Made by a program: the position numbers and the translations under genes. A stretch of 64,000 nucleotides of DNA from positions 5,724 through 69,723 of the forward strand of contig CAYODY010000001.1 in the NCBI GenBank assembly GCA_964402965.1. Reading direction: 5' to 3'. Each line of letters opens with the position of its first letter. Positions within the stretch are counted from its first letter, which is position 1. This document shows positions 1 to 64,000 of the stretch, piece after piece. Origin of the DNA: an uncultured Candidatus Saccharibacteria bacterium. GTDB lineage: Bacteria; Patescibacteriota; Doudnabacteria; UBA920. The notes below the pieces were generated by a model. That model ran no database searches. It saw only the letters and a list, made by a program, of their open reading frames with translations, and was not told where the DNA came from.

Positions 1-202
1 CGCTTCCTAAAACTTTCATATAGTCACCGCAATGATCTGGTGCAACAATAATCAAAATTTCTTTTATTCCGGCAGACAACAGTTTCTCCAATGGATAGTA
101 AATCATTGGCTTGTTATATATCGGTAAAAGTTGTTTAGAGGTAACTTTGGTTAGTGGTCGTAGGCGAGTGCCTTCACCTCCTGAGAGAATAATACCTTTC
201 AT
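1..202 (-). CDS. rmlA: glucose-1-phosphate thymidylyltransferase, N-terminal part (gene runs off window start)
   Basis: Reverse-strand translation from ATG at 202: [38 protein letters not shown]..., matching the RmlA/RfbA G-x-G-T-R-L nucleotide-binding N-terminus. It lies downstream of rmlD-rmlC-rmlB on the same strand. Confidence 0.8.
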
Positions 203-248
203 AATTTCTGTGGTTTAAGTTAATTTGGAATTATTATTGATAATCTAC

Positions 249-1091
249 TCAAATACTCTCGTTAAGGTACTCACGCAATGCTTCTTGCCATGGGCGGAGT
301 TTCGGGAGTTTTGTGTTCATAAGTATACCATACTGAGGTCTGTCCGCAGGACGAACCCAATCCTTAAATGAATTGGCCTTTAGCGCAATATTTATGTTTT
401 TAATTTTAAAAATTTCCTCCGCCCATCCGTACCAACTAGTTTGGCCATCATTCACAAAATGATAAATCCCGTATGGGTTTTGACTCGATACCAATTGCAA
501 AGTATGATTTGCGAGGTCAAATGTCCAAGTTGGCTGACCATATTGGTCGGAGACACATTCAATTTCAGATTTTTGTTCAGCTAGTTCTAGCATTATGTCT
601 ACAAAATTCTTTTTACTAGATTTGCTTTGACCTTGTTTTCCGTATAACCAAGTCGTTCTAGCTATAAATGTTTTAGAACAATGTTTTTGAGCTTCAACTT
701 CGCCAAGCAGTTTTGATCTGCCATAGTTGCTTTGTGGATTTGGTTGGTCTGTTTCTTTATATCCGTTGGGATCATCTCCAGAAAAAACATAGTTCGTACT
801 ATAGTGAACGAATTTAGCACCAACAACTTCTGCGGCCTTAGCAAGGTAGCCAACTGCTGTCCCGTTAATTAAGTTTGCAACTTCAGGCTCATCTTCAGCT
901 TTATCTACAGCGTTGTATGCCGCGCAGTTAATTATTGTTTCTGGTTTTATTTCCGAAATTTTTTCTAGAACCTTAGATTCATTTGTAATATCTAAATCCT
1001 CAATTCCTAAGTAAACTGCTTGGTTGCCGAGCATTCTTTGGAATTCGCTTCCTAACGTACCGTCTTTGCCAATTATTAAATACTTCGTCAT
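249..1091 (-). CDS. rmlD: dTDP-4-dehydrorhamnose reductase
   Basis: 280-aa ORF in the rmlBCD(A) operon. It has a Rossmann N-terminus (IIGKDGTLGSEF) and RmlD-like length and composition. Confidence 0.8.
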   Translation of the reverse strand: MTKYLIIGKDGTLGSEFQRMLGNQAVYLGIEDLDITNESKVLEKISEIKPETIINCAAYNAVDKAEDEPEVANLINGTAVGYLAKAAEVVGAKFVHYSTNYVFSGDDPNGYKETDQPNPQSNYGRSKLLGEVEAQKHCSKTFIARTTWLYGKQGQSKSSKKNFVDIMLELAEQKSEIECVSDQYGQPTWTFDLANHTLQLVSSQNPYGIYHFVNDGQTSWYGWAEEIFKIKNINIALKANSFKDWVRPADRPQYGILMNTKLPKLRPWQEALREYLNESI

Positions 1092-1094
1092 ATT

Positions 1095-1637
1095 TTAGAA
1101 TTTATCTGGAAATAGGAATTCCATTGTTGGGTTATTGCTGTCTTTTTCTGAGATTACAGGAGTTGCTGTTTGCCATTCAATTCCAATTCGCTCGTCGTCC
1201 CAAGCTAAATTTCTTTCCATGTTTGGAGCCCAATACTCCGTCGTTAAATATGTATAGTCAGCATAATCGCTGAGTACTAGAAATGCATTTCCACAGTTAG
1301 CAGGAATGAATATACTGCGGAAATTATCTTCTCCTAAAATAATTGAAATATGCTCACCAAAAGTTTTTGAATCCGGTCTTGTGTCTACAACGATTTGCTG
1401 AACTTGACCGTTTACGCAAGTAATAAGTTTATTCCACGGAGCAATGTGAATTCCCCTGAGTGAATCGCGTTTTGAGCGAGAGTGGTTTGCTTGAGCAAAT
1501 GAAAATTCAAAACCTAGTTTAGAATCTAAATCGCTTTTGCGAAAAGTTTCTCTAAAAAATCCTCGTTCATCTGAAAAAACAGGACGTTCTATGATGTATA
1601 CACCTTCTAGTTCTGTCTCTGTAATGTAATCTGACAT
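1095..1637 (-). CDS. rmlC: dTDP-4-dehydrorhamnose 3,5-epimerase
   Basis: 180 aa with the cupin-fold RmlC signature (ERGFFRETF ... H ... K) and operon context. Confidence 0.85.
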   Translation of the reverse strand: MSDYITETELEGVYIIERPVFSDERGFFRETFRKSDLDSKLGFEFSFAQANHSRSKRDSLRGIHIAPWNKLITCVNGQVQQIVVDTRPDSKTFGEHISIILGEDNFRSIFIPANCGNAFLVLSDYADYTYLTTEYWAPNMERNLAWDDERIGIEWQTATPVISEKDSNNPTMEFLFPDKF

Positions 1638-1648
1638 TTTACTCGTGC

Positions 1649-2662
1649 TTAATTCTCAATAATTTGCTCACCTTTTTTCTCGTAGAACTGCTCGCTTTCT
1701 TCTGCTTGTTTTTGCCACCAATTTTTATTTGCCTGATACCAATCTATGGTAGTTGCAAGCCAAGTTTTAAAATCTGCTTGAGGTTCCCAACCGAGCTCTC
1801 TATTTATCTTAGACCAATCCACTGCGTATTTTACATCGTGACCAGGACGGTCTGTAACCATTTCCAAACGAGATTCTGGTAAGTCTAAATGAGACAGAAT
1901 TAATTTCGCGACCTTAGTATTAGAAATTTCATCTGTCATTCCTCCAATACAATATGTTTCGCCAATTTTTCCTTTTTGCAAAATTGCATCAATCGCTCGG
2001 CAATGATCTTCAACAAACAACCAGTCGCGAATTTGATTGCCAGGTGTGTATAGCCGAATATTTTCTCCGTTTAACAAACGCACTATAGAGCGAGGGATAA
2101 ATTTTTCGGTATGTTGAAATGGCCCAAAGTTGTTACTGCAATTGCTAATCGTAAAAGGAATTCCGTAGGTTTCTCCGTAGCTTCTTACTAAATGATCACT
2201 TGAAGCTTTGCTTGCCGCGTATGGACTATTTGGTTCGTATGGAGACTGTTCGTTGAATTTATAATTTTGTTCCAATGGGATTGAACCAAAAACTTCATCT
2301 GTAGAAATATGATGAAATCTAGGAATTTTAAGTGCGCGTGCCATTTCTAAAAGAACGTGAGTTCCTAAAACATTTGACCTTGTAAAGACGTACGGGTCGG
2401 CAATGCTTCTGTCCACATGACTTTCTGCCGCAAAGTGGACTACGCAACCTGCACCAGACATTGCTCGATGGACTACTTCTGGATCGGTCACATCTCCTTC
2501 AATAAATTCAATCTGGTCTTTAACTTGAGCTAAACTTTCTATATTTCCTGCGTAAGTAAGTTTATCTAAAACTGTAATTGAGTCTTCTGGGTGATTTTTA
2601 CGCCAATAGTGCACAAAATTAGCGCCAATGAATCCAGCGCCACCTGTAATAAGTATTTTCAT
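1649..2662 (-). CDS. rmlB: dTDP-glucose 4,6-dehydratase
   Basis: 337 aa; N-terminal MKILITGGAGFIGANFVHYW and YxxxK SDR catalytic context; first gene of the rml operon. Confidence 0.9.
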   Translation of the reverse strand: MKILITGGAGFIGANFVHYWRKNHPEDSITVLDKLTYAGNIESLAQVKDQIEFIEGDVTDPEVVHRAMSGAGCVVHFAAESHVDRSIADPYVFTRSNVLGTHVLLEMARALKIPRFHHISTDEVFGSIPLEQNYKFNEQSPYEPNSPYAASKASSDHLVRSYGETYGIPFTISNCSNNFGPFQHTEKFIPRSIVRLLNGENIRLYTPGNQIRDWLFVEDHCRAIDAILQKGKIGETYCIGGMTDEISNTKVAKLILSHLDLPESRLEMVTDRPGHDVKYAVDWSKINRELGWEPQADFKTWLATTIDWYQANKNWWQKQAEESEQFYEKKGEQIIEN

Positions 2663-2742
2663 ATATTCAGTATATCAAAGCTTGGCTAGCCCGTAAAAAA
2701 ATAAAAACGCATCATGGGAAGACGCGTTTTCGTTTGTGTAAA

Positions 2743-3267
2743 CTATTTCGAATCAATGATTTTCTCAAATGATTCAAAATCTTGTAAAAATTCTCCTACA
2801 AAGTCAGCATGTGCACTCAGTGCTTTCTGGGAACGAATCCTGAGGTACTGCTGGCCAATTTTTGTAATAGACTTCACATCATTTTCGGCAAGCACAATGT
2901 GCTTCCAAACTTTCTCCTCCTGTTCGTTAGTGTCGGCATACTCAAGCGCAGAACGGAAATCTTTAATAGAGTCGTTTGCACGGAGGTACGCATTTAGGAT
3001 ATCTTCGAACTTATTGCCGAAGTTATTGTTTTGTTCGAGTTTTTTAACGCCCGCTTCGAAATGCTCTGTAAACAAAGCTTCTCTTTGAATCCGCGCTTGT
3101 TGCGCTGCTTCATTGGCGTAGAAACTCAAAACCCAAAGTGAGTAAACACTTCCGACTGCGAAAAGAAAGATTCCTGCTAACTTCAACAGCTTAGATGCGC
3201 AGTTATCGATACAAAATGTCATCTTGGCTTCCTCCTGTTTCCTCTGCCTGTAGTCTGAGCAAATCAT
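2743..3267 (-). CDS. hypothetical membrane-anchored protein
   Basis: 174-aa ORF with one N-terminal TM helix (LLKLAGIFLFAVGSVYSLWVLSFY) and a helical remainder. No family recognised. A weak hairpin follows it at about 2700-2725. Confidence 0.4.
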   Translation of the reverse strand: MICSDYRQRKQEEAKMTFCIDNCASKLLKLAGIFLFAVGSVYSLWVLSFYANEAAQQARIQREALFTEHFEAGVKKLEQNNNFGNKFEDILNAYLRANDSIKDFRSALEYADTNEQEEKVWKHIVLAENDVKSITKIGQQYLRIRSQKALSAHADFVGEFLQDFESFEKIIDSK

Positions 3268-3344
3268 ACTCTTTTTGCTGTAAAAGTCAATGGCTTTGGT
3301 TAAATAAAACCCACTGTAGGTTAGTTTTCTGCTATTATATAGAC

Positions 3345-4361
3345 ATGTCTAAAGTTGCTTTGGTTAATATTGTCTACAATTCAATGAAATATATTCCGAA
3401 GGTTTTTCCTTCGGTATTAAATCAGACACATAAAAACTCAACCTTTTATGTAGTAATTGCAGGCAATGAAAATGGTGAAAAAGAGTTTATTCAAGAAAAC
3501 TATCCTGAAATTGTAATTATTGATCCAGGGTATAACATTGGTTTTGCTAAGGGTCATAATGAGCTGTTTTCTTCCATAGGTGCAGATTTTTTTCAGCTTG
3601 TTAATCCTGATTTAGTTCTAACTGAAAATTTTGTAGAGGAAATGCTAAAGCCATTTGAAGATCCAAACATTGGGGCAGTTTCTGGAAAAATTTTACAATA
3701 CGATTTCGAGAAAAATTCAACTACAAATATAATTGATACTACTGGAGTTCTTATTTCAAAATCTGGACGTGGCCGAGATAGGGGACAACATGAAGTAGAT
3801 TCTGGTCAGTACGATACTCAGACGAACTTAATTGCTGTTTCAGGCGCCGCGGCTATGTATCGAAAATCTGCTTTAGAAAGTGTAAAATATACGTATCCAA
3901 ACAGGCATGTAAAAGCAGGACAAACTGAGTATTTTGATGAAGAGTTTTTTATGTATTGGGAAGATGTAGATTTGTCTTGGCGAATAGTTAATAGTGGGTG
4001 GAAAATTCAGTACAACCCGAAAGCTATTGCTTACCATGGTAGAACAGCCGCATCTAGTCCTGGAGGGTACAAAAAAGTCTTGCAATTTATTAAACACCAT
4101 AAAAAAATATCTTCAAGAATTTTAGAGTGGAACTATAAAAATCACATTTTTATGTTCATAAAAAATTCACCTAAATTCTATTTTAAATTTTTTCAAAGGG
4201 AAATTTTCTATCAAATATACGTACTTGTTTTTGAATCAGCAACTTTAAAAATTCTGCCAACATTTTTCAAACAATTGAAAAGCATGTGGCAGAAAAGAAA
4301 ATTTATTCAATCAAACCGTAAAATCTCAATAGAAGATATGGAAAACCTTTTCACTAGCTAA
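3345..4361 (+). CDS. family-2 glycosyltransferase (rhamnosyltransferase-like)
   Basis: Start trimmed from track ORF 3195 to the in-frame ATG at 3345 (MSKVALVNIVYNSMKYIPKVFPSVLNQT is the GT2 N-terminus). Internal GT2 motifs are present (DPGYNIGFAKGHN, YWEDVDLSWR). It sits next to the rml operon. A TATTAT box at 3334-3339 suggests a very short leader. Confidence 0.75.
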   Translation: MSKVALVNIVYNSMKYIPKVFPSVLNQTHKNSTFYVVIAGNENGEKEFIQENYPEIVIIDPGYNIGFAKGHNELFSSIGADFFQLVNPDLVLTENFVEEMLKPFEDPNIGAVSGKILQYDFEKNSTTNIIDTTGVLISKSGRGRDRGQHEVDSGQYDTQTNLIAVSGAAAMYRKSALESVKYTYPNRHVKAGQTEYFDEEFFMYWEDVDLSWRIVNSGWKIQYNPKAIAYHGRTAASSPGGYKKVLQFIKHHKKISSRILEWNYKNHIFMFIKNSPKFYFKFFQREIFYQIYVLVFESATLKILPTFFKQLKSMWQKRKFIQSNRKISIEDMENLFTS

Positions 4362-4416
4362 GTTTTGAAAACTCTGATTAAAAATTAAACTCCCATTTAA
4401 CTCGAACTAACTTACT

Positions 4417-5292
4417 ATGACTTTGTCTATAATAATACTTTTATATAATTCACGTGATGTAATTGAGGTAACACTTGATTCTGTTTTTGCGTCGAAAGTA
4501 AATTTTCCATACGAAGTCATTATAGTAGATAATAATTCTCCGGATGATGGTGTTGAATTAGTTAAGACAAAATACTTAAGCCGGCCTGAATTAGCAAGTA
4601 AAATTAAATTAATTTTACGTGACAGTAACGATGGTTTTGGAATAGGCAATAACGCAGGGTTAAAACAAGCAGTGGGTGACTATTTGTTGCTTTTAAATTC
4701 TGATACAAAACTTTCACCTGAAAACTTAGAGATCATGGTGGACTTTATGAAAACCCGACCAGATATTGGTGCCGCTACTTGTAAGTTAATAAAAGCAGAT
4801 GGGGAAATAGACTTAGCATCTCGTCGCAGTGAACCAAACTTAGCTCGGTCATTCTTTAGATTGTTCGGCTTCCAAAAACTATTTCCTAAAATCTTTGGTG
4901 GCTACAACATGTTAAATAAAAGCCCGGATATAGAAAGTGAGATTGAAGCATGCAGTGGTGCGTACACTTTAATGTCCAGGAAAGCCTATGAAGTTTCAGG
5001 TGGTTTTGACGAGCGATATTTTATGTATGCTGAAGACCTTGATCTTTGTCGGACAATCCGCGAATCTGGATTAAAAATTTGGTGGTATCCAAAAACAACA
5101 TGCGTGCATTTTAGAGGGCAGTCTACTAAAAAAACATCACAAAAAATGCTTCATGCTTTTTATCATGCAAACTGGATTTACTATAAAAAGTGGTATAGCA
5201 CGAAATACTATCATTTAATGGATCTTCCTGTGTATTTTGCGAATTGGAGTTTGTACTACTTTAAATCAGTGCTAAATTTTTTCAAAAATTGA
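4417..5292 (+). CDS. family-2 glycosyltransferase
   Basis: MTLSIIILLYNSRDVIEVTLDSV...IIVDNNSPDDG, then the DxD region and a YAEDLDLC motif typical of GT2 (GT-A fold). Confidence 0.8.
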   Translation: MTLSIIILLYNSRDVIEVTLDSVFASKVNFPYEVIIVDNNSPDDGVELVKTKYLSRPELASKIKLILRDSNDGFGIGNNAGLKQAVGDYLLLLNSDTKLSPENLEIMVDFMKTRPDIGAATCKLIKADGEIDLASRRSEPNLARSFFRLFGFQKLFPKIFGGYNMLNKSPDIESEIEACSGAYTLMSRKAYEVSGGFDERYFMYAEDLDLCRTIRESGLKIWWYPKTTCVHFRGQSTKKTSQKMLHAFYHANWIYYKKWYSTKYYHLMDLPVYFANWSLYYFKSVLNFFKN

Positions 5293-5324
5293 CAAAAGCC
5301 TAAAATTTAGGCATAATATAACAA

Positions 5325-6767
5325 ATGTCAGATGAATCTTTGCACCCCACAGGGGAACCTAAGAAACCGTTAATTGCGTCAGAACAAATGCGCAAGTTTT
5401 TAAATATGGAGTCTGGTCAATCACAGCAAGAACCACTACATGCGGGAGATATTCCACCAGACTTACCATTTTTAGAAACATTAGAAACTCCACCAAAAAA
5501 TGCTTTGGAAATAATGAGTGCAGGTGCAAATCCAAAAGTTGGAGAAGGGAAACATTCAAATCCAATCACTCAAATTTTGCGTCCTTCTACAGAAAAAGGC
5601 CACGAAGCATACGCGTTTGTTCTTTGGGCATTAAAGAGTATTGTTCCGTACGTTGTAATTTTCGCTATTGGGCTTGGCTTGTACTTTTTCTATTTCAGCG
5701 ATTTTTCTATTAACAATTTATTCAAGTCCAATAACTTAACAATTGAAAATGTTAGTACGACAACAAATGCAGATTTGGAAAAACTTAAGACTTCTGAAAA
5801 AATAAATTACGATGCTTGGATAAAACAATTTTTCTTTGAAGTAAATGATGCTGAAATTATTTCTATGGATACAGATGTATCTGGAAATGGTTTAACTAAC
5901 TTTGAAAAATATTTATTAAATTTAAATCCGAAAGTTTACAGTACTCGAGGGGGCAATCAGCCTGATGGGCAATTGGTAATAAATGGCACAAGTCCATGGA
6001 CCGGAAAACCTTTCACTGACAAACAAAAAGAATTAGTAGATAAATACTTAAATAAGGAAGTAATTAGTAATCGCATTACTGCTGCGGCATTAACACGTGG
6101 TGCAACAAAATTTGCGGAATATGTAAATCCTGATTCTCCATACTACATAACTCCAAGTACAGAACAAACCGGAGTACCTCAAACACCTGGTAGTTCAGGA
6201 ATCTATGAGCCAACAAATACAAACCCTGAAATTGTAAACAATCAAACGGCGGGGAATGTAGCACAGCAAACACAGAATCAATCTCAAGGAAATCTAAATT
6301 CAAACACAGATATCAATCTAAGTGTTCCTGGAAGAATAGAAATTCCTTCAAACAATATTTCAGTACCATTAATATGGACTACCGCTGTTGCAAATTTTGA
6401 AAAGGACTTAAAAAAGGGAGTTGTTCACTACCCAGGAACAGCGCTTCCAGGTCAAACTGGAACAAGTTACATTTCTGGACATTCCAGCGGATATCTTTGG
6501 GACAAGTCACCATACAAAACAATTTTTGCTGGTTTAGGAAATGTAAAAGATGGTACTTCGTTTACAGTTACAGTAACTCTTAAAAATGGAAAACAGGTTA
6601 GGTATAATTATGTTGTTGAACGTCGTGGGGAGTATGCAGCGAACGATCAAGCACAATTTGTGAACACAGCAGATTCTGTTGTAGCGCTATCTACATGTTG
6701 GCCAATAGGAACTACAGCAAAACGATTAGTTTTGTTTGGAAAACTCACTCAAACAGAGAATCTATAG
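5325..6767 (+). CDS. sortase-family transpeptidase (Cys type) with a long N-terminal cytoplasmic/low-complexity region and one TM helix
   Basis: The C-terminal ~150 aa carries the sortase catalytic triad context. This is VVHYPGTALPGQTGTSYISGHSS (His), ALSTCWPIG (the TLxTC-type Cys, codon tgt) and AKRLVLFG (Arg). A TM helix lies at about residues 100-125. Confidence 0.7.
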   Translation: MSDESLHPTGEPKKPLIASEQMRKFLNMESGQSQQEPLHAGDIPPDLPFLETLETPPKNALEIMSAGANPKVGEGKHSNPITQILRPSTEKGHEAYAFVLWALKSIVPYVVIFAIGLGLYFFYFSDFSINNLFKSNNLTIENVSTTTNADLEKLKTSEKINYDAWIKQFFFEVNDAEIISMDTDVSGNGLTNFEKYLLNLNPKVYSTRGGNQPDGQLVINGTSPWTGKPFTDKQKELVDKYLNKEVISNRITAAALTRGATKFAEYVNPDSPYYITPSTEQTGVPQTPGSSGIYEPTNTNPEIVNNQTAGNVAQQTQNQSQGNLNSNTDINLSVPGRIEIPSNNISVPLIWTTAVANFEKDLKKGVVHYPGTALPGQTGTSYISGHSSGYLWDKSPYKTIFAGLGNVKDGTSFTVTVTLKNGKQVRYNYVVERRGEYAANDQAQFVNTADSVVALSTCWPIGTTAKRLVLFGKLTQTENL

Positions 6768-6816
6768 TATTTCCTTAGTCAATACTTCATTAGATTTTAC
6801 TATTTTCCGCATATTT

Positions 6817-6840
6817 AAGCCATAAAAAATGGCTTTTTAT
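6817..6840 (+). terminator. rho-independent terminator after the sortase gene
   Basis: AAGCCAT-aaaaa-ATGGCTT hairpin followed by a TTTTAT run. Confidence 0.55.
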
Positions 6841-6871
6841 GTGCTATTATTTAATTATATACACAGCTATT

Positions 6872-6900
6872 GACTTATATGCATTTTTATGTTATATTAT
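6872..6900 (+). promoter_or_regulatory. sigma70-like promoter upstream of the GC-rich island gene
   Basis: TTGACT, a 17-nt spacer (tatatgcatttttatgt), then TATATT. The leader to the ATG at 7117 is about 215 nt. Confidence 0.5.
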
Positions 6901-7116
6901 TGGGTCATAGTTGAGTTTGGTGAGAAAACTGTACTCACAACCTATGGCTGATAGATTTATGTCCATCACCCTGAAATATTAACTTAGTCAGGGCTTTGGT
7001 GGACAATGATCTGTCTAATCAATATCAAACTGATAGTTAGCAGAAACTTTAGTAGGTTTGAACAATTGTTGTTTGAGTCGTTACTAAAGTACACAATTCC
7101 TGAGGAGGATAAAAAG

Positions 7117-8046
7117 ATGATTCAGAAATTTTTAATCGCAATATTTTTGCTGCTGGCGTTGTCAGTGGTCGGATTTGGCCAGGAATACAACCTGGTCAAG
7201 GTGCAGGACAACGGTGCTATACAGAAATGTGGCCCGTTGCCGGACTGGGACTTCTCAAAAGTCGTCCCATACAAGCCGCGATTCAGAACCGCAGCAGTCG
7301 GGTATGTTCGTGTCGAGAGATATAATAAAATCACTCTCGCTTGCGAACAAACGTCGTTGCCCAACTACCGTTCGAACAACGGTTATGGTTGGGTGCTAAA
7401 CGTCGAGGGAAGCCATTATGGTTTCACTAGTACTGGGCAAATTCGGTACCTTGGTACCGCTGATGGTGCTTACCTGAAATGTCACAACCACGTTGTGGGA
7501 TTTTGGGAGGTGAATGTGAATATTGTTGAGGAAAAGGAAGAATTTGTTCCTGTTCCGAAACCTTCGCCTTCACCTTCGCCCAGTCCCTCGCCTTCGCCGT
7601 TGCCTGTCGCACCGATTTGTAAAACGGTGAATGGTCAAGCCAACACTGTTGGTCTGACTATAGAGCAGGCCGTCAAGAGCGGTTTGCTTGTTGACGGAGA
7701 AGGAAACTGCGCCCAGCATCCTGAACCGGTGGTTCAGGAAAAAGTGAAGAAGAAAGGCGCTAACAAGTGGCTTTCTGCACTTTGTGGAGCCGCAGGTGGT
7801 GGGATAACCGCTTACCTGAGGACCGGACAGCTCGGCGGAACTCTAGCAGGTGCTGGAGTAGGCAGCGGTGCTGGCCTTGGTATAGGCTTCATTCCGGGTT
7901 CAAAAACCTGGTACGGTTGTTTTGGCGGCGCAGCGGGGTTGTTAATCCCGAAGAACGCCGTAAAGAACCAAAGTAACGGAGGAGGTCCAATCCGCGGTAG
8001 CGGAAACGGGCAAGGTGCGCCGGTCGTTAGGCCGACTCGCCAATAG
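7117..8046 (+). CDS. secreted protein with (PS)n linker and glycine-zipper C-terminus, encoded on a compositional (high-GC) island
   Basis: Start placed at ATG 7117, directly after a GAGGAGG RBS; the track ORF starts at 7006 in AT-rich sequence. Features in order are a signal peptide MIQKFLIAIFLLLALSVVGFG, a Cys-containing domain, PSPSPSPSPSPSPLP, a second Cys-containing segment and a Gly-rich hydrophobic tail (GAAGGGITAYL...GAGVGSGAGLGIGFIPG...GGAAGLLIP). GC content and codon usage (CTG, GGC, CCG) differ sharply from all neighbours. Confidence 0.6.
   Translation: MIQKFLIAIFLLLALSVVGFGQEYNLVKVQDNGAIQKCGPLPDWDFSKVVPYKPRFRTAAVGYVRVERYNKITLACEQTSLPNYRSNNGYGWVLNVEGSHYGFTSTGQIRYLGTADGAYLKCHNHVVGFWEVNVNIVEEKEEFVPVPKPSPSPSPSPSPSPLPVAPICKTVNGQANTVGLTIEQAVKSGLLVDGEGNCAQHPEPVVQEKVKKKGANKWLSALCGAAGGGITAYLRTGQLGGTLAGAGVGSGAGLGIGFIPGSKTWYGCFGGAAGLLIPKNAVKNQSNGGGPIRGSGNGQGAPVVRPTRQ
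7561..7602 (+). repeat. in-frame Pro-Ser dipeptide repeat coding tract
   Basis: ccttcgccttcaccttcgcccagtccctcgccttcgccg encodes PSPSPSPSPSPSP. Confidence 0.7.
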
Positions 8047-8080
8047 TCCCTAACGTAATCTGTCTCATCTGTCCTCTAGT

Positions 8081-8132
8081 CAGCGGAATCCATTTGCATT
8101 TATTTGCACTTGGTTTCCGCTGATTTTTTTTT
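8081..8132 (+). terminator. rho-independent terminator after the island gene
   Basis: CAGCGGAA ... TTCCGCTG stem with a long loop, followed by a T9 run. Confidence 0.5.
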
Positions 8133-8209
8133 GTTTAATTACATTAGGCTTCTAAAATTCCCCGAAACCATTAAATTTGTTATACTTAATACAAGTAATT
8201 TAATAAAAA

Positions 8210-8935
8210 ATGAAAAAACTATCAGTCGTCATTCCAGCATATAACGAGGAAAAACGTATTGCTGAAACTTTGGCAAACATCGACAGTTACTTAGAAAAAC
8301 AGAGTTATGACTACGAAATTATCGTAGTTGTAAATAATTCAAAAGATAGAACTGTTGAAGTTGTAAATGAACTAGAAAAATCCACGATTCAAAAAGCGAC
8401 AGCTTTAAACTTAAAAGAAGGTGGAAAAGGAAACGCTGTTAAGCGTGGGATTTTAGAGAAGGCAACAGGGGACATAATTATGTTCATGGATGCCGACAAT
8501 GCTACTCCAATTAATGAGATTGAAAAGTTTTTACCATATTTTGATCAAGGTTTTGATGTAGTAATTGGTTCAAGATATACAAACCCAGACTTGGTTAAAG
8601 TACATCAGCCTTTTTACCGAATTGTTCTTTCAAGAATGAGTAACTTGCTTATTCAATTCTTAGCAGTTCCTGGGATTAAAGATACTCAACTTGGTTTTAA
8701 AGCTTTTACAAACAAAGCGGCAAAAGAAATATTTCCTATCGTTACCGTGCTTCGTTGGGGTTTCGACATGGAAGTTCTAACAATTGCATTGGCACGTGGG
8801 TTTAAGATTAAAGAAATTGGTGTGTCTTGGACAGAACATGGTGGCGGACACGTTCCATTAATCGCATATGTTGAATCTTTAATTGATCTTTTCAAAATTA
8901 AATTACGTTCAATTACTGGTAAATACAAAAAATAG
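8210..8935 (+). CDS. polyprenol-phosphate glycosyltransferase (GtrB/Dpm1-like GT2)
   Basis: MKKLSVVIPAYNEEKRIAETL ... FMDADNATP (DAD motif) ... GSRY. Length is 241 aa, and there is no large C-terminal membrane domain, as in the GtrB/DPM1 family. Confidence 0.8.
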   Translation: MKKLSVVIPAYNEEKRIAETLANIDSYLEKQSYDYEIIVVVNNSKDRTVEVVNELEKSTIQKATALNLKEGGKGNAVKRGILEKATGDIIMFMDADNATPINEIEKFLPYFDQGFDVVIGSRYTNPDLVKVHQPFYRIVLSRMSNLLIQFLAVPGIKDTQLGFKAFTNKAAKEIFPIVTVLRWGFDMEVLTIALARGFKIKEIGVSWTEHGGGHVPLIAYVESLIDLFKIKLRSITGKYKK

Positions 8936-9022
8936 AATTTTAAAATAGATTCTATTAGCTTGCAAATTTCTGAAACAATTCCTCAACTCCGAACGTTATA
9001 CTTACAAATATCCAAATTATAA

Positions 9023-10885
9023 ATGAATAAATTCTTAGTTAAATTTTCTTTTGGTTTTTTAATCGCCGCTGTTATGGGCGGTGGTTTTGCTTTTTTTAGT
9101 GTTGAAGCTCAAGCAAAATCAGGCGAGGTAAACTATGTTATTCAATTTAAAAATTCTGAGTCAGTTCAAAATGCTCAAACTGCAGATCCTCAAATTAATT
9201 TAGAAAAAATTTACGGTTTTGCATCGGATTCTAAATTCGGTAGTTACTACCGATTCAGTTCTGCCAAATCTTTGGAGCAAATACGACATGACTTTAATGG
9301 GTTGTATAAAATTTTACAAGTAGATAATTCAATTACAACAAGTCTAAAAACTTCTGTACTCACTCCGGACGATCCAGGGTTTACAAAAAATTCAGCAAAC
9401 ACAGACAAACAATGGGGTTTAGTAAAAGCCGGATTTTTAGATGCATGGCAAAAAAGCACAGGTGACAAAAAAACAATAATTGCAATTGTAGATACAGGTA
9501 TAGATGGTACTCACGAAGATTTAAGAAATGCAAAAATTGTTAAAGGTTACGATGTAGCTAGCAAAAGTATAATTTCAGGTAAATCAAATTCAGATGACAA
9601 CGGACACGGAACTTTAATCGCTGGAGTTATTGCAGGAACAGCAAATAATTCCAAAGGAATTGTCGGTGCTGGTTATAACTTAGGGCTAATGCCAATTAAA
9701 GCTCTGGACGCATCTGGTTCCGGTACTTCATCTTCAATCTCTCAAGCAATTGTTTGGGCAACAGATAAAGGCGCAAGTGTAATTAACTTGTCTTTAGGTG
9801 GCATGGGCTTTGGTCATGACACAGTATTGGCAGAAGCCATAAGCTATGCTTTTGCGAATAATGTTGTAATAATTGCTGCGGCAGGAAATGATGTAGCAGT
9901 TACCGGAGGAAATTTAGATGTTGATCCAGTTTTTCCCATTTGTGATGATAACGGTAAGAATATGATAATCGGAGTCACTGCAACAGACGTTAATGATTTA
10001 AAACCTTCATTTGCAAACTATGGTAAGGCATGTGTAGATGTCTCTGCACCGGGACGTAGGATACTTTCTACTATTAATCATGATCCTGCTACTGGTGGAA
10101 TTTCTCCAAACTCATATGCGTATGCATCTGGGACATCTCTAGCAGTTCCATTCGTTTCTGCAGAAGCAGGACTTTTAAAATCGCTATATCCAAAAGCAAC
10201 AAATAGACAAATTAGAGATCGTATTCTAGCAACAGCAGACAATGTAGATAGTTTAAATATTAGTCAGTGTGCCGGAGGTTCGTGTAGAGGATTCCTTGGT
10301 TCTGGCAGAATTAATGTTGCCGCAAGTTTAGTTACGCAAATAATTACTTTAAATGATGGAGACTTAGTACAAGAACAATCATCAGGAAATTTTTACTATA
10401 TAAACGGTGGGAAGAAACAGCTTGTTAGTCCATTTGTACGAAGTCAACGTTTTGCATTCACTCCAGCAAAACTTGTAACCCAAACAGATTTAGATATGTT
10501 CTCTGAAGGTTCATACGCAGAACCTCAAGACGGAACATTAGTGAAAAGTCCAAATGATGGCGCAGTGTATTACATGCAGTCCGGCTTGCGTAGACCATTA
10601 ACTTTTCAAGTTTTCACAATGCGAGGCTATAAGTTTTCTGACATAGTTACGCTAACTAACGTTGAAGTGAATTCTTGGGTAGAAGGTAGTTTCCTTACAC
10701 CCCCAGATAATATTTTAGTAAGAGGAGAAAAAAATAAAACTTTGTACGCAATTACGAACGGAGTTTTGCATCCAATGAACTATAAATTCTATGTTGAAAG
10801 AAATTTACAAAGTATGCCAATTGTAATTTTCCCAGACAAAGATATTCTAAAGTTTTCTATCGGAGATGCATACATAATTCAATAA
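9023..10885 (+). CDS. secreted subtilisin-like serine protease (S8) with C-terminal tandem repeat domain
   Basis: A signal peptide is present. The S8 triad motifs are AIVDTGIDGTHEDL (Asp), NGHGTLIAG (His) and GTSLAVPFVS (Ser). The last ~180 aa consist of 3-4 copies of a ~55-aa module (G..YYI.NG.K...). Confidence 0.85.
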   Translation: MNKFLVKFSFGFLIAAVMGGGFAFFSVEAQAKSGEVNYVIQFKNSESVQNAQTADPQINLEKIYGFASDSKFGSYYRFSSAKSLEQIRHDFNGLYKILQVDNSITTSLKTSVLTPDDPGFTKNSANTDKQWGLVKAGFLDAWQKSTGDKKTIIAIVDTGIDGTHEDLRNAKIVKGYDVASKSIISGKSNSDDNGHGTLIAGVIAGTANNSKGIVGAGYNLGLMPIKALDASGSGTSSSISQAIVWATDKGASVINLSLGGMGFGHDTVLAEAISYAFANNVVIIAAAGNDVAVTGGNLDVDPVFPICDDNGKNMIIGVTATDVNDLKPSFANYGKACVDVSAPGRRILSTINHDPATGGISPNSYAYASGTSLAVPFVSAEAGLLKSLYPKATNRQIRDRILATADNVDSLNISQCAGGSCRGFLGSGRINVAASLVTQIITLNDGDLVQEQSSGNFYYINGGKKQLVSPFVRSQRFAFTPAKLVTQTDLDMFSEGSYAEPQDGTLVKSPNDGAVYYMQSGLRRPLTFQVFTMRGYKFSDIVTLTNVEVNSWVEGSFLTPPDNILVRGEKNKTLYAITNGVLHPMNYKFYVERNLQSMPIVIFPDKDILKFSIGDAYIIQ

Positions 10886-10945
10886 ATTAAGTTGCATTCA
10901 AAGTAGTTTTCTAGTATTGTTAATATACCCATAAAATAAATTCGC

Positions 10946-12718
10946 ATGAAGAAACAAACATCATTTATAATTATCACAAGTTTAATTTTTTCGTTCTTAA
11001 TTAACGGAAATTTTGTTTATGCACAAGAAGCAATTCAGGCAGGCTTCACTCCAAATAATTTAATTGATGATAGTGTTTTCTCAAACACAAACACTTTTTC
11101 AAGTGCATCAGGTATACAGCAATTTTTGCAGAGCAAAGGAAGTGTTTTAGCTAATACAAGTGAGTCATTCGTTGCGCAACTCAAAGAACCAACAAGTACG
11201 ATTTTAAAACAGACTTTGGAAGACCCACAGCCAAACTTAAACCGTAACAGAACTGCTGCAGAATTAATTTATGATGCATCTCGTTCAAGTGGATTAAACG
11301 CACAAGTTATCTTAGTTACTCTTAATAAAGAACAAAGTTTAATTTCTGGTCGCCAAAATGCAACCCCTGAACAACTTCAACGCGCATTAGACTTCTCAAT
11401 GGGTTTTGGTTGTCCAGATAGCCAGCCTTGTGGAAGTATTTACCAAGGTTTTTATGCTCAACTTTTCGGTGGTGTGGATGCGGAAAACAATCGTTACTTG
11501 GGAGCTGCTAAATCTTTAATGAAGTCTTTTCAAACTCCAGGTGGTCGTGGACCATACTACAATGGAGGCACAAGTAGAGTCGGGGATACTATTGTGTTAG
11601 ATAACACACTTGGTGGGTATGAAGGGGTTCAACCTCAACAAACAGTTAAGCTTTCAAATGCTGCAACCGCTGCGCTGTACAGATACACTCCTCACGTTTT
11701 CAATGGTAATTACAATTTTTGGAGATTCTTTAAAGCATATTTCGGTGCTCCAAATTCCAATTCAGTGAATACAAATACCAGAGTGAAAAATGCAAACCTT
11801 ATTCGTGAATCATCATCTTCTCCAATGTACATAGTTGAGAACGGTGGTAAATATAGAATCGTTCCTTTTGTAGCAAAAGCTAGAAAGTTAGACACTTCAA
11901 AAGTAAAAAATGTTTCGTCCGATGTTTTAAATAGCTACAACACTTTAGGTTTAGCTGCTGCTCCAGACAACACTTTAATTAAGTACAATGGCGCGTACTA
12001 CGTCTTTAAAAATAATTTAAAGCAACAAGTTTCTTTGGAACAAATTAAAGCAATGAATTTAAACTCAGCGAACGCTATAGAAGTTGAGCTAGTTGACTTT
12101 GCTTCATTCAACTCGTCAGATCCTGCTCCTGCACAACCTACTACTCCTGCAACTCCACCTGCTACTCCTGCTCCACTACCTTCAGGTATACCACCAGCAG
12201 GCAGTTTGGTTAAAAGTGCTTCCTCACCAACAATATACTTATTGGAAAATGGTCAAAAGAAGCCAATGGACGGAGAAATCTTCAGAAATAGAAAATTCAC
12301 TTTTGCAAATTTGGTTACTCTAACTCAAGCTCAAATAGATAGTATTCCGCTAGGTCCTTTCCCAGCCCCATTAGATAATACATATTTTAAAGATAAACTA
12401 GGTCAGCTATATGTATATAGAAACGGTAAACTAAGTACGATTTCAAAAATCGCAGCAACTCAGCGTTTAATAACTCCTGACTTCACTTTTGGAGAAGATT
12501 TAGTTAAATCATTGCCAATGGGGTCGCCTGTAATGCCAAAAGATGGAACGCTCGTAAAAGGAGATAAAAAGGCAGAGGTATACTTAATTAGTGGAGGGTT
12601 GGCATCTCCAATGTCTGGACCTGCATTTACTGCAAGGAAGTTTACTTACAGCCAAATCCAAACAATTACCCAATCAGAAATGGACTCATTTTCTAAAGGT
12701 CCAGCAATTACTAAATAG
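10946..12718 (+). CDS. secreted repeat protein sharing the ~55-aa module with the upstream S8 protease; N-terminal domain of unknown function
   Basis: A signal peptide is present. It is followed by a ~250-aa N-terminal domain, about five copies of the same module as in 9023..10885, and a Pro/Thr linker PAPAQPTTPATPPATPAPLP. Confidence 0.6.
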   Translation: MKKQTSFIIITSLIFSFLINGNFVYAQEAIQAGFTPNNLIDDSVFSNTNTFSSASGIQQFLQSKGSVLANTSESFVAQLKEPTSTILKQTLEDPQPNLNRNRTAAELIYDASRSSGLNAQVILVTLNKEQSLISGRQNATPEQLQRALDFSMGFGCPDSQPCGSIYQGFYAQLFGGVDAENNRYLGAAKSLMKSFQTPGGRGPYYNGGTSRVGDTIVLDNTLGGYEGVQPQQTVKLSNAATAALYRYTPHVFNGNYNFWRFFKAYFGAPNSNSVNTNTRVKNANLIRESSSSPMYIVENGGKYRIVPFVAKARKLDTSKVKNVSSDVLNSYNTLGLAAAPDNTLIKYNGAYYVFKNNLKQQVSLEQIKAMNLNSANAIEVELVDFASFNSSDPAPAQPTTPATPPATPAPLPSGIPPAGSLVKSASSPTIYLLENGQKKPMDGEIFRNRKFTFANLVTLTQAQIDSIPLGPFPAPLDNTYFKDKLGQLYVYRNGKLSTISKIAATQRLITPDFTFGEDLVKSLPMGSPVMPKDGTLVKGDKKAEVYLISGGLASPMSGPAFTARKFTYSQIQTITQSEMDSFSKGPAITK

Positions 12719-12744
12719 TAAAACTTGAAATTATTATTAGAAAA

Positions 12745-12771
12745 GCCCTCGTGAAAACGAGGACTTTTTTT
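12745..12771 (+). terminator. rho-independent terminator
   Basis: CCTCGT-gaaa-ACGAGG hairpin followed by T7. Confidence 0.6.
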
Positions 12772-12802
12772 ATAACTCATAAATTGATACAATGAATACA
12801 AC

Positions 12803-14242
12803 ATGTCCAGCCCATCCAAAAATATATTATGGTTAACAGTTTCTAGGGTAGTTTCTCTACTCCTTTTGTTTATTGCCTACAGACAACTGTTCAAATATTT
12901 AGGACCATACAACTATGGTCAATTTCAGTTTGTACTTTCGTATGTAACTCTATTTGGAGTGGTTATTGACTTTGGTTTACAGCAGTACATTGTAAAAAAG
13001 ATGAGCGAAGATCGTTCAAGGGCGAAACACTATTTCCATAATTTTTTAGCAGTAGAGGTTTTATTGGTCGCGCTAGTATATGCCGCAATGATCGGTGTTG
13101 CTCTATTTAACGGCTATGAACCAATAGTTTTTAAAGCCATTTTGGTGGCAGGTTTTGGAACTGCTATAACTGGGTTGTCCTATCCGTTCTTGGCTGTTGT
13201 TACTGCGTTCTATGATTTAAAAAAAGCTGCGTTTATTAATTTCTTGGCATCGGCTGTAAACGTAACAATAATTTTTGTGACTATCTATGTTGGTGGAAGT
13301 ATTGTAATGCTAACAACACAACAGGGGATTGTCGCAATTCTTTCTTTTATAATTTACTATCAGTTTGTACAGAAGTATATAGGCAAGCCTCATGTTCTGA
13401 AAGGAATGAGCGAGCTAGATTTCTCTTTAGTAAAAACTATGTTTGCGGCAGCATTGCCGTTCGCTATTCTAGTCGGGTTTAGCACTCTATACAATAGAAT
13501 TGATGTAGTTTTAATTAAACACATGTTGGGTTACACAGAAACAGGTCTATACTCAGCTGCGTATAAATTTTATGATTTGGTAGCATTTTTCCCAGCGGTT
13601 GTTTCTCATGCATTGTATCCATTGTTTGCAAGTTTAATGGTGACTCGTGACTTAGTACAAGTTAGATCTATTTTGGAAAAATATCTGCGTTTCATGATGA
13701 GTCTTGCTATACCAATGGGAGTCGGTGGAACTATTCTTGCCAAACCAATAATCACATTGCTCACAAATAGCAATGAGTATGCTGGTGCTGCTCCTGTCCT
13801 ATCTATTTTAGTTTGGGCGCCAGCAATTCTATTTGTTTACATAATTGTGAATTCTCTGGTTATTTCTCAATTAACAAAATGGGCAACTGCAATAACTGGC
13901 GTAAATGTCCTGGTTAATATAGTTGGAAACCTAATTCTATTACCAAGAATAGGAATTATTGCAGCAGCAATAATGACTGTCGTTTCAGAATTTTTGCAGG
14001 GTCTGTTCTATTTCTATTTCGTGCGCAAGAAAATTACTGATTTTAAATTTATTTCATATTTGTGGAAACCGATTATAGCTAGTGCAGTTATGGGATTAAG
14101 TATTTGGTATATACAGTATTTGCACGTTCTCATTTTAGTAGCAATTGCAGTTGTAGTTTACGCGGCATGTTTGTTCGTTCTTCGTTTCTTCCAAAAAGAC
14201 GATATCGCATTTATTAAGGGATTGCTTGGTCGTGGTGTTTAA
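12803..14242 (+). CDS. Wzx-like polysaccharide/teichoic-acid flippase (MOP superfamily)
   Basis: 479 aa with about 12-14 predicted TM helices. The N-terminal region is typical of the polysaccharide biosynthesis protein (Wzx/RfbX) family. Confidence 0.7.
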   Translation: MSSPSKNILWLTVSRVVSLLLLFIAYRQLFKYLGPYNYGQFQFVLSYVTLFGVVIDFGLQQYIVKKMSEDRSRAKHYFHNFLAVEVLLVALVYAAMIGVALFNGYEPIVFKAILVAGFGTAITGLSYPFLAVVTAFYDLKKAAFINFLASAVNVTIIFVTIYVGGSIVMLTTQQGIVAILSFIIYYQFVQKYIGKPHVLKGMSELDFSLVKTMFAAALPFAILVGFSTLYNRIDVVLIKHMLGYTETGLYSAAYKFYDLVAFFPAVVSHALYPLFASLMVTRDLVQVRSILEKYLRFMMSLAIPMGVGGTILAKPIITLLTNSNEYAGAAPVLSILVWAPAILFVYIIVNSLVISQLTKWATAITGVNVLVNIVGNLILLPRIGIIAAAIMTVVSEFLQGLFYFYFVRKKITDFKFISYLWKPIIASAVMGLSIWYIQYLHVLILVAIAVVVYAACLFVLRFFQKDDIAFIKGLLGRGV

Positions 14243-14756
14243 AAAAGAGAAACAATCTATTGAGCCAATTCGAGTGATGGTTTTTGGTACGTTCGATATG
14301 GTCCATGCAGGACATAGAAATATGTTTCAACAGGCAAGGGATTTGGTAAACCACTTTAATTCAAGAAATTCAGGAGTAAAAAACAATTCAGGAGTAAAAA
14401 GTTCTACTGCCGAAAACAAATTAAAACCGTATCTAATAGTTTCTATTGCAAGAGATAGAAACGTAAAACGCATTAAGGGCAGGAATGCGTCGCGCGGGGA
14501 GAGGGCGAGGATGGAGATGGTGGGTAAGGCGCGGGGTGTAAATAAAGTAGTTCTAGGTGCAACGGGGAATCATATTCCGCATATAGTGAAAGAAAAACCT
14601 GATATAATTGCATTAGGTTATGATCAAACCGCTTATGTCTCAGGATTAAAATCTGAGCTTAAAAAAGTTGGCTTGAAAACTAAAGTTGTTAGACTTAAGC
14701 CATATAAAGAACATATATATAAAACATCATTTTTAAAAAATAGAAAGTTAAAATAA
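14226..14756 (+). CDS. cytidylyltransferase-superfamily nucleotidyltransferase (RibL/TagD-like)
   Basis: GTFDMVHAGH is the (T/H)xGH nucleotidyltransferase motif. IVSIARDRNVKRIKGR and KPDIIALGYDQT resemble archaeal RibL FMN adenylyltransferase and TagD. The more likely start is ATG 14277 (VMVFGTFD). The gene contains an in-frame 18-bp tandem duplication and a short GC spike. Confidence 0.6.
   Translation: MVVVFKKEKQSIEPIRVMVFGTFDMVHAGHRNMFQQARDLVNHFNSRNSGVKNNSGVKSSTAENKLKPYLIVSIARDRNVKRIKGRNASRGERARMEMVGKARGVNKVVLGATGNHIPHIVKEKPDIIALGYDQTAYVSGLKSELKKVGLKTKVVRLKPYKEHIYKTSFLKNRKLK
14368..14403 (+). repeat. 18-bp in-frame tandem duplication
   Basis: aattcaggagtaaaaaac followed by aattcaggagtaaaaagt, encoding NSGVKN NSGVKS. 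Confidence 0.7.
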
Positions 14757-14769
14757 CTAATAAAAATAT

Positions 14770-16164
14770 ATGCAACAAAATCACAAAAATTTAATTCAAA
14801 TCGCCGCATTGGTTGCAGTAACAGCCGTAGGTGTTTTTTGGATAGTTAACTACAAGTCAAACGTTCCAATTAAACAATCAAATATAAATTCGGGCTTTAA
14901 CGAATTACTTTCAAATAAACTTACGATTAGTAATGTTGGCGCAGAGTCTTTCGGTGATTTAAAAAAGTTTGCTCAAGTTGTGGAGACAAAAAATTCTGGA
15001 GATGGTGGTAATAGCGCAAATACAGTTGTAGCTACAAACAAAGTTGGAAGTAATTCTCCACAGAGCGAAATTTACTCTGGAACTGCAGTTGCCACATCCA
15101 GCGCTGGGAATGCTACTGGTTTTGGTATGGGAGTAGGCGGCGGTGTCCCTGATTCAAAAATGATTGCCCCAGGTGAACCATATCCTATTCCTCAAAATTT
15201 CTCCTTTGTGTACAAGGGAAAGCCATTGGAAGAACTTAATCTTTTATCTGAAAATCAATCAGTCATGAAGCGTAAGCTTCCGCAACAAATATCTGGTTTT
15301 GTAAATCAAATCGCTGGGTTCTTAAGTTTTGGTCTAGTAGATATTAATAAATTTACAGATACTAAATTGTGGAATATTAGTTTTTATGAAGATCATGAAT
15401 TCGGATATAGTTTTTATGGTGACTTTCAAAACGGAACAGTAAATATTTCTCAAAATTATGAAAAGTGGCCGCAACCAAAATATGGTTGTGAAAAAGATTA
15501 TTGTGGTAATTTGCCTCAATTAACTGAGAACCAACTACCAACAAATGACGAAGCAATTGCAATTGCTTCTAAATTCCTCGCTGATTACGGAATATCACTA
15601 GATGGATATGGCTCTCCAGTAGTTCAAGATTATTGGAGAAATGAAATTGTTCCATTAGGTCAAGTACGTTATATTCCTGAACAAGTACAAGTTATCTATC
15701 CATTAGAACTTGAAGGAAAGCAGATATATGATGAAGGGTATAGTGTCTATGGGCTTACAGTAATGGTTGATGCCCGTACTAAGCGTGTTGTTAATGTATA
15801 CGAGCTGAATTCGAAACAGTATGAAAAGTCAGAGTATGCTGGCGAAATAGATGTCAAAAAAATTCTGAAAATTGCTGAGGCAGGTGGATTTAGAAACTAT
15901 TTGTATCAGGATCCAAATGCAAAAACAGTAAAACTAGAATTAGAAACTCCTCAAGTTCAATTAATAAAGATGTGGTACTACGACGAAGCAAAAAAATTCA
16001 ACGGAGAATTGTATGTTCCATCGTTAGTATTTCCAATAAAAAATGCTCAAGAATCTAAGTATTGGCAAAAAAGTTTGTATGTCCCACTTGTGAAAGATAT
16101 TTTAGATGCTGAGCAAAGTAAACCAATACCAGTAGATTTAGAAAAACAATATGAATCACGATGA
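14770..16164 (+). CDS. hypothetical membrane-anchored extracellular protein
   Basis: 464 aa. There is an N-terminal TM (LIQIAALVAVTAVGVFWIV), a Gly/Ser-rich linker and a large C-terminal domain. No family recognised. Confidence 0.45.
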   Translation: MQQNHKNLIQIAALVAVTAVGVFWIVNYKSNVPIKQSNINSGFNELLSNKLTISNVGAESFGDLKKFAQVVETKNSGDGGNSANTVVATNKVGSNSPQSEIYSGTAVATSSAGNATGFGMGVGGGVPDSKMIAPGEPYPIPQNFSFVYKGKPLEELNLLSENQSVMKRKLPQQISGFVNQIAGFLSFGLVDINKFTDTKLWNISFYEDHEFGYSFYGDFQNGTVNISQNYEKWPQPKYGCEKDYCGNLPQLTENQLPTNDEAIAIASKFLADYGISLDGYGSPVVQDYWRNEIVPLGQVRYIPEQVQVIYPLELEGKQIYDEGYSVYGLTVMVDARTKRVVNVYELNSKQYEKSEYAGEIDVKKILKIAEAGGFRNYLYQDPNAKTVKLELETPQVQLIKMWYYDEAKKFNGELYVPSLVFPIKNAQESKYWQKSLYVPLVKDILDAEQSKPIPVDLEKQYESR

Positions 16165-16459
16165 AATTAAAAACGCCATTGAGCGTGTAAAAAAAGGTGA
16201 AGCAAAAGTAATTGATGTGCGTACAGACGCTGAGTGGAACGAAGGTCATGCTGTCGAAGCTTTGCATTTTGATAGCAAAAGAATAGAAGCAGGGGAGTTG
16301 CCTCCTGTAAATAAAGAAACGCCATTATATCTTTATTGCCGTAGTGGCGGGCGTGCAGGTCGAATGAAAACTTTATTGAAGAATGAAGGTTTTGCTGAGG
16401 TACATAATCTTGGAGGTCTGTTAGATTGGAGTGAGGCAGGTGGACAAGTAGAAAATTAG
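16151..16459 (+). CDS. rhodanese-domain sulfurtransferase
   Basis: 102 aa; the active-site loop CRSGGRAG and VIDVRTDAEWNEGH are typical of single-domain rhodanese. Confidence 0.8.
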   Translation: MNHDEIKNAIERVKKGEAKVIDVRTDAEWNEGHAVEALHFDSKRIEAGELPPVNKETPLYLYCRSGGRAGRMKTLLKNEGFAEVHNLGGLLDWSEAGGQVEN

Positions 16460-16486
16460 GCCAGTACAAAATTAAAATTAGACTAA

Positions 16487-17281
16487 TTAGTCTAAAGATT
16501 TAGGTAATTCAAAATCGCCAATTTTTGTGCGTTTAAGTTTAAGCAACATAGCTTTTGACCCAAGTTGCTTGCCTAGCTCTTGAGCTAGACTGCGTATGTA
16601 AGTACCGCTCGAACAATTTATTGTGGCTGTAATAAGCTTAAAGTTTTTAGAGGCTTCGCATTTAGAGCTTAAACTTGCCCAAGCATTGGCGATTTCAGTT
16701 TGTCTAAAATCCCCACTTACTTTTGCTTGAGACAGAAAAACATATTCGTAAATATCACTCCAGCTTTTTTCTTCAAGTGTGGCTACATTAAAATCGTATA
16801 TAGTGGTGGTTTTTGTAGGAATTTCTATGGAATGAAGTAGATTTTCTTTCGCCCAATGCCACAGTGGTTTTCCATTTACTTCAGGAGATGAAAATGCAGG
16901 CAAAGTTAAAGTTACTTCGCCAGTTAAGTTGTCTGCTATTTGTTGTGCAGACTCGACTGAGAAGTTTTGTGAAATATTAAAACTATTTTCATGAAATGTA
17001 GGGATTCCCAGAATATCTTGTGAGTCAGTTGAAATTCCAAACAGTATGGTAGCTTCGTAAGTTTTGTTGAGTTTTAAAAATTCGTCTTTTCGATGCACAG
17101 CATCACCAACAAGTAGCAATAATAGCCCTTCCGCCATAGGGTCTAAACGTCCTGCATAGGTTATCGGTATATCCTCTAATTCAGAATAACTAGATTTAAG
17201 TTTCTGAATTACTTCTAATGGAGTCATTCCAACGGGCTTGTTGTATATGATCATGTCATTCATTTGAGTATTATATCTCAT
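16487..17281 (-). CDS. truB: tRNA pseudouridine(55) synthase
   Basis: GRLDPMAEGLLLLLVGDA contains the catalytic Asp motif of TruB. Start trimmed from the track ORF (17389) to Met 17281 to avoid overlap with divergent msrA. Met 17254 is an alternative. Confidence 0.8.
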   Translation of the reverse strand: MRYNTQMNDMIIYNKPVGMTPLEVIQKLKSSYSELEDIPITYAGRLDPMAEGLLLLLVGDAVHRKDEFLKLNKTYEATILFGISTDSQDILGIPTFHENSFNISQNFSVESAQQIADNLTGEVTLTLPAFSSPEVNGKPLWHWAKENLLHSIEIPTKTTTIYDFNVATLEEKSWSDIYEYVFLSQAKVSGDFRQTEIANAWASLSSKCEASKNFKLITATINCSSGTYIRSLAQELGKQLGSKAMLLKLKRTKIGDFELPKSLD

Positions 17282-17308
17282 ATCCGCTTCGCGTGATATA
17301 CTGAAAAT

Positions 17309-17863
17309 ATGGAAAATAATTCGCAAGAAAATTTGGAGATAGCGGTTTTTGCTGGAGGATGTTTTTGGTGTACAGAAGCAGTGTTTCAAAAATTACGTGG
17401 TGTGCATTCTGTTTTGCCGGGCTACACAGGAGGCAATACAGACAATCCTACATATGAACAAGTTTCATCTGGGAGTACTGGTCACGCAGAAGTAATTAAG
17501 TTTGAGTACGATCCAAAGTTAATTTCTTACAGAGATTTACTAGAAGTATTTTTTGCGACTCATGATCCAACAACTTTAAACAGACAAGGTAATGATGTCG
17601 GCACTCAATATCGCTCATCTATTTTTTACACATCGGAATCTCAAAAAGAACAAGCGGAAGATATTATTACTGAACTGAGAGAATCGCATTCCTATACCAG
17701 CCCAATAGTAACTACTGTAGAGCCACTAACAAAATTTTACGAGGCAGAAGATTACCATAAAAATTATTTTGAAAGGAATCAAGGCGCGCCATATTGCATG
17801 GTAGTAATTAACCCAAAAATTAAAAAATTTAAAGAAAAGTTTGCATCATTAATACAAGAATAA
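17309..17863 (+). CDS. msrA: peptide methionine sulfoxide reductase A
   Basis: GGCFWCTEAVF active-site motif; 184 aa. Confidence 0.9.
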   Translation: MENNSQENLEIAVFAGGCFWCTEAVFQKLRGVHSVLPGYTGGNTDNPTYEQVSSGSTGHAEVIKFEYDPKLISYRDLLEVFFATHDPTTLNRQGNDVGTQYRSSIFYTSESQKEQAEDIITELRESHSYTSPIVTTVEPLTKFYEAEDYHKNYFERNQGAPYCMVVINPKIKKFKEKFASLIQE

Positions 17864-17864
17864 T

Positions 17865-18275
17865 ATGTCAGAAGATGTACAAAAGATTCAAAAATCAGAT
17901 GATGAATGGAAAAAAGATTTAACACCAGAGCAGTTTTCAGTTTTACGTGGCAAAGCAACTGAAGCACCATTTTCTGGAGAGCTGGTAGATAATCATGAAG
18001 ATGGAATGTACACTTGCGCTGGTTGTGGTCTGCAGTTGTTTGACTCTGGAACTAAATTTGATTCTCATAGCGGATGGCCGTCGTTCACAGATCCAGTAAA
18101 TTTAGAACATGTTGAACTTTTACCTGACCATGATGCTGGAATGGTCCGCACTGAAGTTGTCTGCAAACGTTGCGGTGGGCATTTAGGGCACGTTTTTGAT
18201 GACGGACCACAAGATAAGGGTGGAAAGCGTTATTGCATTAATTCTTGTGTGTTAAAGTTCCATAAAAAATCTTAA
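17865..18275 (+). CDS. msrB: peptide methionine sulfoxide reductase B
   Basis: Two CxxC zinc motifs (CAGCG; CKRCGGHLGHVF) and RTEVVC; 136 aa; directly follows msrA. Confidence 0.9.
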   Translation: MSEDVQKIQKSDDEWKKDLTPEQFSVLRGKATEAPFSGELVDNHEDGMYTCAGCGLQLFDSGTKFDSHSGWPSFTDPVNLEHVELLPDHDAGMVRTEVVCKRCGGHLGHVFDDGPQDKGGKRYCINSCVLKFHKKS

Positions 18276-18295
18276 AACTTTAGAACCAAAAACTA

Positions 18296-19024
18296 ATGCA
18301 AATGATTAGAAAAATTCAGAGTAATCTGAAAAAACTAGGCACGCCGGAAAGAGCTAAGTCATCTGCGTGGTTTTTCAAAACAGGACCAGGTCAATACGGA
18401 GAAGGAGATGTTTTTTACGGAATCACAGTTCCAGAACAACGGAAAGTTGCAAAACAATTTTTCGAACAAATTACTTTTCAGGAAATACTGCAATTGCTAA
18501 AAAGCAAAGTTCATGAAGAACGTTTTGTTGCGTTGGAAATCTTAGTTATGAAGTATGAACTGGCTCAAAAACTTTCTGATCTAAAAACACAGAAGAAAAT
18601 ATTCGAATTGTATTTAAAATCAGCAAAGTTAGTTAATAATTGGGATTTAGTAGATACCTCCGCGCCGTATATAGCAGGAGCATATTTACACACCCGCCCC
18701 GCACAAGAACGTGCAAAAGTTTTGCGAAAATTAGCGTTGTCAAAGAATTTGTGGGAACGTCGTATTGCAATTGTTTCCTGTTTATTTCCAATTTCTCAAA
18801 AACAGTTTAAAGACGCTTTGGTGGTGTCTCAACTTCTTCTTTCCGACAAGCATGATCTAATCCATAAAGCAGTTGGCTGGATACTAAGAGAAATTGGAAA
18901 AAAAGATTTGGAAACCGAAATTTTATTTTTGGATAAACATTTAAAGAGCATGCCACGTACCACGCTCCGCTATGCTATTGAGCGATTTCCAGAAAAGCTT
19001 AGGCTAAAATATTTACGGACTTAA
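18296..19024 (+). CDS. DNA alkylation repair protein (AlkC/AlkD-like HEAT-repeat glycosylase)
   Basis: 242 aa, all helical. The N-terminus (KLGTPERAKSSAWFFKTGPGQYGEGDVFYGITVPEQRKVAK) matches the DNA_alkylation family. Confidence 0.65.
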   Translation: MQMIRKIQSNLKKLGTPERAKSSAWFFKTGPGQYGEGDVFYGITVPEQRKVAKQFFEQITFQEILQLLKSKVHEERFVALEILVMKYELAQKLSDLKTQKKIFELYLKSAKLVNNWDLVDTSAPYIAGAYLHTRPAQERAKVLRKLALSKNLWERRIAIVSCLFPISQKQFKDALVVSQLLLSDKHDLIHKAVGWILREIGKKDLETEILFLDKHLKSMPRTTLRYAIERFPEKLRLKYLRT

Positions 19025-19057
19025 TATATATCCACCTTAATATATCCACAAGGTCTA

Positions 19058-19438
19058 GTGTATGCCCTGTGTGGTATAATTAATCCTATGAATGATTTAC
19101 AAGAAGTATTTAACCGTATTCGCGAAACTCGCACTAAAGCAAAAGAGATTCGCAGAATGTATCAAGATTCGCTAATTGCGAACCAAGAGTATCAAGAAAT
19201 AAAAGAAAAGCTTGAGGACCTTAAATTGCGAAAGAAAGCAATTGAGGCAGAAATTCAAGAAGAGCAAATTGCCGATTTTCAAAAACTAGATGCATATAAA
19301 ATGCATGTTAAGAATGACTTAGAAATGCTTTCAGATTTAGCACTAAATAAATTAGTCTCAGGAGAATCTGTAGAAGTCGTTGACGAAGCTAATAACAAGT
19401 ACGAGCCATTATTTACAGTGAAGTTTAAGAAATCCTAA
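19058..19438 (+). CDS. hypothetical coiled-coil protein
   Basis: 126 aa, charged and helical (EIKEKLEDLKLRKKAIEAEIQEEQIADFQKLDAYK). Its stop TAA is immediately followed by the ATG of the next gene. Confidence 0.4.
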   Translation: MYALCGIINPMNDLQEVFNRIRETRTKAKEIRRMYQDSLIANQEYQEIKEKLEDLKLRKKAIEAEIQEEQIADFQKLDAYKMHVKNDLEMLSDLALNKLVSGESVEVVDEANNKYEPLFTVKFKKS

Positions 19439-19795
19439 ATGACAGAAATACCAAAATTGCGTTCACTCCAAGAGTTACGCTTGATGGTAAGACGTGTTAT
19501 GTTGGAATCTGAAAAAATAGTTGGCAATAAGCCAAATGAGCTTAGGCTTAAACCAATGAAGTCGCAGTGGGGAAGTTGCAGTAGTCGAGGAGTCATATCA
19601 ATCAATACAAAATTGATGTTTCTTCCAGATAGACTAGTTGCTTATGTTGTGCACCACGAAATGTGCCATTTGAAAGTAATGGCACATGACAGAAATTTTA
19701 AATTGTATGTAGAGGCAATGTTTCCGGATAGGTTGTTGCTAGATAAACAACTTCGTGGTTTTGGATATATTTTGCGTGCTGGGAAATTGGGGTAA
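19439..19795 (+). CDS. minimal YgjP/DUF45-like (WLM/SprT-type) HExxH metal-dependent hydrolase
   Basis: QWGSCSSRGVISINTKLMFLPDRLVAYVVHHEMCHLKVMAHDRNFKLYVEAMFPD matches the DUF45 core (RWGSC ... YVxxHExxHL ... H.xxF). The protein is only 118 aa, against about 230 aa typical for the family. Confidence 0.6.
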   Translation: MTEIPKLRSLQELRLMVRRVMLESEKIVGNKPNELRLKPMKSQWGSCSSRGVISINTKLMFLPDRLVAYVVHHEMCHLKVMAHDRNFKLYVEAMFPDRLLLDKQLRGFGYILRAGKLG

Positions 19796-20299
19796 TTACT
19801 GGCTCACCGAGAACATAGTCATAACTGGAATACCTTTATTGGTCACAGCTTTATCTAGCGAGTCTGTGAATTTTTTATCTCCGTTGTCTTCACGAAGCAT
19901 GGCAATGTACTTGCTTCCTGCAACGAGCATAGCTTTAATTTCTAAATCTTGTTTACCACCTGTAGAAAGCAATCCGCTTGTGCCAATAATTTTTCCAGCT
20001 TTTCCTTTGGCATCTACTTCGTGGATTGTTATAAATCCAGCTTTACTTAGAAAAACGTTATCTATAGTAACTGAGTCACCTGCTAATTGAGTGCTAACTG
20101 CAACTGTATCTGTGGTTGGAGCAGGGATTGGAGTGTTTTCGTCGTTTGGTACATCACCAATTGGCTCGGTGATTTGATTAGTGTCATTTACAGTTAAGTC
20201 ATCGCTCTCTGGACCATAGTTTTTTTGAATATAAACGAAAAGTCCCGCACCAATTATAATGGCAATTATAATTAGCATGATCCAATGTTTTTGTTTCAT
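19796..20299 (-). CDS. hypothetical membrane-anchored secreted protein
   Basis: 167 aa. It has an N-terminal TM (IMLIIIAIIIGAGLFVYI), an acidic/Pro linker and a small beta-rich C-terminal domain. Confidence 0.45.
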   Translation of the reverse strand: MKQKHWIMLIIIAIIIGAGLFVYIQKNYGPESDDLTVNDTNQITEPIGDVPNDENTPIPAPTTDTVAVSTQLAGDSVTIDNVFLSKAGFITIHEVDAKGKAGKIIGTSGLLSTGGKQDLEIKAMLVAGSKYIAMLREDNGDKKFTDSLDKAVTNKGIPVMTMFSVSQ

Positions 20300-20367
20300 T
20301 TTTTAGTAGTTAATTATATGAATATTATAGCATAATTTAGTGGTATATTGATAATATCATCTGCATC

Positions 20368-20892
20368 TTGTACAATGCGTTTATGGGTGAAATATATCAA
20401 CCAAATCTGTATTCTGAACAAAGCTTAAATGAGCTACAGGAGGAAAAACGAATGGTAGAACCAATAACGCTTGAATCTGTTGGCGCGGCCATAGAAAGAA
20501 TCGGTTCAAAATCTGAGCCTGTTTTGGGCCAGCTAATCGCTAGAAAAGATTCTCGTGGGAAAACTATCTTTTTGTATTGGGGAGAGCTTGCTCCTGAAGT
20601 AGTAAAAAATCTAAAGTTGGATTCTGCTGTTTCAGCAATCCTTCTTGACGATGATCTGCAGGCAAAATGCCAAGAGTTCGCTTCTACCTATTTCGAGCAT
20701 GAAAGTTCGATTCACAAAACAGATGATATTCTCTCTACAGAGTATCTAAACGATCCAAAACCTTCACTCGTGCAAAATCAGCAAACAGAAGCTGAAATTA
20801 AAACGAGTGACGAACCTATTGGCAAGACGCCATCTGGTGAGCCTATGTACGCGCCAGATAAATACAATCCTGCCACAGGAAGATACGAATAG
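20368..20892 (+). CDS. hypothetical protein
   Basis: 174-aa ORF with coding-like composition. No motif recognised; the start is uncertain. Confidence 0.35.
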   Translation: MYNAFMGEIYQPNLYSEQSLNELQEEKRMVEPITLESVGAAIERIGSKSEPVLGQLIARKDSRGKTIFLYWGELAPEVVKNLKLDSAVSAILLDDDLQAKCQEFASTYFEHESSIHKTDDILSTEYLNDPKPSLVQNQQTEAEIKTSDEPIGKTPSGEPMYAPDKYNPATGRYE

Positions 20893-20965
20893 TTTCATCA
20901 TAAAAGGAACAATAATTGACGGTAGCAAATTAAAGCACCGTCTCTTTTTATGTTAAAATACATTT

Positions 20966-22066
20966 ATGATTATCGGAATTGAAGCAGAACGAGCAAATAA
21001 CAAATACAAAACTGGCGTTGAGCACTATGTAAAAGAGCTAATTTTAGAGTTGGCAAAAATTGATTCTAAGAATCAATACATTTTGTACCTTCGAACTAAA
21101 CCAGAAGAATGGTTTTTAGCTTTACCTAAAAATTTTACTGTGAAAGTGCTGCCATTTCCAATTTTTTGGACCCAGCTTCGTTTAAGTTGGGAGATGTTGT
21201 GGAATGCTCCAGATGTATTGTTTGTTCCTGCATCTACTCTCCCTCTGATTCACCCAAAGAGTGTTTATACAGAACATGATGTTGCATGGATCTATTTTCC
21301 AGAAATTTTCACTTGGTACATGAGACAATTTCATAGAATTTTTTCAGCACTGGCACGAAATGGCGCTACAAAAATTATCTCAATTTCTGAGTCTACAAAA
21401 AAAGATTTAGTTGAGCACTATAAAATTAGTCCTGCGAAAATTGCAGTTGTGCAACATGGTTATACAAAGACACAAAATATACCAGACGAACTTTCTAAAG
21501 AGGTGGAAACAAAGTTGCCCTCGGAATATCTATTATTCCTTTCTACTTTACAACCACGAAAAAATCTTGAATTACTCATAGATGCGTTTCGTGAATTTAA
21601 AAATGAACATCCAGAATTTCCACATAAACTAGTAGTTGTTGGTCAACCAGGTTGGAAATTTGAATCAATCTTGAAAAAAATTGAAGAAAACAACGACATT
21701 GTAGTGTACTTGGGACGGATAGCAGATAACGACCGATGGCCTGTATATAAAAGAGCAAAACTCTTTATTCATCCAAGTTTGTACGAAGGTTTTGGTATGT
21801 GGATACTTGAAGCATTTGAGTGTGGTGTGCCTGTTGCGGTTTCTGGAACGTCTAGTTTGCCAGAAGTTGGAGGAAACGCTTCGTTGTATTTTGATCCGCA
21901 TAGTAAAGATGAAATGAAAGCAGTAATACTTCGTGTATTGCAAAATCCAGAGCTATCTCAAGAAATGATTGCTAAAGGTAAACAACAGCTTGCAAAATTT
22001 AGTTGGGAAAAGTGCGCTCAAGAAACATTGGCAGTTTTAGAAGAAGTCGGAAAAAAGGAAAAATAA
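20966..22066 (+). CDS. GT4-family glycosyltransferase (GT-B)
   Basis: The C-terminal motif is LYEGFGMWILEAFECGVPVAVSGTSSLPEV (the E-x7-E region of GT4 retaining transferases); 366 aa. Confidence 0.8.
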   Translation: MIIGIEAERANNKYKTGVEHYVKELILELAKIDSKNQYILYLRTKPEEWFLALPKNFTVKVLPFPIFWTQLRLSWEMLWNAPDVLFVPASTLPLIHPKSVYTEHDVAWIYFPEIFTWYMRQFHRIFSALARNGATKIISISESTKKDLVEHYKISPAKIAVVQHGYTKTQNIPDELSKEVETKLPSEYLLFLSTLQPRKNLELLIDAFREFKNEHPEFPHKLVVVGQPGWKFESILKKIEENNDIVVYLGRIADNDRWPVYKRAKLFIHPSLYEGFGMWILEAFECGVPVAVSGTSSLPEVGGNASLYFDPHSKDEMKAVILRVLQNPELSQEMIAKGKQQLAKFSWEKCAQETLAVLEEVGKKEK

Positions 22067-22072
22067 AATAAT

Positions 22073-23788
22073 ATGACAACTCTGAAAAAAATATTTCCAA
22101 CAGAAGATGTAAATAAAATTATTGTCACGCTAACTGCTTGGCAGTTTTTAAGCGTAGCATTAATGGCAGTGGGTACGTGGCCGGCGTACGTTGCGATTAC
22201 TAATGCAATTTTGCTTTCAATTTTTATTCTGTTCGCAAAACCCTACCATAGTGTACTGTTGTTAACTCTTTCAATTCCGTTTTACATAATTTTGCCGAAT
22301 CCATATGTTGAAAATTTGCCAATGTGGCGCGTACTCTTTGTGTTGTTATTTGTGGTTTGGTTTGTACGGTTACTTTTTGCACAAAAAGAAAGACTTAAGC
22401 AGATTTTTGAAATCCAGCATTGGCACAAACATCGCTCAATATCATTTGCAAGAGCGCGCGTGATATTAACACAAAGCATTAAAAGAATTGATTCTAGATT
22501 TATGATCTGGGATAGAGCTTTTTTGCTGCTGTTTATTTTAGCAATGTGTTCTTTGATCTTTTCACGATTCCCAATACATGGGCTTAAGCAAATAATCTTT
22601 GTATTTAACATTTACTTACTCTATGTAGTAATTATTAATGTAGTTACAGACGAAACTAAACTGAAAGAACTAATTAAATATACTTTTTATTCCTTAGGGA
22701 TTATGTTAGCACTTGGTTATGTCCAGTATATTGGCACCTTGTTCGCTCTGCCTTACTATTTTTGGCAATACTGGGCAACGATGGTTTCAAGTTTGTACTA
22801 TGGTCAAAGTTTAGCAAGTGTTTTAATTTATTCTAATTCTTGGTTTTCTTCGGATGGTAGTGGGCAAGCGCTACGTATGTTTGGAGTTTTGCCAGATACT
22901 CACGCTTTTGGGGTCATTAGTATTTTCTTTTTGGCATTTCTTATACCTCTTAAGAATGCAATGTTTAATTCTTTCGACTGCCCACGGTTTTTAAAATGGC
23001 TTTGGTATGGGTTGGTAATTTTTGCAGGTTTTGGAGTTATGGCAAATGGTACGAGAGGTGTTTGGCTTTCGATGCTTGCTCCGTTAGCTTTGACTTTTTG
23101 GTTTTACTGGCGCAAGAGTTGGTCGAATGGTTTCAGAACATTTTTCAAAACTATGCTAATGGTGTACATGAGTATTATTGTGCTATTCGTAGTTTCTCCT
23201 TACATTTCTACAGGACTAAATTTTATTAGATCATACAACGTGGACGACAACTTTTTAAATCGTGCAAGCAGTATTTACGATCTATCAGAAAACTCAAATG
23301 CTGGTCGAATAGATATATGGAAAAATAGTGTTAAATTTTCAGCCATGCATCCGTTTGGAACAGGGTATGGGAATTTCATAACATCAATAGTTCAAGAAAT
23401 TCCTGAACAGTCATCTTTCGAAGATGTCTCTACAGAAAAAAACCTGCGATATAATTTACCTCAAGCTTTTGTAACAGCGCATAGTCTATATTTACAACTT
23501 CTAGTTGAGTTAGGTTTTGCTGGTTTGTTGTTATTTGCAGTTTTGCTAGTGCAATTCTTTGGAAAAGTTTCATCTTACTTAGAGTATGTGAAGAGTTCTC
23601 AGACCCAATTTACAAATTTAGTAATTAGTTTAAGTTTGGCTTTTGTGTGGATTTTAGCATATGGAGTTTTCGATCTAACAATTCTGAACGATCGAGTACT
23701 ACAGTATTTACTTATATCTATGGCAATTTGTGGACTTATCTTTGTAAAGTATCATATTCAACACACAGATACAAAGAAACATCATTAA
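22073..23788 (+). CDS. O-antigen ligase/polymerase-like membrane protein (Wzy/WaaL family)
   Basis: 571 aa, polytopic. AHSLYLQLLVELGFAGLLLFAVLLV resembles the Wzy_C/O-antigen ligase signature helix. It follows a GT4 gene. Confidence 0.65.
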   Translation: MTTLKKIFPTEDVNKIIVTLTAWQFLSVALMAVGTWPAYVAITNAILLSIFILFAKPYHSVLLLTLSIPFYIILPNPYVENLPMWRVLFVLLFVVWFVRLLFAQKERLKQIFEIQHWHKHRSISFARARVILTQSIKRIDSRFMIWDRAFLLLFILAMCSLIFSRFPIHGLKQIIFVFNIYLLYVVIINVVTDETKLKELIKYTFYSLGIMLALGYVQYIGTLFALPYYFWQYWATMVSSLYYGQSLASVLIYSNSWFSSDGSGQALRMFGVLPDTHAFGVISIFFLAFLIPLKNAMFNSFDCPRFLKWLWYGLVIFAGFGVMANGTRGVWLSMLAPLALTFWFYWRKSWSNGFRTFFKTMLMVYMSIIVLFVVSPYISTGLNFIRSYNVDDNFLNRASSIYDLSENSNAGRIDIWKNSVKFSAMHPFGTGYGNFITSIVQEIPEQSSFEDVSTEKNLRYNLPQAFVTAHSLYLQLLVELGFAGLLLFAVLLVQFFGKVSSYLEYVKSSQTQFTNLVISLSLAFVWILAYGVFDLTILNDRVLQYLLISMAICGLIFVKYHIQHTDTKKHH

Positions 23789-23850
23789 AAAGAATGATAT
23801 ACTAACTAAGTAATATAATTTCAGAACAGCTCAATTTTAAATAAACCTAT

Positions 23851-25143
23851 ATGAATGAAAATTTAGAAAACAATAATTTCGACAAAGTAACAGGGACACA
23901 GCCAGCTCCGAATATTCAGCCAAAAGAACCAAAGCACTACAAACGGTGGATTTTGGGAATTTTGATTATTTTCTTGGTAGTAGGTGGTTCGTTTCGTTTA
24001 GGCTATGTTTCTGGATCTAAAGGCTACACCGTAGACGCGAAAAAGTTTCTTGTTGTAAATAAAGCCGATGCTCCTCAAAAAGTAGATTACGATTTGTTAT
24101 GGCAAGCATTAAAAATAGTTCAAGATAAATACATAGATAAAGAAAATATTGACCAAACAAAAGTTTTGTATGGAGCAATTCATGGTGCAATTTCTGCCGC
24201 TGGGGATCAGTACACAGAATTTTTTGATCCAGAAAGCTATGCTGGGTTTAAGCGTGATTTGCAAGGCAGTTTTTCTGGTATTGGTGCAGAAATTACCGCA
24301 GTAGATGGTAACATTCAAGTTGTTGCTCCACTAGACGGGAGTCCTGCGCAACAATCTGGTATTCGAGCCAAAGATTACATTTTAAAAATTGATGATGTCT
24401 CAACGGGAGGCATGACTAGTGCAGATGCAGCAGAGAAAATTCGTGGTCCAGAAGGCACACAGGTAAAATTAAATATTATTCGCGAAGGACTAACAGCACC
24501 TATCGATATAACAATTACGCGTGCAAAGATTGAAATTAAGAGTGTAAAACTTGAGTACAAAGAATACCAAGGAAAATATATTGCTGTTGTCTCTATTTTA
24601 CGTTTTGGTGATGATACAAAAGATTTATTTAACTCAGCTGTACAGGACATAGTAAAGAAAAATCCAGCAGGAATTGTTTTGGATTTACGTAACGATCCAG
24701 GTGGATACCTAGAAACTTCTGTTGATGTTGCATCAAAGTGGTTAGAAAAAGGCAAGCTAATTGTGAGCGAAGAACATAGTTCTGGTGAAAACATTACATA
24801 CAACTCAAGTGGCGATAATCGTTTGGGAAATATTAAAACAGTAATTTTGGTAAATGGGGGTAGTGCTTCAGCGTCGGAAATTCTTGCAGGAGCACTAAAA
24901 GACAATGGCAAAGCAGTGTTAATTGGTGAAAAGACTTTTGGTAAGGGAAGCGTGCAAGAACTTGTACCGCTAGGAACGGACATGGCGGTAAAAGTAACAA
25001 TTGCAAAATGGATAACTCCAAGCGGGAAGAACCTTAACAAGAATGGCTTAGACCCAGACATTAAAGTACTGTTAACATCGGCAGATATTGATGCAAAAAA
25101 AGATCCACAAATGGATACAGCATTGCAGGAAGTTGTAAAATAA
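23851..25143 (+). CDS. ctpA: carboxyl-terminal processing protease (S41)
   Basis: An N-terminal TM is followed by a PDZ domain. VILVNGGSASASEILAGALKDNGKAVLIGEKTFGKGSVQ contains the S41 Ser/Lys dyad context. Confidence 0.85.
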   Translation: MNENLENNNFDKVTGTQPAPNIQPKEPKHYKRWILGILIIFLVVGGSFRLGYVSGSKGYTVDAKKFLVVNKADAPQKVDYDLLWQALKIVQDKYIDKENIDQTKVLYGAIHGAISAAGDQYTEFFDPESYAGFKRDLQGSFSGIGAEITAVDGNIQVVAPLDGSPAQQSGIRAKDYILKIDDVSTGGMTSADAAEKIRGPEGTQVKLNIIREGLTAPIDITITRAKIEIKSVKLEYKEYQGKYIAVVSILRFGDDTKDLFNSAVQDIVKKNPAGIVLDLRNDPGGYLETSVDVASKWLEKGKLIVSEEHSSGENITYNSSGDNRLGNIKTVILVNGGSASASEILAGALKDNGKAVLIGEKTFGKGSVQELVPLGTDMAVKVTIAKWITPSGKNLNKNGLDPDIKVLLTSADIDAKKDPQMDTALQEVVK

Positions 25144-25307
25144 TTCCAGAAAATTTTTAGCAGATTAAGTAAAGAGCGTTAAGTACAAAGCCCAGAGTTG
25201 ACTCTGGGCTTTAATACAGAACGGTGCTATAAGCGTAAGGTCGAAAGATCTTCACGCTTTTCTTTTTACCTCAATTTTTGCTAGAATTACAAGGTAAACA
25301 ATATTTT

Positions 25308-27092
25308 ATGAATAAAATCACTGCTCAAGAGTTACGCACAAAATGGCTCGAATTTTTTAAAGAAAAGAACCATACTATTATTCCTTCAGCTTCCTTAGTC
25401 CCAGAGAACGACCCCTCTGTTCTTTTTACAATGGCTGGAATGTTCCCGCTGGTTCCGTATCTAATGGGACAAGAGCACCCAGGTGGTAAACGTGTTGCGA
25501 ATGTTCAAAAATGTATTCGTACTATCGACATTGATGATGTTGGCGACAACACTCATCTTACTTTTTTTGAAATGATGGGTAACTGGTCATTTGGTGATTA
25601 TTTCAAAAAAGAAGCAATCGAATGGAGTTATGAATTTCTAACTTCCGAGAAGTGGTTAAACATTCCATTGGAACGTTTGGCATTCTCTGTTTTTGCAGGC
25701 GATGAAACTGCTCCATTTGATGATGAAAGTTATGAACACTGGAAACGTTTGGGTGTACCAGAAGCGCGCATTGCGAAGCTTCCGAAAGAAGACAACTGGT
25801 GGATTGCAGGAACAACTGGACCTTGTGGTCCAGACACAGAAATGTTTTTTTGGATAGACGACAGCACCCCTGCTCCTGCTAACTATCAAGAGACATATCA
25901 AGACAAGCGTTGGGTTGAAATTTGGAATGATGTCTTCATGCAATATGAGCAGAAAGCAGATGGTTCTCTAGTCCCATTGGCGAAACAAAATGTAGATACA
26001 GGTATGGGACTAGATCGTGTTATAGCAGTATTAAACGGTCACAAATCTGTCTACGATTCAGAATTTTTCCAAGGAATGTTTGAAGTGATTGGTCAAAGCC
26101 AATCTGTAATTAGTGGAGATGAAGTTCGTGAGTCCAGAATTATTGTGGATCACATTCGGGCCGCTGTATTTATGGCAGGCGATGGCGTGGAGCCATCTAA
26201 CAAAGAACGTGGATATATTCTGCGTCGACTACTTCGTCGTGCAATGGTGTATGCTCGTCGTTTGAATTTGCAAGAAAATTGGATGCAAGCACTAATAGGT
26301 AAGGTAATGGAAGAATATAGTCATGCATACCCTGAACTCGTGCAAAATTCAGAACGTATTTTCACAAATCTTCAAACTGAACAAGAAAAATTTGGTAAGA
26401 CTTTGGAAAAAGGACTTAAAGAGTTTGGAAAGATGTTCGAAAAACAAGGAAGTCTATCTGGAACAGATGCGTTTAACTTATATCAAACTTATGGTTTTCC
26501 TTTAGAGCTTACAGAAGAACTTGCTCAAGCATCTGGCCAAGAAGTAAACAAGGAAGAGTTCGAAGCTGGTTTTCGCGCTCATCAAGATCTTTCTCGAACA
26601 GCAAGCGCGGGAACTTTTAAAGGAGGTTTAGCAGATAATTCAGATGTCGTAGTTCGCTATCACACGGCTACTCATTTATTACAAAAGGCTTTGCGCACAG
26701 TTTTGGGAGAAGATGTATGGCAAAAGGGTAGTAACATTACTGCTGAGCGTACACGCTTTGACTTTACATACCCACAAAAAATGACCGACGAACAGAAAAA
26801 AGAAGTGGAAGATTTGGTTAACAAATGGATTGCTCAAGATTTAGAAATGAAACAAGAAATGATGCCGTTAGAAAAAGCGCGCGAACTTGGAGCGATTGGA
26901 CTTTTCGGTGAAAAGTATGCCGACATTGTTTCAATATATACAGCATCAGACAAGCGTACTGGCGAAGTTGTCTCTAGAGAATTTTGTGGTGGACCACATG
27001 TTGAACATACAAACTTAATTGGTAAATTCCGAATTGCGAAGGAAGAGGCGGTTTCTGCTGGAGTTCGTAGAATTAAAGGAGTTATTGAGTAG
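25308..27092 (+). CDS. alaS: alanine--tRNA ligase, short form lacking the C-terminal C-Ala/oligomerisation domain
   Basis: The class II catalytic core is present (FTMAGMFPLVPY, QKCIRT, FFEMMGNWSFGDYFK). The editing-domain zinc motifs are present (HTATHLL; CGGPHV). The ORF ends about 270 aa short of canonical AlaRS. The start is the in-frame ATG 25308 (MNKITAQE). Confidence 0.85.
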   Translation: MNKITAQELRTKWLEFFKEKNHTIIPSASLVPENDPSVLFTMAGMFPLVPYLMGQEHPGGKRVANVQKCIRTIDIDDVGDNTHLTFFEMMGNWSFGDYFKKEAIEWSYEFLTSEKWLNIPLERLAFSVFAGDETAPFDDESYEHWKRLGVPEARIAKLPKEDNWWIAGTTGPCGPDTEMFFWIDDSTPAPANYQETYQDKRWVEIWNDVFMQYEQKADGSLVPLAKQNVDTGMGLDRVIAVLNGHKSVYDSEFFQGMFEVIGQSQSVISGDEVRESRIIVDHIRAAVFMAGDGVEPSNKERGYILRRLLRRAMVYARRLNLQENWMQALIGKVMEEYSHAYPELVQNSERIFTNLQTEQEKFGKTLEKGLKEFGKMFEKQGSLSGTDAFNLYQTYGFPLELTEELAQASGQEVNKEEFEAGFRAHQDLSRTASAGTFKGGLADNSDVVVRYHTATHLLQKALRTVLGEDVWQKGSNITAERTRFDFTYPQKMTDEQKKEVEDLVNKWIAQDLEMKQEMMPLEKARELGAIGLFGEKYADIVSIYTASDKRTGEVVSREFCGGPHVEHTNLIGKFRIAKEEAVSAGVRRIKGVIE

Positions 27093-27161
27093 TTCTATAG
27101 AAGAGTAGTTCAATAGAATTTGTCTGCGTATTTGCAATCAAAATAAAATTTCGAAAACAAA

Positions 27162-28328
27162 ATGAAAATAGAATTCCATAATTGCCCTGCACCACAAAAG
27201 TTTGAAACTTCATTGCTTCCAGACAAGCCGGCGTTTTTATCTTACTCGCCAAACTTTGAGTTAATGGCAGAATTAGCAGAAGAATTTAGTAAATACAAGA
27301 ATCTATTATTAATTGGTCATGGTGGCAGTATTTCAAGTTTTTATGGAATATATAGCGCTCTTAAAGAGCAATCTTTGAAAGATGTATACTTTTTAAGTAC
27401 TGTGGATCCTGATGCAATCTGCGAGCTAAAGAAAACTTTAACACCTGACAATACACTAGTAATAGCAATTAGCAAATCTGGAGAAACAGTCACGCAAATA
27501 GAAGCACTGATGCAATTTGCGAATTTTCCAATAGTTGCAGTAACAGGTTTAATGGGACCTTTGTATGAAATTGCATCCAACCTAGGTGCAAAAATTGTAG
27601 CGCATCCAGCAATTGGTGGAAGATATACTGGGCTTACAGAAGTTGCTTTGTTGCCAGCAACTCTTTGTGGCTTTGATGTCGAAACAATTTTTAAGTCTGC
27701 GCAAAAAGTTTATCAGACTTTCAACAAAACAAACGACGCATTTAATTCAGCAAGTATATTTTACCAATTAGAAGAAAAAGGTTTCGTAGATGTGTTTATG
27801 CCTGTTTATGATGAACATCTTTTTCCTTTCACAAGTTTAATTGTTCAACTTTGCCATGAAAGTTTTGGTAAAGATGGTGAAGGTCAAACGTATTTTGCTC
27901 ACCAAGCTCCAGAATCACAACATCACACCAACCAACGTTTTTTTGGTGGACGTAAAAATATTGCAGGGTTTTTCTTAGCGACAGAAAAACCTCTTCACGA
28001 TTTAACAACTACAATTCCAGACAACGCCAAAGCGCTATCCTTTAAAGAAAGTACTTTAGGAGTTTTGGACGGTATTCCTCTTTCAGTTTCACTTAGTTCA
28101 GAACTTAATGGAACTTTGGAAGATGCTAAACTAAAAAATATCCCTGTAGCTATTCAACAAATTTCTCACAGAACAGCAAGTGAAATGGGGGAGTTGCTAG
28201 CTTTTTGGCAACTTTACGCAGTTTACAGTTCATTACTACGAAACGTAGATCCTTTCGACCAGCCTCAAGTGGAATCTTCAAAAAAAATATCTTTTGATAA
28301 GCGACTGCAGTACAAAGGTAAGTTATAG
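27162..28328 (+). CDS. SIS-domain sugar-phosphate isomerase (glucose-6-phosphate isomerase-like)
   Basis: LLLIGHGGSISSFYG and VIAISKSGETVTQ are SIS phosphosugar-binding motifs. 388 aa, shorter than canonical PGI. Confidence 0.55.
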   Translation: MKIEFHNCPAPQKFETSLLPDKPAFLSYSPNFELMAELAEEFSKYKNLLLIGHGGSISSFYGIYSALKEQSLKDVYFLSTVDPDAICELKKTLTPDNTLVIAISKSGETVTQIEALMQFANFPIVAVTGLMGPLYEIASNLGAKIVAHPAIGGRYTGLTEVALLPATLCGFDVETIFKSAQKVYQTFNKTNDAFNSASIFYQLEEKGFVDVFMPVYDEHLFPFTSLIVQLCHESFGKDGEGQTYFAHQAPESQHHTNQRFFGGRKNIAGFFLATEKPLHDLTTTIPDNAKALSFKESTLGVLDGIPLSVSLSSELNGTLEDAKLKNIPVAIQQISHRTASEMGELLAFWQLYAVYSSLLRNVDPFDQPQVESSKKISFDKRLQYKGKL

Positions 28329-28395
28329 AAAGAACTTTTCAAGGCATTGCGGTATCTTGAGAAAATCTTTAGAATAAATATAGATACAGACTAGA

Positions 28396-28419
28396 AACCC
28401 TTAAATATAAGGGTTTTTT
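28396..28419 (+). terminator. rho-independent terminator
   Basis: AACCCTT-aaatat-AAGGGTT hairpin followed by T5. Confidence 0.6.
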
Positions 28420-28458
28420 GAACCGATTTGAATCAATTCGAGGAAACTTCTAGAAATT

Positions 28459-30231
28459 ATGACAAAAACACTTTATTTAAATTTAGAAGATGATGTAGCC
28501 AAAATTGCTGCTAAGTTAAAGCGTGAAAAAGGTGCAGATGTAGTATTGGTAATTCCAAAGGGTAGTTACATTTTTTCAGACAGCATAAACATGCGACTAC
28601 TTAAAAAACAGGTAGACATGTTGGCAAAAAATGTTTCTATTTTAACTATGGATGAAAAAGGTCAGAACTTTGCTCAAGAAGCTGGCTTTGCTTTAAAACA
28701 TTTGCCAAAAACAAATCGTTCTCAAAGCTTTTCAGATATTCGTTTCCGTTCATCACCTGTACCAGAAACAATTGCCGTATCTGAAACTCCAAGTTATATA
28801 GCAGATGATTTCGTAGAACATGCAGTTCCTACAAAGCCTACTAATAGAACAAGATCTATTGAACCAGAAAAAATAGCTACACCGCGTCCTAAGAAGCCAG
28901 CAAGTAAAAAAGTTATTGAGTTTACTGGAAAGACAAAAGCGCCGCATATTAAAACAGGTTCAGGAAATTTTGCACAACAAACTTTTAAATCCCACACTCC
29001 TTTAAGTTCAATTTTTGAAGAAGAAAAAGTTGAAAGCAAAGACAATATTTTTCTACCTCCAAATTCAAAGTTAATGGATGCCCCGCGTCCTCGTCGTTCT
29101 TACAGAGGATTTGTTATTGGATTTGTCGCGACTGCATTAATAGTAGTATTACTACTCGTATTGGTAATTTTACCAAGCGCCAATATTACTGTATTTGCTA
29201 AATCACAAACAGTTGCGCGAGACATAGACGTAATTGCAGATACAAAAATTCAAACTCCAGACTCTCAGAAACTAACAGTTCCTGCGACAGCAGTTCAAGA
29301 AAGCCAAACAATTGCAGGTACTTTTCAAACAAATGGAAAAAAAGAACTGGGTAGTAAAGCTGAGGGGCGTGTGGCTTTGTACAATTTAACAGGTAGTCCA
29401 CTCGCTTTAAAAGCATCGACTACAACTTTAACCATTGGAAGTAAGTCATACACATTCAAATCTGATCAGATGAATGTTAAAGCTCTTACAAGTCCTTCGG
29501 CAGACACAAACGCAACTCTTGCAGACATCGTTGCGTCCGATGGGGGAGAAAGTTTTAATGTTCCTGCTGGAACAAGAATGGAAATAACTAACGTTGCATT
29601 TGGAAGCAAGCCCCAAAAACTTTACGCAAAAACTGTCACGCAAGTAATTGGTGGTAATTCACGTTTCGTTTCTTCTATCTCTAAAGATGATTTAACTAAC
29701 GCACAAAATTCATTAATCAAAAAAGTTGTAGATGGAATTAATGCAAATTTGGCAAGCGCGAATGTAAAACTTGTAGATGGAGCGTACGATATTGGAACAC
29801 CTACTTTCACAACAGATAAACCAGAAGGAACAGAAACACAAAGTTTTACTGCTCAGCTTCAAGTGACAATCACTGGGTTAGCTTTTGATGAAACTGCTTT
29901 GAAAAATATGGTTCGCAGTCGTTTGTTATTTTCTTTAGGGGCAGAGAAAACCCTGCAAGACTTAGAAAAAGATACTGTAATCTATCAGATTAAGAATTTA
30001 GACCCAACTAATGGTGTGATGCAACTCGCGTTACACTATGAATCTCAATCTAAACCAAATATTGAAGAGTCTATTTTGAAAAATAAATTGGCAGGGAAGT
30101 CCAAGCAGGAAGCTTCTGAGTTAATTCTTTCTAATCCAGATGTAGATCATGTGGAAATGGTAGTGCAACCTAGCTGGGCGACCTCTTTACCAAGATTCAC
30201 CGGTAAAATCCACTTAGAAGTCAAAGAATAG
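28459..30231 (+). CDS. hypothetical bitopic membrane protein
   Basis: 590 aa. It has a ~210-aa cytoplasmic N-terminal region with a basic, Pro-rich linker, one TM helix (GFVIGFVATALIVVLLLVLVILP) and a ~350-aa Thr/Ser-rich extracellular domain. No family recognised. Confidence 0.45.
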   Translation: MTKTLYLNLEDDVAKIAAKLKREKGADVVLVIPKGSYIFSDSINMRLLKKQVDMLAKNVSILTMDEKGQNFAQEAGFALKHLPKTNRSQSFSDIRFRSSPVPETIAVSETPSYIADDFVEHAVPTKPTNRTRSIEPEKIATPRPKKPASKKVIEFTGKTKAPHIKTGSGNFAQQTFKSHTPLSSIFEEEKVESKDNIFLPPNSKLMDAPRPRRSYRGFVIGFVATALIVVLLLVLVILPSANITVFAKSQTVARDIDVIADTKIQTPDSQKLTVPATAVQESQTIAGTFQTNGKKELGSKAEGRVALYNLTGSPLALKASTTTLTIGSKSYTFKSDQMNVKALTSPSADTNATLADIVASDGGESFNVPAGTRMEITNVAFGSKPQKLYAKTVTQVIGGNSRFVSSISKDDLTNAQNSLIKKVVDGINANLASANVKLVDGAYDIGTPTFTTDKPEGTETQSFTAQLQVTITGLAFDETALKNMVRSRLLFSLGAEKTLQDLEKDTVIYQIKNLDPTNGVMQLALHYESQSKPNIEESILKNKLAGKSKQEASELILSNPDVDHVEMVVQPSWATSLPRFTGKIHLEVKE

Positions 30232-30251
30232 TCGAAAACTGGTCTAAATAG

Positions 30252-30280
30252 TTGACAATATCTTCAAAACCCTTTAAAAT
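30252..30280 (+). promoter_or_regulatory. consensus sigma70 promoter of the infA-rpmJ-rpsM-rpsK-rpsD-rpoA-rplQ-rplM-rpsI operon
   Basis: TTGACA, a 17-nt spacer, then TAAAAT. Confidence 0.55.
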
Positions 30281-30328
30281 TAGTCCTGTAAGTCAAATAA
30301 GTTAATTTCCTAAGGAAAAACCAATAAT

Positions 30329-30556
30329 TTGGGCAACGAAGCAGAAAAACAGACAATTGAACTAGAAGGTAAAGTCATTGAAAGCTTACCAAACGCAGTT
30401 TTTCGTGTTCAATTAGATGCAGGTCAAATTATTCTTGGTCACCTAGCCGGAAAGATGAGAATTCACAGAATTCGCGTACTCCCAGGTGACAAAGTCCTTC
30501 TAGAAGTAACTCCATACGATTTATCCAAAGGACGTATTATTCGCAGACTACGCTAG
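30329..30556 (+). CDS. infA: translation initiation factor IF-1
   Basis: The S1-like fold sequence [60 protein letters not shown] aligns with IF-1 along its length. Apparent TTG start with AAGGA upstream. Confidence 0.85.
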
Positions 30557-30682
30557 TAGTTCTAAAATACAACCTTTCGTTAATATATTTATCAATATTT
30601 AGCGGCCTCTAAAGCTGCGGAAGCAATTACTAAACCTGCTTCCTGAATTGTAGCCTTAAAGGCTTGCAAGGATTTCTAAAGA

Positions 30683-30796
30683 ATGAAAGTTCGAGCAAGT
30701 GTAAAACCTATGTGTAAGAAGTGCAAAATCGTAAAACGATTCGGTCGTGTTTACGTTATTTGCGAAACACCGAAACATAAGCAACGTCAAGGATAA
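30683..30796 (+). CDS. rpmJ: 50S ribosomal protein L36
   Basis: Not in the ORF track (37 aa). Translation is [37 protein letters not shown] with the canonical L36 C-x2-C ... C-x4-H zinc ribbon. It sits between infA and rpsM as in most bacteria. Confidence 0.85.
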
Positions 30797-30834
30797 CCTT
30801 GCTGTTTTTTATTTTATTAATTAACTACTAAAGT

Positions 30835-31224
30835 ATGGCTCGTATCGCCGGAGTAAACATTCCAAACGAAAAAAGAATAGAAGCATCCCTCCAATATGTT
30901 TATGGAGTTGGATTAACGATCGCTAAGCGTGCTTTGAAAGAAACTGGTGTAAATCCAGATATCCGCACAAAGGATCTTTCAGAAGCAGATTTAAACAAAC
31001 TACGTGATTTTCTTGAACAACACGTGAAAACTGAAGGTAACCTTCGTCAAGAAGTTCTTCTAAACATCAAACGTTTAAAAGAAATCGGTTCTTACCGAGG
31101 TATGCGCCACAGTCGATCTCTTCCTGTTCGTGGTCAACGTACAAAGACCAACTCTCGTACCCGTCATGGCAACGTTCGTAGAACTGCTGGTAGCGGACGC
31201 AAGAAATCATCAGATAAGACCTAA
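30835..31224 (+). CDS. rpsM: 30S ribosomal protein S13
   Basis: [34 protein letters not shown]... is canonical S13. Confidence 0.9.
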
Positions 31225-31235
31225 ACTATAGAACT

Positions 31236-31736
31236 ATGTTAAAAGACGAAGAAACAATTGAATCAACTGCTAGCGACTCAGGAGCAAGTGCAGCAGAAAT
31301 AGTTGCAGCGGAAGTTGCAGCAGCTTCTGCAGCATCAGCAAGTCCTTCAGCTAAGATTAAAGGAAGCAAGAAGAAGCGTTCAAAGATTAAAATTCCAAAA
31401 GGAAAAATCTTTATCAATTCTACTTACAATAACACTATCATTGCCGCAACAGATCCATTAGGAAATGTATTCGCATGGGGTAGTGCAGGATTAGCTGGAT
31501 TTAAAGGATCTAAGAAGTCTACTCCTTACGCTGGTGGAAAGACTATGGAAGATTTGCTTGCTCGTATTAAAGACCGCGGATTAACTGAAGTAGAAATTTT
31601 CATCAAAGGTATTGGTACCGGTAGAGAATCTGCTATTCGTGCTCTACAAGCATCCGGTTTGAACGTTTTGACTATTAAGGACCGCACTCCTAGCCCACAC
31701 GGTGGTGTTCGACCAAAGAAGGTGCGCCGCGTTTAG
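31236..31736 (+). CDS. rpsK: 30S ribosomal protein S11 with ~45-aa Ala/Ser-rich N-terminal extension
   Basis: The core is GKIFINSTYNNTIIAATDPLGNVFAWGSAGLAGFKGSKKSTPYA. It is preceded by the low-complexity tract ASAAEIVAAEVAAASAASASPSAKIKGSKKKRSKIKIPK. Confidence 0.9.
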   Translation: MLKDEETIESTASDSGASAAEIVAAEVAAASAASASPSAKIKGSKKKRSKIKIPKGKIFINSTYNNTIIAATDPLGNVFAWGSAGLAGFKGSKKSTPYAGGKTMEDLLARIKDRGLTEVEIFIKGIGTGRESAIRALQASGLNVLTIKDRTPSPHGGVRPKKVRRV

Positions 31737-31749
31737 GCAATAATATTAT

Positions 31750-32358
31750 ATGAGATATACAGGACCAAAAGTTAAAAAAGCTCGCCGTCTAGGCATGGCC
31801 TTTACGGAAAAAGATGCTCGAATTATGGCACGCCGTCCAACCCCTCCAGGGCAACACGGTGCAAGTCGTGCTCGCGTTTCAGAATACGGATTGCAGTTGC
31901 GTGAAAAGCAGAAGGCAAAAATCAACTACGGTGTAGCTGAAAAACAATTCTTACGCTATTTCGATAAAGCTTTGAATCGCCCAGGTGTTACCGGTGATTA
32001 CTTGCTAGAAATGCTAGAACTTCGCTTAGACAATGTAGTATTCCGTTTAGGATTTGCAGAAACTCGCGCTCAAGCTCGCCAATTAGTAAACCACGGTTTC
32101 TTTGAGGTTAATGGCAAGCGCGTAGACATCCCTTCTTACTCTACAAAACCAGGGGATACAATCGCAGTACGAGAAAACAAGAAGAAGAGCAAATACATGG
32201 AAGTTCGAAAAGAAAAGCTAAAATCAGTGAAGACCCAAGAATGGGTTGAACTGCAACCAGCAACTCTTTCCGGTAAAGTACTTTCTGTACCAACTCCAGA
32301 CCAAATCGGTAACGTAATTAACACTCAGTTAATCGTTGAACATTACAGCCGTATTTAA
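31750..32358 (+). CDS. rpsD: 30S ribosomal protein S4
   Basis: MRYTGPKVKKARRLG ... S4 domain (LDNVVFRLGFAETRAQARQLVNHG). Confidence 0.9.
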   Translation: MRYTGPKVKKARRLGMAFTEKDARIMARRPTPPGQHGASRARVSEYGLQLREKQKAKINYGVAEKQFLRYFDKALNRPGVTGDYLLEMLELRLDNVVFRLGFAETRAQARQLVNHGFFEVNGKRVDIPSYSTKPGDTIAVRENKKKSKYMEVRKEKLKSVKTQEWVELQPATLSGKVLSVPTPDQIGNVINTQLIVEHYSRI

Positions 32359-32464
32359 TCTATCAATTAATTAATTATTAAATAATTAACGCTTCTCGAG
32401 GATCGCAACCACAAGATTATTGGACGTTTGAGAAAAACGAGCCAGAAAGAAGCAAAAGGATCTT

Positions 32465-33433
32465 ATGGAACAAATTCCATTACCACATCAAGCCCGAACT
32501 GAACATTTGGGCGGCAACTCATACGAAGTAACCTTGGAACCATTGTACCCAGGTTATGGAGTAACAATTGGCAACGCGATGCGTCGTGTTTTGCTATCTT
32601 CAATGCCTGGTGCTGCAGTAACCGCGGTCAAAATTAAGTATGCTGACCACGAATTTTCTACTGTACCGCATGTAAAAGAAGATGTAATTCAAATTATTTT
32701 GAATTTAAAACAACTTCGTTTACGAAGCTTCTCTCGCGATGCAGTTCGCTTAACACTAAAAGCTAAAGGCGAAGGTGTTGTAACTGCAGGAATGATAGAA
32801 GAAACTGACCAAGTAGAAGTTACAAACAAAGATTTGTACATTTGTACTTTGGACAGCAAGAATGCAGACTTTGAGATGGAACTAATTGTTGAACAAGGTC
32901 GTGGTTATGTACCAGTTGAAGCTCGTGATTCTAGCTCAAAACTAGAAATTGGTATGCTTGCAATTGATGCAATCTACACACCTGTTCGTTCTGTATACTT
33001 TGATGTTTCAAACGTACGTGTTGGTGGAATGACTAACTTTGACAAACTTGTTCTAAAGATGGAAACAGATGGAACAATTACTGGTCAAGAAGCAACAGAT
33101 ATTGCATCTCACATTTTAGTTGATCACTTCTCAATGCTATTTAACAACGAAGGTGCTGCTCGTATTGAAATGATGGCTCCAAATCTTGTTGAAGAAGAAG
33201 CATCAGGAAGCGAAGCTTCTATGGATGAAACACCGGTTGAAGTTCCAGTAAATACAGGTACAAGCTTGGATGAATTAAATCTTTCTAATCGCGCTAAAAA
33301 CGCACTTTCTAAAGCTGGGATTTCTAGCGTAGAAGCTTTGCAAGGTCTAACAAACGATGAAATCACCAATACTGGTGGACTCGGTGAAAAGACTATTGCA
33401 GAAATATTAGAAGTATTAGGACGCAATCAGTAA
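32465..33433 (+). CDS. rpoA: DNA-directed RNA polymerase subunit alpha
   Basis: N-terminal-domain motifs (GYGVTIGNAMRRVLLSS) and C-terminal-domain motifs (ELNLSNRAKNALSKAGISSVEAL); 322 aa. Confidence 0.9.
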   Translation: MEQIPLPHQARTEHLGGNSYEVTLEPLYPGYGVTIGNAMRRVLLSSMPGAAVTAVKIKYADHEFSTVPHVKEDVIQIILNLKQLRLRSFSRDAVRLTLKAKGEGVVTAGMIEETDQVEVTNKDLYICTLDSKNADFEMELIVEQGRGYVPVEARDSSSKLEIGMLAIDAIYTPVRSVYFDVSNVRVGGMTNFDKLVLKMETDGTITGQEATDIASHILVDHFSMLFNNEGAARIEMMAPNLVEEEASGSEASMDETPVEVPVNTGTSLDELNLSNRAKNALSKAGISSVEALQGLTNDEITNTGGLGEKTIAEILEVLGRNQ

Positions 33434-33451
33434 TAATTTTTAACCACAGAT

Positions 33452-33796
33452 ATGAGACATTTAAACAAGAAAAAATTTGGAAAAGGACCTGACCATCGTC
33501 GCAAACTTTTGCGCACTTTGGCTAGTTCAGCAATTCTTTATGAAAGAATTGAAACTGGCTATGCCAATGCTCGTGCTGTTAAGCCTTACATTGAAAGACT
33601 TATCACTCGTGCAAAAGTAGATTCTCTAGCGAATCGACGTCATCTTCTATCTAAGTTAACCCGCAATGCTGCTTACAAAACTTTAGAAGTTTACGGTCCA
33701 AAGTATGCTTCTCGTAACGGTGGTTATATGCGTCTAATTAAATTAAACGATCCCAAAGCCGGCGCCTCAAAAGTCGTATTGGAATTTGTAGAATAA
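33452..33796 (+). CDS. rplQ: 50S ribosomal protein L17
   Basis: MRHLNKKKFGKGPDHRRKLLRTLASS... is canonical L17. Confidence 0.9.
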   Translation: MRHLNKKKFGKGPDHRRKLLRTLASSAILYERIETGYANARAVKPYIERLITRAKVDSLANRRHLLSKLTRNAAYKTLEVYGPKYASRNGGYMRLIKLNDPKAGASKVVLEFVE

Positions 33797-33801
33797 GATA
33801 T

Positions 33802-34260
33802 ATGGCAAAAGTAATTAAAGGACAAAAGAGTACATTACCTACAGCAGTCGCTCGTAAGTGGCATGAAATTGACGCTTCTAGTGATTCTATGGGCCGAGTA
33901 GCAACTAAAATTGCTAATCTTCTTCGTGGTAAACATAAGCGTGATTTCATTCCTCACATGGACATGGGTGATTTTGTGGTAGTTACAAACATCGATAAAA
34001 TGAAGTTCACTGGCCGTAAGATTGAACAAAAGAAATACTACCATCACTCAGGATACTTGGGTGGTTTGAAGACAAAGACATTGAAAGATGAAATTGTTCG
34101 TAGCCCAGAAACTGTCTTACGTAAAGCTGTATTTTCTATGATTGATGACATTAAGTTCCGCAAGACTTTACTATCTCGTTTGAAAATTGCTAAAAACAAT
34201 GAACACTCATACAAGATAGATAAGCCAAAGGCTAAGCCTGTGAACAAGGAAGCAAAATAA
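33802..34260 (+). CDS. rplM: 50S ribosomal protein L13
   Basis: WHEIDASSDSMGRVATKIANLLRGKHK matches the L13 N-terminus. Confidence 0.9.
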   Translation: MAKVIKGQKSTLPTAVARKWHEIDASSDSMGRVATKIANLLRGKHKRDFIPHMDMGDFVVVTNIDKMKFTGRKIEQKKYYHHSGYLGGLKTKTLKDEIVRSPETVLRKAVFSMIDDIKFRKTLLSRLKIAKNNEHSYKIDKPKAKPVNKEAK

Positions 34261-34262
34261 TT

Positions 34263-34841
34263 ATGGATAAAGAAACTACAACAAAGAAAGCGGCTGTGAA
34301 AAAGCCAACTACTGCTAAGACTGCTGCTGCAAAGAAACCGGCTGCAAAGAAGCCTGTTGCAGAAAAAGCTCCTGTAGCTGTGAAATCTCCAATTGCTGAA
34401 GCAGTGGTAGATACACAAGACGCTATTAAATACGAAAAGCCAACCTTAGCTAAGGGTCGCTACGTATTTGCAACTGGTCGTCGTAAGACTGCTGTGGCGA
34501 ATGTTCGTCTTTTTGCAGGAACAGATGATAGCATGGTAAACAAGAAGAAATTGGATGTATTCTTTAACCAAAAGTCTATGCAAGATACATCAGTTCGTCC
34601 TTTGGCTCTTACTGGATTGCTTGGAGATTTTTACTTCATGGCTAATGTCCGCGGTGGCGGAAGCAATGCACAATCCGAAGCTATTCGTCATGGTATTGCC
34701 CAAGCTTTGGCATCTATGAACGATGAAATGAAGCTTGTGATGAAGAAAAACGGCTTTATGACCCGCGATGACCGTAAGAAAGAACGTAAGAAACCAGGTT
34801 TGCGTCGTGCGCGTCGTGCTCCACAGTGGGCGAAGCGTTAA
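34263..34841 (+). CDS. rpsI: 30S ribosomal protein S9 with Lys/Ala-rich N-terminal extension
   Basis: The core is YVFATGRRKTAVANVRLFAG ... NVRGGGSNAQSEAIRHGIAQAL ... RRARRAPQWAKR. The N-terminal ~50 aa form a KKPAAKK-type repeat tract. Confidence 0.9.
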   Translation: MDKETTTKKAAVKKPTTAKTAAAKKPAAKKPVAEKAPVAVKSPIAEAVVDTQDAIKYEKPTLAKGRYVFATGRRKTAVANVRLFAGTDDSMVNKKKLDVFFNQKSMQDTSVRPLALTGLLGDFYFMANVRGGGSNAQSEAIRHGIAQALASMNDEMKLVMKKNGFMTRDDRKKERKKPGLRRARRAPQWAKR

Positions 34842-34867
34842 TCCTCAACGATTACTATATACAAACA

Positions 34868-34896
34868 AAACTCCCTCGATTGAGGGAGTTTTTAGT
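34868..34896 (+). terminator. rho-independent terminator ending the ribosomal operon
   Basis: CTCCCTC-gatt-GAGGGAG hairpin followed by T-rich TTTTTAGTTT. Confidence 0.7.
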
Positions 34897-35052
34897 TTAA
34901 GAGGTGATTTATTTGTCCAAATCCAGTCTCAAACTTTCCTCTTAGTTCATGGTAATTAAAAACTTGATTTTTTATTTAATTAGGACTATACTATGGTTAC
35001 TAAATTTATTAAATAATCGCTTATTTAAGGTAAGTGTTTCTAATCAAATAAT

Positions 35053-38000
35053 ATGAAATATATGAACAATTACGAATCTAGTCCGCGTTCAGTTTCAAGT
35101 TATGGCACTCAAGCAAAGCCGTCTTTTCGAGACTTGGCGCTTAAGAGTGCTGTTTTTGTAACTGCATTTTCGATGGTCTTTTCAGTTTTCATGCCAATAG
35201 CAAAAACTGCACAAGCCAACCATGATCCATTCAATGGTCAGGTATTTGTTAAAGAAAATAAAAACCATAAGGTAGATATTTGTCACGCTCCAGAAGGTCA
35301 AGGTGGAGCAAAATATAATCAGCAAAATGTGAGTATTGATTCAATTGTAAAAAACAATGGACATGACTCTCATTCTTCAGATGTAATCCCACCATTTCAC
35401 TACAAAGAAAAAAATAACTCTCAAAATGTAATTTCTTATAGTGGCAAAAATTGGAATTCATTAAACGAAGCTATTTGGAATGCAGATTGTAAAGTAGCAA
35501 AGTTAACTCTACTTAAAAAAGTTCAGGGTGGAGACGCTCTAGCTACTAGCTGGACTCTAAACGCTGATGGACCAGTAGATTTATCTGGTGCAACAGGCAC
35601 AAGCGCTGTTTCAAATAAAACAGTTCCTGCTGCTCAATACACTCTTTCAGAAACTGGCCCATCTGGATACTCAGCATCAAATTGGGAATGTGTTAACAAA
35701 TCTACTCAACCGGTTGCTGTAACTGGAGGAAATATTGTTACTTTAACAGATAGTTCCGAAGTAACATGTACAATTACTAATACTTTTATTGATGTGGAAA
35801 TCGATCCATGTCTTTTAGATAACATTGTAAATGAAGATTGTAACCCAGATCCATGTGATGAGTTAACTAAGAATTTGCTCACAAATCAGGTAATGGATTG
35901 TAATCCATGTGATTTAGAATCTGCAGTAAATAACCCAGATTGTAACCCAGATCCTTGTGATCCTAATATCGTCGCATCAAAGCATGATTCAGAATCAAAT
36001 AATGAAAATGATAATTGTCCAAAGCCAAAAAAGCGCTATTTAGTTATTAAAAAAGTTTGGCAAGGTTTTGAAGGTGAAGCAGGTCCTTCTAATAAAGGTG
36101 AAATTCAGGTTAATGTAAACTCAGACCTAGATGAAGAAGAATGTGATTACGACAAAAAAGGGGAGTTTTCTTGTAAAATCCGTTTCACCGAAGGCACAAC
36201 TGTTTCTATTGATGAAGAAAATATTCCAGCTGGATGGACAGTAGATCAGTCAACAGTAGGCGACATAGTTCCAAATTGTGATGAAGATTCCGAAGATGAT
36301 AATGTTGGGCCTTTCAAACTATTTGGCAAAAAAGACGACAAGGGTGATGAAGATGATAAAGATGATAAAGATGATAAGGATTGTACACATACAATCGTAA
36401 ATGTTTACAAACCAGCGGAACCTTGTGGAACAGAATTAGTAGCGAACGGAAATTTTGAACTTCCAGAAGTTAAGGATGGTGCTAATTGGGAAGTTTTCCC
36501 ATCAGGTACTCCAGGAATGGGTTGGTCTGTTAATTGGGTTCGCGAAAGCAAAGACTCTCCAGTTCCAGCTAATATGGAATTGCATGAAGGCGTAAATGGA
36601 TGGCTAGCACATAGCAGTAACCAATACGCTGAATTGGATTCAGACTGGGGAGGTCCTTCTAGTAATCAAAATGGCGAAGATGCATCTGTTGTTATGTACC
36701 AAGATTTAATTACTGTACCAGGCGGAACATACACAGTTAGCTTATGGACATCTCCACGTCCAGGCCAAGGCAATGCTCAAAACAAGACTGAAGTCAAAAT
36801 GGGTTCTACATTGCTAGATACTATTATTGAAGATGGGTCTTCAAACAGCAATACTGTTTGGACTAAGCACACTTACAGTTTTGTAGCAGAAGAATCAATG
36901 ACCCGTTTAAGCATTACAGACTTAGGTGTTGGTAATACTCTAGGTGGTTTTGTAGATGATGTTTCTGTAAAACAAGATTGTCTTTCAAACGTTACAATCT
37001 GTAAATATGATAATACTGAAACTCCACTATCTAACTGGAATGTATTATTAAAGGGCGATTTGTTAGAAACAGTTACTGTAAATTCTAATAGTTCAACTGG
37101 GGCTAACTCTGTAAACGCACTGGAATCAGGCCAAGATTATTTGGTTGAAGTTTCAGGGACATGGCAAAATCGTACATTCGAAACTGTAGATGCAAGTTAC
37201 ACAACTCCAGACAGCTGGTCCACAGTACTTCCTGCCCCTCAAGGTGGTTACCCGGATGACTTGTTGGAAACTCAAATAAATGGAAATTTTGTAAATTGGG
37301 GTCCTTACTCAAGCGGTCATAAATATCAGCTAACAATGGCTGGTAATGGAAGTACAGCAAATTTCAGAGTATTCGATGGTGATGCAAATACTAATACTCA
37401 ATTCCCAGATTGGTTCGGAGATAATATTGGATCTTTAACAGTTAAGATTTACCCTGTATACCAAGGAATCACTGGTGTTAGTGGTTGTGTAACTTTAGAA
37501 AATGTTCCGTACAACAGCTATAAGCTTGATGAAATAATGCAAGCAGGTTGGGAAAACCAATCCGGTCAAAACACAACTTCTGTTGTAGATTCATCTACTG
37601 AAACATTTAATCTAGTAAACAAATGTACTGGTGAAGAATGTCGTCAAACAAAACCACAACTACACTTAATTAAAGTAGTGTGTGATGATTTCTCTGACAT
37701 TCAAGGAAACTATAGTGCAGATGAATATGATGATACTAATGGTAACTATGTTCACTTCAACAATTACCCAGAATTTAATAACGTTGTAAAACCTGTTAAC
37801 CCAGAAGAAATCCCAAGTTCCGAATCTGGTTGTGAAACAAGATCTGGTTGGAGCTTTACTCTTTCTTCTGATCAAAACCAAGATCAGGATGTACAAACAG
37901 TGACTACTGGTGAATCAGGAGAATATGTTGGCGATCTACCAGAAAGCGGAGTTCTATGGGTTAGCGAAGTAATGCAAAAAGGTTACGACTTTGGTGCCAT

Positions 38001-39318
38001 CCGTTGTTACAACGATGCTCTAAATGGGGATAACCTAGAATTCATAAACTTAGAAGGTGATTTGCCAGCAAATGTTTACTGTATTGCATACAACATTGAA
38101 CAAATAGTGCCTTGTGAAGTTACTCCTATTTACGCGGTAAGTGGTGCAGCAACACAATTCCTTGGATTAAAAGAAGGTTCTGCTCCAACTGATTTGAAAA
38201 ACCCAGCAGATTATTCTGGTGGTTCAGCAGGTGCTGTCCCTGTAACTCCAACTGGTTATGCAGGAGCATGGGATGGTTCGGCTTTAGATCCTATTATGAC
38301 TGCCTTACCTGGAGCAGTTTACGTGAGCAATGACACGGTACAACCAACCTTTGGTGGTGGTGCAGGTCACGATGGTTCAGTGGATTCATGGAGACTGTTC
38401 AGCGATACCTTTACTATTCCAGCTGGTGCAACAGGAATATCTTCACCAAGTTTGCACTTTGCAGCGGATAATGAAGTTTCAGTATTCTTTGATGATGTCT
38501 TAATTGGTTCAAGCGCAAGCTTTGGTTCTGTAACCAGCGTTGCTCTTCCGTCACTAACACCAGGAACTCACACATTGAAGTTTGCTGTTAAGAATTACGC
38601 TTTTGACCAAACAAATAACCCAACAGGTGTTATCTATAAGTTAGATACAATTACATATGACTGTGATAGTCATGGCGACTCTCACCGCAACCTAGCTGGT
38701 ATGGTTTATTTGGATGAAGACCAGGATGAAACTAAAGATCCTGAAGAAAATCCAATAGAAGGTCTAACAGTTAAACTTATACGCGCTACTGCAGATGATG
38801 AAGATGAAGACTTGAATTTGGAAGAAGAAGAAATTGCTTCTGATGTCTCTGATGTAGATGGTAATTACTCATTTAGTGATGTAGCTGATGGATGTTATAT
38901 CCTACGTGAAGTCCCTGAATCTTACCAACAAACAGAACCTCCTGTAACACATGAGTATTATGTTAAAGTAGGGGATGCAGATTGTAACTTTAATCTAGTT
39001 ACTTTCGCAGACTACTTGTTTAAAACAGCTAACGCAGCTGACTCTTCTACAGTATTCGTTGCGTACACAGGACAACCACTAAACTTTGGAAACTTTTTGT
39101 CAGGTGGTTCTAATGGTGGTGGTTCAAGAGGCGGCTCTAGTGGAGGTTCTACTCCATTAAATCCACAAGTTTTGGGTGATACCACAACAGTACCTAGCGT
39201 ACTAGGAGCTACTACAGAGCTTCCTCGCACAGGTTCTCCAATCTCAGTACTATTCGTACTAATCACCCTGTTAAGTGGGGCAGTTTTGGCACCAAAAGTG
39301 CTTAAAATTACTCGTTAA
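35053..39318 (+). CDS. giant LPXTG-anchored surface adhesin (1421 aa) with Cys-rich and acidic repeats and Cna-B/SpaA-like modules
   Basis: An N-terminal signal/TM is present. There are DCNPDPCD-type Cys repeats (about 35.80-35.98 kb) and a DDKGDEDDKDDKDDKD acidic repeat (about 36.33-36.38 kb). Prealbumin-like Cna-B motifs are present (SDVDGNYSFSDVADGCYILREVPESYQQTEP; ...VTCTITNTF). A Gly/Ser linker precedes the sorting signal LPRTG (39220-39234), a hydrophobic stretch and the basic tail KVLKITR. Confidence 0.75.
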   Translation: MKYMNNYESSPRSVSSYGTQAKPSFRDLALKSAVFVTAFSMVFSVFMPIAKTAQANHDPFNGQVFVKENKNHKVDICHAPEGQGGAKYNQQNVSIDSIVKNNGHDSHSSDVIPPFHYKEKNNSQNVISYSGKNWNSLNEAIWNADCKVAKLTLLKKVQGGDALATSWTLNADGPVDLSGATGTSAVSNKTVPAAQYTLSETGPSGYSASNWECVNKSTQPVAVTGGNIVTLTDSSEVTCTITNTFIDVEIDPCLLDNIVNEDCNPDPCDELTKNLLTNQVMDCNPCDLESAVNNPDCNPDPCDPNIVASKHDSESNNENDNCPKPKKRYLVIKKVWQGFEGEAGPSNKGEIQVNVNSDLDEEECDYDKKGEFSCKIRFTEGTTVSIDEENIPAGWTVDQSTVGDIVPNCDEDSEDDNVGPFKLFGKKDDKGDEDDKDDKDDKDCTHTIVNVYKPAEPCGTELVANGNFELPEVKDGANWEVFPSGTPGMGWSVNWVRESKDSPVPANMELHEGVNGWLAHSSNQYAELDSDWGGPSSNQNGEDASVVMYQDLITVPGGTYTVSLWTSPRPGQGNAQNKTEVKMGSTLLDTIIEDGSSNSNTVWTKHTYSFVAEESMTRLSITDLGVGNTLGGFVDDVSVKQDCLSNVTICKYDNTETPLSNWNVLLKGDLLETVTVNSNSSTGANSVNALESGQDYLVEVSGTWQNRTFETVDASYTTPDSWSTVLPAPQGGYPDDLLETQINGNFVNWGPYSSGHKYQLTMAGNGSTANFRVFDGDANTNTQFPDWFGDNIGSLTVKIYPVYQGITGVSGCVTLENVPYNSYKLDEIMQAGWENQSGQNTTSVVDSSTETFNLVNKCTGEECRQTKPQLHLIKVVCDDFSDIQGNYSADEYDDTNGNYVHFNNYPEFNNVVKPVNPEEIPSSESGCETRSGWSFTLSSDQNQDQDVQTVTTGESGEYVGDLPESGVLWVSEVMQKGYDFGAIRCYNDALNGDNLEFINLEGDLPANVYCIAYNIEQIVPCEVTPIYAVSGAATQFLGLKEGSAPTDLKNPADYSGGSAGAVPVTPTGYAGAWDGSALDPIMTALPGAVYVSNDTVQPTFGGGAGHDGSVDSWRLFSDTFTIPAGATGISSPSLHFAADNEVSVFFDDVLIGSSASFGSVTSVALPSLTPGTHTLKFAVKNYAFDQTNNPTGVIYKLDTITYDCDSHGDSHRNLAGMVYLDEDQDETKDPEENPIEGLTVKLIRATADDEDEDLNLEEEEIASDVSDVDGNYSFSDVADGCYILREVPESYQQTEPPVTHEYYVKVGDADCNFNLVTFADYLFKTANAADSSTVFVAYTGQPLNFGNFLSGGSNGGGSRGGSSGGSTPLNPQVLGDTTTVPSVLGATTELPRTGSPISVLFVLITLLSGAVLAPKVLKITR

Positions 39319-39365
39319 ACAGGTTGGCATGCATTGAAGCATGAAACTTAGCTAAAACTTAAAAA

Positions 39366-39390
39366 GGGCCCCCTAGAGGGGCTCTTTTTT
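39366..39390 (+). terminator. rho-independent terminator after the adhesin gene
   Basis: GC-rich hairpin GGGCCCCC-tag-AGGGGCTC followed by T6. Confidence 0.6.
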
Positions 39391-39404
39391 GTTATACTAA
39401 AGAC

Positions 39405-40007
39405 ATGAAAACCTATTTTAAATACTTGGGGATTATACTCTTAGCTGTTGTTATTGTTTTCGTATTGCTAAATTTCGATTATTTTAAGAAACAACTGAGT
39501 TATATCTTAAGTAAACCTCAAACAAAACAAGACGACCAAGCGCTAAGTAATAGTGAGAATTTAAAAAGTATAATGGAGCAAAACTTCCTATCTATTCCTA
39601 GTTTAGATATAAAAGCTCCAATTAAATTTGTAACTCAAGCTAATGAAAAAGCTTTCCAAGAAGCTTTAATTGATGGTGTTGTTCAATTTCCGGGAACAGC
39701 TAAAGTTGGAACAGTTGGGAATACATATATTTTTGGTCATTCGTCAGACTTCGCTTTTAGTAAAGGAAAATATAAAACAGTGTTCGCACTACTACCAAGC
39801 ATAGACATAGGCGCGGAAATTATTGTTTCGGACGAATCTGGAAAGGCGTTTACGTATGAGGTGATTAAAAAATTTGTTGCAAGCAAGAAAGATGTGCATT
39901 TGCTGGACCAAAATACAAATGGTGAGAAAATTCTAACTGTTCAAACTTCGTACCCAATAGGAACTGCTTTACAGAGATATATTGTGGTTGCTAGGTTAAG
40001 AGAATAA
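39405..40007 (+). CDS. sortase-family paralogue with Ser at the catalytic-Cys position
   Basis: 200 aa with an N-terminal TM. It aligns with the sortase domain of 5325..6767. The motifs are VVQFPGTAKVGTVGNTYIFGHSS (His conserved), ILTVQTSYPIG (codon tcg where the paralogue has tgt in ALSTCWPIG) and LQRYIVVARL (Arg conserved). It lies immediately downstream of the LPRTG protein. Confidence 0.6.
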   Translation: MKTYFKYLGIILLAVVIVFVLLNFDYFKKQLSYILSKPQTKQDDQALSNSENLKSIMEQNFLSIPSLDIKAPIKFVTQANEKAFQEALIDGVVQFPGTAKVGTVGNTYIFGHSSDFAFSKGKYKTVFALLPSIDIGAEIIVSDESGKAFTYEVIKKFVASKKDVHLLDQNTNGEKILTVQTSYPIGTALQRYIVVARLRE

Positions 40008-40092
40008 TCGCATATATAAGCCATTTTTTGGTTTTCCATGAATGGAATTTGCAAAAACCTTAGGAAAACCCTTGACATCTCCTGAAAAATCC

Positions 40093-40121
40093 TTGATTTT
40101 ACTGGGAAATTTGTATATTAT
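40093..40121 (+). promoter_or_regulatory. sigma70-like promoter for hup
   Basis: TTGATT, a 17-nt spacer, then TATTAT. Confidence 0.45.
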
Positions 40122-40201
40122 GAATTCGTAATCAATTTTCCTTTGGAAAAAACATTAAACAAATCCGTAGCCTAATGGGCGCAGGATTTAAGGATACAAA
40201 C

Positions 40202-40474
40202 ATGACTAAGTCAGAGACTCTAGTAGCCTTGGCAGAAACAACTGGCAAGACAAAAAAAGAAGTAGTAGAAATGTTAGATGCAATCGTTGCATTGGCATAC
40301 AAAGAAACTAAGAAGAGTGGTGAATTCACAATTCCTGGTCTAGGTAAGTTGAAGAAGAAACACCGTGATGCACGTCAAGGACGTAACCCAGCAACTGGTG
40401 AAACTATCCAAATTGCTGCTAAGACAGTTATTAAATTCACTGTTGCTAAAGCTGCTAAGGACGCTATCCTTTAA
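40202..40474 (+). CDS. hup: DNA-binding protein HU
   Basis: MTKSETLVALAETTGKTKKEVVEMLDAIV ... the arm motif RNPATGETIQIAAKTVIKF. 90 aa from Met 40202. Confidence 0.85.
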   Translation: MTKSETLVALAETTGKTKKEVVEMLDAIVALAYKETKKSGEFTIPGLGKLKKKHRDARQGRNPATGETIQIAAKTVIKFTVAKAAKDAIL

Positions 40475-40613
40475 TTTTCAGATAAAACAAAAAAAGACTA
40501 CATTCCACGAAAACAAGCTTCGCTACATTTGCTCGGCTCACGCCAGCAAATTGGGCTCAGATAGTTTTCTTAGGAATTAGTCTTTTTTGTTTATCAAAGT
40601 GAAAGAAAAAACT

Positions 40614-40645
40614 AAAATAAAACCTCGCACAGTGCGAGGTTTTTA
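40614..40645. terminator. bidirectional rho-independent terminator between hup (+) and the receiver gene (-)
   Basis: CCTCGCA-cag-TGCGAGG hairpin flanked by an A-run upstream and a T-run downstream. Confidence 0.6.
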
Positions 40646-41134
40646 ATCAGTAAGAGGGGACATTGGTGTTGTCTTCGGTGGTGGATCTGTTGGTGTTGGC
40701 GTTGTTGGTGAAGTAGTTACTGGTTCAATGGCTTGGTTTGGGTTTGCCAGTACTTCATTTATCTTTTTAAGGATTTCCTCAGTGGTAAAGTATGCCTTCA
40801 CCAGGTAAGCCTGCACATTGAGGGCTTTTGTTTTGAGAATGTCTTTATTGCTCCAAAGGTTAGAAAGGACAATAATTGGAGTTTTGGCAACAGCAGTATC
40901 TTTATGGTGGCGAATCTTTTCAAGGACTTGAAAACCGTCTACTTCAGGAAGCATAAGGTCTAGGAGGACAATATCTGGTTTTTCAGCAATAATAAGGTCA
41001 ATTCCTTGTTGACCATCTTCTGCTTCTTTAACATCAAAGCCGTTAGCGGAGAGTTTGTGGACAACAATTTCACGCATAGCCACATCGTCTTCTACCATAA
41101 CAACTTTAATTTGTTTTGGTGATTGCTCAGCCAT
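40643..41134 (-). CDS. stand-alone response-regulator receiver domain with Pro/Thr-rich tail
   Basis: Key motifs are VVMVEDD, LLDLMLP (phospho-acceptor Asp) and the K-containing loop. There is no DNA-binding output. The C-terminal tail is TTSPTTPTPTDPPPKTTP. Confidence 0.75.
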   Translation of the reverse strand: MAEQSPKQIKVVMVEDDVAMREIVVHKLSANGFDVKEAEDGQQGIDLIIAEKPDIVLLDLMLPEVDGFQVLEKIRHHKDTAVAKTPIIVLSNLWSNKDILKTKALNVQAYLVKAYFTTEEILKKINEVLANPNQAIEPVTTSPTTPTPTDPPPKTTPMSPLTD

Positions 41135-41252
41135 TTTATTTCGTATAGTTAGGCTCTACTTTTGCGTATGTGCATAAGTGAACTTTAAGTAACTAATTAA
41201 AGTATAGCATGATTTATAAAAATACCGTATAATTTAGGTAGAAATTCATATC

Positions 41253-42173
41253 ATGAACTGGTTTTTAATTGCATTACTAAATCCAATACTTCACGCGTTT
41301 ATCAATCACTTTGATAAGTATTTATTGTCTAAGTACATTAAAGGTGGTACTGTTGGCGCATTAATATTATTTTCGGCACTTTTCGCCGTCGTAGCTTTGC
41401 CTGTAATTTTTTTCATTAATCCACAGGTATTGAGTTCAGTAAGTTTTTGGCAAGGATTAATTCTAATGCTGAATGGCGCGCTTCTAACAGTTGCCATTCT
41501 TTTTTATTTGTATGCATTAGATACAGATGAAGCTTCGTATGTTGCACCGTTCTTTCAACTCGTACCTGTTTTCGGGTTCATTACAGGGTTTTTAATTTTA
41601 GGAGAAGTGCTAACATCTCAACAAGTTGTTGCTGGATTGGTTATTCTTGCGGGAAGTTTTTTGCTCTCCTTAGAATTAAACGAGGGTAAAACAAGAATTA
41701 AGAAAAAAATGGTTTTGTTGATGCTTGGCTCATCATTTTTTTATGCCATAAACGCAGTAATATTTAAATCCATCGCAGTACATCAAGGGTTTCTGGATTC
41801 TTTGTTTTGGGATATGGCAGGAAAGTTTTTATTTGGTGTAATTTTGTATTTCGCTGTTGCGTCGTATAGAAAAGAATTTATCCATTTAATCAAAGTAAGT
41901 GGAAAAGCAGTAATCTCGTTAAACGTTTTTAATGAAATAATTGGTTTAATAGGGGAGTTTGCTCTGATTTTCGCAGTTTTGTATGCACCGGTGGCGTTAG
42001 TGCAATCTGTTAGTGGTATGCAACCAGCGTTTGTATTAATCATCGGCGTATTTTTAACTGTATTTTCCCCGAAGTTTGCAGAAGAATCTTTGACCCGAAA
42101 GTTTTTAGCTCAAAAGATTCTAGGAATAGTTATAATTACCATTGGTGTTTATCTATTAGAATTTTCAATTTAA
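41253..42173 (+). CDS. EamA/DMT-family transporter
   Basis: 306 aa with about 10 TM helices in two EamA-like halves. Confidence 0.7.
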   Translation: MNWFLIALLNPILHAFINHFDKYLLSKYIKGGTVGALILFSALFAVVALPVIFFINPQVLSSVSFWQGLILMLNGALLTVAILFYLYALDTDEASYVAPFFQLVPVFGFITGFLILGEVLTSQQVVAGLVILAGSFLLSLELNEGKTRIKKKMVLLMLGSSFFYAINAVIFKSIAVHQGFLDSLFWDMAGKFLFGVILYFAVASYRKEFIHLIKVSGKAVISLNVFNEIIGLIGEFALIFAVLYAPVALVQSVSGMQPAFVLIIGVFLTVFSPKFAEESLTRKFLAQKILGIVIITIGVYLLEFSI

Positions 42174-42182
42174 CAGATATCT

Positions 42183-43091
42183 ATGCTGCCTAAATTTCCA
42201 GTATTCAAAAAATTAGAACTTAGTGACCAAATAGACATCGAAAAAATTACATCAAAATATCAACCTTATTCCGATTTTGATTTTTTTAGTATGTGGTCTT
42301 GGGATGTACTTGGAACTTACAGGATTTCTGAGTTGAACGGGAATTTAGTAGTAGTACTTCTAGACCACTTTACAAATGATCCTGTCTACTCATTTATAGG
42401 TAATAATCAATCAGAAAAAACAATTAAGCAACTCTTCGCTTTTTTTGAAATTATTGATAACCCTACTCCTGTAATGAAATTAATCCCTGAAATTTCTCTC
42501 CAGGATGTAAACTTTAAAAAATACCTCATAGAAATTGATTTAAATAATTACGACTATGTTTATAGTACAATGGAGTTATCAACCTATGAAGGATCTAAAT
42601 TCAGCGGGAAAAGAAAATTATCGAATAGATTTTTTAAAAACCATAATAACGTTGAATTGAAATTGCATGATTTAAAATCAGATTTTGTTAAGTCTGAAAT
42701 AATTAATTTTTCAAAATATTGGAAAAGCCAAAAGACAACGGAAGTTGATGGGTTGGATTTACAAAAAGAATTGACTGCGATTCAGAGGTTTTTGGATGCT
42801 AATTTCGAAGAATCGTTTTGCACTCTTTTGTATGCTGATCAAAAAATGGTTGGGTATCAATTATTTACTCCGTCAACGCACGGATATGCAATTTGCCACT
42901 TCGGTAAATCAGACGTTAATTTTAATGGGGCCTTTGAATATATGATGAGTGAAAGTTGCAAATTGCTGGTTAATAAAAATATACAATTCCTTAATACAGA
43001 AGAAGATTTGGGAATACAGCAGCTGAGGTTTACCAAAAATTCATATCATCCAATTACACTACTCAGGAAATACACAATCAAAACCTTGTAA
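42183..43091 (+). CDS. hypothetical protein, possibly DUF2156-like (MprF C-terminal aminoacyl-transferase-like fold)
   Basis: 302 aa, soluble. The N-terminal motif YSDFDFFSMWSWDV recalls the DUF2156/LPG_synthase_C family. The assignment is from memory and weak. Confidence 0.35.
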   Translation: MLPKFPVFKKLELSDQIDIEKITSKYQPYSDFDFFSMWSWDVLGTYRISELNGNLVVVLLDHFTNDPVYSFIGNNQSEKTIKQLFAFFEIIDNPTPVMKLIPEISLQDVNFKKYLIEIDLNNYDYVYSTMELSTYEGSKFSGKRKLSNRFFKNHNNVELKLHDLKSDFVKSEIINFSKYWKSQKTTEVDGLDLQKELTAIQRFLDANFEESFCTLLYADQKMVGYQLFTPSTHGYAICHFGKSDVNFNGAFEYMMSESCKLLVNKNIQFLNTEEDLGIQQLRFTKNSYHPITLLRKYTIKTL

Positions 43092-43127
43092 ATCATGATA
43101 TAATTTATATGTCAATATTAAAAAAAT

Positions 43128-43955
43128 ATGATAAAAGACTTTTTTAAGCAATTTATTGATAGTAAATGGACTAAGATACTATCCGCGATATTCGCCATAC
43201 TAGTAATATGGTGGATAACTATATTCGCCAGAGGGTTAGAAGAAGGGTTTGAAAATGACTATTTCACCTTAGCTTACCCAATTTTGGCTTTAATGGGTGG
43301 AGTTGCTGGTTTGGTGTTCGCAAGAAAATGGGGTGGATTTAAGAGTAAATTAGGAATGTCCATTTATATGTTTTCTTTTGGTTTGCTTGCACAATTTTTT
43401 GGACAATTACTCTACAGTTATTATATCTTCATTTTAGGTGTAGAAGTTCCATATCCTTCATTAGGTGATGCAAGCTATTTGGCAAGCGTAGTGTTCTATA
43501 TATTTGGTTCTTACGAACTTGCAAAAGTCAGTGGGATTAAACTTAGTTTTAAATCAATTTCTGGAAAATTAAAGTCATTCGGAATACCATTATTAATTCT
43601 TGTAGTATCTTATTTGGTATTAATGAAAGATTATGATTTTACTTCTGCTACACCGCTCTTGTTATTTTTCGACTTTGGATTCCCAATCGGCCAAGCAATC
43701 TATGTTTCTTTCGCAATATTGGCACTACTAATATCTAAAGATATTCTTGGCGGTATGATGCGAAAACCAATTATGCTTTTGATTCTCGCCTTGATATTGC
43801 AATTCATCTCAGATTTCTCGTTCTCTTATCAGTTTAGCCAAGGTGTGGTCTACACTGGAGACATCCTAGACTTACTTTACTGTACATCTTACTTCCTCAT
43901 GGCAATATCACTATTCTCAATAGGAAATATGTTCTATAAAGTTCAAGAATCCTAA
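43128..43955 (+). CDS. hypothetical polytopic membrane protein (possible sensor module)
   Basis: 275 aa with about 7 TM helices. It sits upstream of a TM-less GAF histidine kinase. Confidence 0.45.
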   Translation: MIKDFFKQFIDSKWTKILSAIFAILVIWWITIFARGLEEGFENDYFTLAYPILALMGGVAGLVFARKWGGFKSKLGMSIYMFSFGLLAQFFGQLLYSYYIFILGVEVPYPSLGDASYLASVVFYIFGSYELAKVSGIKLSFKSISGKLKSFGIPLLILVVSYLVLMKDYDFTSATPLLLFFDFGFPIGQAIYVSFAILALLISKDILGGMMRKPIMLLILALILQFISDFSFSYQFSQGVVYTGDILDLLYCTSYFLMAISLFSIGNMFYKVQES

Positions 43956-43966
43956 GTAAAACAAAC

Positions 43967-44272
43967 ATGGAAACTCTCACAAAAACAATGACAATTTTTG
44001 ATCAAATTTCAGTAAGAATAATCAAAGAGCAAGAACTTGTAATTGGACCATTAGCATGGGACGAAGCCAAAAAAGTTTCAGGTTTAACTGTGGTGGATCA
44101 AGCTAAAGGGGAAGTTACTATGGACGGAGATCCAAAAGTTATCCTAAATAGTTTAGTTGCCCAATACTCCAAACTGTTTGGTCGTGTATCTGCAGAAGTC
44201 TGTAAAGATGCGGTTCAAGATATTATCGCCGAACTTCCACAAGACCAAGTACCAGATAGCCTTAAAGCATAA
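43967..44272 (+). CDS. hypothetical small protein
   Basis: 101 aa; coding-like; no motif recognised. Confidence 0.35.
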   Translation: METLTKTMTIFDQISVRIIKEQELVIGPLAWDEAKKVSGLTVVDQAKGEVTMDGDPKVILNSLVAQYSKLFGRVSAEVCKDAVQDIIAELPQDQVPDSLKA

Positions 44273-44338
44273 TAGAGGCACTAGCTAATTTCGGCGACTT
44301 CACTACTGAATAGCCATATAACGCAAATAAAAACTAAA

Positions 44339-45730
44339 ATGCCACCACAAACTGCATCCAACAGCAATTTGGAAGAGATTAACAAAGAAATTTACAAGCA
44401 TAGCCTTGAGCTGGCTATTGTAAATAAAACTTTATCTCTTTTAAAAAAGCTCTACCAAATTAGTCTTTTAACACTTAACCCGGCATCTCTTTCCGAAAAA
44501 GTTTCGGATACAGTCCGGGTTGATTTAAATATGGAAGCCGTTGGTGTGTTTTTGTATAACACAGAAAAAGATTTTCTTACTCCTTTTAAATTTGCTAAAT
44601 CAGATAGATTCACGAAAACTTTAGATAAAAATAAAGTTAAACTTGATGAGGTTTTAATAGAAAAAGCATGTACAAATGACTTTTTAAAAAGCATCCTTTC
44701 AGAAAAAAAACTTGCTGAAACTTCTAACCTTTCGGATGTGTGGAATGGAGTGGTGGATACAAAACAACTTCATGCTATTTCGAATGAATCACATATTAAA
44801 ACATTATTACTCTACCCATTGGTTGCACAAGATAAAGTAATTGGTTTGCTAATTTTAGCGCTAAACCGAGAGTACGAAATTTTAAGTAATTACGAAAAAG
44901 ATTCTATTAATAGCTTTAACGATGTAGTCGCAGTTGCTTTGGACAAAGCGTTAATTTATGAACAGTTGCAAGAAGCAAATAAACAATTGTTGGCGCTAGA
45001 CAAAGCTCGCGCTGAATTCATCTCTATTGCTAGTCATCAACTGCGTACACCTCCTGCCACCATTAAATGGTACTTGGGGTCTGTATTGGCTGGCGACTTT
45101 GGTGAACTGTCAGAAGAACTTTCCGCCGCGCTTAAACGTACCAATGTAACGAACGATGCGCAAATTGCAACGATTGATGATCTTCTAAACGCCTCTCGCA
45201 TTGAACGTGGCAAACTTGAATTCTTCTTCGAAGAAAACCCACTTGAACCTATAGTCTCATCTTTGGTAGAACAAATGCAACCTCTTGCTCAAATGAAAAA
45301 GCAGTCCATAGAATACACTCCTCCAAGCGGGAAACTTCCTAACATTTTAATGGACAAAGAAAAGATTCGTCAGGTCATAAATAACATGATAGACAACTCC
45401 ATTAAATACTCCAAAGCTGGGCCAATTAAAGCAGTTCTAAAACAAGAGAAAGAAAATCTTGTTGTGAGCGTTACAGATACTGGAAAAGGAATTGCCAAAG
45501 CTGAGCTTAATACTATTTTTGAAAAGTACAAACGAGGCAATGACTCCGTCACACATGCTACCGGTCTGGGATTGGGTATGTATGTTGCCAAAGTTATTGT
45601 AGAGCAGCACAATGGCCGTATTTGGGCGGAAAGCCCTGGAGTAGGGCTTGGGTCCACTTTTAGCTTTAGCCTCCCAATTCATAGCGAATTAACGGCTACT
45701 ACGGTGGATTTAGCCTCCCAAATTGCCTAG
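44339..45730 (+). CDS. cytoplasmic sensor histidine kinase with GAF domain
   Basis: The HisKA H-box is FISIASHQLRTPPATI and the HATPase G-boxes are DTGKGI and GLGLGMYVAKVIVEQHNGRIWAES. The N-terminal ~220 aa are GAF-like. No TM segments. Confidence 0.8.
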   Translation: MPPQTASNSNLEEINKEIYKHSLELAIVNKTLSLLKKLYQISLLTLNPASLSEKVSDTVRVDLNMEAVGVFLYNTEKDFLTPFKFAKSDRFTKTLDKNKVKLDEVLIEKACTNDFLKSILSEKKLAETSNLSDVWNGVVDTKQLHAISNESHIKTLLLYPLVAQDKVIGLLILALNREYEILSNYEKDSINSFNDVVAVALDKALIYEQLQEANKQLLALDKARAEFISIASHQLRTPPATIKWYLGSVLAGDFGELSEELSAALKRTNVTNDAQIATIDDLLNASRIERGKLEFFFEENPLEPIVSSLVEQMQPLAQMKKQSIEYTPPSGKLPNILMDKEKIRQVINNMIDNSIKYSKAGPIKAVLKQEKENLVVSVTDTGKGIAKAELNTIFEKYKRGNDSVTHATGLGLGMYVAKVIVEQHNGRIWAESPGVGLGSTFSFSLPIHSELTATTVDLASQIA

Positions 45731-45783
45731 CTTGCCAACGGAAAAACGACTCAAACTCAAATTCAATATGATATACTAAACCT

Positions 45784-46638
45784 ATGGTAAAAAAGACATT
45801 TGCTATAGGGTTTTTAATTATTTTCTTACTTGGTGGACTCGGACTTTGGCGAGTGTACCGGTCTTATGAAAATCGTAAAGCAGAGGCTTTGGCGCGAATG
45901 CAAGCGAAGGTTGCAGAAGTTACAGTTACTACAATTGAGGGCTGGAGCAATGTAGAAGTTGCGGAATATTTAGAAAAGCAAGGCTTGTTTTCAAAGAGTG
46001 AATTTTTATCTGCTTTAAACAAATTCGACACATCGAAATTCCCATTAGTTCATGCAAGACCTGCAAATACAAGTTTGGAAGGTTATCTTTTTCCAGATAC
46101 GTACCGATTTAGTAAAGATGTAAAACCTGAAGAGGTGATTTCAAAAATGCTTGCGAATTTTTCATCCAGATTAGAAACTATTGGCGTTAGTTCAACAGAC
46201 ATTGCAAGTAATCAAAAATTTAATGGCTTGTCTTTGTACGAAGTAGTAACTTTGGCATCTATTGTCGAAAAAGAGAGCGGTGGAAAAGGTGCAGTGAGTG
46301 GAACGCTTTCTTTGCAAGATGAACGCAATCTTGTTGCAGGGGTTTTCTTTAACAGATTAAAAATCGGCCAAGCTTTGGAAAGTGATGCCACTATTAACTA
46401 CATAACAGGTAAAAACAATCCTTCTCCTTTGTTTAAAGATTTAGAAGTTAACTCAGCGTATAACACCTATAAAAACCCTGGTCTACCTCCAGGGCCAATT
46501 TGTAATCCATCTTTAGGTAGTATTCGTGCTGTGCTAAGTCCTGCTAAAACAGATTATATGTATTTCCAGCATGCGCAACCAAGTGGAAAAGTAGATTTTA
46601 GTAAAACTTTCCAAGAGCACGTTAGTAAAAAACAATAG
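45784..46638 (+). CDS. mltG: endolytic murein transglycosylase MltG (YceG-like)
   Basis: An N-terminal TM is followed by the YceG domain. ASIVEKES carries the catalytic Glu, and YNTYKNPGLPPGPICNPS is the hallmark motif. Confidence 0.8.
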   Translation: MVKKTFAIGFLIIFLLGGLGLWRVYRSYENRKAEALARMQAKVAEVTVTTIEGWSNVEVAEYLEKQGLFSKSEFLSALNKFDTSKFPLVHARPANTSLEGYLFPDTYRFSKDVKPEEVISKMLANFSSRLETIGVSSTDIASNQKFNGLSLYEVVTLASIVEKESGGKGAVSGTLSLQDERNLVAGVFFNRLKIGQALESDATINYITGKNNPSPLFKDLEVNSAYNTYKNPGLPPGPICNPSLGSIRAVLSPAKTDYMYFQHAQPSGKVDFSKTFQEHVSKKQ

Positions 46639-46643
46639 AAAAA

Positions 46644-47384
46644 ATGGAAGAGCAATACATTCTACATTATCAACCGATGGTTACTTTGTCTGACTATAGA
46701 ATAGTTGGGGCAGAGGCGTTGGTGCGTCGTGTTGAAGGTAAAAAAATAATTTCACCTAGCGACTTTATTCCAGATGCTGAGCGCACTGGGAAAATTATTT
46801 CCATTGGACAATGGGTGTTAGCAGATGTGTGTCGTCAAATTAACGAGTGGCAGGGGAGCGGAGTCGAGCCTGTTCCTATAGCGATAAACATTTCTGCACG
46901 TGAACTTTTCCATACCAATTTTACTGAAAATGTTTTGGAAGTTGTGAAGGCTGCAAAAGTAGATCCAAAACTAATTAAATTTGAGTTAACAGAAACTTTC
47001 CCAGTAGAAGAACTGGAGCGTGCCGATAAAATTCTTAAGCAACTAAAAAAACAAGGTTTTACCTTGCTTATAGATGATTTTGGTACCGGGTACGCGTCTT
47101 TAAAATATTTAACTTATTTACCGTTTGATGGTGTAAAGATAGACCAGACTTTTGTTGCAACACTCCCAGATAGTTTGCCAGATGCCGCTATTATTTCTGC
47201 AGTTTGCGGATTAGCGAGACAATTAAAGTTAAGAGTCATTGCTGAAGGTGTCGATAAAAAGTCACAGTTAAATTTCTTGCGCGCTGTTGGCTGTAATTCG
47301 GCACAAGGTAACTATTTTTGCAAAGCTGTTTCAGCAGAAGCTCTTACTAAATTATTGCAAGGGAAGCGCAAATTGCCTGCTTAG
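46644..47384 (+). CDS. stand-alone EAL-domain protein (putative c-di-GMP phosphodiesterase)
   Basis: Motifs EALVRR, ELTE, LLIDDFGTGYASLKYL, DGVKIDQTFV; 246 aa with no GGDEF domain. Confidence 0.8.
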   Translation: MEEQYILHYQPMVTLSDYRIVGAEALVRRVEGKKIISPSDFIPDAERTGKIISIGQWVLADVCRQINEWQGSGVEPVPIAINISARELFHTNFTENVLEVVKAAKVDPKLIKFELTETFPVEELERADKILKQLKKQGFTLLIDDFGTGYASLKYLTYLPFDGVKIDQTFVATLPDSLPDAAIISAVCGLARQLKLRVIAEGVDKKSQLNFLRAVGCNSAQGNYFCKAVSAEALTKLLQGKRKLPA

Positions 47385-47428
47385 TCAGAACTCTATTAAC
47401 TTCAATTAGCTAGCTACGATAACAACAA

Positions 47429-48355
47429 TTAACTTAGCTTAAAGTCTTTATATCCTCGCAAAAAGTCGTCCATTTTGGTCGGCTTTTTTCCTTCTAATTG
47501 AACAGACATTAGTTCAAGGTAAGTGTCTTTTGCACATGGGATTATTGCTCGGTTTGCTGGGTCACGCGGTTCGTCTTGTGCAACTACACGGCATTCCAAA
47601 ATTTTTAACTGTTTTTCAGGCTCGCTTTCAACTGGTGAACATTTTGTATAGATCCCAGGCCACAACGCAAATGCACGCCACATGTTGTATATCTCTTGTG
47701 CTGTTTTCGCAGTAAAGTCTACAAAACCATCTTCTTTTTTAATTAACTTGGTGGAAGTAGCTTCGTCATGAATTTGTGTTCGTGGTTCAATGCCGTTGTC
47801 TGCGTACACGGGAAGTAGATCAATTAAGATATGCGCAGAAAGATATGAAAGTTTTTCTGCTAGAGTTAGAAATGTATCTGTTGGTTCAATGTCTATTGCA
47901 CCTTGAGCAATTATGTCACCATGGTCAACAAGCTCGTCAAGAATGAAAATAGTTGTGCCGGTTGTAGTTTCTCCGTTGAGTAAGGCATATTGAATTGGTG
48001 CAGCTCCTCTGTATTTTGGTAGTAACGAAAAATGCACGTTAATTGTTTTTAACGGTGGAATATCTATGAGTTCTAGTGGAAGTATTTTGCCATAAGAGAC
48101 GACAATAAAAATATCTGCGTTGAGTTCTTTTAGATGCTGAATAAACTCCGCATTGTTCTTTACTTTTTCGGGTTTAGATATTTTTAACTTGAGCTCATTT
48201 GCACGGTCGGAGATTGCAGATGGCGTAAGAATTTGTTTACGTCCAACGAGCGCGTCCGGACTGGTGACAACTTCTAAAATTTCGTGCCCCGCTTCGTGTA
48301 ACGCAGTTAGGATTGGTGCTCCAACAATAGATGTTCCAAAGAAAACTATTTTCAT
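47429..48355 (-). CDS. fmt: methionyl-tRNA formyltransferase
   Basis: MKIVFFGTS ... INVHFSLLPKYRGAAPIQ (the formyltransferase N-H-D catalytic region); 308 aa. Confidence 0.9.
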   Translation of the reverse strand: MKIVFFGTSIVGAPILTALHEAGHEILEVVTSPDALVGRKQILTPSAISDRANELKLKISKPEKVKNNAEFIQHLKELNADIFIVVSYGKILPLELIDIPPLKTINVHFSLLPKYRGAAPIQYALLNGETTTGTTIFILDELVDHGDIIAQGAIDIEPTDTFLTLAEKLSYLSAHILIDLLPVYADNGIEPRTQIHDEATSTKLIKKEDGFVDFTAKTAQEIYNMWRAFALWPGIYTKCSPVESEPEKQLKILECRVVAQDEPRDPANRAIIPCAKDTYLELMSVQLEGKKPTKMDDFLRGYKDFKLS

Positions 48356-48382
48356 ACTTTTAAAATATATTATGCTAATTCA

Positions 48383-48949
48383 TTAAACCTTCAACTTTTT
48401 AACAAGCGCGCGGAAAATCTCCGCTTCGTATTGGCAGTCTACAATTGCATTGTGTCTGTTTTCAATTTTCTTAACACCCAATGCTGTACCAACATCTTCC
48501 AAAGTAAATCCAGCAAACTTTTTAGGATTAGTTAATTTCTTGTGTTTCGCCATGTAGAAGTAACAAAGAGGCCATAAATTAAATGTGTATTGCAAAGTAA
48601 ATGGGTATTTCATTTTTACAGAACGATATGCGGCAGGGAAAAAGACAATATCTAAATTTCCGCCGTACATTGCAGGGGTTACATCTGAACCAAAAGTTTT
48701 ATTAAACTTTTTTAGTGCTGTTGCCATGCTTGGAGCATTTTTTAAATCTTCTGCTGAAATCTTATTTACAGCCATGGCTTCGGGGTCGCGTTTTGCCCAT
48801 CGTTGAGGTTTAACAAAAGTAGAAAAAGACTTTTTCTCTTTCAAAGTTTTACGGTCAAGCAAAATTGCCGCAATTTGAATAATCTCGTGCTTGGTTACAT
48901 CTAGTCCTGTCATTTCTAGATCGAACAGTAAAATATCTTTTTTGAACAT
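48383..48949 (-). CDS. orn: oligoribonuclease-like DEDDh 3'-5' exonuclease
   Basis: Exo I is LFDLEMTGLD (compare Orn WIDLEMTGLD), Exo II is GGNLDIVFF and Exo III is RHNAIVDCQYE (H-x-A-x-x-D). 188 aa, Orn-sized. Confidence 0.65.
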   Translation of the reverse strand: MFKKDILLFDLEMTGLDVTKHEIIQIAAILLDRKTLKEKKSFSTFVKPQRWAKRDPEAMAVNKISAEDLKNAPSMATALKKFNKTFGSDVTPAMYGGNLDIVFFPAAYRSVKMKYPFTLQYTFNLWPLCYFYMAKHKKLTNPKKFAGFTLEDVGTALGVKKIENRHNAIVDCQYEAEIFRALVKKLKV

Positions 48950-49024
48950 AATTTAGGCTTATTTAAGGGTAAATTTCATTTTTAAACTTAGTTAGCTATT
49001 ATTCGCTGCAGTATCCAGCTACAA

Positions 49025-49558
49025 TTAGCCAGCTACAATGCGTTTAAATACTTCCGCGGCTAGCCGTGCTTTTTCTAACGCATTGCTTCTATTTTTAATT
49101 TTCAAATTAAAATGTTGAAACAGTGTTTCTAGAGTAGGCATTTTTTTAATGCCATAGTGCAAGGTGTAAACATATCCCAATGACCATAGATCTAGAATAT
49201 GCGCATCGTACTCGTAAGGGATGAAAGTTTTTTTAAAAGCTTGTCTTAAAAATTGCACATTCTGAACTGTGTGAGTTGCTAGCAGGGGAGTGTATCCAAA
49301 TTTAGTTGTGAAATTTTTTATTACTTCGTGCAGTTTTGGACTTGTTCTTAGGACATCAAATGGCACGTTCAAAAGTTGAGCGTGTTGTTCTAATGTTTGA
49401 TCAATAAAACTAACTTTAACATAAGAGTTAAAAAAATCTTTTTCTAAAAGATTATCTTTGTCGAGTAATATTGCAGAAAGTTGAACTATTACGTCGCGAT
49501 CTAAATTGGACCCAGTTGTTTCTACTTGGAAAAATAGTATGTCTTTTATGAATTTCAT
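49025..49558 (-). CDS. catalytically degenerate oligoribonuclease-like paralogue
   Basis: Same fold and length, and a paralogue of 48383..48949. The DEDDh residues are replaced. Exo I is FFQVETTG (D to Q), Exo II is VQNVQFL (D to N) and Exo III is NRSNALEKA (H to S, D to K). Confidence 0.55.
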   Translation of the reverse strand: MKFIKDILFFQVETTGSNLDRDVIVQLSAILLDKDNLLEKDFFNSYVKVSFIDQTLEQHAQLLNVPFDVLRTSPKLHEVIKNFTTKFGYTPLLATHTVQNVQFLRQAFKKTFIPYEYDAHILDLWSLGYVYTLHYGIKKMPTLETLFQHFNLKIKNRSNALEKARLAAEVFKRIVAG

Positions 49559-50052
49559 TTTTTTTCTGCGTATTTTGGTAATAGTTCTTCACCTGTAGTT
49601 ATCTTTTCGAACTTATCTATTATTAAGATGTTATTTAAATGATCTATTTCGTGCTGTAACACTCGCGCAAGGAAGGTATCGTCAGTAATGGTAAACTTTT
49701 CTCCATTAGTATTGTAAGCTTCTACGGTAATTTTCTTTGGGCGTTTTACTGTTCCAAAAACACCTGGGAGTGACAAGCATCCTTCTTCCATTTCAGTCAT
49801 TACTTTTGAACTCTTTGTAATTTTAGGATTGATGATGGGAAAAGCAGGGAGTCCAGCATCTTCTAAATAAATTAGAGCCATATCCAAACTTTTGCTAACT
49901 TGAGTACACGCAAGACCAACACCATTCGCAGAAATTACGGTGTCGTGCATGTTTTTTATTAATCGTAAGATGTCTTTCTTGAGGGGGAACTTTAACTCCT
50001 CAACTGGTTTGCGCAGCACTTGCGCTGGTAGTTTTGCAATTGGTAATATCAT
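49555..50052 (-). CDS. def: peptide deformylase
   Basis: GVGLACTQV, EGCLS and QHEIDHL are the three PDF motifs. Confidence 0.9.
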   Translation of the reverse strand: MILPIAKLPAQVLRKPVEELKFPLKKDILRLIKNMHDTVISANGVGLACTQVSKSLDMALIYLEDAGLPAFPIINPKITKSSKVMTEMEEGCLSLPGVFGTVKRPKKITVEAYNTNGEKFTITDDTFLARVLQHEIDHLNNILIIDKFEKITTGEELLPKYAEKK

Positions 50053-50321
50053 TTCTTGTTTTCAGCGTTATATTTCTTGATTAAATAGGCAAATAGTTTG
50101 CCGGGGGTTTTTACTTTCGGATTTTCCATTATCTCCCCAGCAATTTTGCGTAATGTGTCTTCGGGGTAGGTAACTGCCATTTTAAGATAGAATCCAAAAT
50201 GGGCACGATCATTAAATAGATTTGCCAAATCATCAGCTAAGACATGTGCTTTGCTATGTAATTTTGGGTCACGTTTGCGGACCAATTTGTGCTTTGGAAC
50301 CAAATCTTTTAGAGAATCCAT
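50049..50321 (-). CDS. hypothetical small basic protein, first gene of the def-fmt operon
   Basis: 90 aa. Its stop overlaps the def start (ATGA). No motif recognised. Confidence 0.4.
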   Translation of the reverse strand: MDSLKDLVPKHKLVRKRDPKLHSKAHVLADDLANLFNDRAHFGFYLKMAVTYPEDTLRKIAGEIMENPKVKTPGKLFAYLIKKYNAENKK

Positions 50322-50377
50322 ATATACATTATACCTTACTCGCTAAAATTGCGCGAAAACTGTATAATATTAAGGAT

Positions 50378-51232
50378 ATGACTACTAAATCAATCTTATT
50401 AGCAATCATAGTTTTAGGTATATTTATTGGAATTATGGAAAAAGTTCCACAGCGTTCTTGGGATTGGTTTTCTAACACTTCTATTGGTAACCAAGTTTTA
50501 AATTACAAATCAGGGAATCAGGTTTTACCAGACCCACTACGCGGACTTATTGACCCAAATATTAAGAGTCAATTAACCATGGAAGGCGTGGTGAAATATA
50601 CAAATTTACAACGTGGTACAAATGGACAGTCTACACTAAAGATAAATGCAAAATTAAATGCTGCTGCAATGGCAAAAATTGATGATCTTTTTGCTCAGCA
50701 ATATTTTGAACACAAATCTCCAAATGGTAATACTCCTGCAGATATAATTAAGGCACAGGGCTACGAGTATATTGTAGTTGGAGAAAATTTGGCGTTAGGA
50801 AATTTTAAAGACGACGAAACTTTAGTACAAGCATGGATGGATAGTCCAGGGCATCGTGCGAATATTTTAAATCACAAGTATCAAGAAATTGGTGTAGCAG
50901 TAAAAAAAGGAATGTTTGAAGGTAACGAAGTTTGGTTGGCTGTGCAAGAGTTTGGTGCTCCACTTTCTGCATGCCCTCCAGCAAATCAAAGTATAAAAAC
51001 TCAACTAGATGCAAACAAGTCTTTACTGGCAGAGTACGAAACTACTTTAAACAGACAAAAATCTGATTTAGATAGCAATAGTTTTGCAAGTCCTGCTGAG
51101 TACAACAGAGCGGTCACACAATACAATATTTTAGTAAAAAAGACTCGTGAATTAAGCGAGAGAACCAAAGAGTTGGTGGATCAATATAACGATTCTGTAA
51201 ATAATTTTAATAGTTGTCTAGAAAGTAATTAG
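50378..51232 (+). CDS. CAP/SCP (PR-1/YkwD-like) domain protein with N-terminal TM and C-terminal coiled coil
   Basis: Start at ATG 50378 (MTTKSILLAIIVLGIF), downstream of a TATAAT box at 50363. The CAP motifs are GENLALGNFKDDETLVQAWMDSPGHRANILNHKYQEIGVAV. Confidence 0.65.
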   Translation: MTTKSILLAIIVLGIFIGIMEKVPQRSWDWFSNTSIGNQVLNYKSGNQVLPDPLRGLIDPNIKSQLTMEGVVKYTNLQRGTNGQSTLKINAKLNAAAMAKIDDLFAQQYFEHKSPNGNTPADIIKAQGYEYIVVGENLALGNFKDDETLVQAWMDSPGHRANILNHKYQEIGVAVKKGMFEGNEVWLAVQEFGAPLSACPPANQSIKTQLDANKSLLAEYETTLNRQKSDLDSNSFASPAEYNRAVTQYNILVKKTRELSERTKELVDQYNDSVNNFNSCLESN

Positions 51233-51245
51233 AAATTCACAAAGA

Positions 51246-52565
51246 ATGATAGATATTGCAGGTTTAAAAATTAGTAATATAACAAAGCGCGAGTTACTAG
51301 AACAAGTCCGTGAACGTGTCGCTAAGAAGCAAAAAACTTTTGTAACAACACCGTACTCAGAGTTTTTGTACGCGAGCATGCGTAACCCAGAAGTCCGGGA
51401 AATGTTAAATAAGTCAGATTTCGCAATACCAGATGGGATTGGGATTCTTTGGGCTCATCTATTTTTGTCTCGTCCTTTTAGTTTTAAGAATTTCTACCTA
51501 AAAATTATCCAGTCGTGGTTTCAGGTGGTGTGGACAGGGGCATCTATTATTTTCAAACCGAGTTTGCTGTATAGAGAGATTCCAGAAAAAATTGTTGGAG
51601 CAGATTTAATTTGGGATTTGTGTGCAATGGCAGAACGCGAGAATTTTTCTGTGTTTTTATTAGGTGGCTTTGGTCATACTACGGAAATTGCAAAACAGAA
51701 ACTTTTACAAAAATTTCCTAAACTGCAAATTGCAGGGACTTCAAATAAGAATCCTAAAGATGTTGAAGTTTTGGATCAAATCAATTCTGTTAAACCAGAT
51801 TTGCTTTTTGTAGCTTTCGGGCCAATAAAACAAGAGAAGTGGATTGCGGAAAACTTACAAAATATTTCAGCGAGTTTTGCAATTGGTTTAGGAGGAACTT
51901 TTGACTACATAGCAGGAACTAAAAAAGCACCACCAAAATTTATCCGTCGTATTGGATTGGAATGGTTGTATCGGTTAGTTACTCAACCAAGTAGGTTAGC
52001 AAGAATTTACAAAGCGGTTGTTGGTTTAATAATTTCGCTCATGCGACACAAAGTTTTTTCTTCAATGCCTTTTCGAAAAAATGTAATAGCGGTTGTTCTA
52101 AATGATGAGGGTAAAATTTTTATTGCCCAACGGAATCCCAGAGATCCGTACTTAGTAAAAACAGCAGGTGGAATTATGCTTGAGAAGTATGCAAATTATT
52201 GGCAGTTCGCTCGTGGTGAAGCTGAAAAAAATGAAACCTTAGAGGAAACAGGTAGACGTGAGTTGATGGAAGAAACTGGAATTACATCTGTTGAGCTAAA
52301 AAAAATTTCTAAACAAACTAGCTCGTATCTTTGGAACAATTCATTAAGACCTTTATTTGGGAATATATACAAAAAAAAGGGACAAAATCAAAACATTGTC
52401 TATTTTAATTTTGTTGGAGAAGATTCAGAAATCAAGTTAGACCAAAGGGAGTTAGTCAATTATAAATGGGTAAAAATGAGTGATTTAGATTCAACTTTGC
52501 ACCCGGAACAAGCAGACGTAATTCGTATAATAAAAGAAGATCTGGGTGTTGAAAATCAGGCTTAA
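51246..52565 (+). CDS. fusion protein: WecB/TagA/CpsF-family glycosyltransferase (GT26) plus C-terminal NUDIX hydrolase
   Basis: GT26 motifs FAIPDGIGILWA, FLLGGFG and GGTFDY in the first ~260 aa. The Nudix box GEAEKNETLEETGRRELMEETGI (G-x5-E-x7-REUxEExGU) follows in the last ~150 aa. Confidence 0.7.
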   Translation: MIDIAGLKISNITKRELLEQVRERVAKKQKTFVTTPYSEFLYASMRNPEVREMLNKSDFAIPDGIGILWAHLFLSRPFSFKNFYLKIIQSWFQVVWTGASIIFKPSLLYREIPEKIVGADLIWDLCAMAERENFSVFLLGGFGHTTEIAKQKLLQKFPKLQIAGTSNKNPKDVEVLDQINSVKPDLLFVAFGPIKQEKWIAENLQNISASFAIGLGGTFDYIAGTKKAPPKFIRRIGLEWLYRLVTQPSRLARIYKAVVGLIISLMRHKVFSSMPFRKNVIAVVLNDEGKIFIAQRNPRDPYLVKTAGGIMLEKYANYWQFARGEAEKNETLEETGRRELMEETGITSVELKKISKQTSSYLWNNSLRPLFGNIYKKKGQNQNIVYFNFVGEDSEIKLDQRELVNYKWVKMSDLDSTLHPEQADVIRIIKEDLGVENQA

Positions 52566-52598
52566 ACTTGCTATAATTAAGCTCTAAATTAGAAATAG

Positions 52599-54128
52599 AT
52601 GAATATTACAAATCCAAAAATCCGCACAAGATTTGCCCCAAGCCCAACTGGTTATGTTCACGTTGGTAGCTTGCGCACATCACTTTTTAATTATTTGTTC
52701 GCAAAGAATTTAGGCGGAGTAACTGTTCTTCGTATTGAAGATACAGACCAGACTCGTTTAGTAGAAGGTGCGGCTGAAAATTTAGTTTCAGTTTTGGGAA
52801 AACTCGGAATAACTTTTGATGAAGGCCCAACTTTAAATGAAGCAGGGGAGTTAGTTGAAGTTGGGGAGTTTGGACCATATACACAATCTAAACGTTTAGA
52901 TATCTATAAAAAATACACAGAAGAACTACTAGAAAAAAAAGCAGGCTACTATTGTTTCTGTTCATCTGAACGACTGGATGAACTTCGTAAAGAACAAACT
53001 GCTTTAAAGAAGCCTCCAATGTACGACAGGCATTGTCGTAATCTTTCAGAAGATGAAATTTCTGCAAAGCAAGTAGAGTTTAAGGAAGCTGGTAAAAATC
53101 CAGTAATACGCCAAGCGAATCCGTTAGAAGGTGAAACCATTGTGAACGATTTAGTATATGGCGAAATAAAATACGACAATGCATTGTTAGATGACCAAGT
53201 ACTAATTAAGTCAGATGGGTTTCCTACTTACCACTTTGCAGTTGTAATTGACGATCATCTTATGCAAATTTCTCACGTAATTCGTGCAGAAGAATGGATT
53301 CCTTCTACTCCAAAACATGTTTTGCTTTACAAGGCATTTGGCTGGGAAGCACCGCAGTTCGCACATATGCCGTTAATTTTAAATCCAGATAAGAGTAAAT
53401 TGTCTAAACGCCAAGGAGATGTAGCTGTAGAAGATTTCTTGAACAAAGGTTACTTACCGCAAGCGTTGGTGAACTTTGTCGCATTTTTAGGATGGAACCC
53501 AAAAACAGAACAAGAACTTTTTTCAATGGAAGAGCTTGTAGCTCAATTTGATTTGGCAAAAGTAAACAAGTCCAGCGCAGTATTTGATGTGAATAAATTA
53601 GACTGGATGAATAGTGAATACATTCGTGCTATGTCCAACTCAGAACTTGTTAATGCTTGTAAACCGTATTGGAAAACTTCTTGGGATGTGTTAATGATAG
53701 AAGGCGAAAAATTCCCTGAAAACTATTTAGAAGCAATTTGTGCTTTAGAAAAAGATAGACTTAAAAAACTTTCAGAAATCGCAGAAAGAACTAACTACTT
53801 CTTCGCAACTCCAGATTACGATGGACAGATTTTAGTTTGGAAAAAATCTACACCTGAAATAACAAAGCAAAGTTTGGCATTGCTTCAAGATTTAGTTCGA
53901 ATTACCGATTTAGAAACTTTACAGTCTATAGAAAAGTTTGAAAAAACTGTGAAAGACTTTATTGCAGAACATGAGTTAGATAACGGTTCAGTATTGTGGC
54001 CACTGAGAGTTGCTATGACAGGACTTGAAAAGAGTCCAAACCCATTTGAAGTTTGCGCTACAATTGCTTTGGGCTGGGGAAAAGATGAAGTTCTATTCCG
54101 TCTAGAAAAAGCAATTAGTCTTTTGTAA
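52599..54128 (+). CDS. gltX: glutamate--tRNA ligase
   Basis: FAPSPTGYVHVGSLRTSLFNY carries the HIGH-class motif, and KLSKRQ is the KMSKS motif; 509 aa. Confidence 0.9.
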   Translation: MNITNPKIRTRFAPSPTGYVHVGSLRTSLFNYLFAKNLGGVTVLRIEDTDQTRLVEGAAENLVSVLGKLGITFDEGPTLNEAGELVEVGEFGPYTQSKRLDIYKKYTEELLEKKAGYYCFCSSERLDELRKEQTALKKPPMYDRHCRNLSEDEISAKQVEFKEAGKNPVIRQANPLEGETIVNDLVYGEIKYDNALLDDQVLIKSDGFPTYHFAVVIDDHLMQISHVIRAEEWIPSTPKHVLLYKAFGWEAPQFAHMPLILNPDKSKLSKRQGDVAVEDFLNKGYLPQALVNFVAFLGWNPKTEQELFSMEELVAQFDLAKVNKSSAVFDVNKLDWMNSEYIRAMSNSELVNACKPYWKTSWDVLMIEGEKFPENYLEAICALEKDRLKKLSEIAERTNYFFATPDYDGQILVWKKSTPEITKQSLALLQDLVRITDLETLQSIEKFEKTVKDFIAEHELDNGSVLWPLRVAMTGLEKSPNPFEVCATIALGWGKDEVLFRLEKAISLL

Positions 54129-54194
54129 ATCTGTTACATAAAGTTTTCGTAAAACTTTGGCAAAACCACATCAAATGTGATATAATTATCTCAA

Positions 54195-55499
54195 ATGATT
54201 GGTAAAAACTCTGAAACCAAAACTGTTTTTAAGCTTCTCGTATCTGCCGGAATAATTGGCTTATTTGGGCTATTTTTGGTTGTTGGAAAATTCGTTGTGT
54301 TCAATGATGCTCAAGCTGTGGTAATAAACCCAAGCATAGACTTAAACGATAGACTTCAGAAAATTCAAGCACAAATCAACGCTTACCAGCAATCCATTAG
54401 TCAAACCAAAAAGCAAGGAGCTAGTCTAGCAAACGAAATTAGCATGTACGATAACCAAATTGCATCTTTGGAGTTACAAATGCAGGCTAATTCTACTCAA
54501 ACAGAAGACACAACATTGCAAATTAAAGAGTTGCAAACTCAAATAGACCGTCGTCGTGCAGAAATAGATCAAAATAAAGTTATTCTAGGTTCATTAATTC
54601 GCCAGCTTTCTGAGTTAGACGAAAACTCGTTCTTGCACATAGGTCTTGGTACAGATAATTTCTCATCATTCTTAGATCAAATTCAGTACAACCGAAGTGT
54701 GCAAGATCAGGTATATTCTTTAGTCGTCAAAATTAAAGAAATTAAGGCGAAATTAGAAGTTCAGCAAGATGATTTAAAGAAACAACTCGAAAAACTAAAG
54801 CAACTTGGTGAGCAGTTAAACATTGCAGAGAAAGCTTTAGCAGATGAGCGTTCTTCTAAGTCAGAATTATTAGCAAAGACAAAAGGAACAGAGAAGAACT
54901 ATCAGAAATTACTACAAACAAGTAAGGGTGAGGCAGATAAAATCCAACAAGAACTTTACGATCTTGACCAAGCGGCACGTGGACGTGCTGGAAACCCAAG
55001 CATCTCTGCTAAGAAAGGTGTGTTGGCTTGGCCAATGGATGGTGTGTTAACTCAAGGTTATGGAAATACTGGGTTCACTTCTCTAGGTTACAATTTCCAC
55101 AATGGAATAGATTTAGCCGCCCCTGCTGGGAAGCCAATCTATGCAGCAGCAGATGGTACTGTTGCAAACTGTAATTCATCTCAAGCTGCCTATGGAAACT
55201 GGTGTACTATCTATCACTCTGTTTCCACAAATGATGGAATTCGAGATATCGTTACGTTATATGCTCACATGAGCTCTATTAAAGTTTCCCCAGGATTGCA
55301 AGTAAAAATGGGTGATTTAATTGGGTACGAAGGTAATTCTGGAAACACAACTCGTTTGCTATATGGACCAGATAGGGGATACCATCTTCACTTTACTGTT
55401 TTTGACCGTAAAGGTTATGCCGTAACAAAAGGTAAATATGGTGACTACTATGTTCCAAGCGGAGTAACATATAATCCACTTAATTTCTTAGGTAAATAA
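54195..55499 (+). CDS. M23 (LytM) peptidoglycan endopeptidase with N-terminal TM and coiled coil (EnvC-like)
   Basis: A TM anchor, then a ~250-aa coiled coil, then HNGIDLAAPAGKPIYAAADGTV ... YAHMS ... GYHLHF (the M23 HxxxD / HxH zinc site). Confidence 0.8.
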   Translation: MIGKNSETKTVFKLLVSAGIIGLFGLFLVVGKFVVFNDAQAVVINPSIDLNDRLQKIQAQINAYQQSISQTKKQGASLANEISMYDNQIASLELQMQANSTQTEDTTLQIKELQTQIDRRRAEIDQNKVILGSLIRQLSELDENSFLHIGLGTDNFSSFLDQIQYNRSVQDQVYSLVVKIKEIKAKLEVQQDDLKKQLEKLKQLGEQLNIAEKALADERSSKSELLAKTKGTEKNYQKLLQTSKGEADKIQQELYDLDQAARGRAGNPSISAKKGVLAWPMDGVLTQGYGNTGFTSLGYNFHNGIDLAAPAGKPIYAAADGTVANCNSSQAAYGNWCTIYHSVSTNDGIRDIVTLYAHMSSIKVSPGLQVKMGDLIGYEGNSGNTTRLLYGPDRGYHLHFTVFDRKGYAVTKGKYGDYYVPSGVTYNPLNFLGK

Positions 55500-55508
55500 T
55501 TTTAGATA

Positions 55509-56615
55509 ATGTTCGACAAAATAAAAAACCTAAGGCGTGTAGGGAAAGCTTTAGCGCTTAGTTTTGTTATTTTCCAAATAGCATTTAGTCAAATTGGCTT
55601 TGCTAGTGCACAAACTGCTTCACAAATCCCTGGCGGTTTAAAACCAGATACTTCAGGAGCAATAAACGTTCCTCAATACGATAAAGGCGTTGATGCTAGT
55701 ATTGCGCAATATTTATGCGTTCCAGAAAGTGTAGATGAAGGCGCTGCGCTGTTTCAATGTATTAGCAAAGTATATAGATTTGGAATTGCGTTTGGAGCAA
55801 TTGCCTTGGTGTTCTTTATTGTTTTGGCAGGATATTTGTATATGGCAGGAGGGGAGGCGAGTAAAGAAAAAGGTAAGACTATTTTTACAACAGCACTGAC
55901 AGGTATGATAATTATGCTTTCCAGTTTTGTGTTGTTAAATTTTCTTAACCCTAGTTTAACTTTAATTCGACCAATTCAAGCCCCTATTTTTAGTGCAGTA
56001 GATTTACCAAGTTGCGAGTCTATTGGTTTTAGTGGAACTTGCGTACTTCCTAGTGGGCAAGTAAGCGTCGGTGCTGGTGGTGGCGTTCCTGGGTCTGCGA
56101 GTGAGGCGGCTGTCGCTCCTTTAATAGCAAAGTATGCAAAAGCGAATGGGCTAACCTATTGTCAGTTGTCGTCCTTGGTAAACAAAGAATCGTCTTTCAT
56201 TACTAATAATGTATCGAATGGACCTCCTAACAGGGTAGACATCAAAAGCACTGCTAAATATTATGGTTTACCATTTACTAATGGATCACCTCCTGGGCAT
56301 GGAATTGGGTTGGCTCAAGTATATATTTATGGACCTCCGCCAAGTAAATTTTGGACAAATCCAAATACTCCATCACGCGATGGAAAGGAATTTGGGTTTA
56401 ATAAACCACTCACTATTCCAGATTTGGTAGATCCAGATACAGCATTAAGTGCAGGTGCTTACTTCTTTGCATCAAAGGTGGGAAAGAATAAAGGGGATAT
56501 TGGAGCAGCATATGCAGCGTATTATGGTGATCCCAATCAAACAAAAGAATCTACTAAAAAAGTTGTAGCAAAAATGTTAAGTATGTACGCAGAATGCGAA
56601 AAGAAACAAAAATAA
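55509..56615 (+). CDS. membrane-hairpin protein with C-terminal lytic-transglycosylase-like (SLT) domain
   Basis: The N-terminal ~160 aa form the module signal peptide, C-x15-C, two TM helices, PIQAP and C-x7-C. This module is paralogous to 57164..58807. The C-terminus has KESSF (catalytic Glu-Ser), GIGLAQV (GLMQ-like) and AAYAAYYGD (AYNAG-like). Confidence 0.5.
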   Translation: MFDKIKNLRRVGKALALSFVIFQIAFSQIGFASAQTASQIPGGLKPDTSGAINVPQYDKGVDASIAQYLCVPESVDEGAALFQCISKVYRFGIAFGAIALVFFIVLAGYLYMAGGEASKEKGKTIFTTALTGMIIMLSSFVLLNFLNPSLTLIRPIQAPIFSAVDLPSCESIGFSGTCVLPSGQVSVGAGGGVPGSASEAAVAPLIAKYAKANGLTYCQLSSLVNKESSFITNNVSNGPPNRVDIKSTAKYYGLPFTNGSPPGHGIGLAQVYIYGPPPSKFWTNPNTPSRDGKEFGFNKPLTIPDLVDPDTALSAGAYFFASKVGKNKGDIGAAYAAYYGDPNQTKESTKKVVAKMLSMYAECEKKQK

Positions 56616-56616
56616 T

Positions 56617-57162
56617 ATGTTTGAATTCATAGAAAAACACAAAAGATTGATAATTATTATTGTGATTACAATACCAATCATAATGCTACTAGTTTTGTTA
56701 TCTTTAAGCATGAAAAATGAAACTAATAATGTTACTCAAAATTCTGATAATAGCATTGACTTGGTAGCTAAAGAACTAAATTATCCATTTTTATTAGATA
56801 GCACACCAGAAAAAGATCAATATTTAATGTTATTAGCTAAAAGAATGACTGAGGATTATGGAACTTACGAAAGTTCTGATTTAAGATCACTAGAGTCTGT
56901 AAAAAATCAATCAACAGAATCATTTAAATCTACTGTACAAAACCTCATTGATAAAGTTAGTTCTGAAGTAAATATTTCAACAGAAGTTGATCCTAACTCG
57001 ATAGAGTTAACTCGCTTGTCCGAAAATACTGCAAAAGTGCAAATGGATGCTATCACAACGAACATAAATAATTCTAAAAATATTGAGATTTCTAGCGAAG
57101 TCAAATTATATTATGATGGCACGTATTGGCTAGTTGATAACATTACTTTTATAAATAAGTAA
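56617..57162 (+). CDS. hypothetical small bitopic membrane protein
   Basis: 181 aa with an N-terminal TM (LIIIIVITIPIIMLLVLLSL). It is tightly packed between the two paralogous hydrolase genes. Confidence 0.4.
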   Translation: MFEFIEKHKRLIIIIVITIPIIMLLVLLSLSMKNETNNVTQNSDNSIDLVAKELNYPFLLDSTPEKDQYLMLLAKRMTEDYGTYESSDLRSLESVKNQSTESFKSTVQNLIDKVSSEVNISTEVDPNSIELTRLSENTAKVQMDAITTNINNSKNIEISSEVKLYYDGTYWLVDNITFINK

Positions 57163-57163
57163 A

Positions 57164-58807
57164 ATGCAAAATTTGAAACACATTATATTTGGTACATTTT
57201 TAGGTTTGACGTTATTCATTCCTACGTTGGTTCTTGCGCAAGCCACAACTACCGCTCCAACCTCGGGAGTTTCTGGTGCAACAGAATACAAAGGGGTAGA
57301 TGCCAGCATTGCTAGTTACTTGTGTGCCCCTAGTGATTCTGTTACAGACAATAGCCAAGATCTGCCAAATTGTATAAATAAAGTATATAGATTTAGCATT
57401 GCTTTTGGTGCAATTGCTTTAGTGTTCTTTGTTGTTTATGCAGGATATTTGTATATGATAGGAGGGGAGACAGGTAAGGCAAGTGCGAAGACAATGATTC
57501 AAAATGCAATCATCGGTATTTCACTTTTATTGGGTAGCTATGTGATTCTAACTTTCATTAATCCTAATTTGGTTATTTATAAACCAATACAAGCTCCGTT
57601 GTTTACTGCGAATGATTTTCCTAGTTGCGAAGAGATTGGATATACAGATAGCTGTACTATTGACCAAGAGTCAGGCAATACTAATACAGATGGTATGACA
57701 AGAGGTACTGCGGCACCTTGTAAAGGAGGTTTAATCTCAATACCATCAGAGATACCTCATAGCGGAAAAGTTACTCAAATATGTAAAGATCTATCGGATA
57801 AACTACTTCAACTTGTAAAAATATTACCTCCAAAGGGTGATAATGCATGGATAATTTCTCAAACTTTTTCAGCTTCTACTCCAAGTAAAAGTCGTTGTCA
57901 TCACGTGTTGGGATGGGTTAGTCCTACTGGTATAAAAACTACTGAAACAGGTAATTGTGCTGATTTCAATATGGTGGGGCAAACACCAGGTAAATCCCCA
58001 TCAGATAAAAGTTATGCTAATTTATGTAAAGCGATTAAACAAATTGGCGGACTTAACTATTTGAATGAAGCTAGTACAGAAGCAGAGTGTGGACCATTTG
58101 ATTCTGAAGTAAAACGTACTGGCTCTAATTTGCATGTGAATTACATAGGGTCAAGTGGTGGCGGTGGAAGCAGTTCATCAGCTGGTGGAACAAGACCTAA
58201 CTGTATTCCTGTAGCAAAAACTCCTGGAGTTTGTGACGATAATTTATCGTCTGGTTCAAAAGCTCCTGATGATGATTTTCAAAATGCAGATCCTGGTGTT
58301 AAAGTTGCTTTCGATACTTTAAAAAAGCAATATAAGAATTTAAATGCAAAACAGGTTTATAGGTCTCCCGAGTATGGAGCTCATATGCGCTCCTCGTTTG
58401 AAGCATATGCATTTAATCAAGGATGGACCGAATCTCAAATTCGTTCATATGGTCAGTATTGCGCAAGTCAAAACATACTATACGTCACTGCCGCAGATGC
58501 TAAAAATTCAAATACAATTACTTATGGCAAAAAACATTTTAACGATCATTTTGCGAGCAAAAATTTAGACCCATTAGAAGCCCCGATGACTTGTTATTCT
58601 GATCATGGCAGAGGTTTGGCAGTTGATATAGAACAAACAAGTACTACTCAAACAAAAGCTTTTGAGCAGGCTGCGAGAGCTGCTGGTCTTTGTCATAATG
58701 TTCCTCAGTTCACAGCACATGGCCATACAACAAGAAAGGATTATCCCCATTATGTTTTATTCAGTAAATTCCCTCAAAAAGAAAAAATTTGCATAAACTA
58801 TTATTAG
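57164..58807 (+). CDS. membrane-hairpin protein with C-terminal M15 (VanY-like) peptidase domain
   Basis: The N-terminal module is paralogous to 55509..56615 (KVYRFSIAFGAIALVFFVVYAGYLYMIGGE ... PIQAPLF ... FPSCEEIGY). The C-terminus has YRSPEYGAHM, SDHGRGLAVDI (SxHxxGxAxD) and HGH, consistent with an M15 zinc peptidase. Confidence 0.5.
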   Translation: MQNLKHIIFGTFLGLTLFIPTLVLAQATTTAPTSGVSGATEYKGVDASIASYLCAPSDSVTDNSQDLPNCINKVYRFSIAFGAIALVFFVVYAGYLYMIGGETGKASAKTMIQNAIIGISLLLGSYVILTFINPNLVIYKPIQAPLFTANDFPSCEEIGYTDSCTIDQESGNTNTDGMTRGTAAPCKGGLISIPSEIPHSGKVTQICKDLSDKLLQLVKILPPKGDNAWIISQTFSASTPSKSRCHHVLGWVSPTGIKTTETGNCADFNMVGQTPGKSPSDKSYANLCKAIKQIGGLNYLNEASTEAECGPFDSEVKRTGSNLHVNYIGSSGGGGSSSSAGGTRPNCIPVAKTPGVCDDNLSSGSKAPDDDFQNADPGVKVAFDTLKKQYKNLNAKQVYRSPEYGAHMRSSFEAYAFNQGWTESQIRSYGQYCASQNILYVTAADAKNSNTITYGKKHFNDHFASKNLDPLEAPMTCYSDHGRGLAVDIEQTSTTQTKAFEQAARAAGLCHNVPQFTAHGHTTRKDYPHYVLFSKFPQKEKICINYY

Positions 58808-58816
58808 CACTTAAAG

Positions 58817-59068
58817 CTATATAACCAACCTAACTTTCTTCTCGCGAGAAAGTTTTTTTATTTCCATTTCGCGTTTGGTTGCTGAGCTTCTGCTAGTGCA
58901 TGATTCTGTGTAAACTATTTTCTTGGCACCTCGAGCTTTGGTATATTTAGCACCCATACCGTCTTTGTGTTCTTGGAAACGTTTTCGCACATCTAAAGTA
59001 ATTCCGGTATACAGAGAACCGTCAGAGCAGAGGAGTATGTATACAAACCATGTTTTTGTTTTAGTCAT
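58817..59068 (-). CDS. GIY-YIG domain protein (UPF0213/YhbQ-like)
   Basis: WFVYILLCSDGSLYTGITLDVRKRFQEH ... REMEIKKL; 83 aa. Confidence 0.75.
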   Translation of the reverse strand: MTKTKTWFVYILLCSDGSLYTGITLDVRKRFQEHKDGMGAKYTKARGAKKIVYTESCTSRSSATKREMEIKKLSREKKVRLVI

Positions 59069-59709
59069 AAATAATCTTGTAGGTTCAACTCAAGAATATG
59101 TCTTGAGGAAATAACTGAGAAAATAACATAAAGTTATTCTAAATTAATTGTATCATTTCAATAAAATATTTTTCCTGCATAAAAACAGGCGAGTACTCCA
59201 CTTCTTCCTTTTAGACGACCGTCGCTTGAAAAAAGTGAAATGACCTGATTCAGGGGATTCAATAAATAGGTGATAATTAAATATAAAATACTCTTAGCGT
59301 GACTTGAAACAGAGGATACACATTTATATGAAAAAGTTTTATAAGATTAAATACAGACATTAATTAAACTATAAACTAATATTAATTAAATCAATCCAAA
59401 TTGCTGTTTTTACCTGATTTAAAGAATATTAGATACTATCTATGTCGCAGAAGATACATTGTGCGACACGCAAAGTATTTCTTTTTGAATATTCCCCTTG
59501 TAGTTTAAGGTAAAGATTTAAGCAGACAATAAAAGCCCGGTTATATCCCCGCGCTCTATGCCTACTAATATTCTCTATGATCCTTATTTATATTTTTATT
59601 TAAATAAATAATTATTTAATTCTTCGCTCTCCTCTAAGACCTTGTCTATGCCTTAGAGACGGTCGTTGTAGGTTAAAAGTAGTTATTGTATATCTGCAAT
59701 TTAAGCCTA

Positions 59710-61017
59710 CTAATTCAAACTCTTTACCTTACGTAGCATTGGAACTAGATCAGCCAATGCCTCTATTACGAAGTCTAGATCCTTTTTGGTAGTATTAACA
59801 CCCATGGTAAACCGAATAGCGCTGTAGGCTTGGCCTTGTGTTGAGCCTAATGCAATTAAGACATGTGAAGGATCAGTACTAGTAGTCGCACATGCACTAC
59901 CAGTAGCAACAGCTATATTTAAGTTGTCTAAATATAGCATTAACGTTTCGCCTTCAACTCCATTAAAACTAATATTAATGTTGTTTGGCAACCTGACTAA
60001 ATTTTCGGATACAGATTTATTTTTGCTAGCTGGTTGTTTAGTTTTGGAAATAATTTCTGGACCATTTACTATAAATTCATCTACTCTTTTCGAAAGACGG
60101 TCGACAAAATATTGTTGAAGGCCCTGTAAGCGAATACTTTCTTTAGTGGAACTTTTTTGAGCAAGGGTAAGTGCTGTTGCGAGTCCTACAATCCCAGGTA
60201 CATTTTCTGTTCCACTGCGTAGATTATTTTCTTGACCACCGCCATGAATGATTGGTTCCAATTTTGTCCCTGTGCGAATATATAAAATTCCAGTTTGCTT
60301 TGGTCCGTAAATTTTACTTCCGTTCAAAGTCAGTAAATCAATTTTTAACTTATGAGTGTCTAGACTTAATGCACCTGCCGCTTGGCAAGCATCTGTGTGA
60401 AATAGAATCTTTGGTAAAGTCTTATTGTTTTTAGTTAGGCTAGTTCCCTTGCCTAACATTCGAGCCTTGTTTAAACCACTAAGCCATTTCCCTATCTCTG
60501 CGATTGGTTGAATAGTTCCGACTTCATTGTTTGCGTACATAATAGAAATCAATACTGTATCTTTGCGCACCAAACTCTTTAGATGATCTAAATTTACAAA
60601 ACCTTCTTTATCTATTTCTACGTAGCTAATTTTCCATCCCCATTTTTTTAATGCGTCCATAACATGCAACACAGAATGATGTTCAATTGGGGTGGTAATT
60701 ATATGACCCGCTTGTCCATGGGTTTTTTGAAAAGCTTGGGCAGTGCCAAGAATTGCCATGTTATTACTCTCAGTGCCCCCAGCAGTGAAAACAATTTCGC
60801 TACTAGATGCATTCAAAACTTTTGCAATTTCTGCACGCGCTGAGGTTATGGTTTGTTTTGCCCGAACCCCGCTTTTGTACAAAGCAGACGGGTTGGCAAA
60901 TTCTTTAGACCAATATGGCTGCATAGACTTTAATACGCGTTCATCTACTGGTGTTGTTGCTGCGTAGTCTAGGTATATGTATTTAGAAGATTTTCTCGAA
61001 GATTTTTTCATAGTCAA
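59710..61017 (-). CDS. cysteine desulfurase (IscS/NifS-like, class V aminotransferase)
   Basis: The PLP lysine context is TLNGSKIYGPKQTG and the C-terminal active-site Cys loop is ATGSACATTSTDPSHVL; 435 aa. Confidence 0.85.
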   Translation of the reverse strand: MTMKKSSRKSSKYIYLDYAATTPVDERVLKSMQPYWSKEFANPSALYKSGVRAKQTITSARAEIAKVLNASSSEIVFTAGGTESNNMAILGTAQAFQKTHGQAGHIITTPIEHHSVLHVMDALKKWGWKISYVEIDKEGFVNLDHLKSLVRKDTVLISIMYANNEVGTIQPIAEIGKWLSGLNKARMLGKGTSLTKNNKTLPKILFHTDACQAAGALSLDTHKLKIDLLTLNGSKIYGPKQTGILYIRTGTKLEPIIHGGGQENNLRSGTENVPGIVGLATALTLAQKSSTKESIRLQGLQQYFVDRLSKRVDEFIVNGPEIISKTKQPASKNKSVSENLVRLPNNINISFNGVEGETLMLYLDNLNIAVATGSACATTSTDPSHVLIALGSTQGQAYSAIRFTMGVNTTKKDLDFVIEALADLVPMLRKVKSLN

Positions 61018-61048
61018 AGTATAACAAAAAGGACAAGTTAGTAATACA

Positions 61049-61153
61049 TTACTTTCTTGTCTCTTTTCGGTGTTCTATTGCTAGTGATATGGCTATCATT
61101 CCTGGAACGATAAACATCACCGTAATAATTGCAATTATAAAGAACTCATTCAT
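61049..61153 (-). CDS. candidate small hydrophobic peptide (34 aa) upstream of the desulfurase
   Basis: Not in the ORF track. Translation is MNEFFIIAIITVMFIVPGMIAISLAIEHRKETRK. A GGAGGT RBS lies about 7 nt upstream of the ATG. The stop is 31 nt before the desulfurase start. Confidence 0.25.
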   Translation of the reverse strand: MNEFFIIAIITVMFIVPGMIAISLAIEHRKETRK

Positions 61154-61230
61154 TTTCTTACCTCCGATTTTGATCTATTTTAACTAACTTTATAATAACA
61201 TATTTTCTCGGTTTTGTCAATGAGCACGTA

Positions 61231-61273
61231 CGTGGGATACAAACGTGTTCGTGGGATACAAACACGTTCGTGG
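61231..61273. repeat. 19-bp tandem direct repeat (2.3 copies) in the desulfurase upstream region
   Basis: CGTGGGATACAAACGTGTT, then CGTGGGATACAAACACGTT, then CGTGG. Each unit contains the inverted half-sites ACGTGT/ACACGT. The palindrome ACGTACGT sits just upstream (61226-61233). Confidence 0.7.
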
Positions 61274-61314
61274 AAACGTCTGTGTATGTTTGGAATGAGT
61301 ATCTTAGTACGGTG

Positions 61315-61743
61315 TTATCTACTAGACTTAGTAAACCCCGCAGATAGAGCTTCATCTTCTGTATTAAAACACTGCACTGCAGTAGTTCTGTTATAGAATG
61401 AACCGCCTTGTATATGGTAGATTTTACTTTTACTTCCTTTCACTGGGCAATTTTCTTGATCAATTGATTTGGTGTTAGTTGTTTGAGTGTTTGTGGTCTC
61501 AGTTGTATTTGCGGTATCATTCGTGGCGTTTGCCCCTGTTTTCGTGGTATAATTATTTAAAGTTCGTGGTGATATTGATGAACTAGTGCTATTGTTTACA
61601 CCATTGTTGAGGTGAGGTCCGCTCAATCGACCTGCGCCAAATCCACAAACGAAAACAAATGCCAAGCACAACCCAGCAACAACCACTGGCTTCCCTTTAA
61701 TAGTTATCTTTTCAAAATCTAAATTTTTTATAAAATCAATCAT
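61315..61743 (-). CDS. hypothetical membrane-anchored protein with Asn/Thr-rich linker and conserved Cys-containing C-terminal motif
   Basis: An N-terminal TM is followed by low-complexity NNSTSSS...TNTQTTNTK. The C-terminus CPVKGSKSKIYHIQGGSFYNRTTAVQCFNTEDEALSAGF resembles a widespread extracellular C-x-IKGN...IYH-x-PG...Y...T...CF-x-TE-x-EA-x-x-AGF-R motif (from memory). Confidence 0.45.
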   Translation of the reverse strand: MIDFIKNLDFEKITIKGKPVVVAGLCLAFVFVCGFGAGRLSGPHLNNGVNNSTSSSISPRTLNNYTTKTGANATNDTANTTETTNTQTTNTKSIDQENCPVKGSKSKIYHIQGGSFYNRTTAVQCFNTEDEALSAGFTKSSR

Positions 61744-61774
61744 AAATTAGGAGGGGTTAATAAATAATAAATAT

Positions 61775-63058
61775 ATGCAATACGCGTTTATTTTAGGAAG
61801 AGTTTATACTCTTTCGCTCGCAGAACTTTTTTCATACTTCAAGACTCATGGAATTGAGATTAGTATTATTGATGCGTCTCCAGAGGTGTTGGTGGTAGAA
61901 GTACCAGGTCAATTAGACTGCCAAAAGATTCAAAAGGAACTTGGTGGTGTAGTTAAAATATTGCGTATCGTGGATACTTTAAAGAAGCGTCCCGATGATT
62001 CCATCAATTTTGCCCTTCAGCACTATTTTAAGCCAAGTAAATTAAAAACAGACTTTCTAAAAAACTATAAAGGCAAAATCCAGTTTGGCGTTTCTGTGTA
62101 TTTATTGGACATGCAATTGAAAGCATTCGGTGAACCAAAACGTTTGGGAATGTTCATTAAACGCGCAATGCAAGATAGCGGTGCGAGTATTCGCCTTGTA
62201 ATCCCTGAATTCAATTCTCTTGCACTTGCTTCTGTAGTAGTCACAAAAAACCTATTGTTAGAGAAAGGTGCAGAAATCTGTATCTTGGCTAGTACTAACC
62301 ACGTGTACGTTGCAAAAACTTTGGCTGTACAAGATTTCGAGGACTATGGCCGTCGTGACTATCAGCGTCCAATTCGCGATGATAAGCAAGGCATGATTCC
62401 TCCAAAAGTTGCCCAACTCATGCTTAACTTTGCTGAAACAAAACTTGGTGAAACTATGTTAGATCCATTTTGTGGAATTGGTACAATCGTCCAAGAAGGC
62501 GTATTGCTTGGCTACAGAATGCTTGGAAGTGATATCAATCCAAACGCAATTACAGGTAGCGAAACAAACCTTGAGTGGTTCCGCAATCGCTATAAGATTG
62601 CAAAAGGAAAATTCCATGTTGAAACAGCGGATGCCCAAAAGGTTTCATCTCTTGTTGAAAACTTGGCAAAAATTGGCGCATTTCCAAAAATCTCTGGAAT
62701 AGTTACTGAAGGGTATCTTGGGCCAATGTATACTAAATTCCCCTCCCCTGTGGATATTGAAAAGAATTTTAAGGACCTAACTGAATTGTACACAAATGCC
62801 TTTCAAGATTGGATAAAGTTTTTATCAAAAGGAGATAAAGTCGTAATTTGTATACCAGCATATAAGTCTTCACGAGGTTATACTCCCCTGCCTAGCCTTG
62901 ACTTTATTACAAAACTTGGCTATAATATTGTAGATCTGATTCCCTCTATTTTGGCAGATTCTATGCCCTTTTTACAGCTCACAAGCCGTAAAACCGCTGT
63001 GTACGATCGTAAAGACCAGATAGTCGCCAGGGAAATCGTGATTTTCGAGAAAGCATAG
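61775..63058 (+). CDS. putative SAM-dependent RNA methyltransferase (Trm11/RlmL-like)
   Basis: LDPFCGIGTIVQEG ... GSDINP matches the DPFCGxGT motif I of N2-guanine/N6-adenine RNA MTases preceded by a THUMP-like N-terminal region. No clear (D/N)PPY motif was found. Confidence 0.5.
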   Translation: MQYAFILGRVYTLSLAELFSYFKTHGIEISIIDASPEVLVVEVPGQLDCQKIQKELGGVVKILRIVDTLKKRPDDSINFALQHYFKPSKLKTDFLKNYKGKIQFGVSVYLLDMQLKAFGEPKRLGMFIKRAMQDSGASIRLVIPEFNSLALASVVVTKNLLLEKGAEICILASTNHVYVAKTLAVQDFEDYGRRDYQRPIRDDKQGMIPPKVAQLMLNFAETKLGETMLDPFCGIGTIVQEGVLLGYRMLGSDINPNAITGSETNLEWFRNRYKIAKGKFHVETADAQKVSSLVENLAKIGAFPKISGIVTEGYLGPMYTKFPSPVDIEKNFKDLTELYTNAFQDWIKFLSKGDKVVICIPAYKSSRGYTPLPSLDFITKLGYNIVDLIPSILADSMPFLQLTSRKTAVYDRKDQIVAREIVIFEKA

Positions 63059-63090
63059 CTTTCAAAAAATCTTAATTATAATTATATTTT

Positions 63091-63480
63091 ATGGCTCATA
63101 AAAAAGCCGGTGGCTCGACCGCCCTGGGTCGTGACTCCGTATCAAAACGTTTAGGTGTTAAAATCTTTGGTGACCAATGGGTTAAAAAAGGTGAAATCAT
63201 TGTTCGTCAACATGGAAATAAATTCCACGCTGGTGACAATGTTAAAACAGCTGGTGATTCTACTCTTTACTCTATGGTAGATGGACTAGTAAAATTCCAA
63301 AATAAGATGTTGGTAAAATTCCATGGTAATTTGCGCAAGACTCGTTTAGTAAGCGTAGTTCCTGCAGATTACAAACTTGGAAAACCTTCCGCAATTAAAG
63401 CTATGGCTGAAAATGCTGTTGCTAAGAACACTCAAGCAAAGGAAGAAAAAGCTAAAGTTGCTGAAACTATAGAAGTTTAA
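63091..63480 (+). CDS. rpmA: 50S ribosomal protein L27 with ~45-aa C-terminal extension
   Basis: [51 protein letters not shown] is canonical L27. The ORF continues to 129 aa. Confidence 0.85.
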
Positions 63481-63534
63481 TACTTAGCTTAATTTAATTA
63501 AAAAGATAAATTCTAAATTAAATTCCAAAGATAA

Positions 63535-63565
63535 ATGCCGCTCCATAGTTGGGGCGGCATTTTTG
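63535..63565 (+). terminator. rho-independent terminator after rpmA
   Basis: ATGCCGC-loop-GCGGCAT hairpin followed by T5. Confidence 0.65.
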
Positions 63566-63617
63566 TTGTTGCGTCATGGTCAGCATTTTTGTGGTCAGTG
63601 TTACATACGACCAACTG

Positions 63618-63824
63618 CTAATCGGCGGATGTTCGTCTAACTTCGATCCGGCCAAGATGACCCAGTTCTTCATCGGTCCCGTCTCCGAAATTGTATTTCG
63701 GGAGTTGGGCTGCTGAAGCTTTTTGCTTTTGTTTTTCTTCAGCAGTTAGTGTATGTCCACAGTCGGGACAAAACGATCCTGAGACTCTCGTCCCGCATAT
63801 GGGACATTCAATTTTTCCTGCCAT
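63618..63824 (-). CDS. zinc-ribbon protein
   Basis: CPICGTRVSGSFCPDCGH has two CxxC pairs. 68 aa. Local GC (about 48%) is higher than the surroundings. Confidence 0.5.
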   Translation of the reverse strand: MAGKIECPICGTRVSGSFCPDCGHTLTAEEKQKQKASAAQLPKYNFGDGTDEELGHLGRIEVRRTSAD

Positions 63825-64000
63825 GTCTGTTCCTCCATATAATATAGCCTAGAAAGCTTTAAGCGGAATTGCTTTAACTTTCCGTTAAAGTAACACAGAA
63901 TTGAGGAAATGTCAATATTTGAGTAAGTCTTATTTGTTCTAATCTTCGCCCTTGTCTTACCATTTCTACAGTTGATATTTTTACGTCAGACTACTTAGGG

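Follow-up and report, generated by a model that had tools for sequence, protein, structure and literature searches.

Why would a bacterium make a glycosyltransferase of family GT26 and a Nudix hydrolase as a single polypeptide, and what does the Nudix half do there? The question is raised by one open reading frame (51246..52565, + strand, ATG start, 439 amino acids plus stop) in the window, by which we mean the whole 64,000-nucleotide stretch of DNA that was analyzed. A sequence-only reading had described this frame as a complete GT26 domain joined to a C-terminal Nudix domain with a canonical Nudix box, and had suggested that the Nudix enzyme could hydrolyze the NDP set free in the transfer reaction, or proof-read and regulate the NDP-sugar donor. 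It had proposed a Pfam scan and a search for the same fusion in other genomes, and had warned that a frameshift or stop might be hidden between the domains or that the C-terminal part might not be Nudix. The architecture was borne out. The frame has no internal stop and no frameshift, and both domains score above their Pfam cutoffs: Glyco_tran_WecG (PF03808) at residues 95-255 (E = 2.3e-48, 164.6 bits versus a cutoff of 27.4) and NUDIX (PF00293) at residues 276-426 (E = 2.2e-15, 57.3 bits versus a cutoff of 21.1), so that the C-terminal part is indeed Nudix. The Nudix box (GEAEKNETLEETGRRELMEETGI, residues 324-346, 52215..52283), read from the sequence, matches GX5EX7REUXEEXGU exactly. All features given below lie on the + strand.

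A fusion of this kind could be the product of mis-assembly or of a frameshift, and P0002 demonstrates that short-read assembly can produce a chimera at just this junction. However, the identical 439-amino-acid product is found on contigs from at least four independent samples and assemblies, and both Pfam domains are present in all 120 of the best matches to the window protein, which make up our homolog survey (46 to 78% identity, about 420 to 510 amino acids; database search). Because of these two results, a hidden frameshift or assembly error is excluded. Full-length fusion homologs number in the hundreds and diverge to about 30% identity; clustered at 90% identity they fall into more than 120 groups, and at 50% into dozens. 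The nearest named relatives of the window protein belong to the Doudnabacteria (49 to 52% identity), and GT26 and an RppH-type Nudix are fused or adjacent in Uhr-, Falkow-, Jackson-, Magasanik-, and Doudnabacteria, that is, in at least five CPR lineages. The GT26-Nudix fusion is a genuine conserved gene of ultra-small Patescibacteria (CPR). That it is an artifact, or that its Nudix domain has become a non-catalytic ligand-binding module, is scarcely credible. With respect to the second idea, among the metal-binding and catalytic residues of the Nudix box (G324, E330, R338, E339, E342, and E343), four (G324, R338, E339, and E343) are invariant and the other two, E330 and E342, reach 90% conservation or more across 115 sequences, a pattern that, at the level of sequence, contradicts a degenerate Nudix half.

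The architecture had been thought to be uncharacterized, and we found no description of it either: a literature search for the combination of WecG/PF03808 with Nudix/PF00293, or of a CPR Nudix with a glycosyltransferase, returned no relevant paper. In public annotations of the homologs, the glycosyltransferase half is named and the Nudix half is omitted. Because pipelines name only the WecB/TagA/CpsF glycosyltransferase half, an RppH-type activity of Patescibacteria is hidden, and reconstructions of their metabolism and RNA decay would wrongly mark that activity as absent.

The GT26 half is complete. T. italicus TagA (7MPK) aligns with it from residue 2 to residue 269, catalytic C-terminal tail included (E = 3.5e-32), and the half scores 129 bits against TIGR00696 (cutoff of 69). 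In the AlphaFold model of the fusion (pLDDT 95.6), the core (residues 1-224, 51246..51917) has the TagA-like, GT-E-like Rossmann-type fold (Foldseek against 7N41, 5WB4, and 5WFG, target-normalized TM of 0.88 to 0.91, E of about 5e-14), and by the 7MPK alignment the tail (residues 225-273, 51918..52064) corresponds to the membrane-binding lid, without which the active site is incomplete. The catalytic base of TagA, D65, is D63 here (nucleotides 51432-51434), and E239/W240, R243, R250, and R253 of the tail correspond to E210/W211, R214, R221, and R224 of TagA, where the three arginines are essential and clamp the UDP diphosphate (PMC8784642). D63, E239, W240, R243, R250, and R253 are invariant in the alignment (n = 115 sequences); in the core, T35, E39, G118, D120, E197, and W199 are conserved as well. 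Of the two determinants of ManNAc specificity in TagA, N39 and Q167 (PMC8784642), the latter is retained as Q196, while the former is replaced by Y37, which is invariant across the clade of fusions that carry the insertion described below; asparagine is kept in the unfused and Jacksonbacteria forms. Given that TagA N39 is a tyrosine here, the donor may be a sugar other than ManNAc. The TarA equivalog model NF041710 scores 138.2 bits against its cutoff of 350 (NCBIfam), and of the TagA pathway partners, neither TagO/WecA nor the UDP-GlcNAc 2-epimerase MnaA was found among the approximately 40 window proteins scanned (64 kb of genome).

The same clade has a second peculiarity in the GT26 core, an insertion of about 34 amino acids (PFSFKNFYLKIIQSWFQVVWTGASIIFKPSLLYR, residues ~77-110, 51474..51575; alignments and DSSP of the model) that is rich in aromatic and hydrophobic residues. 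It is missing in TagA, in the Jacksonbacteria fusion, and in the unfused GT26 proteins of Uhr- and Falkowbacteria. In 108 of 110 insertion-bearing fusions, it is accompanied by the change from N39 to Y37. DSSP of the model predicts helices at residues 83-103 and 105-109, the first of them with a KD value of +1.13, 6 aromatics among its 21 residues, and a muH of 0.39. The insertion is probably an interfacial membrane anchor.

The Nudix half (residues 274-439, 52065..52562) was placed by profile searches against PDB, NCBIfam models, Foldseek, and residue mapping. Its best profile matches, which cover the whole domain, are lupin Ap4A hydrolase (1F3Y, 2e-31) and E. coli RppH (6e-24). MutT/NudI comes next (1e-11), behind by about 12 orders of magnitude, and GDP-mannose hydrolase (1RYA/2I8T) is matched at an E of about 1e-6. 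Four of the five RppH NCBIfam models are matched by all 27 family members and the fifth by 26 of them; NF011963, which served as a test for nucleotide-sugar Nudix enzymes, is touched by 2 of the 27. RppH structures also top the Foldseek ranking of the C-terminal half (TM of about 0.70 to 0.77). At the residue level, R277, N279, W319, Y361, G379-Q380-x-Q382, E402, and W408 are the counterparts of E. coli RppH R8, N10, W33, Y77, G94-Q95-x-Q97, E120, and W126. Taken by its sequence profile and predicted fold, the Nudix half is an RppH/NudH or plant-type Ap4A hydrolase domain and not one of the nucleotide-sugar hydrolase type, which the profile ranking (2e-31 and 6e-24 versus 1e-6) rules out. The interpretation given by the sequence-only reading thus stands in part: a complete GT26 domain is indeed joined to a catalytically intact Nudix domain, but profile and predicted fold put that domain outside the nucleotide-sugar hydrolase lineages.

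Could an RppH-type domain have been re-tooled for NDP-sugars after it was fused? Nothing in the sequences indicates this, because the signature residues of RppH are equally conserved in free-standing relatives and in fusions: the equivalents of R8, W33, Q37, G38, the Nudix box, Y77, Q95, and E120 show the same conservation in solo proteins (n = 56), insertion-less fusions (n = 17), and insertion-bearing fusions (n = 44). A C-terminal "HPxR" motif is likewise common to the fusions and their free-standing CPR sisters. Nevertheless, the substrate preference of the domain may differ from that of E. coli RppH, because four of its features depart from that enzyme. First, the window domain falls short of the RppH equivalog cutoffs (best NCBIfam model NF001938, 71.5 bits versus 116). 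Second, the base pedestal of RppH, V137/F139/K140, is replaced by H419/E421/Q422, in a C-terminal helix whose alignment is less certain than that of the core. Third, the position of RppH Q37 is occupied by R323, although glutamine stands there in 41 of the 44 fusions with the insertion and in 16 of the 17 without it. Fourth, a loop expansion (NPRDPYLVKTAGGIMLEKYAN, residues 297-317, 52134..52196; alignments) between R296 and Y318 inserts roughly 15 amino acids into the base-cleft region; it is modeled with the lowest confidence (pLDDT 77-89 for residues 301-320). The residues that flank this loop are the equivalents of RppH R27 and S32, which line the nucleobase cleft, and R27 is, together with Y77 and Q95, among the phosphate and sugar contacts of RppH (PMC7144940).

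How the two halves came together can be read from relatives in which they are still separate. In Uhrbacteria (L089, JACQSD010000026.1), a GT26 gene (251 amino acids) is followed by a Nudix gene (145 amino acids), gltX, and M23, and in Falkowbacteria (L084/L085) separate genes for GT26 (247 amino acids) and Nudix (148 amino acids) are 47 bp apart; across unfused pairs, the spacer is 47 to 75 bp. When the fusion is aligned with these separate genes, its junction falls at S-M-P-F (residues 273-276, 52062..52073): S272-S273 line up with the C-terminal "SS" of free-standing GT26, and at M274 (nucleotides 52065-52067) the separate Nudix frames of L089 (Uhrbacteria) and L085 (Falkowbacteria) have their start codon. 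Fused Nudix domains group together in a rough NJ tree and are nested in solo RppH-like proteins. As these alignments have it, the fusion arose from adjacent GT26 and Nudix genes through loss of a stop codon and a short spacer. The closest short Nudix matches (P0134 and P0153) were considered as stand-alone homologs and proved to be pieces of fusions cut off at contig ends; the true stand-alone sisters are more distant relatives only.

Such an origin would also suit a neutral event, in which loss of a stop codon joined unrelated neighbors in a compact genome and the halves work independently, the product persisting because it is harmless and the linkage bringing no benefit. The short spacers of the unfused pairs, the tight gene packing of fusion-bearing genomes, and a Nudix sequence that did not change upon fusion all agree with this. 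We nevertheless regard it as rather improbable, since the fusion persists in homologs diverged to about 30% identity and across the many clusters counted above, the junction is short, conserved, and confidently modeled (pLDDT 98), and one clade later gained insertions in both halves. In the model, about four residues separate the last helix of the GT26 tail from the first Nudix strand, the fused protein is predicted to be one rigid body, and a pTM of 0.91 suggests an evolved interface between the halves.

The closeness of the halves is one argument for a catalytic partnership. The Nudix domain would have been recruited to hydrolyze the UDP released by GT26 (UDP to UMP plus Pi) or to remove UDP-sugar donor that is surplus or wrong. 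In this way, product inhibition would be relieved and the transfer at the membrane driven forward. The Nudix domain begins about four residues past the tail whose arginines in TagA clamp UDP, in what is modeled as a rigid body; GT26 and this type of Nudix are adjacent or fused in all five lineages named above; and the base-cleft pedestal and loop are unlike those of E. coli RppH. Hydrolysis of NDPs is also chemically plausible, because E. coli RppH cleaves UDP and sugar-PP-U caps in vitro, albeit slowly: it hydrolyzes UDP and other NDPs, nearly to completion at pH 8 (PMC7144940), and can take off Glc-, Gal-, and GlcNAc-PP-U caps (PMC12541447). At physiological pH, however, RppH is slow on both NDPs and sugar caps, and the lineage of the Nudix half is that of RppH/Ap4A hydrolases rather than any NDP-sugar hydrolase lineage. 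Its signature residues and HPxR motif are the same in free-standing relatives that have no GT26 neighbor and adjoin RecJ-like genes instead. Moreover, when about 70 GT26 loci (Firmicutes, Proteobacteria, and other CPR) were scanned in six frames with HMMs, none had a Nudix of this type next to GT26, which rules out a general GT26-Nudix operon partnership; the sole nearby Nudix among those loci (L025) resembles MutT and is encoded on the other strand. The adjacency itself may be historical, because GT26-gltX-M23 is a synteny block conserved across CPR in its own right, with or without Nudix. Taken together, we consider a primarily catalytic coupling doubtful, though still a live rival.

In the window, this block continues downstream of the fusion with gltX, encoding glutamyl-tRNA synthetase (52599..54128; gene calls and synteny), and with a gene for a coiled-coil M23 peptidase, a cell-wall hydrolase (54195..55499). 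A strong promoter-like site lies before gltX (52549-52577). Upstream, a gene for a 284-amino-acid CAP/SCP-domain protein (50378..51232; Pfam PF00188) ends 13 bp before the fusion gene, no promoter-like site was seen in this gap, and the two genes are probably co-transcribed. Other local genes serve RNA and translation (fmt, def, two RNase T-like exonucleases, and gltX) and do not form a glycan cluster; a lipid-linked glycan pathway (rmlB/D, three GT2, GT4, Wzx, and a Wzy-like gene) is encoded in the window, 27 to 50 kb upstream. As a side observation, a candidate tRNA-Gly(CCC) lies within an ORF in Jacksonbacteria.

These RNA-related neighbors are one reason to entertain a role in RNA processing, in which the GT26 half would recognize, or perhaps even use as donor, a sugar-PP-U-RNA cap, leaving pp-RNA that the RppH half would convert to p-RNA. 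The protein would then be a dedicated two-step decapping enzyme that ties the UDP-sugar pool to mRNA decay. UDP-sugar caps are found on up to 30 to 40% of U-initiated mRNA 5' ends in E. coli and are RppH resistant (PMC12541447), the predominant natural substrate of RppH is diphosphorylated RNA (PMC6061855), and in the fusion a domain that binds UDP-sugars and an RppH domain make up one modeled rigid body. Still, this idea is entirely speculative, and we give it very little credence: the GT26 half has kept its lipid-acceptor machinery (the D63 base, R243, and the membrane-binding tail) and has gained a putative membrane-seeking helix besides, and these features favor an ordinary lipid-linked acceptor.

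We return to a reading in which each half keeps its own chemistry, and put about as much trust as doubt in it. Both halves are complete and keep all residues known to be necessary for catalysis in their families. From sequence and model, we propose a bifunctional, membrane-peripheral enzyme. Its GT26 half would rest against the membrane on the cytoplasmic side, anchored through the amphipathic C-terminal tail and, in the insertion-bearing clade, also through the extra aromatic helix. With a UDP-sugar as donor, this half would glycosylate a polyprenyl-diphosphate-linked acceptor that belongs to a glycopolymer of the wall or cell surface. Its Nudix half would retain the ancestral RppH/NudH (ApnA-type) chemistry, the Mg2+-dependent cleavage of a 5'-terminal di- or triphosphate or of Np(n)N. 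The fusion would chiefly tether and stabilize the Nudix domain on the glycosyltransferase scaffold at the membrane, in an arrangement analogous to that of E. coli RppH, which is bound and stimulated by DapF, an enzyme of cell-wall and amino-acid biosynthesis (PMC6061855). Hydrolysis of the UDP released next door would be a plausible extra benefit, not the primary function. This tethering proposal predicts that fusion-bearing organisms have no second RppH. Against it, the persistent adjacency or fusion in at least five CPR lineages and the rigid predicted interface would also fit catalytic coupling.

A bolder conjecture is that the fusion is a dedicated coupler of the envelope's UDP-sugar economy to nucleotide and RNA 5'-end metabolism, as either a two-step remover of sugar caps or an obligatory UDP-destroying glycosyltransferase with Nudix-gated transfer. 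We hold this to be decidedly improbable; if true, its enzymatic logic would be new, and the link between wall and mRNA decay in RppH-DapF would have a parallel that evolved independently. The fusion gives a hint that wall synthesis is connected with the turnover of nucleotides or RNA, and the protein offers a system in which to study Nudix relief of UDP product inhibition or action on sugar-capped RNA. In addition, how a fusion becomes integrated structurally can be followed along a natural series that runs from the unfused pair through the fusion without the insertion, of which Magasanikbacteria MBI5732268.1 is an example, to the fusion that bears it. New here are the RppH/NudH assignment, the two-gene origin, the aromatic insertion with its change from N39 to Y37, the invariant catalytic residues of both halves, and the predicted single rigid body.

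Among known systems, TagA/TarA (5WB4, 5WFG, 7MPK, and 7N41), the N-acetylglucosaminyl-diphospho-undecaprenol N-acetyl-beta-D-mannosaminyltransferase, shares its fold with residues 1-273 of the fusion, together with the catalytic Asp, the three essential tail arginines plus E/W, and the membrane-binding C-terminal tail. The two are about 27% identical, and the window protein differs in having Y37, the aromatic insertion of about 34 amino acids, and a Nudix domain after the tail; unlike TagA/TarA, its gene lies outside any teichoic-acid gene cluster. For residues 274-439, the best structural match is E. coli RppH (NudH/YgdP; 4S2W-4S2Y, 6VCK-6VCR, and 7SP3), an RNA 5' pyrophosphohydrolase and Ap5A hydrolase, with which the window domain shares equivalents of the YRxNV N-terminus, WQFPQGG, the Nudix box, Y77, GQxQ, and E120. 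Identity is about 22%, the V137/F139/K140 pedestal is replaced by H/E/(R or Q), and RppH is free and cytosolic, whereas the window Nudix is covalently fused to a predicted membrane enzyme. The Ap4A hydrolase of Lupinus angustifolius (1F3Y/1JKN), of the plant/bacterial NudH type, is the top profile match (residues 13-159 of 165), but it is eukaryotic and stand-alone and retains the V-E-F-K pedestal motif that is absent from the CPR subfamily.

Closer by descent are the unfused pairs of Uhrbacteria (L089) and Falkowbacteria (L085, PFAP01000002.1), whose GT26 proteins are 27 to 32% and whose Nudix proteins are 30 to 33% identical to the window protein. They have the order GT26-Nudix-gltX-M23 as in the window and retain N39, and the Falkowbacteria Nudix (PIR94600.1) is annotated as "RNA pyrophosphohydrolase." The analogy behind the NDP-sugar idea is GDP-mannose mannosyl hydrolase (Gmm/WcaH/NudD), a Nudix enzyme whose gene is linked to glycan synthesis; WcaH sits in the colanic-acid cluster and is the classic Nudix enzyme tied to polysaccharide synthesis. 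It is, however, unfused and belongs to another, distant Nudix lineage (profile E of about 1e-6 versus 1e-31 for Ap4A hydrolase). Conceptually nearest to the GT26-RppH fusion is E. coli RppH-DapF (5YGU, 6D13, and 6D1Q), in which an RppH-type Nudix is joined to a wall-precursor enzyme and RppH is potentiated (PMC6061855). That complex differs in being non-covalent and without membrane association, and its partner is diaminopimelate epimerase, not a glycosyltransferase. The covalent and predictedly rigid union described here would be a second, independent case of an RppH-type enzyme tied to wall biosynthesis, which suggests that the link is functional and not a quirk of E. coli.

The ORF at 51246..52565 (+) has an ATG start, 439 codons and zero internal stops. 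A sequence-only reading had taken it for a single ORF joining a complete GT26 domain to a Nudix domain, and both the uninterrupted reading frame and a Pfam scan confirm this. Residues 95-255 match PF03808 (Glyco_tran_WecG; E 2.3e-48, 164.6 bits vs. a cutoff of 27.4), and the C-terminal part is a Nudix domain (PF00293, residues 276-426; E 2.2e-15, 57.3 bits vs. 21.1) whose Nudix box, already quoted in that reading (residues 324-346), fits GX5EX7REUXEEXGU exactly. The same 439-aa product, 100% identical, is found on contigs of at least four independent samples and assemblies. Moreover, both Pfam domains are present in all of the best 120 matches (46-78% identity, about 420-510 aa) that were taken from a search of a 5.8-billion-protein database with the whole protein. 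Given the identical product in at least four assemblies and the two-domain homologs, a hidden frameshift or mis-assembly, about which the reading had been cautious, is excluded, and we consider an artefact or a dead domain extremely improbable.

The GT26 half (residues 1-273) aligns over residues 2-269 with TagA of Thermoanaerobacter italicus (7MPK; E 3.5e-32), and its AlphaFold model superimposes on TagA/TarA crystal structures with TM values of 0.88-0.91 (normalised to the target). In TagA, D65 probably serves as the general base, three arginines of the C-terminal tail (R214, R221 and R224) are essential, and E210/W211 are conserved (PMC8784642). The corresponding residues of the window protein (D63, R243, R250, R253 and E239/W240) do not vary among 115 family members. 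Because the catalytic and tail residues are conserved, this half is a complete inverting GT26 enzyme, membrane-binding tail included, and almost certainly active. Its identity as a TagA equivalog is ruled out, since the protein scores 138 bits with the NCBIfam TarA model (cutoff 350) and N39, one of the two ManNAc-specificity determinants of TagA (PMC8784642), is replaced by a tyrosine (Y37) that is invariant throughout the window's clade. The other determinant, Q167, is retained as Q196.

Unlike TagA, the window protein also carries a clade-specific insertion of about 34 aa in the GT26 core (residues ~77-110, PFSFKNFYLKIIQSWFQVVWTGASIIFKPSLLYR), which alignments show to be absent from TagA, from the Jacksonbacteria fusion and from unfused GT26 relatives. 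In the predicted model, the insertion forms a helix at 83-103, followed by another at 105-109. The first helix is hydrophobic and rich in aromatic residues (KD +1.13, 6/21 aromatic, muH 0.39), and from this composition we infer an extra interfacial membrane anchor. The insertion and the N39-to-Tyr change co-occur: tyrosine is found at the N39 position in 108 of the 110 insertion-bearing forms, and asparagine in all 6 insertion-less forms. A GT26 protein without a Nudix domain, encoded at 5977-6906 of a locus (L004) from a MAG labelled Candidatus Saccharibacteria, has at this position an insertion that is larger still and strongly hydrophobic (…NINLFIYNLIIYICMLFIFPLAYIAKLP…). Therefore, the site appears to be a hot spot of membrane-anchoring elements, independent of the fusion. 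In L004 the GT26 gene is followed by gltX, whose ORF is interrupted by a masked run in the record, and then by a coiled-coil wall hydrolase.

The sequence-only reading had linked the Nudix half (residues 274-439) to nucleotide-sugar turnover, but the domain does not come from a nucleotide-sugar hydrolase lineage. A profile built from 27 Nudix halves and searched against all PDB sequences matched lupin Ap4A hydrolase (1F3Y, E 2e-31) and E. coli RppH (E 6e-24), each over the full domain. MutT, NudI and animal Ap4A hydrolases followed from about 1e-11, and GDP-mannose mannosyl hydrolase reached only about 1e-6, a ranking that rules out a nucleotide-sugar hydrolase lineage. Of the five NCBIfam RppH models, four hit all 27 Nudix halves and one hits 26, though the scores stay below the equivalog cutoff (71.5 bits vs. 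116 for the window's Nudix domain). Independently, Foldseek places E. coli RppH structures at the top for this half (TM about 0.70-0.77). In RppH, the nucleobase cleft consists of R27, S32, V137, F139 and K140, and the sugar-phosphate is contacted by R27, Y77, Q95 and K140 (PMC7144940). The alignment shows conservation of R27, Y77 and Q95 (R296, Y361 and Q380 in the window protein), as well as of the RppH signatures R8, W33, G38 and E120 (R277, W319, G324 and E402). The Nudix half is thus an RppH/NudH-type pyrophosphohydrolase whose catalytic centre is intact, and the active sites of both halves are conserved. In contrast, the V137/F139/K140 pedestal of RppH corresponds to H419/E421/Q422 (family consensus H-P-E-R), the equivalent of RppH Q37 is R323 (the window protein reads FARGE vs. 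FPQGG in the family), and the loop between the R27 and S32 equivalents is expanded (residues 297-317). Given these three changes, the base preference may differ from that of E. coli RppH.

The fusion family contains two Nudix flavours (alignment columns 401-610). One, with 'RNPxDPYL...' after beta2, is present in the window protein and in homologs P0003, P0008 and P0019; the other, ending '...AVLAELAxIQV', is present in P0005, P0014, P0026 and P0032. The near-universal FPQGG is changed to FARGE, FVRGG or FPRGG in the window's sub-clade. Homolog P0002 (435 aa, from a 3.5-kb Logan contig) is identical to the window protein over the GT26 half (residues 1-272) and changes at the exact domain junction to a different, P0005-like Nudix variant ('YWQFPQGGLDDGE...'). 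The switch is due either to recombination where the two genes once met or to chimeric assembly of short reads.

An AlphaFold2 model of the window protein, with a 115-sequence alignment as input, has a mean pLDDT of 95.6, a pTM of 0.91 and a pLDDT of 98 across the junction. The gap between the last tail helix (248-272) and the first Nudix strand (277-285) is only about four residues long (273-276). A pTM this high in a protein of 270 + 165 residues implies that the two domains have a defined arrangement, and the architecture is predicted to be rigid. Foldseek found no solved structure spanning both halves (query-normalised TM <= 0.42).

When the Nudix half was searched against 1.84 billion cluster representatives, 777 matched at E <= 1e-3, 69 of them at E <= 1e-10. 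GT26 is also present in 49 of the best 148 matches, about 17 of them without the insertion. The closest 'short' matches are contig-end fragments of fusions, which rules them out as stand-alone proteins. The same fusion, which the sequence-only reading had proposed to seek in other genomes, is indeed present in Candidatus Doudnabacteria (L001 and L002; 49-52% identity to the window protein), Jacksonbacteria (L003; 30%), Magasanikbacteria (P0157) and members of the 'Patescibacteria group'; none of the named fusion-bearing matches comes from a non-CPR organism. The window itself has about 37% GC and is most similar to Doudnabacteria-like genomes. In the Jacksonbacteria locus (MHJU01000012.1), ARAGORN predicts a tRNA-Gly(CCC) gene at 6800-6874 (+) inside the fusion ORF (5986-7278). 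It lies in frame, on the sense strand, within the Nudix-coding half, and adds 25-26 aa (GGCSSVVECLLPKQKIAGSIPVTRS) to the beta1-beta2 turn. Homolog P0223 has the same insert at residues ~361-385 (24 of 25 residues identical), though the two fusion proteins are only 58% identical overall, and such stronger conservation than in the flanks is what a working tRNA gene embedded in a coding sequence would be expected to show. Both halves of the fusion come from well-known families, and their combination can be seen in precomputed domain tables, while public annotations ignore the Nudix half. We found no paper on the GT26-Nudix architecture in the searchable literature, in agreement with the earlier view of it as uncharacterised.

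The true free-standing sisters of the Nudix half are found in Candidatus Falkowbacteria (PIR94600.1, annotated 'RNA pyrophosphohydrolase') and Candidatus Uhrbacteria. The Uhrbacteria locus (L089) reads ClpB, GT26 (251 aa), Nudix (145 aa), gltX and M23 peptidase, and in two Falkowbacteria assemblies (L084/L085) GT26 (247 aa) and Nudix (148 aa) are separated by 47 bp, with gltX and M23 further downstream. The window has the same order and neighbours (gltX at 52599-54128, M23 at 54195-55499), but with one fused gene in place of two. In the alignment, free GT26 proteins end in '...SS*' and free Nudix proteins start with 'M..(F/Y)RPNV', and the window junction reads '...KVFSS-M274-PFRKNV'. This comparison indicates that the fusion arose by loss of the stop codon and spacer, with the old start codon persisting as M274 (nt 52065-52067). 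In a rough neighbour-joining tree, all 61 sampled fused Nudix domains form one clade among solo RppH-like proteins, and insertion-bearing forms are nested among insertion-less ones. Events thus likely began with two adjacent genes, which then fused; the GT26 insertion and the N39-to-Tyr change came last, and together. GT26-gltX-(wall hydrolase) synteny also occurs in CPR lineages without any Nudix (L004, L025), and none of about 70 GT26 loci outside the fusion clade has an adjacent Nudix of this RppH-like type. A neutral fusion of this gene pair seems to us rather unlikely. The fusion itself is real, ancient and structurally integrated, and the RppH-type identity of its Nudix half had not been anticipated.

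Upstream of the fusion, on the opposite strand, is a housekeeping neighbourhood of fmt (47429-48355), two tandem paralogs of RNase T/DEDD-type exonucleases (48383-48949 and 49025-49558), def (49555-50052) and a small ORF; three other loci (L081-L083) have the same block, with proteins about 50% identical. A CAP-domain gene ends 13 bp 5′ of the fusion gene and probably shares its transcript, and there are strong promoter-like sites ahead of gltX and the M23 gene. A surface-glycan gene set (249-23788) comprises rmlD (249-1091), rmlB (1649-2662), three GT2 genes (3195-4361, 4417-5292 and 8210-8935), a sortase-domain protein (5325-6767), a subtilase (9023-10885), a Wzx-like flippase (12803-14242), a GT4 (20966-22066) and a Wzy/O-antigen-ligase-like protein (22073-23788), interspersed with several large ORFs that lack a Pfam match (7006-8046, 10946-12718 and 14770-16164). 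By their annotation, rmlD/rmlB, the GT2 and GT4 genes and the Wzx- and Wzy-like genes constitute a lipid-linked glycan pathway, which makes a polyprenyl-PP-linked acceptor for the GT26 half plausible. A 1421-aa SpaA/SdrD-type (prealbumin-fold) surface protein directly followed by a 200-aa sortase (35053-40007) looks like a pilin/adhesin-sortase pair; together with the other sortase, it is typical of monoderm envelopes. Two stand-alone domain proteins are encoded at 42183-43091 and 46644-47384, an LPG_synthase_C protein (MprF C-terminal, aminoacyl-PG synthase-like) and an EAL-domain protein, and a GGDEF-EAL protein lies near their relatives in L083.

Three other free-standing Nudix relatives share a conserved PilB-like ATPase - Nudix - RecJ-like context. 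In L086-L088 and a GCA_041447055.1 locus, an 'HPxR'-subfamily Nudix lies between a PilB-like ATPase (T2SSE) and, after a small ORF in some, a RecJ-like (DHH/DHHA1) gene. In two of the three lineages, the Nudix gene begins 8-13 nt before the ATPase gene ends. The arrangement may represent a pairing of RppH with a 5′-3′ exonuclease.

We hypothesize, with about even confidence, that the fusion is a bifunctional membrane-peripheral enzyme. The GT26 half would extend a lipid-PP-linked glycan from a UDP-sugar, a donor that may not be ManNAc, and the Nudix half would still act on RNA 5′ ends and/or Np(n)N with RppH/NudH chemistry. The main effect of the fusion would be to tether and stabilise the Nudix half on the GT26 scaffold. 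This explanation draws on the very strong RppH/Ap4A affinity in the profile, NCBIfam and Foldseek searches, on RppH signatures equally conserved in solo and fused forms, and on the RecJ-linked context of other solo relatives. Alternatively, as first proposed from the sequence, the Nudix half could hydrolyse the UDP released by GT26, or the donor. UDP hydrolysis by E. coli RppH (PMC7144940), slow removal of sugar-PP-U caps by RppH (PMC12541447) and the fact that at least five CPR lineages have kept this Nudix type paired with a UDP-sugar enzyme fit this possibility, which we nonetheless hold to be doubtful. A device for processing sugar-capped RNA is a far-fetched reading of the fusion. The tethered RppH-type enzyme that we favor has a precedent in E. 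coli, where DapF, an enzyme of cell-wall and amino-acid biosynthesis, binds and potentiates RppH (PMC6061855). The GT26-Nudix fusion is an independent parallel, in which an RppH-type Nudix is again tied to a cell-wall-related enzyme.

What the first reader, a model, noticed from the sequence alone, without database searches (positions are those of the whole stretch)
54195..58807. Four-gene peptidoglycan-remodelling cluster with a novel paralogous membrane-hairpin module fused to two different hydrolase domains
Four consecutive genes encode the following.
- A TM plus coiled-coil M23 endopeptidase (EnvC-like).
- A protein whose C-terminus carries SLT-like motifs (KESSF ... GIGLAQV ... AAYAAYYGD).
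- A 181-aa bitopic protein.
- A protein whose C-terminus carries M15/VanY-like motifs (SDHGRGLAVDI, YRSPE..., HGH).

The second and fourth proteins share a highly similar ~160-aa N-terminal module. Its parts, in order, are a signal peptide, a Cys pair (YLCVPES...FQC and YLCAPSD...PNC), two TM helices separated by a short charged loop (KVYRF[GS]IAFGAIALVFF.V.AGYLYM.GGE... then a second helix), a PIQAP motif and a second Cys pair (LPSCESIGFSGTC and FPSCEEIGYTDSC).

The topology is signal peptide plus TM hairpin with the enzyme outside. This resembles TrbC/VirB2-type pilin scaffolds or holin-like hairpins, but here it tethers wall hydrolases.

The cluster supplies three distinct bond specificities in one place. 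This is a coherent but undescribed machine. It could serve division or septal splitting, or it could attack a host or partner cell wall in an episymbiont.
Basis: partly seen in the sequence, partly recalled or inferred. Interest (0 to 1): 0.75.

Follow-up and report, generated by a model that had tools for sequence, protein, structure and literature searches.

The report
Wall-cutting enzymes on pilin-type anchors
A conserved four-gene operon in an ultrasmall (Patescibacteria) bacterium attaches cell-wall-cutting enzymes to the membrane hairpin normally used as a type IV secretion pilin; this architecture is common in that group, I found no description of it, and it may help show how these bacteria open cell walls.

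Summary
Four tightly packed genes (54195-58807, +) encode: a TM + coiled-coil M23 peptidase with an intact active site; module + SLT lytic transglycosylase; a 181-aa bitopic protein; and module + peptidase. The two N-terminal modules share 43% identity (E 5e-47).

The module is not new. It belongs to Pfam PF18895 (T4SS_pilin, VirB2-like), already known as abundant Patescibacteria "pilins".

What I found no description of:
- The hairpin carries wall hydrolases from about ten families (SLT, SLT_3, M15, VanY, M15_4, M23, Amidase_2, CHAP, C39-like, GDSL).
- The operon sits at a fixed housekeeping position, after gltX, in all 24 species-level loci that reach it. No T4SS gene lies nearby.
- The anchor is more conserved than the enzymes it carries.

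Best reading (0.4): a surface wall-breaching kit, probably aimed at a host wall, with gene 3 restraining the glycosidase. Close rival (0.35): remodelling of the cell's own wall.

The parts
54157..54186 (+). Promoter-like site (TTGGCA-18 nt-TATAAT with TG) in the 66-nt gap between gltX and gene 1
   Evidence: 11 of 12 matches, the best in the region. The total number of sites is no higher than in shuffles, so this is weak evidence.
54195..55499 (+). Gene 1: N-terminal TM helix (~aa 13-35), coiled coil (~aa 45-265), M23 metallopeptidase (aa 301-404) with HNGID 302-306, YAHM 356 and HLH 397-399
   Evidence: Orthologues are 56-86% identical and always come first in the cluster.
55509..56615 (+). 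Gene 2: signal peptide (aa 1-34), VirB2-type pilin hairpin module (aa ~35-183; Cys 70, 84, 169, 178), SLT lytic transglycosylase domain (aa 184-368; E227 in KESS)
   Evidence: module HMM E 1.4e-68; SLT 26.1 bits.
56617..57162 (+). Gene 3: bitopic protein, TM helix aa 9-32, NTF2-like ectodomain aa ~46-181 with a VirB8-like fold; cognate partner of gene 2's glycosidase class
57164..57670 (+). Gene 4, N-terminal part: signal peptide (aa 1-26) and second copy of the pilin hairpin module (aa 27-169; Cys 54, 70, 155, 164)
   Evidence: (module HMM E 1.1e-76).
57704..58153 (+). Gene 4, middle domain (aa ~181-330): Cys-rich domain with invariant C, C, C-H, C-x-D, C, N-E, C, H. Probably a minimal LAS-type zinc peptidase (inference). 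It occurs alone after the module in ~320-aa relatives.
   Evidence: No sequence-level family. The order of secondary-structure elements and His/Asp/His parallels the C-terminal domain.
58154..58195 (+). Gene 4: Gly/Ser linker (GSSGGGGSSSSAGG)
   Evidence: pLDDT is below 50 at fragment residues 162-172.
58196..58807 (+). Gene 4, C-terminal domain (aa 345-547): VanY/M15-like LAS zinc peptidase with QVYRS 397, S-D-H481-x6-D488 and D526-x-x-H529

Best explanation
This is a conserved, probably co-transcribed operon of a Patescibacteria chromosome. It puts a set of peptidoglycan-cutting enzymes on the outer face of the cell membrane.

**The carrier.** Two of the enzymes use the same carrier: the VirB2-type 'T4SS pilin' hairpin. 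It consists of a cleavable signal peptide, two membrane helices joined by a short Lys-rich cytoplasmic loop, and two outward-facing disulfide-type Cys pairs. Its outward C-terminus is extended by catalytic domains.

**The genes.**
- Gene 2 carries a lytic transglycosylase, which cuts glycan strands.
- Gene 4 carries a Cys-rich domain and a VanY-like LAS zinc peptidase, which cut peptide stems or cross-links.
- Gene 1 adds a membrane-anchored, coiled-coil M23 endopeptidase with an intact active site.
- Gene 3 is a VirB8-like bitopic protein. It is the specific partner of gene 2's glycosidase domain.

**Proposed mechanism.**
- The highly conserved hairpins bring the enzymes to one site in the envelope, by binding each other or the pilin-handling machinery (inferred).
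- There, glycan and peptide bonds are cut locally (inferred from the families).
- Gene 3 restrains or guides the glycosidase, which could otherwise cut the producer's own glycan (inferred from cassette co-variation).
- I lean to the wall of a neighbouring or host cell at the contact zone as the main target (inferred). The peptidase domains are exchanged rapidly between close relatives and need no partner gene. The glycosidase, whose substrate is universal, always has one.

**Shown:** gene content, domain families and folds, topology signals, synteny, fusion census, co-variation.

**Inferred:** complex formation, enzymatic activity, the role of gene 3, and the target wall.
For: - Domain identities.
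- The module is PF18895-type: (34 of 42 and 85 of 128 members; best E 9.8e-28).
- Topology: three hydrophobic segments and a K-rich loop. Invariant Cys. A DsbA gene is inserted in the cluster in L003, L004 and L009.
- The hairpin carries many hydrolase families: SLT, M15, M23, C39_2, GDSL, M15_4, Amidase_2, VanY, SLT_3, CHAP and NlpC/P60-like. 139 of the best 150 representatives are 250 aa or longer.
- Fixed operon: the M23cc gene is directly followed by a module gene in all 24 species-level loci that include it. There are 2-4 module genes per cluster. The flanking housekeeping genes are the same in every annotated relative.
- Gene 2's C-domain class and gene 3's class swap together. All 9 genomes are concordant. 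So are all 15 informative loci of the species scan, 8 A-A and 7 B-B, with none discordant. The two gene-3 classes are not homologous.
- Gene 4 domains differ among genomes whose M23 proteins are 81-86% identical. The anchor (48-70% identity) is better conserved than the cargo (26-53%, or unrelated).
- In S. epibionticum, a lysozyme, an M15B-like peptidase, an NTF2-like protein and PF18895 pilins are separate genes of the T4SS cluster, which is essential for epibiotic growth.
Against: - No T4SS ATPase or channel gene lies in the 64-kb window or within 10 kb in any relative.
- The locus is housekeeping-like and universal in the clade. Gene 1 has the architecture of FtsEX-controlled division hydrolases, and FtsX lies 8-10 kb away in relatives. 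That fits own-wall work.
- The linker between hairpin and enzyme is short. A membrane-embedded fusion could reach a foreign wall only if it were extruded (as a pilus subunit) or cleaved off, and there is no evidence for either.
- A VirB8-like fold is a scaffold in T4SSs, not a typical inhibitor. NTF2-like folds are common, and generic members score only 2-3 Z units lower.
- The lifestyle of this clade is unknown. S. epibionticum, the one cultured member checked, shows only short pilins in the (possibly truncated) table.
Confidence: 0.4

Rival explanations
1. Own-wall remodelling complex. The operon is the cell's housekeeping autolysin set for growth, septum splitting, or making gaps for envelope-spanning machines such as its own T4SS or type IV pili. 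The hairpins are membrane tethers that confine the enzymes to the cell's own thin wall. Gene 3 is a VirB8-like scaffold or regulator of the transglycosylase, and gene 1 is driven by FtsEX.
For: - Fixed position among housekeeping genes in every genome seen.
- Gene 1 is the most conserved member (56-86% identity). It has the TM + coiled coil + hydrolase architecture of EnvC/PcsB/CwlO-type enzymes (established knowledge). FtsX with an FtsX_ECD domain lies 8-10 kb downstream in relatives.
- Short linkers keep the enzymes near the producer's membrane.
- Monoderm T4SS hydrolases (PrgK, TraG, CwlT) also combine a TM anchor with SLT, LytM, CHAP or NlpC/P60 domains to open the donor's own wall (PMC12102498).
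- VirB1-VirB8 contacts are known in Gram-negative T4SSs (my own knowledge).
Against: - An enzyme set that acts on one invariant own wall would not be expected to change bond specificity among near relatives (LAS+VanY-like, M23+M15+C39-like, M23+C39-like, CHAP).
- The anchor is more conserved than the enzymes.
- Gene 3 is replaced by a non-homologous protein whenever the glycosidase class changes. That looks like specific neutralisation rather than a generic scaffold.
Confidence: 0.35
2. Anchor of convenience. The pilin-type hairpin has simply been reused as a generic N-terminal membrane anchor. The four genes encode independent hydrolases that neither assemble with each other nor relate functionally to type IV secretion.
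For: No T4SS genes are nearby. Many unrelated catalytic domains use the same N-terminus, as happens with wall-binding modules of Gram-positive autolysins (established knowledge).
Against: - There are 28 invariant positions, including residues inside both membrane helices. Identity among paralogues and orthologues is 45-60%, against an average of 25% in ordinary Patescibacteria pilin arrays (PMC12102498). A plain anchor only needs hydrophobicity.
- Gene order is strict and spacing is 1-9 nt.
- Polypeptides with 3-4 tandem modules before one lysozyme-type domain suggest that the modules pack against each other.
- Gene 3 co-varies with gene 2.
Confidence: 0.15
3. Phage- or mobile-element-derived lysis cassette, with a holin-like hairpin plus endolysin domains.
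For: Hairpin plus wall hydrolase resembles holin/endolysin logic. The M23 domain matches phage endolysin and tape-measure PHROGs.
Against: - The modules and ORF3 have no PHROG match, and ORF2 has only a marginal endolysin-domain hit.
- A signal peptide precedes the hairpin.
- Chromosomal synteny is conserved across 24 species-level loci, with no phage or integrase genes.
- Composition is unremarkable.
- The hairpin belongs to PF18895.
Confidence: 0.03

Closest known systems
VirB2/TrbC-type pilins of Patescibacteria (Pfam PF18895 T4SS_pilin); the essential pilin array of Southlakia epibionticum (PMC10633639) and the census in PMC12102498
   Same: Signal peptide, two TM helices with a short basic loop, and an HMM relationship to PF18895 and TrbC. 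[quoted passage not shown]
   Different: The described pilins are short; in S. epibionticum the genes are 381-435 bp where listed. They lie in the T4SS cluster there and average 25% identity within arrays. Here the hairpin is 45-60% conserved, carries 185-640 aa of catalytic domains, and lies at a housekeeping locus without T4SS genes.
VirB1-type hydrolases of monoderm T4SSs (PrgK of pCF10, TraG of pIP501, CwlT of ICEBs1, TcpG)
   Same: An N-terminal membrane anchor followed by combinations of SLT/lysozyme, LytM(M23), CHAP or NlpC/P60 domains. They open peptidoglycan locally for a secretion machine (PMC12102498; own knowledge).
   Different: Their anchors are not pilin-like. They are encoded inside conjugation clusters. 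No M15/LAS domains and no co-varying partner gene are described for them.
VirB8 family (VirB8, TrwG, TraE, DotI, CagV; TraM and PrgL in Gram-positives)
   Different: There is no sequence-level match to any VirB8 model. Gene 3 is not next to VirB4 or VirB6. It is replaced by a non-homologous protein when the neighbouring glycosidase class changes.
FtsEX-controlled coiled-coil hydrolases and activators (EnvC, PcsB, CwlO, RipC)
   Same: Gene 1 has an N-terminal anchor or signal, a long coiled coil and a C-terminal wall hydrolase domain. FtsX is encoded nearby in relatives.
   Different: EnvC has a degenerate M23 site, whereas gene 1 keeps HxxxD and HxH. It scores far below the EnvC equivalog cut-off. 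No interaction with FtsX was tested.
Effector-immunity pairs of bacteria-killing secretion systems (Xanthomonas/Stenotrophomonas T4SS X-Tfe/X-Tfi; T6SS Tse/Tsi wall hydrolases) and polymorphic toxins
   Same: A conserved N-terminal delivery or anchoring part with a variable C-terminal enzyme. A small gene immediately downstream changes together with the enzyme class.
   Different: Here the N-terminal part is a membrane hairpin, not a soluble secretion signal. Only the glycosidase has a partner. Neither toxicity nor neutralisation has been shown.
SpoIID/SpoIIM/SpoIIP engulfment machine of Bacillus
   Same: Works alike: membrane-anchored transglycosylase and peptidase/amidase act together with a membrane scaffold to cut wall next to the membrane (own knowledge).
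   Different: No homology of the anchors or the scaffold; the biological setting is different.

Membership tests
PF18895 T4SS_pilin / VirB2-TrbC pilins | Match to the family HMM at the curated threshold | tested here: inconclusive
   The window proteins score 18.0 and 18.1 bits against a cut-off of 26.6. But 34 of 42 and 85 of 128 relatives match, best E 9.8e-28. Those relatives are linked to the window's module at E 1e-28 to 1e-76.
PF18895 T4SS_pilin / VirB2-TrbC pilins | Signal peptide followed by two TM helices joined by a short basic loop, with both ends outside | tested here: met
   Hydropathy segments in ORF4 at 6-27, 73-102 and 111-134; loop GGETGKASAKT. ORF2 shows the same pattern. The orientation is inferred from the positive-inside rule.
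PF18895 T4SS_pilin / VirB2-TrbC pilins | Small stand-alone protein with no further domain | tested here: not met
   185 aa (ORF2) and 378 aa (ORF4) of catalytic domains follow the hairpin.
PF18895 T4SS_pilin / VirB2-TrbC pilins | Encoded with VirB4 and other T4SS genes | tested here: not met
   None in the window or within 10 kb in the annotated relatives. The rest of the genome could not be examined.
PF18895 T4SS_pilin / VirB2-TrbC pilins | Polymerises into a conjugative-type pilus | not testable with these tools
   Needs microscopy or biochemistry.
SLT lytic transglycosylase (PF01464) | HMM match above the gathering score | tested here: met
   23.2 bits for the whole protein and 26.1 bits for the C-terminal 185 aa, against a cut-off of 21.3.
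SLT lytic transglycosylase (PF01464) | Catalytic Glu in an E-S motif, followed by GLxQ-type and AYNxG-type motifs | tested here: met
   KESS 226-229, GIGLAQV 265 and AAYAAYYG 333. E-S is kept in all class-A orthologues.
Peptidase M15 / LAS fold (VanY-like), ORF4 C-terminal domain | Family HMM above threshold | tested here: not met
   VanY 14.0 bits and M15_4 13.1 bits against cut-offs of 25. No PDB sequence match.
Peptidase M15 / LAS fold (VanY-like), ORF4 C-terminal domain | LAS fold | tested here: met
Peptidase M15 / LAS fold (VanY-like), ORF4 C-terminal domain | Zinc triad H-x6-D ... H, with an acidic residue three positions before the last His | tested here: met
   H481-x6-D488 and D526-x-x-H529, invariant in 13 homologues.
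LAS fold, ORF4 middle domain | LAS fold with a His/Asp/His metal site | tested here: inconclusive
   Invariant H, D and H plus six Cys and N-E. The order of helix and strand elements matches the C-terminal domain. There is no sequence-level signal, and no separate fold search was possible.
Peptidase M23 | HMM above threshold and HxxxD plus HxH metal ligands | tested here: met
   81.1 bits against 28.7. HNGID 302-306 and HLH 397-399.
EnvC (murein hydrolase activator) | Equivalog score and a degenerate, inactive M23 site | tested here: not met
   28.7 bits against a cut-off of 270. The active-site residues are intact. Only the coiled-coil architecture is shared.
VirB8 | Bitopic protein with an NTF2-like ectodomain closest to VirB8 structures | tested here: met
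VirB8 | Sequence family match and location in a T4SS cluster | tested here: not met
   No Pfam or NCBIfam VirB8 hit. No T4SS genes nearby.
Effector-immunity / polymorphic enzyme cassette | Conserved N-terminal part, variable C-terminal enzyme, and a downstream partner gene that changes with the enzyme | tested here: met
   Met for gene 2 and gene 3. Gene 4 has the variable enzyme but no co-varying partner.
Effector-immunity / polymorphic enzyme cassette | Enzyme toxic to the producer and neutralised by its partner | not testable with these tools
   Needs expression and binding experiments, or complex prediction.

The most novel reading that the evidence does not exclude
A 'lytic pilus'. The VirB2-type hairpins are genuine pilus subunits. 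The T4SS extracts them from the membrane and builds them, as minor or tip-proximal subunits, into a filament. The filament's outer surface displays transglycosylase and peptidase domains, so the pilus itself digests its way through a host cell wall. Gene 3 shields the producer's own wall from the glycosidase while the subunits wait in the membrane.
Probability: 0.15. Interest if true: 0.9.

Novelty: new variant of a known kind. Interest (0 to 1): 0.62.

Why it matters
**Relevance to Patescibacteria biology.** Patescibacteria depend on other cells. In the one genetically tested species, the T4SS and its 'pilin array' are essential, yet nobody knows what the pilins do or how host walls are opened.

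**What this finding adds.**
- In a whole clade, the same pilin hairpin is the standard carrier for wall hydrolases of about ten families.
- These are organised in a conserved operon together with a VirB8-like partner.

**Consequences.**
- The work gives concrete candidate enzymes, and a candidate inhibitor, for wall breaching or wall growth in ultrasmall bacteria.
- It shows T4SS parts (VirB1-, VirB2- and VirB8-like) recombined into a unit that is encoded apart from any T4SS cluster, at least locally.
- It adds at least one wall-peptidase domain, and probably two, that current family libraries do not recognise.

Tried and rejected
- **PDB sequence searches.** ORF2, ORF4 and profiles of ORF3, the ORF4 middle domain and the ORF4 C-terminal domain gave nothing meaningful.
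- **NCBIfam.** No equivalog for any of the four proteins.
- **hhalign between ORF4 sub-domains and the M15_4 domain of paralogues.** Only a 20-column match at the SxHxxGxAxD motif.
- **Single-sequence homologue search with ORF3.** It found only itself. A profile built from positional orthologues was needed.
- **Class A versus class B gene-3 proteins.** Not homologous by hhalign, so 'one fast-evolving family' was rejected.
- **Holin/endolysin or prophage origin.** Rejected: no PHROG signal for the module or ORF3, and the synteny is chromosomal.
- **RNA features.** No tRNA and no Rfam family in the window.
- **T4SS genes.** Searched for by Pfam among about 34 ORFs of the window: none.
- **Public names for relatives.** None on record.
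- **S. epibionticum supplementary tables.** Only short PF18895 pilins and no fusion. The table may be truncated.
- **Supplement of the Patescibacteria T4SS census.** It lists PF18895 hits simply as VirB2, with no architecture information.
- **Contexts of multi-module fusions in other lineages.** The contigs were too short to decide on T4SS linkage. One lies next to jag-yidC-rnpA and dnaA.
- **Not possible.** I could not determine which ORF4 sub-domain the fold hits aligned to, and could not examine whole genomes for virB4.

Full report
**1. What is there**

They are separated by 9, 1 and 1 nt. The best promoter-like site of the region sits in the 66-nt gap after gltX (54157-54186).

The window is ordinary chromosomal DNA of about 37% GC, with no tRNA or Rfam hit. 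It holds aminoacyl-tRNA synthetases, rpoA, glycosyltransferases, sortases and a SpaA-type surface protein. None of about 34 ORFs scanned is a type IV secretion gene. Relatives are labelled Candidatus Saccharibacteria, Candidatus Doudnabacteria or Patescibacteria group.

**2. Gene by gene**

*Gene 1.*
- It has an N-terminal hydrophobic helix, about 220 aa that match coiled-coil families, and a Peptidase_M23 domain (E 6.7e-23).
- It keeps HNGID (302-306) and HLH (397-399). It therefore looks catalytically competent, unlike EnvC, whose equivalog model it misses by far (28.7 against 270 bits).

*Gene 2.*
- It passes the SLT threshold: 23.2 bits for the whole protein and 26.1 bits for its C-terminal 185 aa, against a cut-off of 21.3.
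- It has the E-S catalytic motif.

*Gene 4* has three parts after the signal peptide.
- The first is the shared module.
- The second is a Cys-rich middle domain (~181-330). This domain also occurs on its own behind the module in ~320-aa relatives.
- After a Gly/Ser linker comes a C-terminal domain (345-547).
- No family library or PDB sequence search recognises either extra domain. The only signals are sub-threshold VanY and M15_4 hits on the motif region of the C-terminal domain.

*Fold of the gene-4 extra domains.*
- An AlphaFold2 model of residues 170-547 from a 42-sequence alignment is confident (pLDDT 84.3).
- The C-terminal domain has the canonical spacing: S-D-H481-x6-D488 and D526-x-x-H529. 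These residues are invariant in homologues.
- The middle domain has invariant His, Asp and His plus six Cys and an N-E pair. Its order of helices and strands matches the C-terminal domain.
- I take the middle domain to be a second, minimal LAS domain. This is inference, because the tools do not report which sub-domain aligned.

**3. The shared module**

- The two N-termini are 43% identical over 198 aa (E 5e-47). They are the only two copies in the window.
- The module consists of a signal peptide, a Cys pair, two hydrophobic helices joined by GGE-x-GK-x-x-AK, a K-P-I-Q-P/A-P-I-F stretch and a second Cys pair.
- The window's own scores against PF18895 (T4SS_pilin) and TrbC are below threshold (18 and 14 bits).
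- However, 34 of 42 members of the first alignment and 85 of 128 more distant relatives match PF18895, best E 9.8e-28.
- The module is therefore a member of, or immediate neighbour to, the VirB2-like pilin family already described as widespread in Patescibacteria. [quoted passage not shown] It is essential, as a pilin array inside the T4SS cluster, in Southlakia epibionticum (PMC10633639).
Its remark that the module resembles TrbC/VirB2 does.

**4. What the hairpin carries**

- A profile of the module finds 21,889 representative clusters at E <= 0.001, 1,107 at <= 1e-10 and 121 at <= 1e-30, among 1.84 billion proteins. Of the best 150, 139 are at least 250 aa.
- Their additional domains are almost all wall hydrolases: SLT, Peptidase_M15, M23, C39_2, GDSL/SGNH, M15_4, Amidase_2, VanY, SLT_3 and CHAP. 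One is NlpC/P60-like.
- Some proteins have three or four tandem hairpins before a single SLT or lysozyme-like domain.
- I found no paper that describes such fusions. The published census lists every PF18895 hit simply as VirB2.
- In S. epibionticum the pilins are short. A lysozyme, an M15B-like peptidase and an NTF2-like protein are separate genes of the T4SS cluster. The parts list is similar, but the parts are not fused.

**5. A conserved operon**

- Every annotated relative has the order CAP-domain protein, WecG(-NUDIX), GltX, coiled-coil M23, module+glycosidase, small TM protein, (DsbA), (extra module+M15_4), module+peptidase(s). A convergent aminotransferase gene follows further downstream.
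- With my own HMMs, the M23 gene is directly followed by a module gene in all 24 species-level loci that include it. There are two to four module genes per cluster.
- No T4SS gene appears within 10 kb in any relative.
- The DsbA insertions, and the many invariant Cys, fit an extracytoplasmic, disulfide-bonded set of proteins.

**6. Gene 3**

- A profile built from positional orthologues retrieved 21 homologues.
- The AlphaFold2 model (pLDDT 84.8) has a TM helix and an alpha+beta ectodomain.
- There is no sequence-level VirB8 match.

**7. Cassette behaviour**

- Across nine genomes, gene 2's catalytic domain falls into three classes: A is SLT; B is Cys-rich with weak SLT_3 similarity; C has weak glucosaminidase similarity.
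- Gene 3 falls into exactly the same three groups. This is independent of gene 4's domain and of the M23 phylogeny.
- In the species-level scan, 8 of 8 class-A glycosidases are followed by class-A gene 3, and 7 of 7 class-B by class-B. No pair is discordant. Two of these loci overlap the first nine genomes.
- Classes A and B of gene 3 are not homologous. Gene 2's enzyme and gene 3 are therefore exchanged as a unit, which is the signature of a specific partner.
- Gene 4's catalytic part also turns over. Among four genomes whose M23 proteins are 81-86% identical, it is LAS+VanY-like, M23+M15+C39-like, M23+C39-like, or CHAP. No partner gene tracks it.
- The hairpin (48-70% identity) is better conserved than its cargo. 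It is also much better conserved than ordinary pilin arrays, which average 25%.

**8. Interpretation**

Shown:
- An operon of membrane-anchored, outward-facing wall hydrolases that cover glycan and peptide bonds.
- Two of them are built on a VirB2-type hairpin.
- A VirB8-like partner is specific to the glycosidase.

Inferred:
- The hairpins co-assemble, or are recognised by pilin-handling machinery. The basis is that conservation inside the membrane helices and the tandem-hairpin proteins argue against a plain anchor.
- Gene 3 restrains or guides the glycosidase.

The target wall is unresolved.

*For a foreign (host) wall, 0.40:*
- Peptidase specificities are exchanged quickly.
- The glycosidase, whose substrate is universal, always has a cognate partner.
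- The family is linked to the T4SS, which is essential for epibiotic growth in the tested species.

*For the cell's own wall, 0.35:*
- The locus is housekeeping-like.
- Gene 1 has an EnvC/PcsB-like architecture, with FtsX nearby in relatives.
- The tethers are short.
- Monoderm T4SS hydrolases offer a precedent for opening the donor's own wall.

*Other readings:* a mere anchor of convenience, 0.15; a phage lysis cassette, 0.03. The latter is disfavoured and by the synteny.

**9. Novelty and score**

- The parts are known kinds: M23, SLT, LAS peptidases, VirB2-like pilin and a VirB8-like fold.
- What I found no description of: the use of the pilin hairpin as a general carrier for wall hydrolases; the conserved operon away from any T4SS cluster; the co-swapped glycosidase/partner cassette; and one LAS domain, probably two, that libraries do not see.
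- I rate it a new variant of a known kind, with interest 0.62.
- The most novel reading not excluded is a pilus that displays hydrolases on its surface. I give it probability about 0.15.

Noticed in passing
window 35053-40007: A 1421-aa surface protein with SpaA/prealbumin-fold domains is followed by a sortase gene (39405-40007). A second sortase domain is fused to a ~330-aa N-terminal region at 5325-6767. This suggests sortase-assembled surface fibres or adhesins in this Patescibacteria genome.
   Followed up: no
window 50372-52565: A CAP/SCP-domain secreted protein with a C-terminal coiled-coil-like tail, and a WecG/TagA glycosyltransferase fused to a NUDIX domain. Both lie upstream of gltX and the operon in most annotated relatives; in L004 and L006 the WecG gene lacks the NUDIX part.
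   Followed up: partly
window 58817-59068 (-): An 83-aa GIY-YIG protein gene converges on the stop codon of gene 4, leaving a 9-nt gap. The same small gene sits downstream of gene 4 in L007, L008 and L009.
   Followed up: no
window 46644-47384: A stand-alone EAL-domain (c-di-GMP phosphodiesterase) protein (E 4.4e-65) lies next to YceG/MltG and a histidine kinase. This is unexpected signalling content for a reduced genome.
   Followed up: no
window 10946-12718, 14770-16164, 28459-30231: Three large ORFs (590, 464 and 590 aa) have no Pfam match at E <= 0.001.
   Followed up: no
L041 1-3217; L042 16-2427; L043 1177-2625: Other lineages have proteins with three or four tandem pilin hairpins followed by one SLT or Cys-rich lysozyme-like domain. 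They are preceded by another wall enzyme: hairpin + NlpC/P60-like in L041, YkuD in L042. L041 lies beside jag-yidC-rnpA and dnaA, that is, at the replication origin.
   Followed up: partly
L003 8219-8944; L004 7279-8001; L009 9251-9991: A DsbA/thioredoxin-fold gene is inserted between gene 3 and the next module gene in some relatives but not in the window. This fits the many invariant cysteines of the module and the LAS domains.
   Followed up: partly
L039 61-1356; L040 9716-11146: Two MAGs labelled Pseudomonadales carry 432-477-aa proteins with a weak match to the module (E about 1e-9). An M23-like gene lies a few kb away. This could be mis-binning or a distant relative.
   Followed up: no
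L007 10001-12403; L008 8335-10206: In these relatives gene 4 ends in a further domain with a papain-like 'SGCGVVATAMVLN' motif, probably Peptidase_C39_2-like. L007 therefore carries three different catalytic domains on one hairpin.
   Followed up: partly
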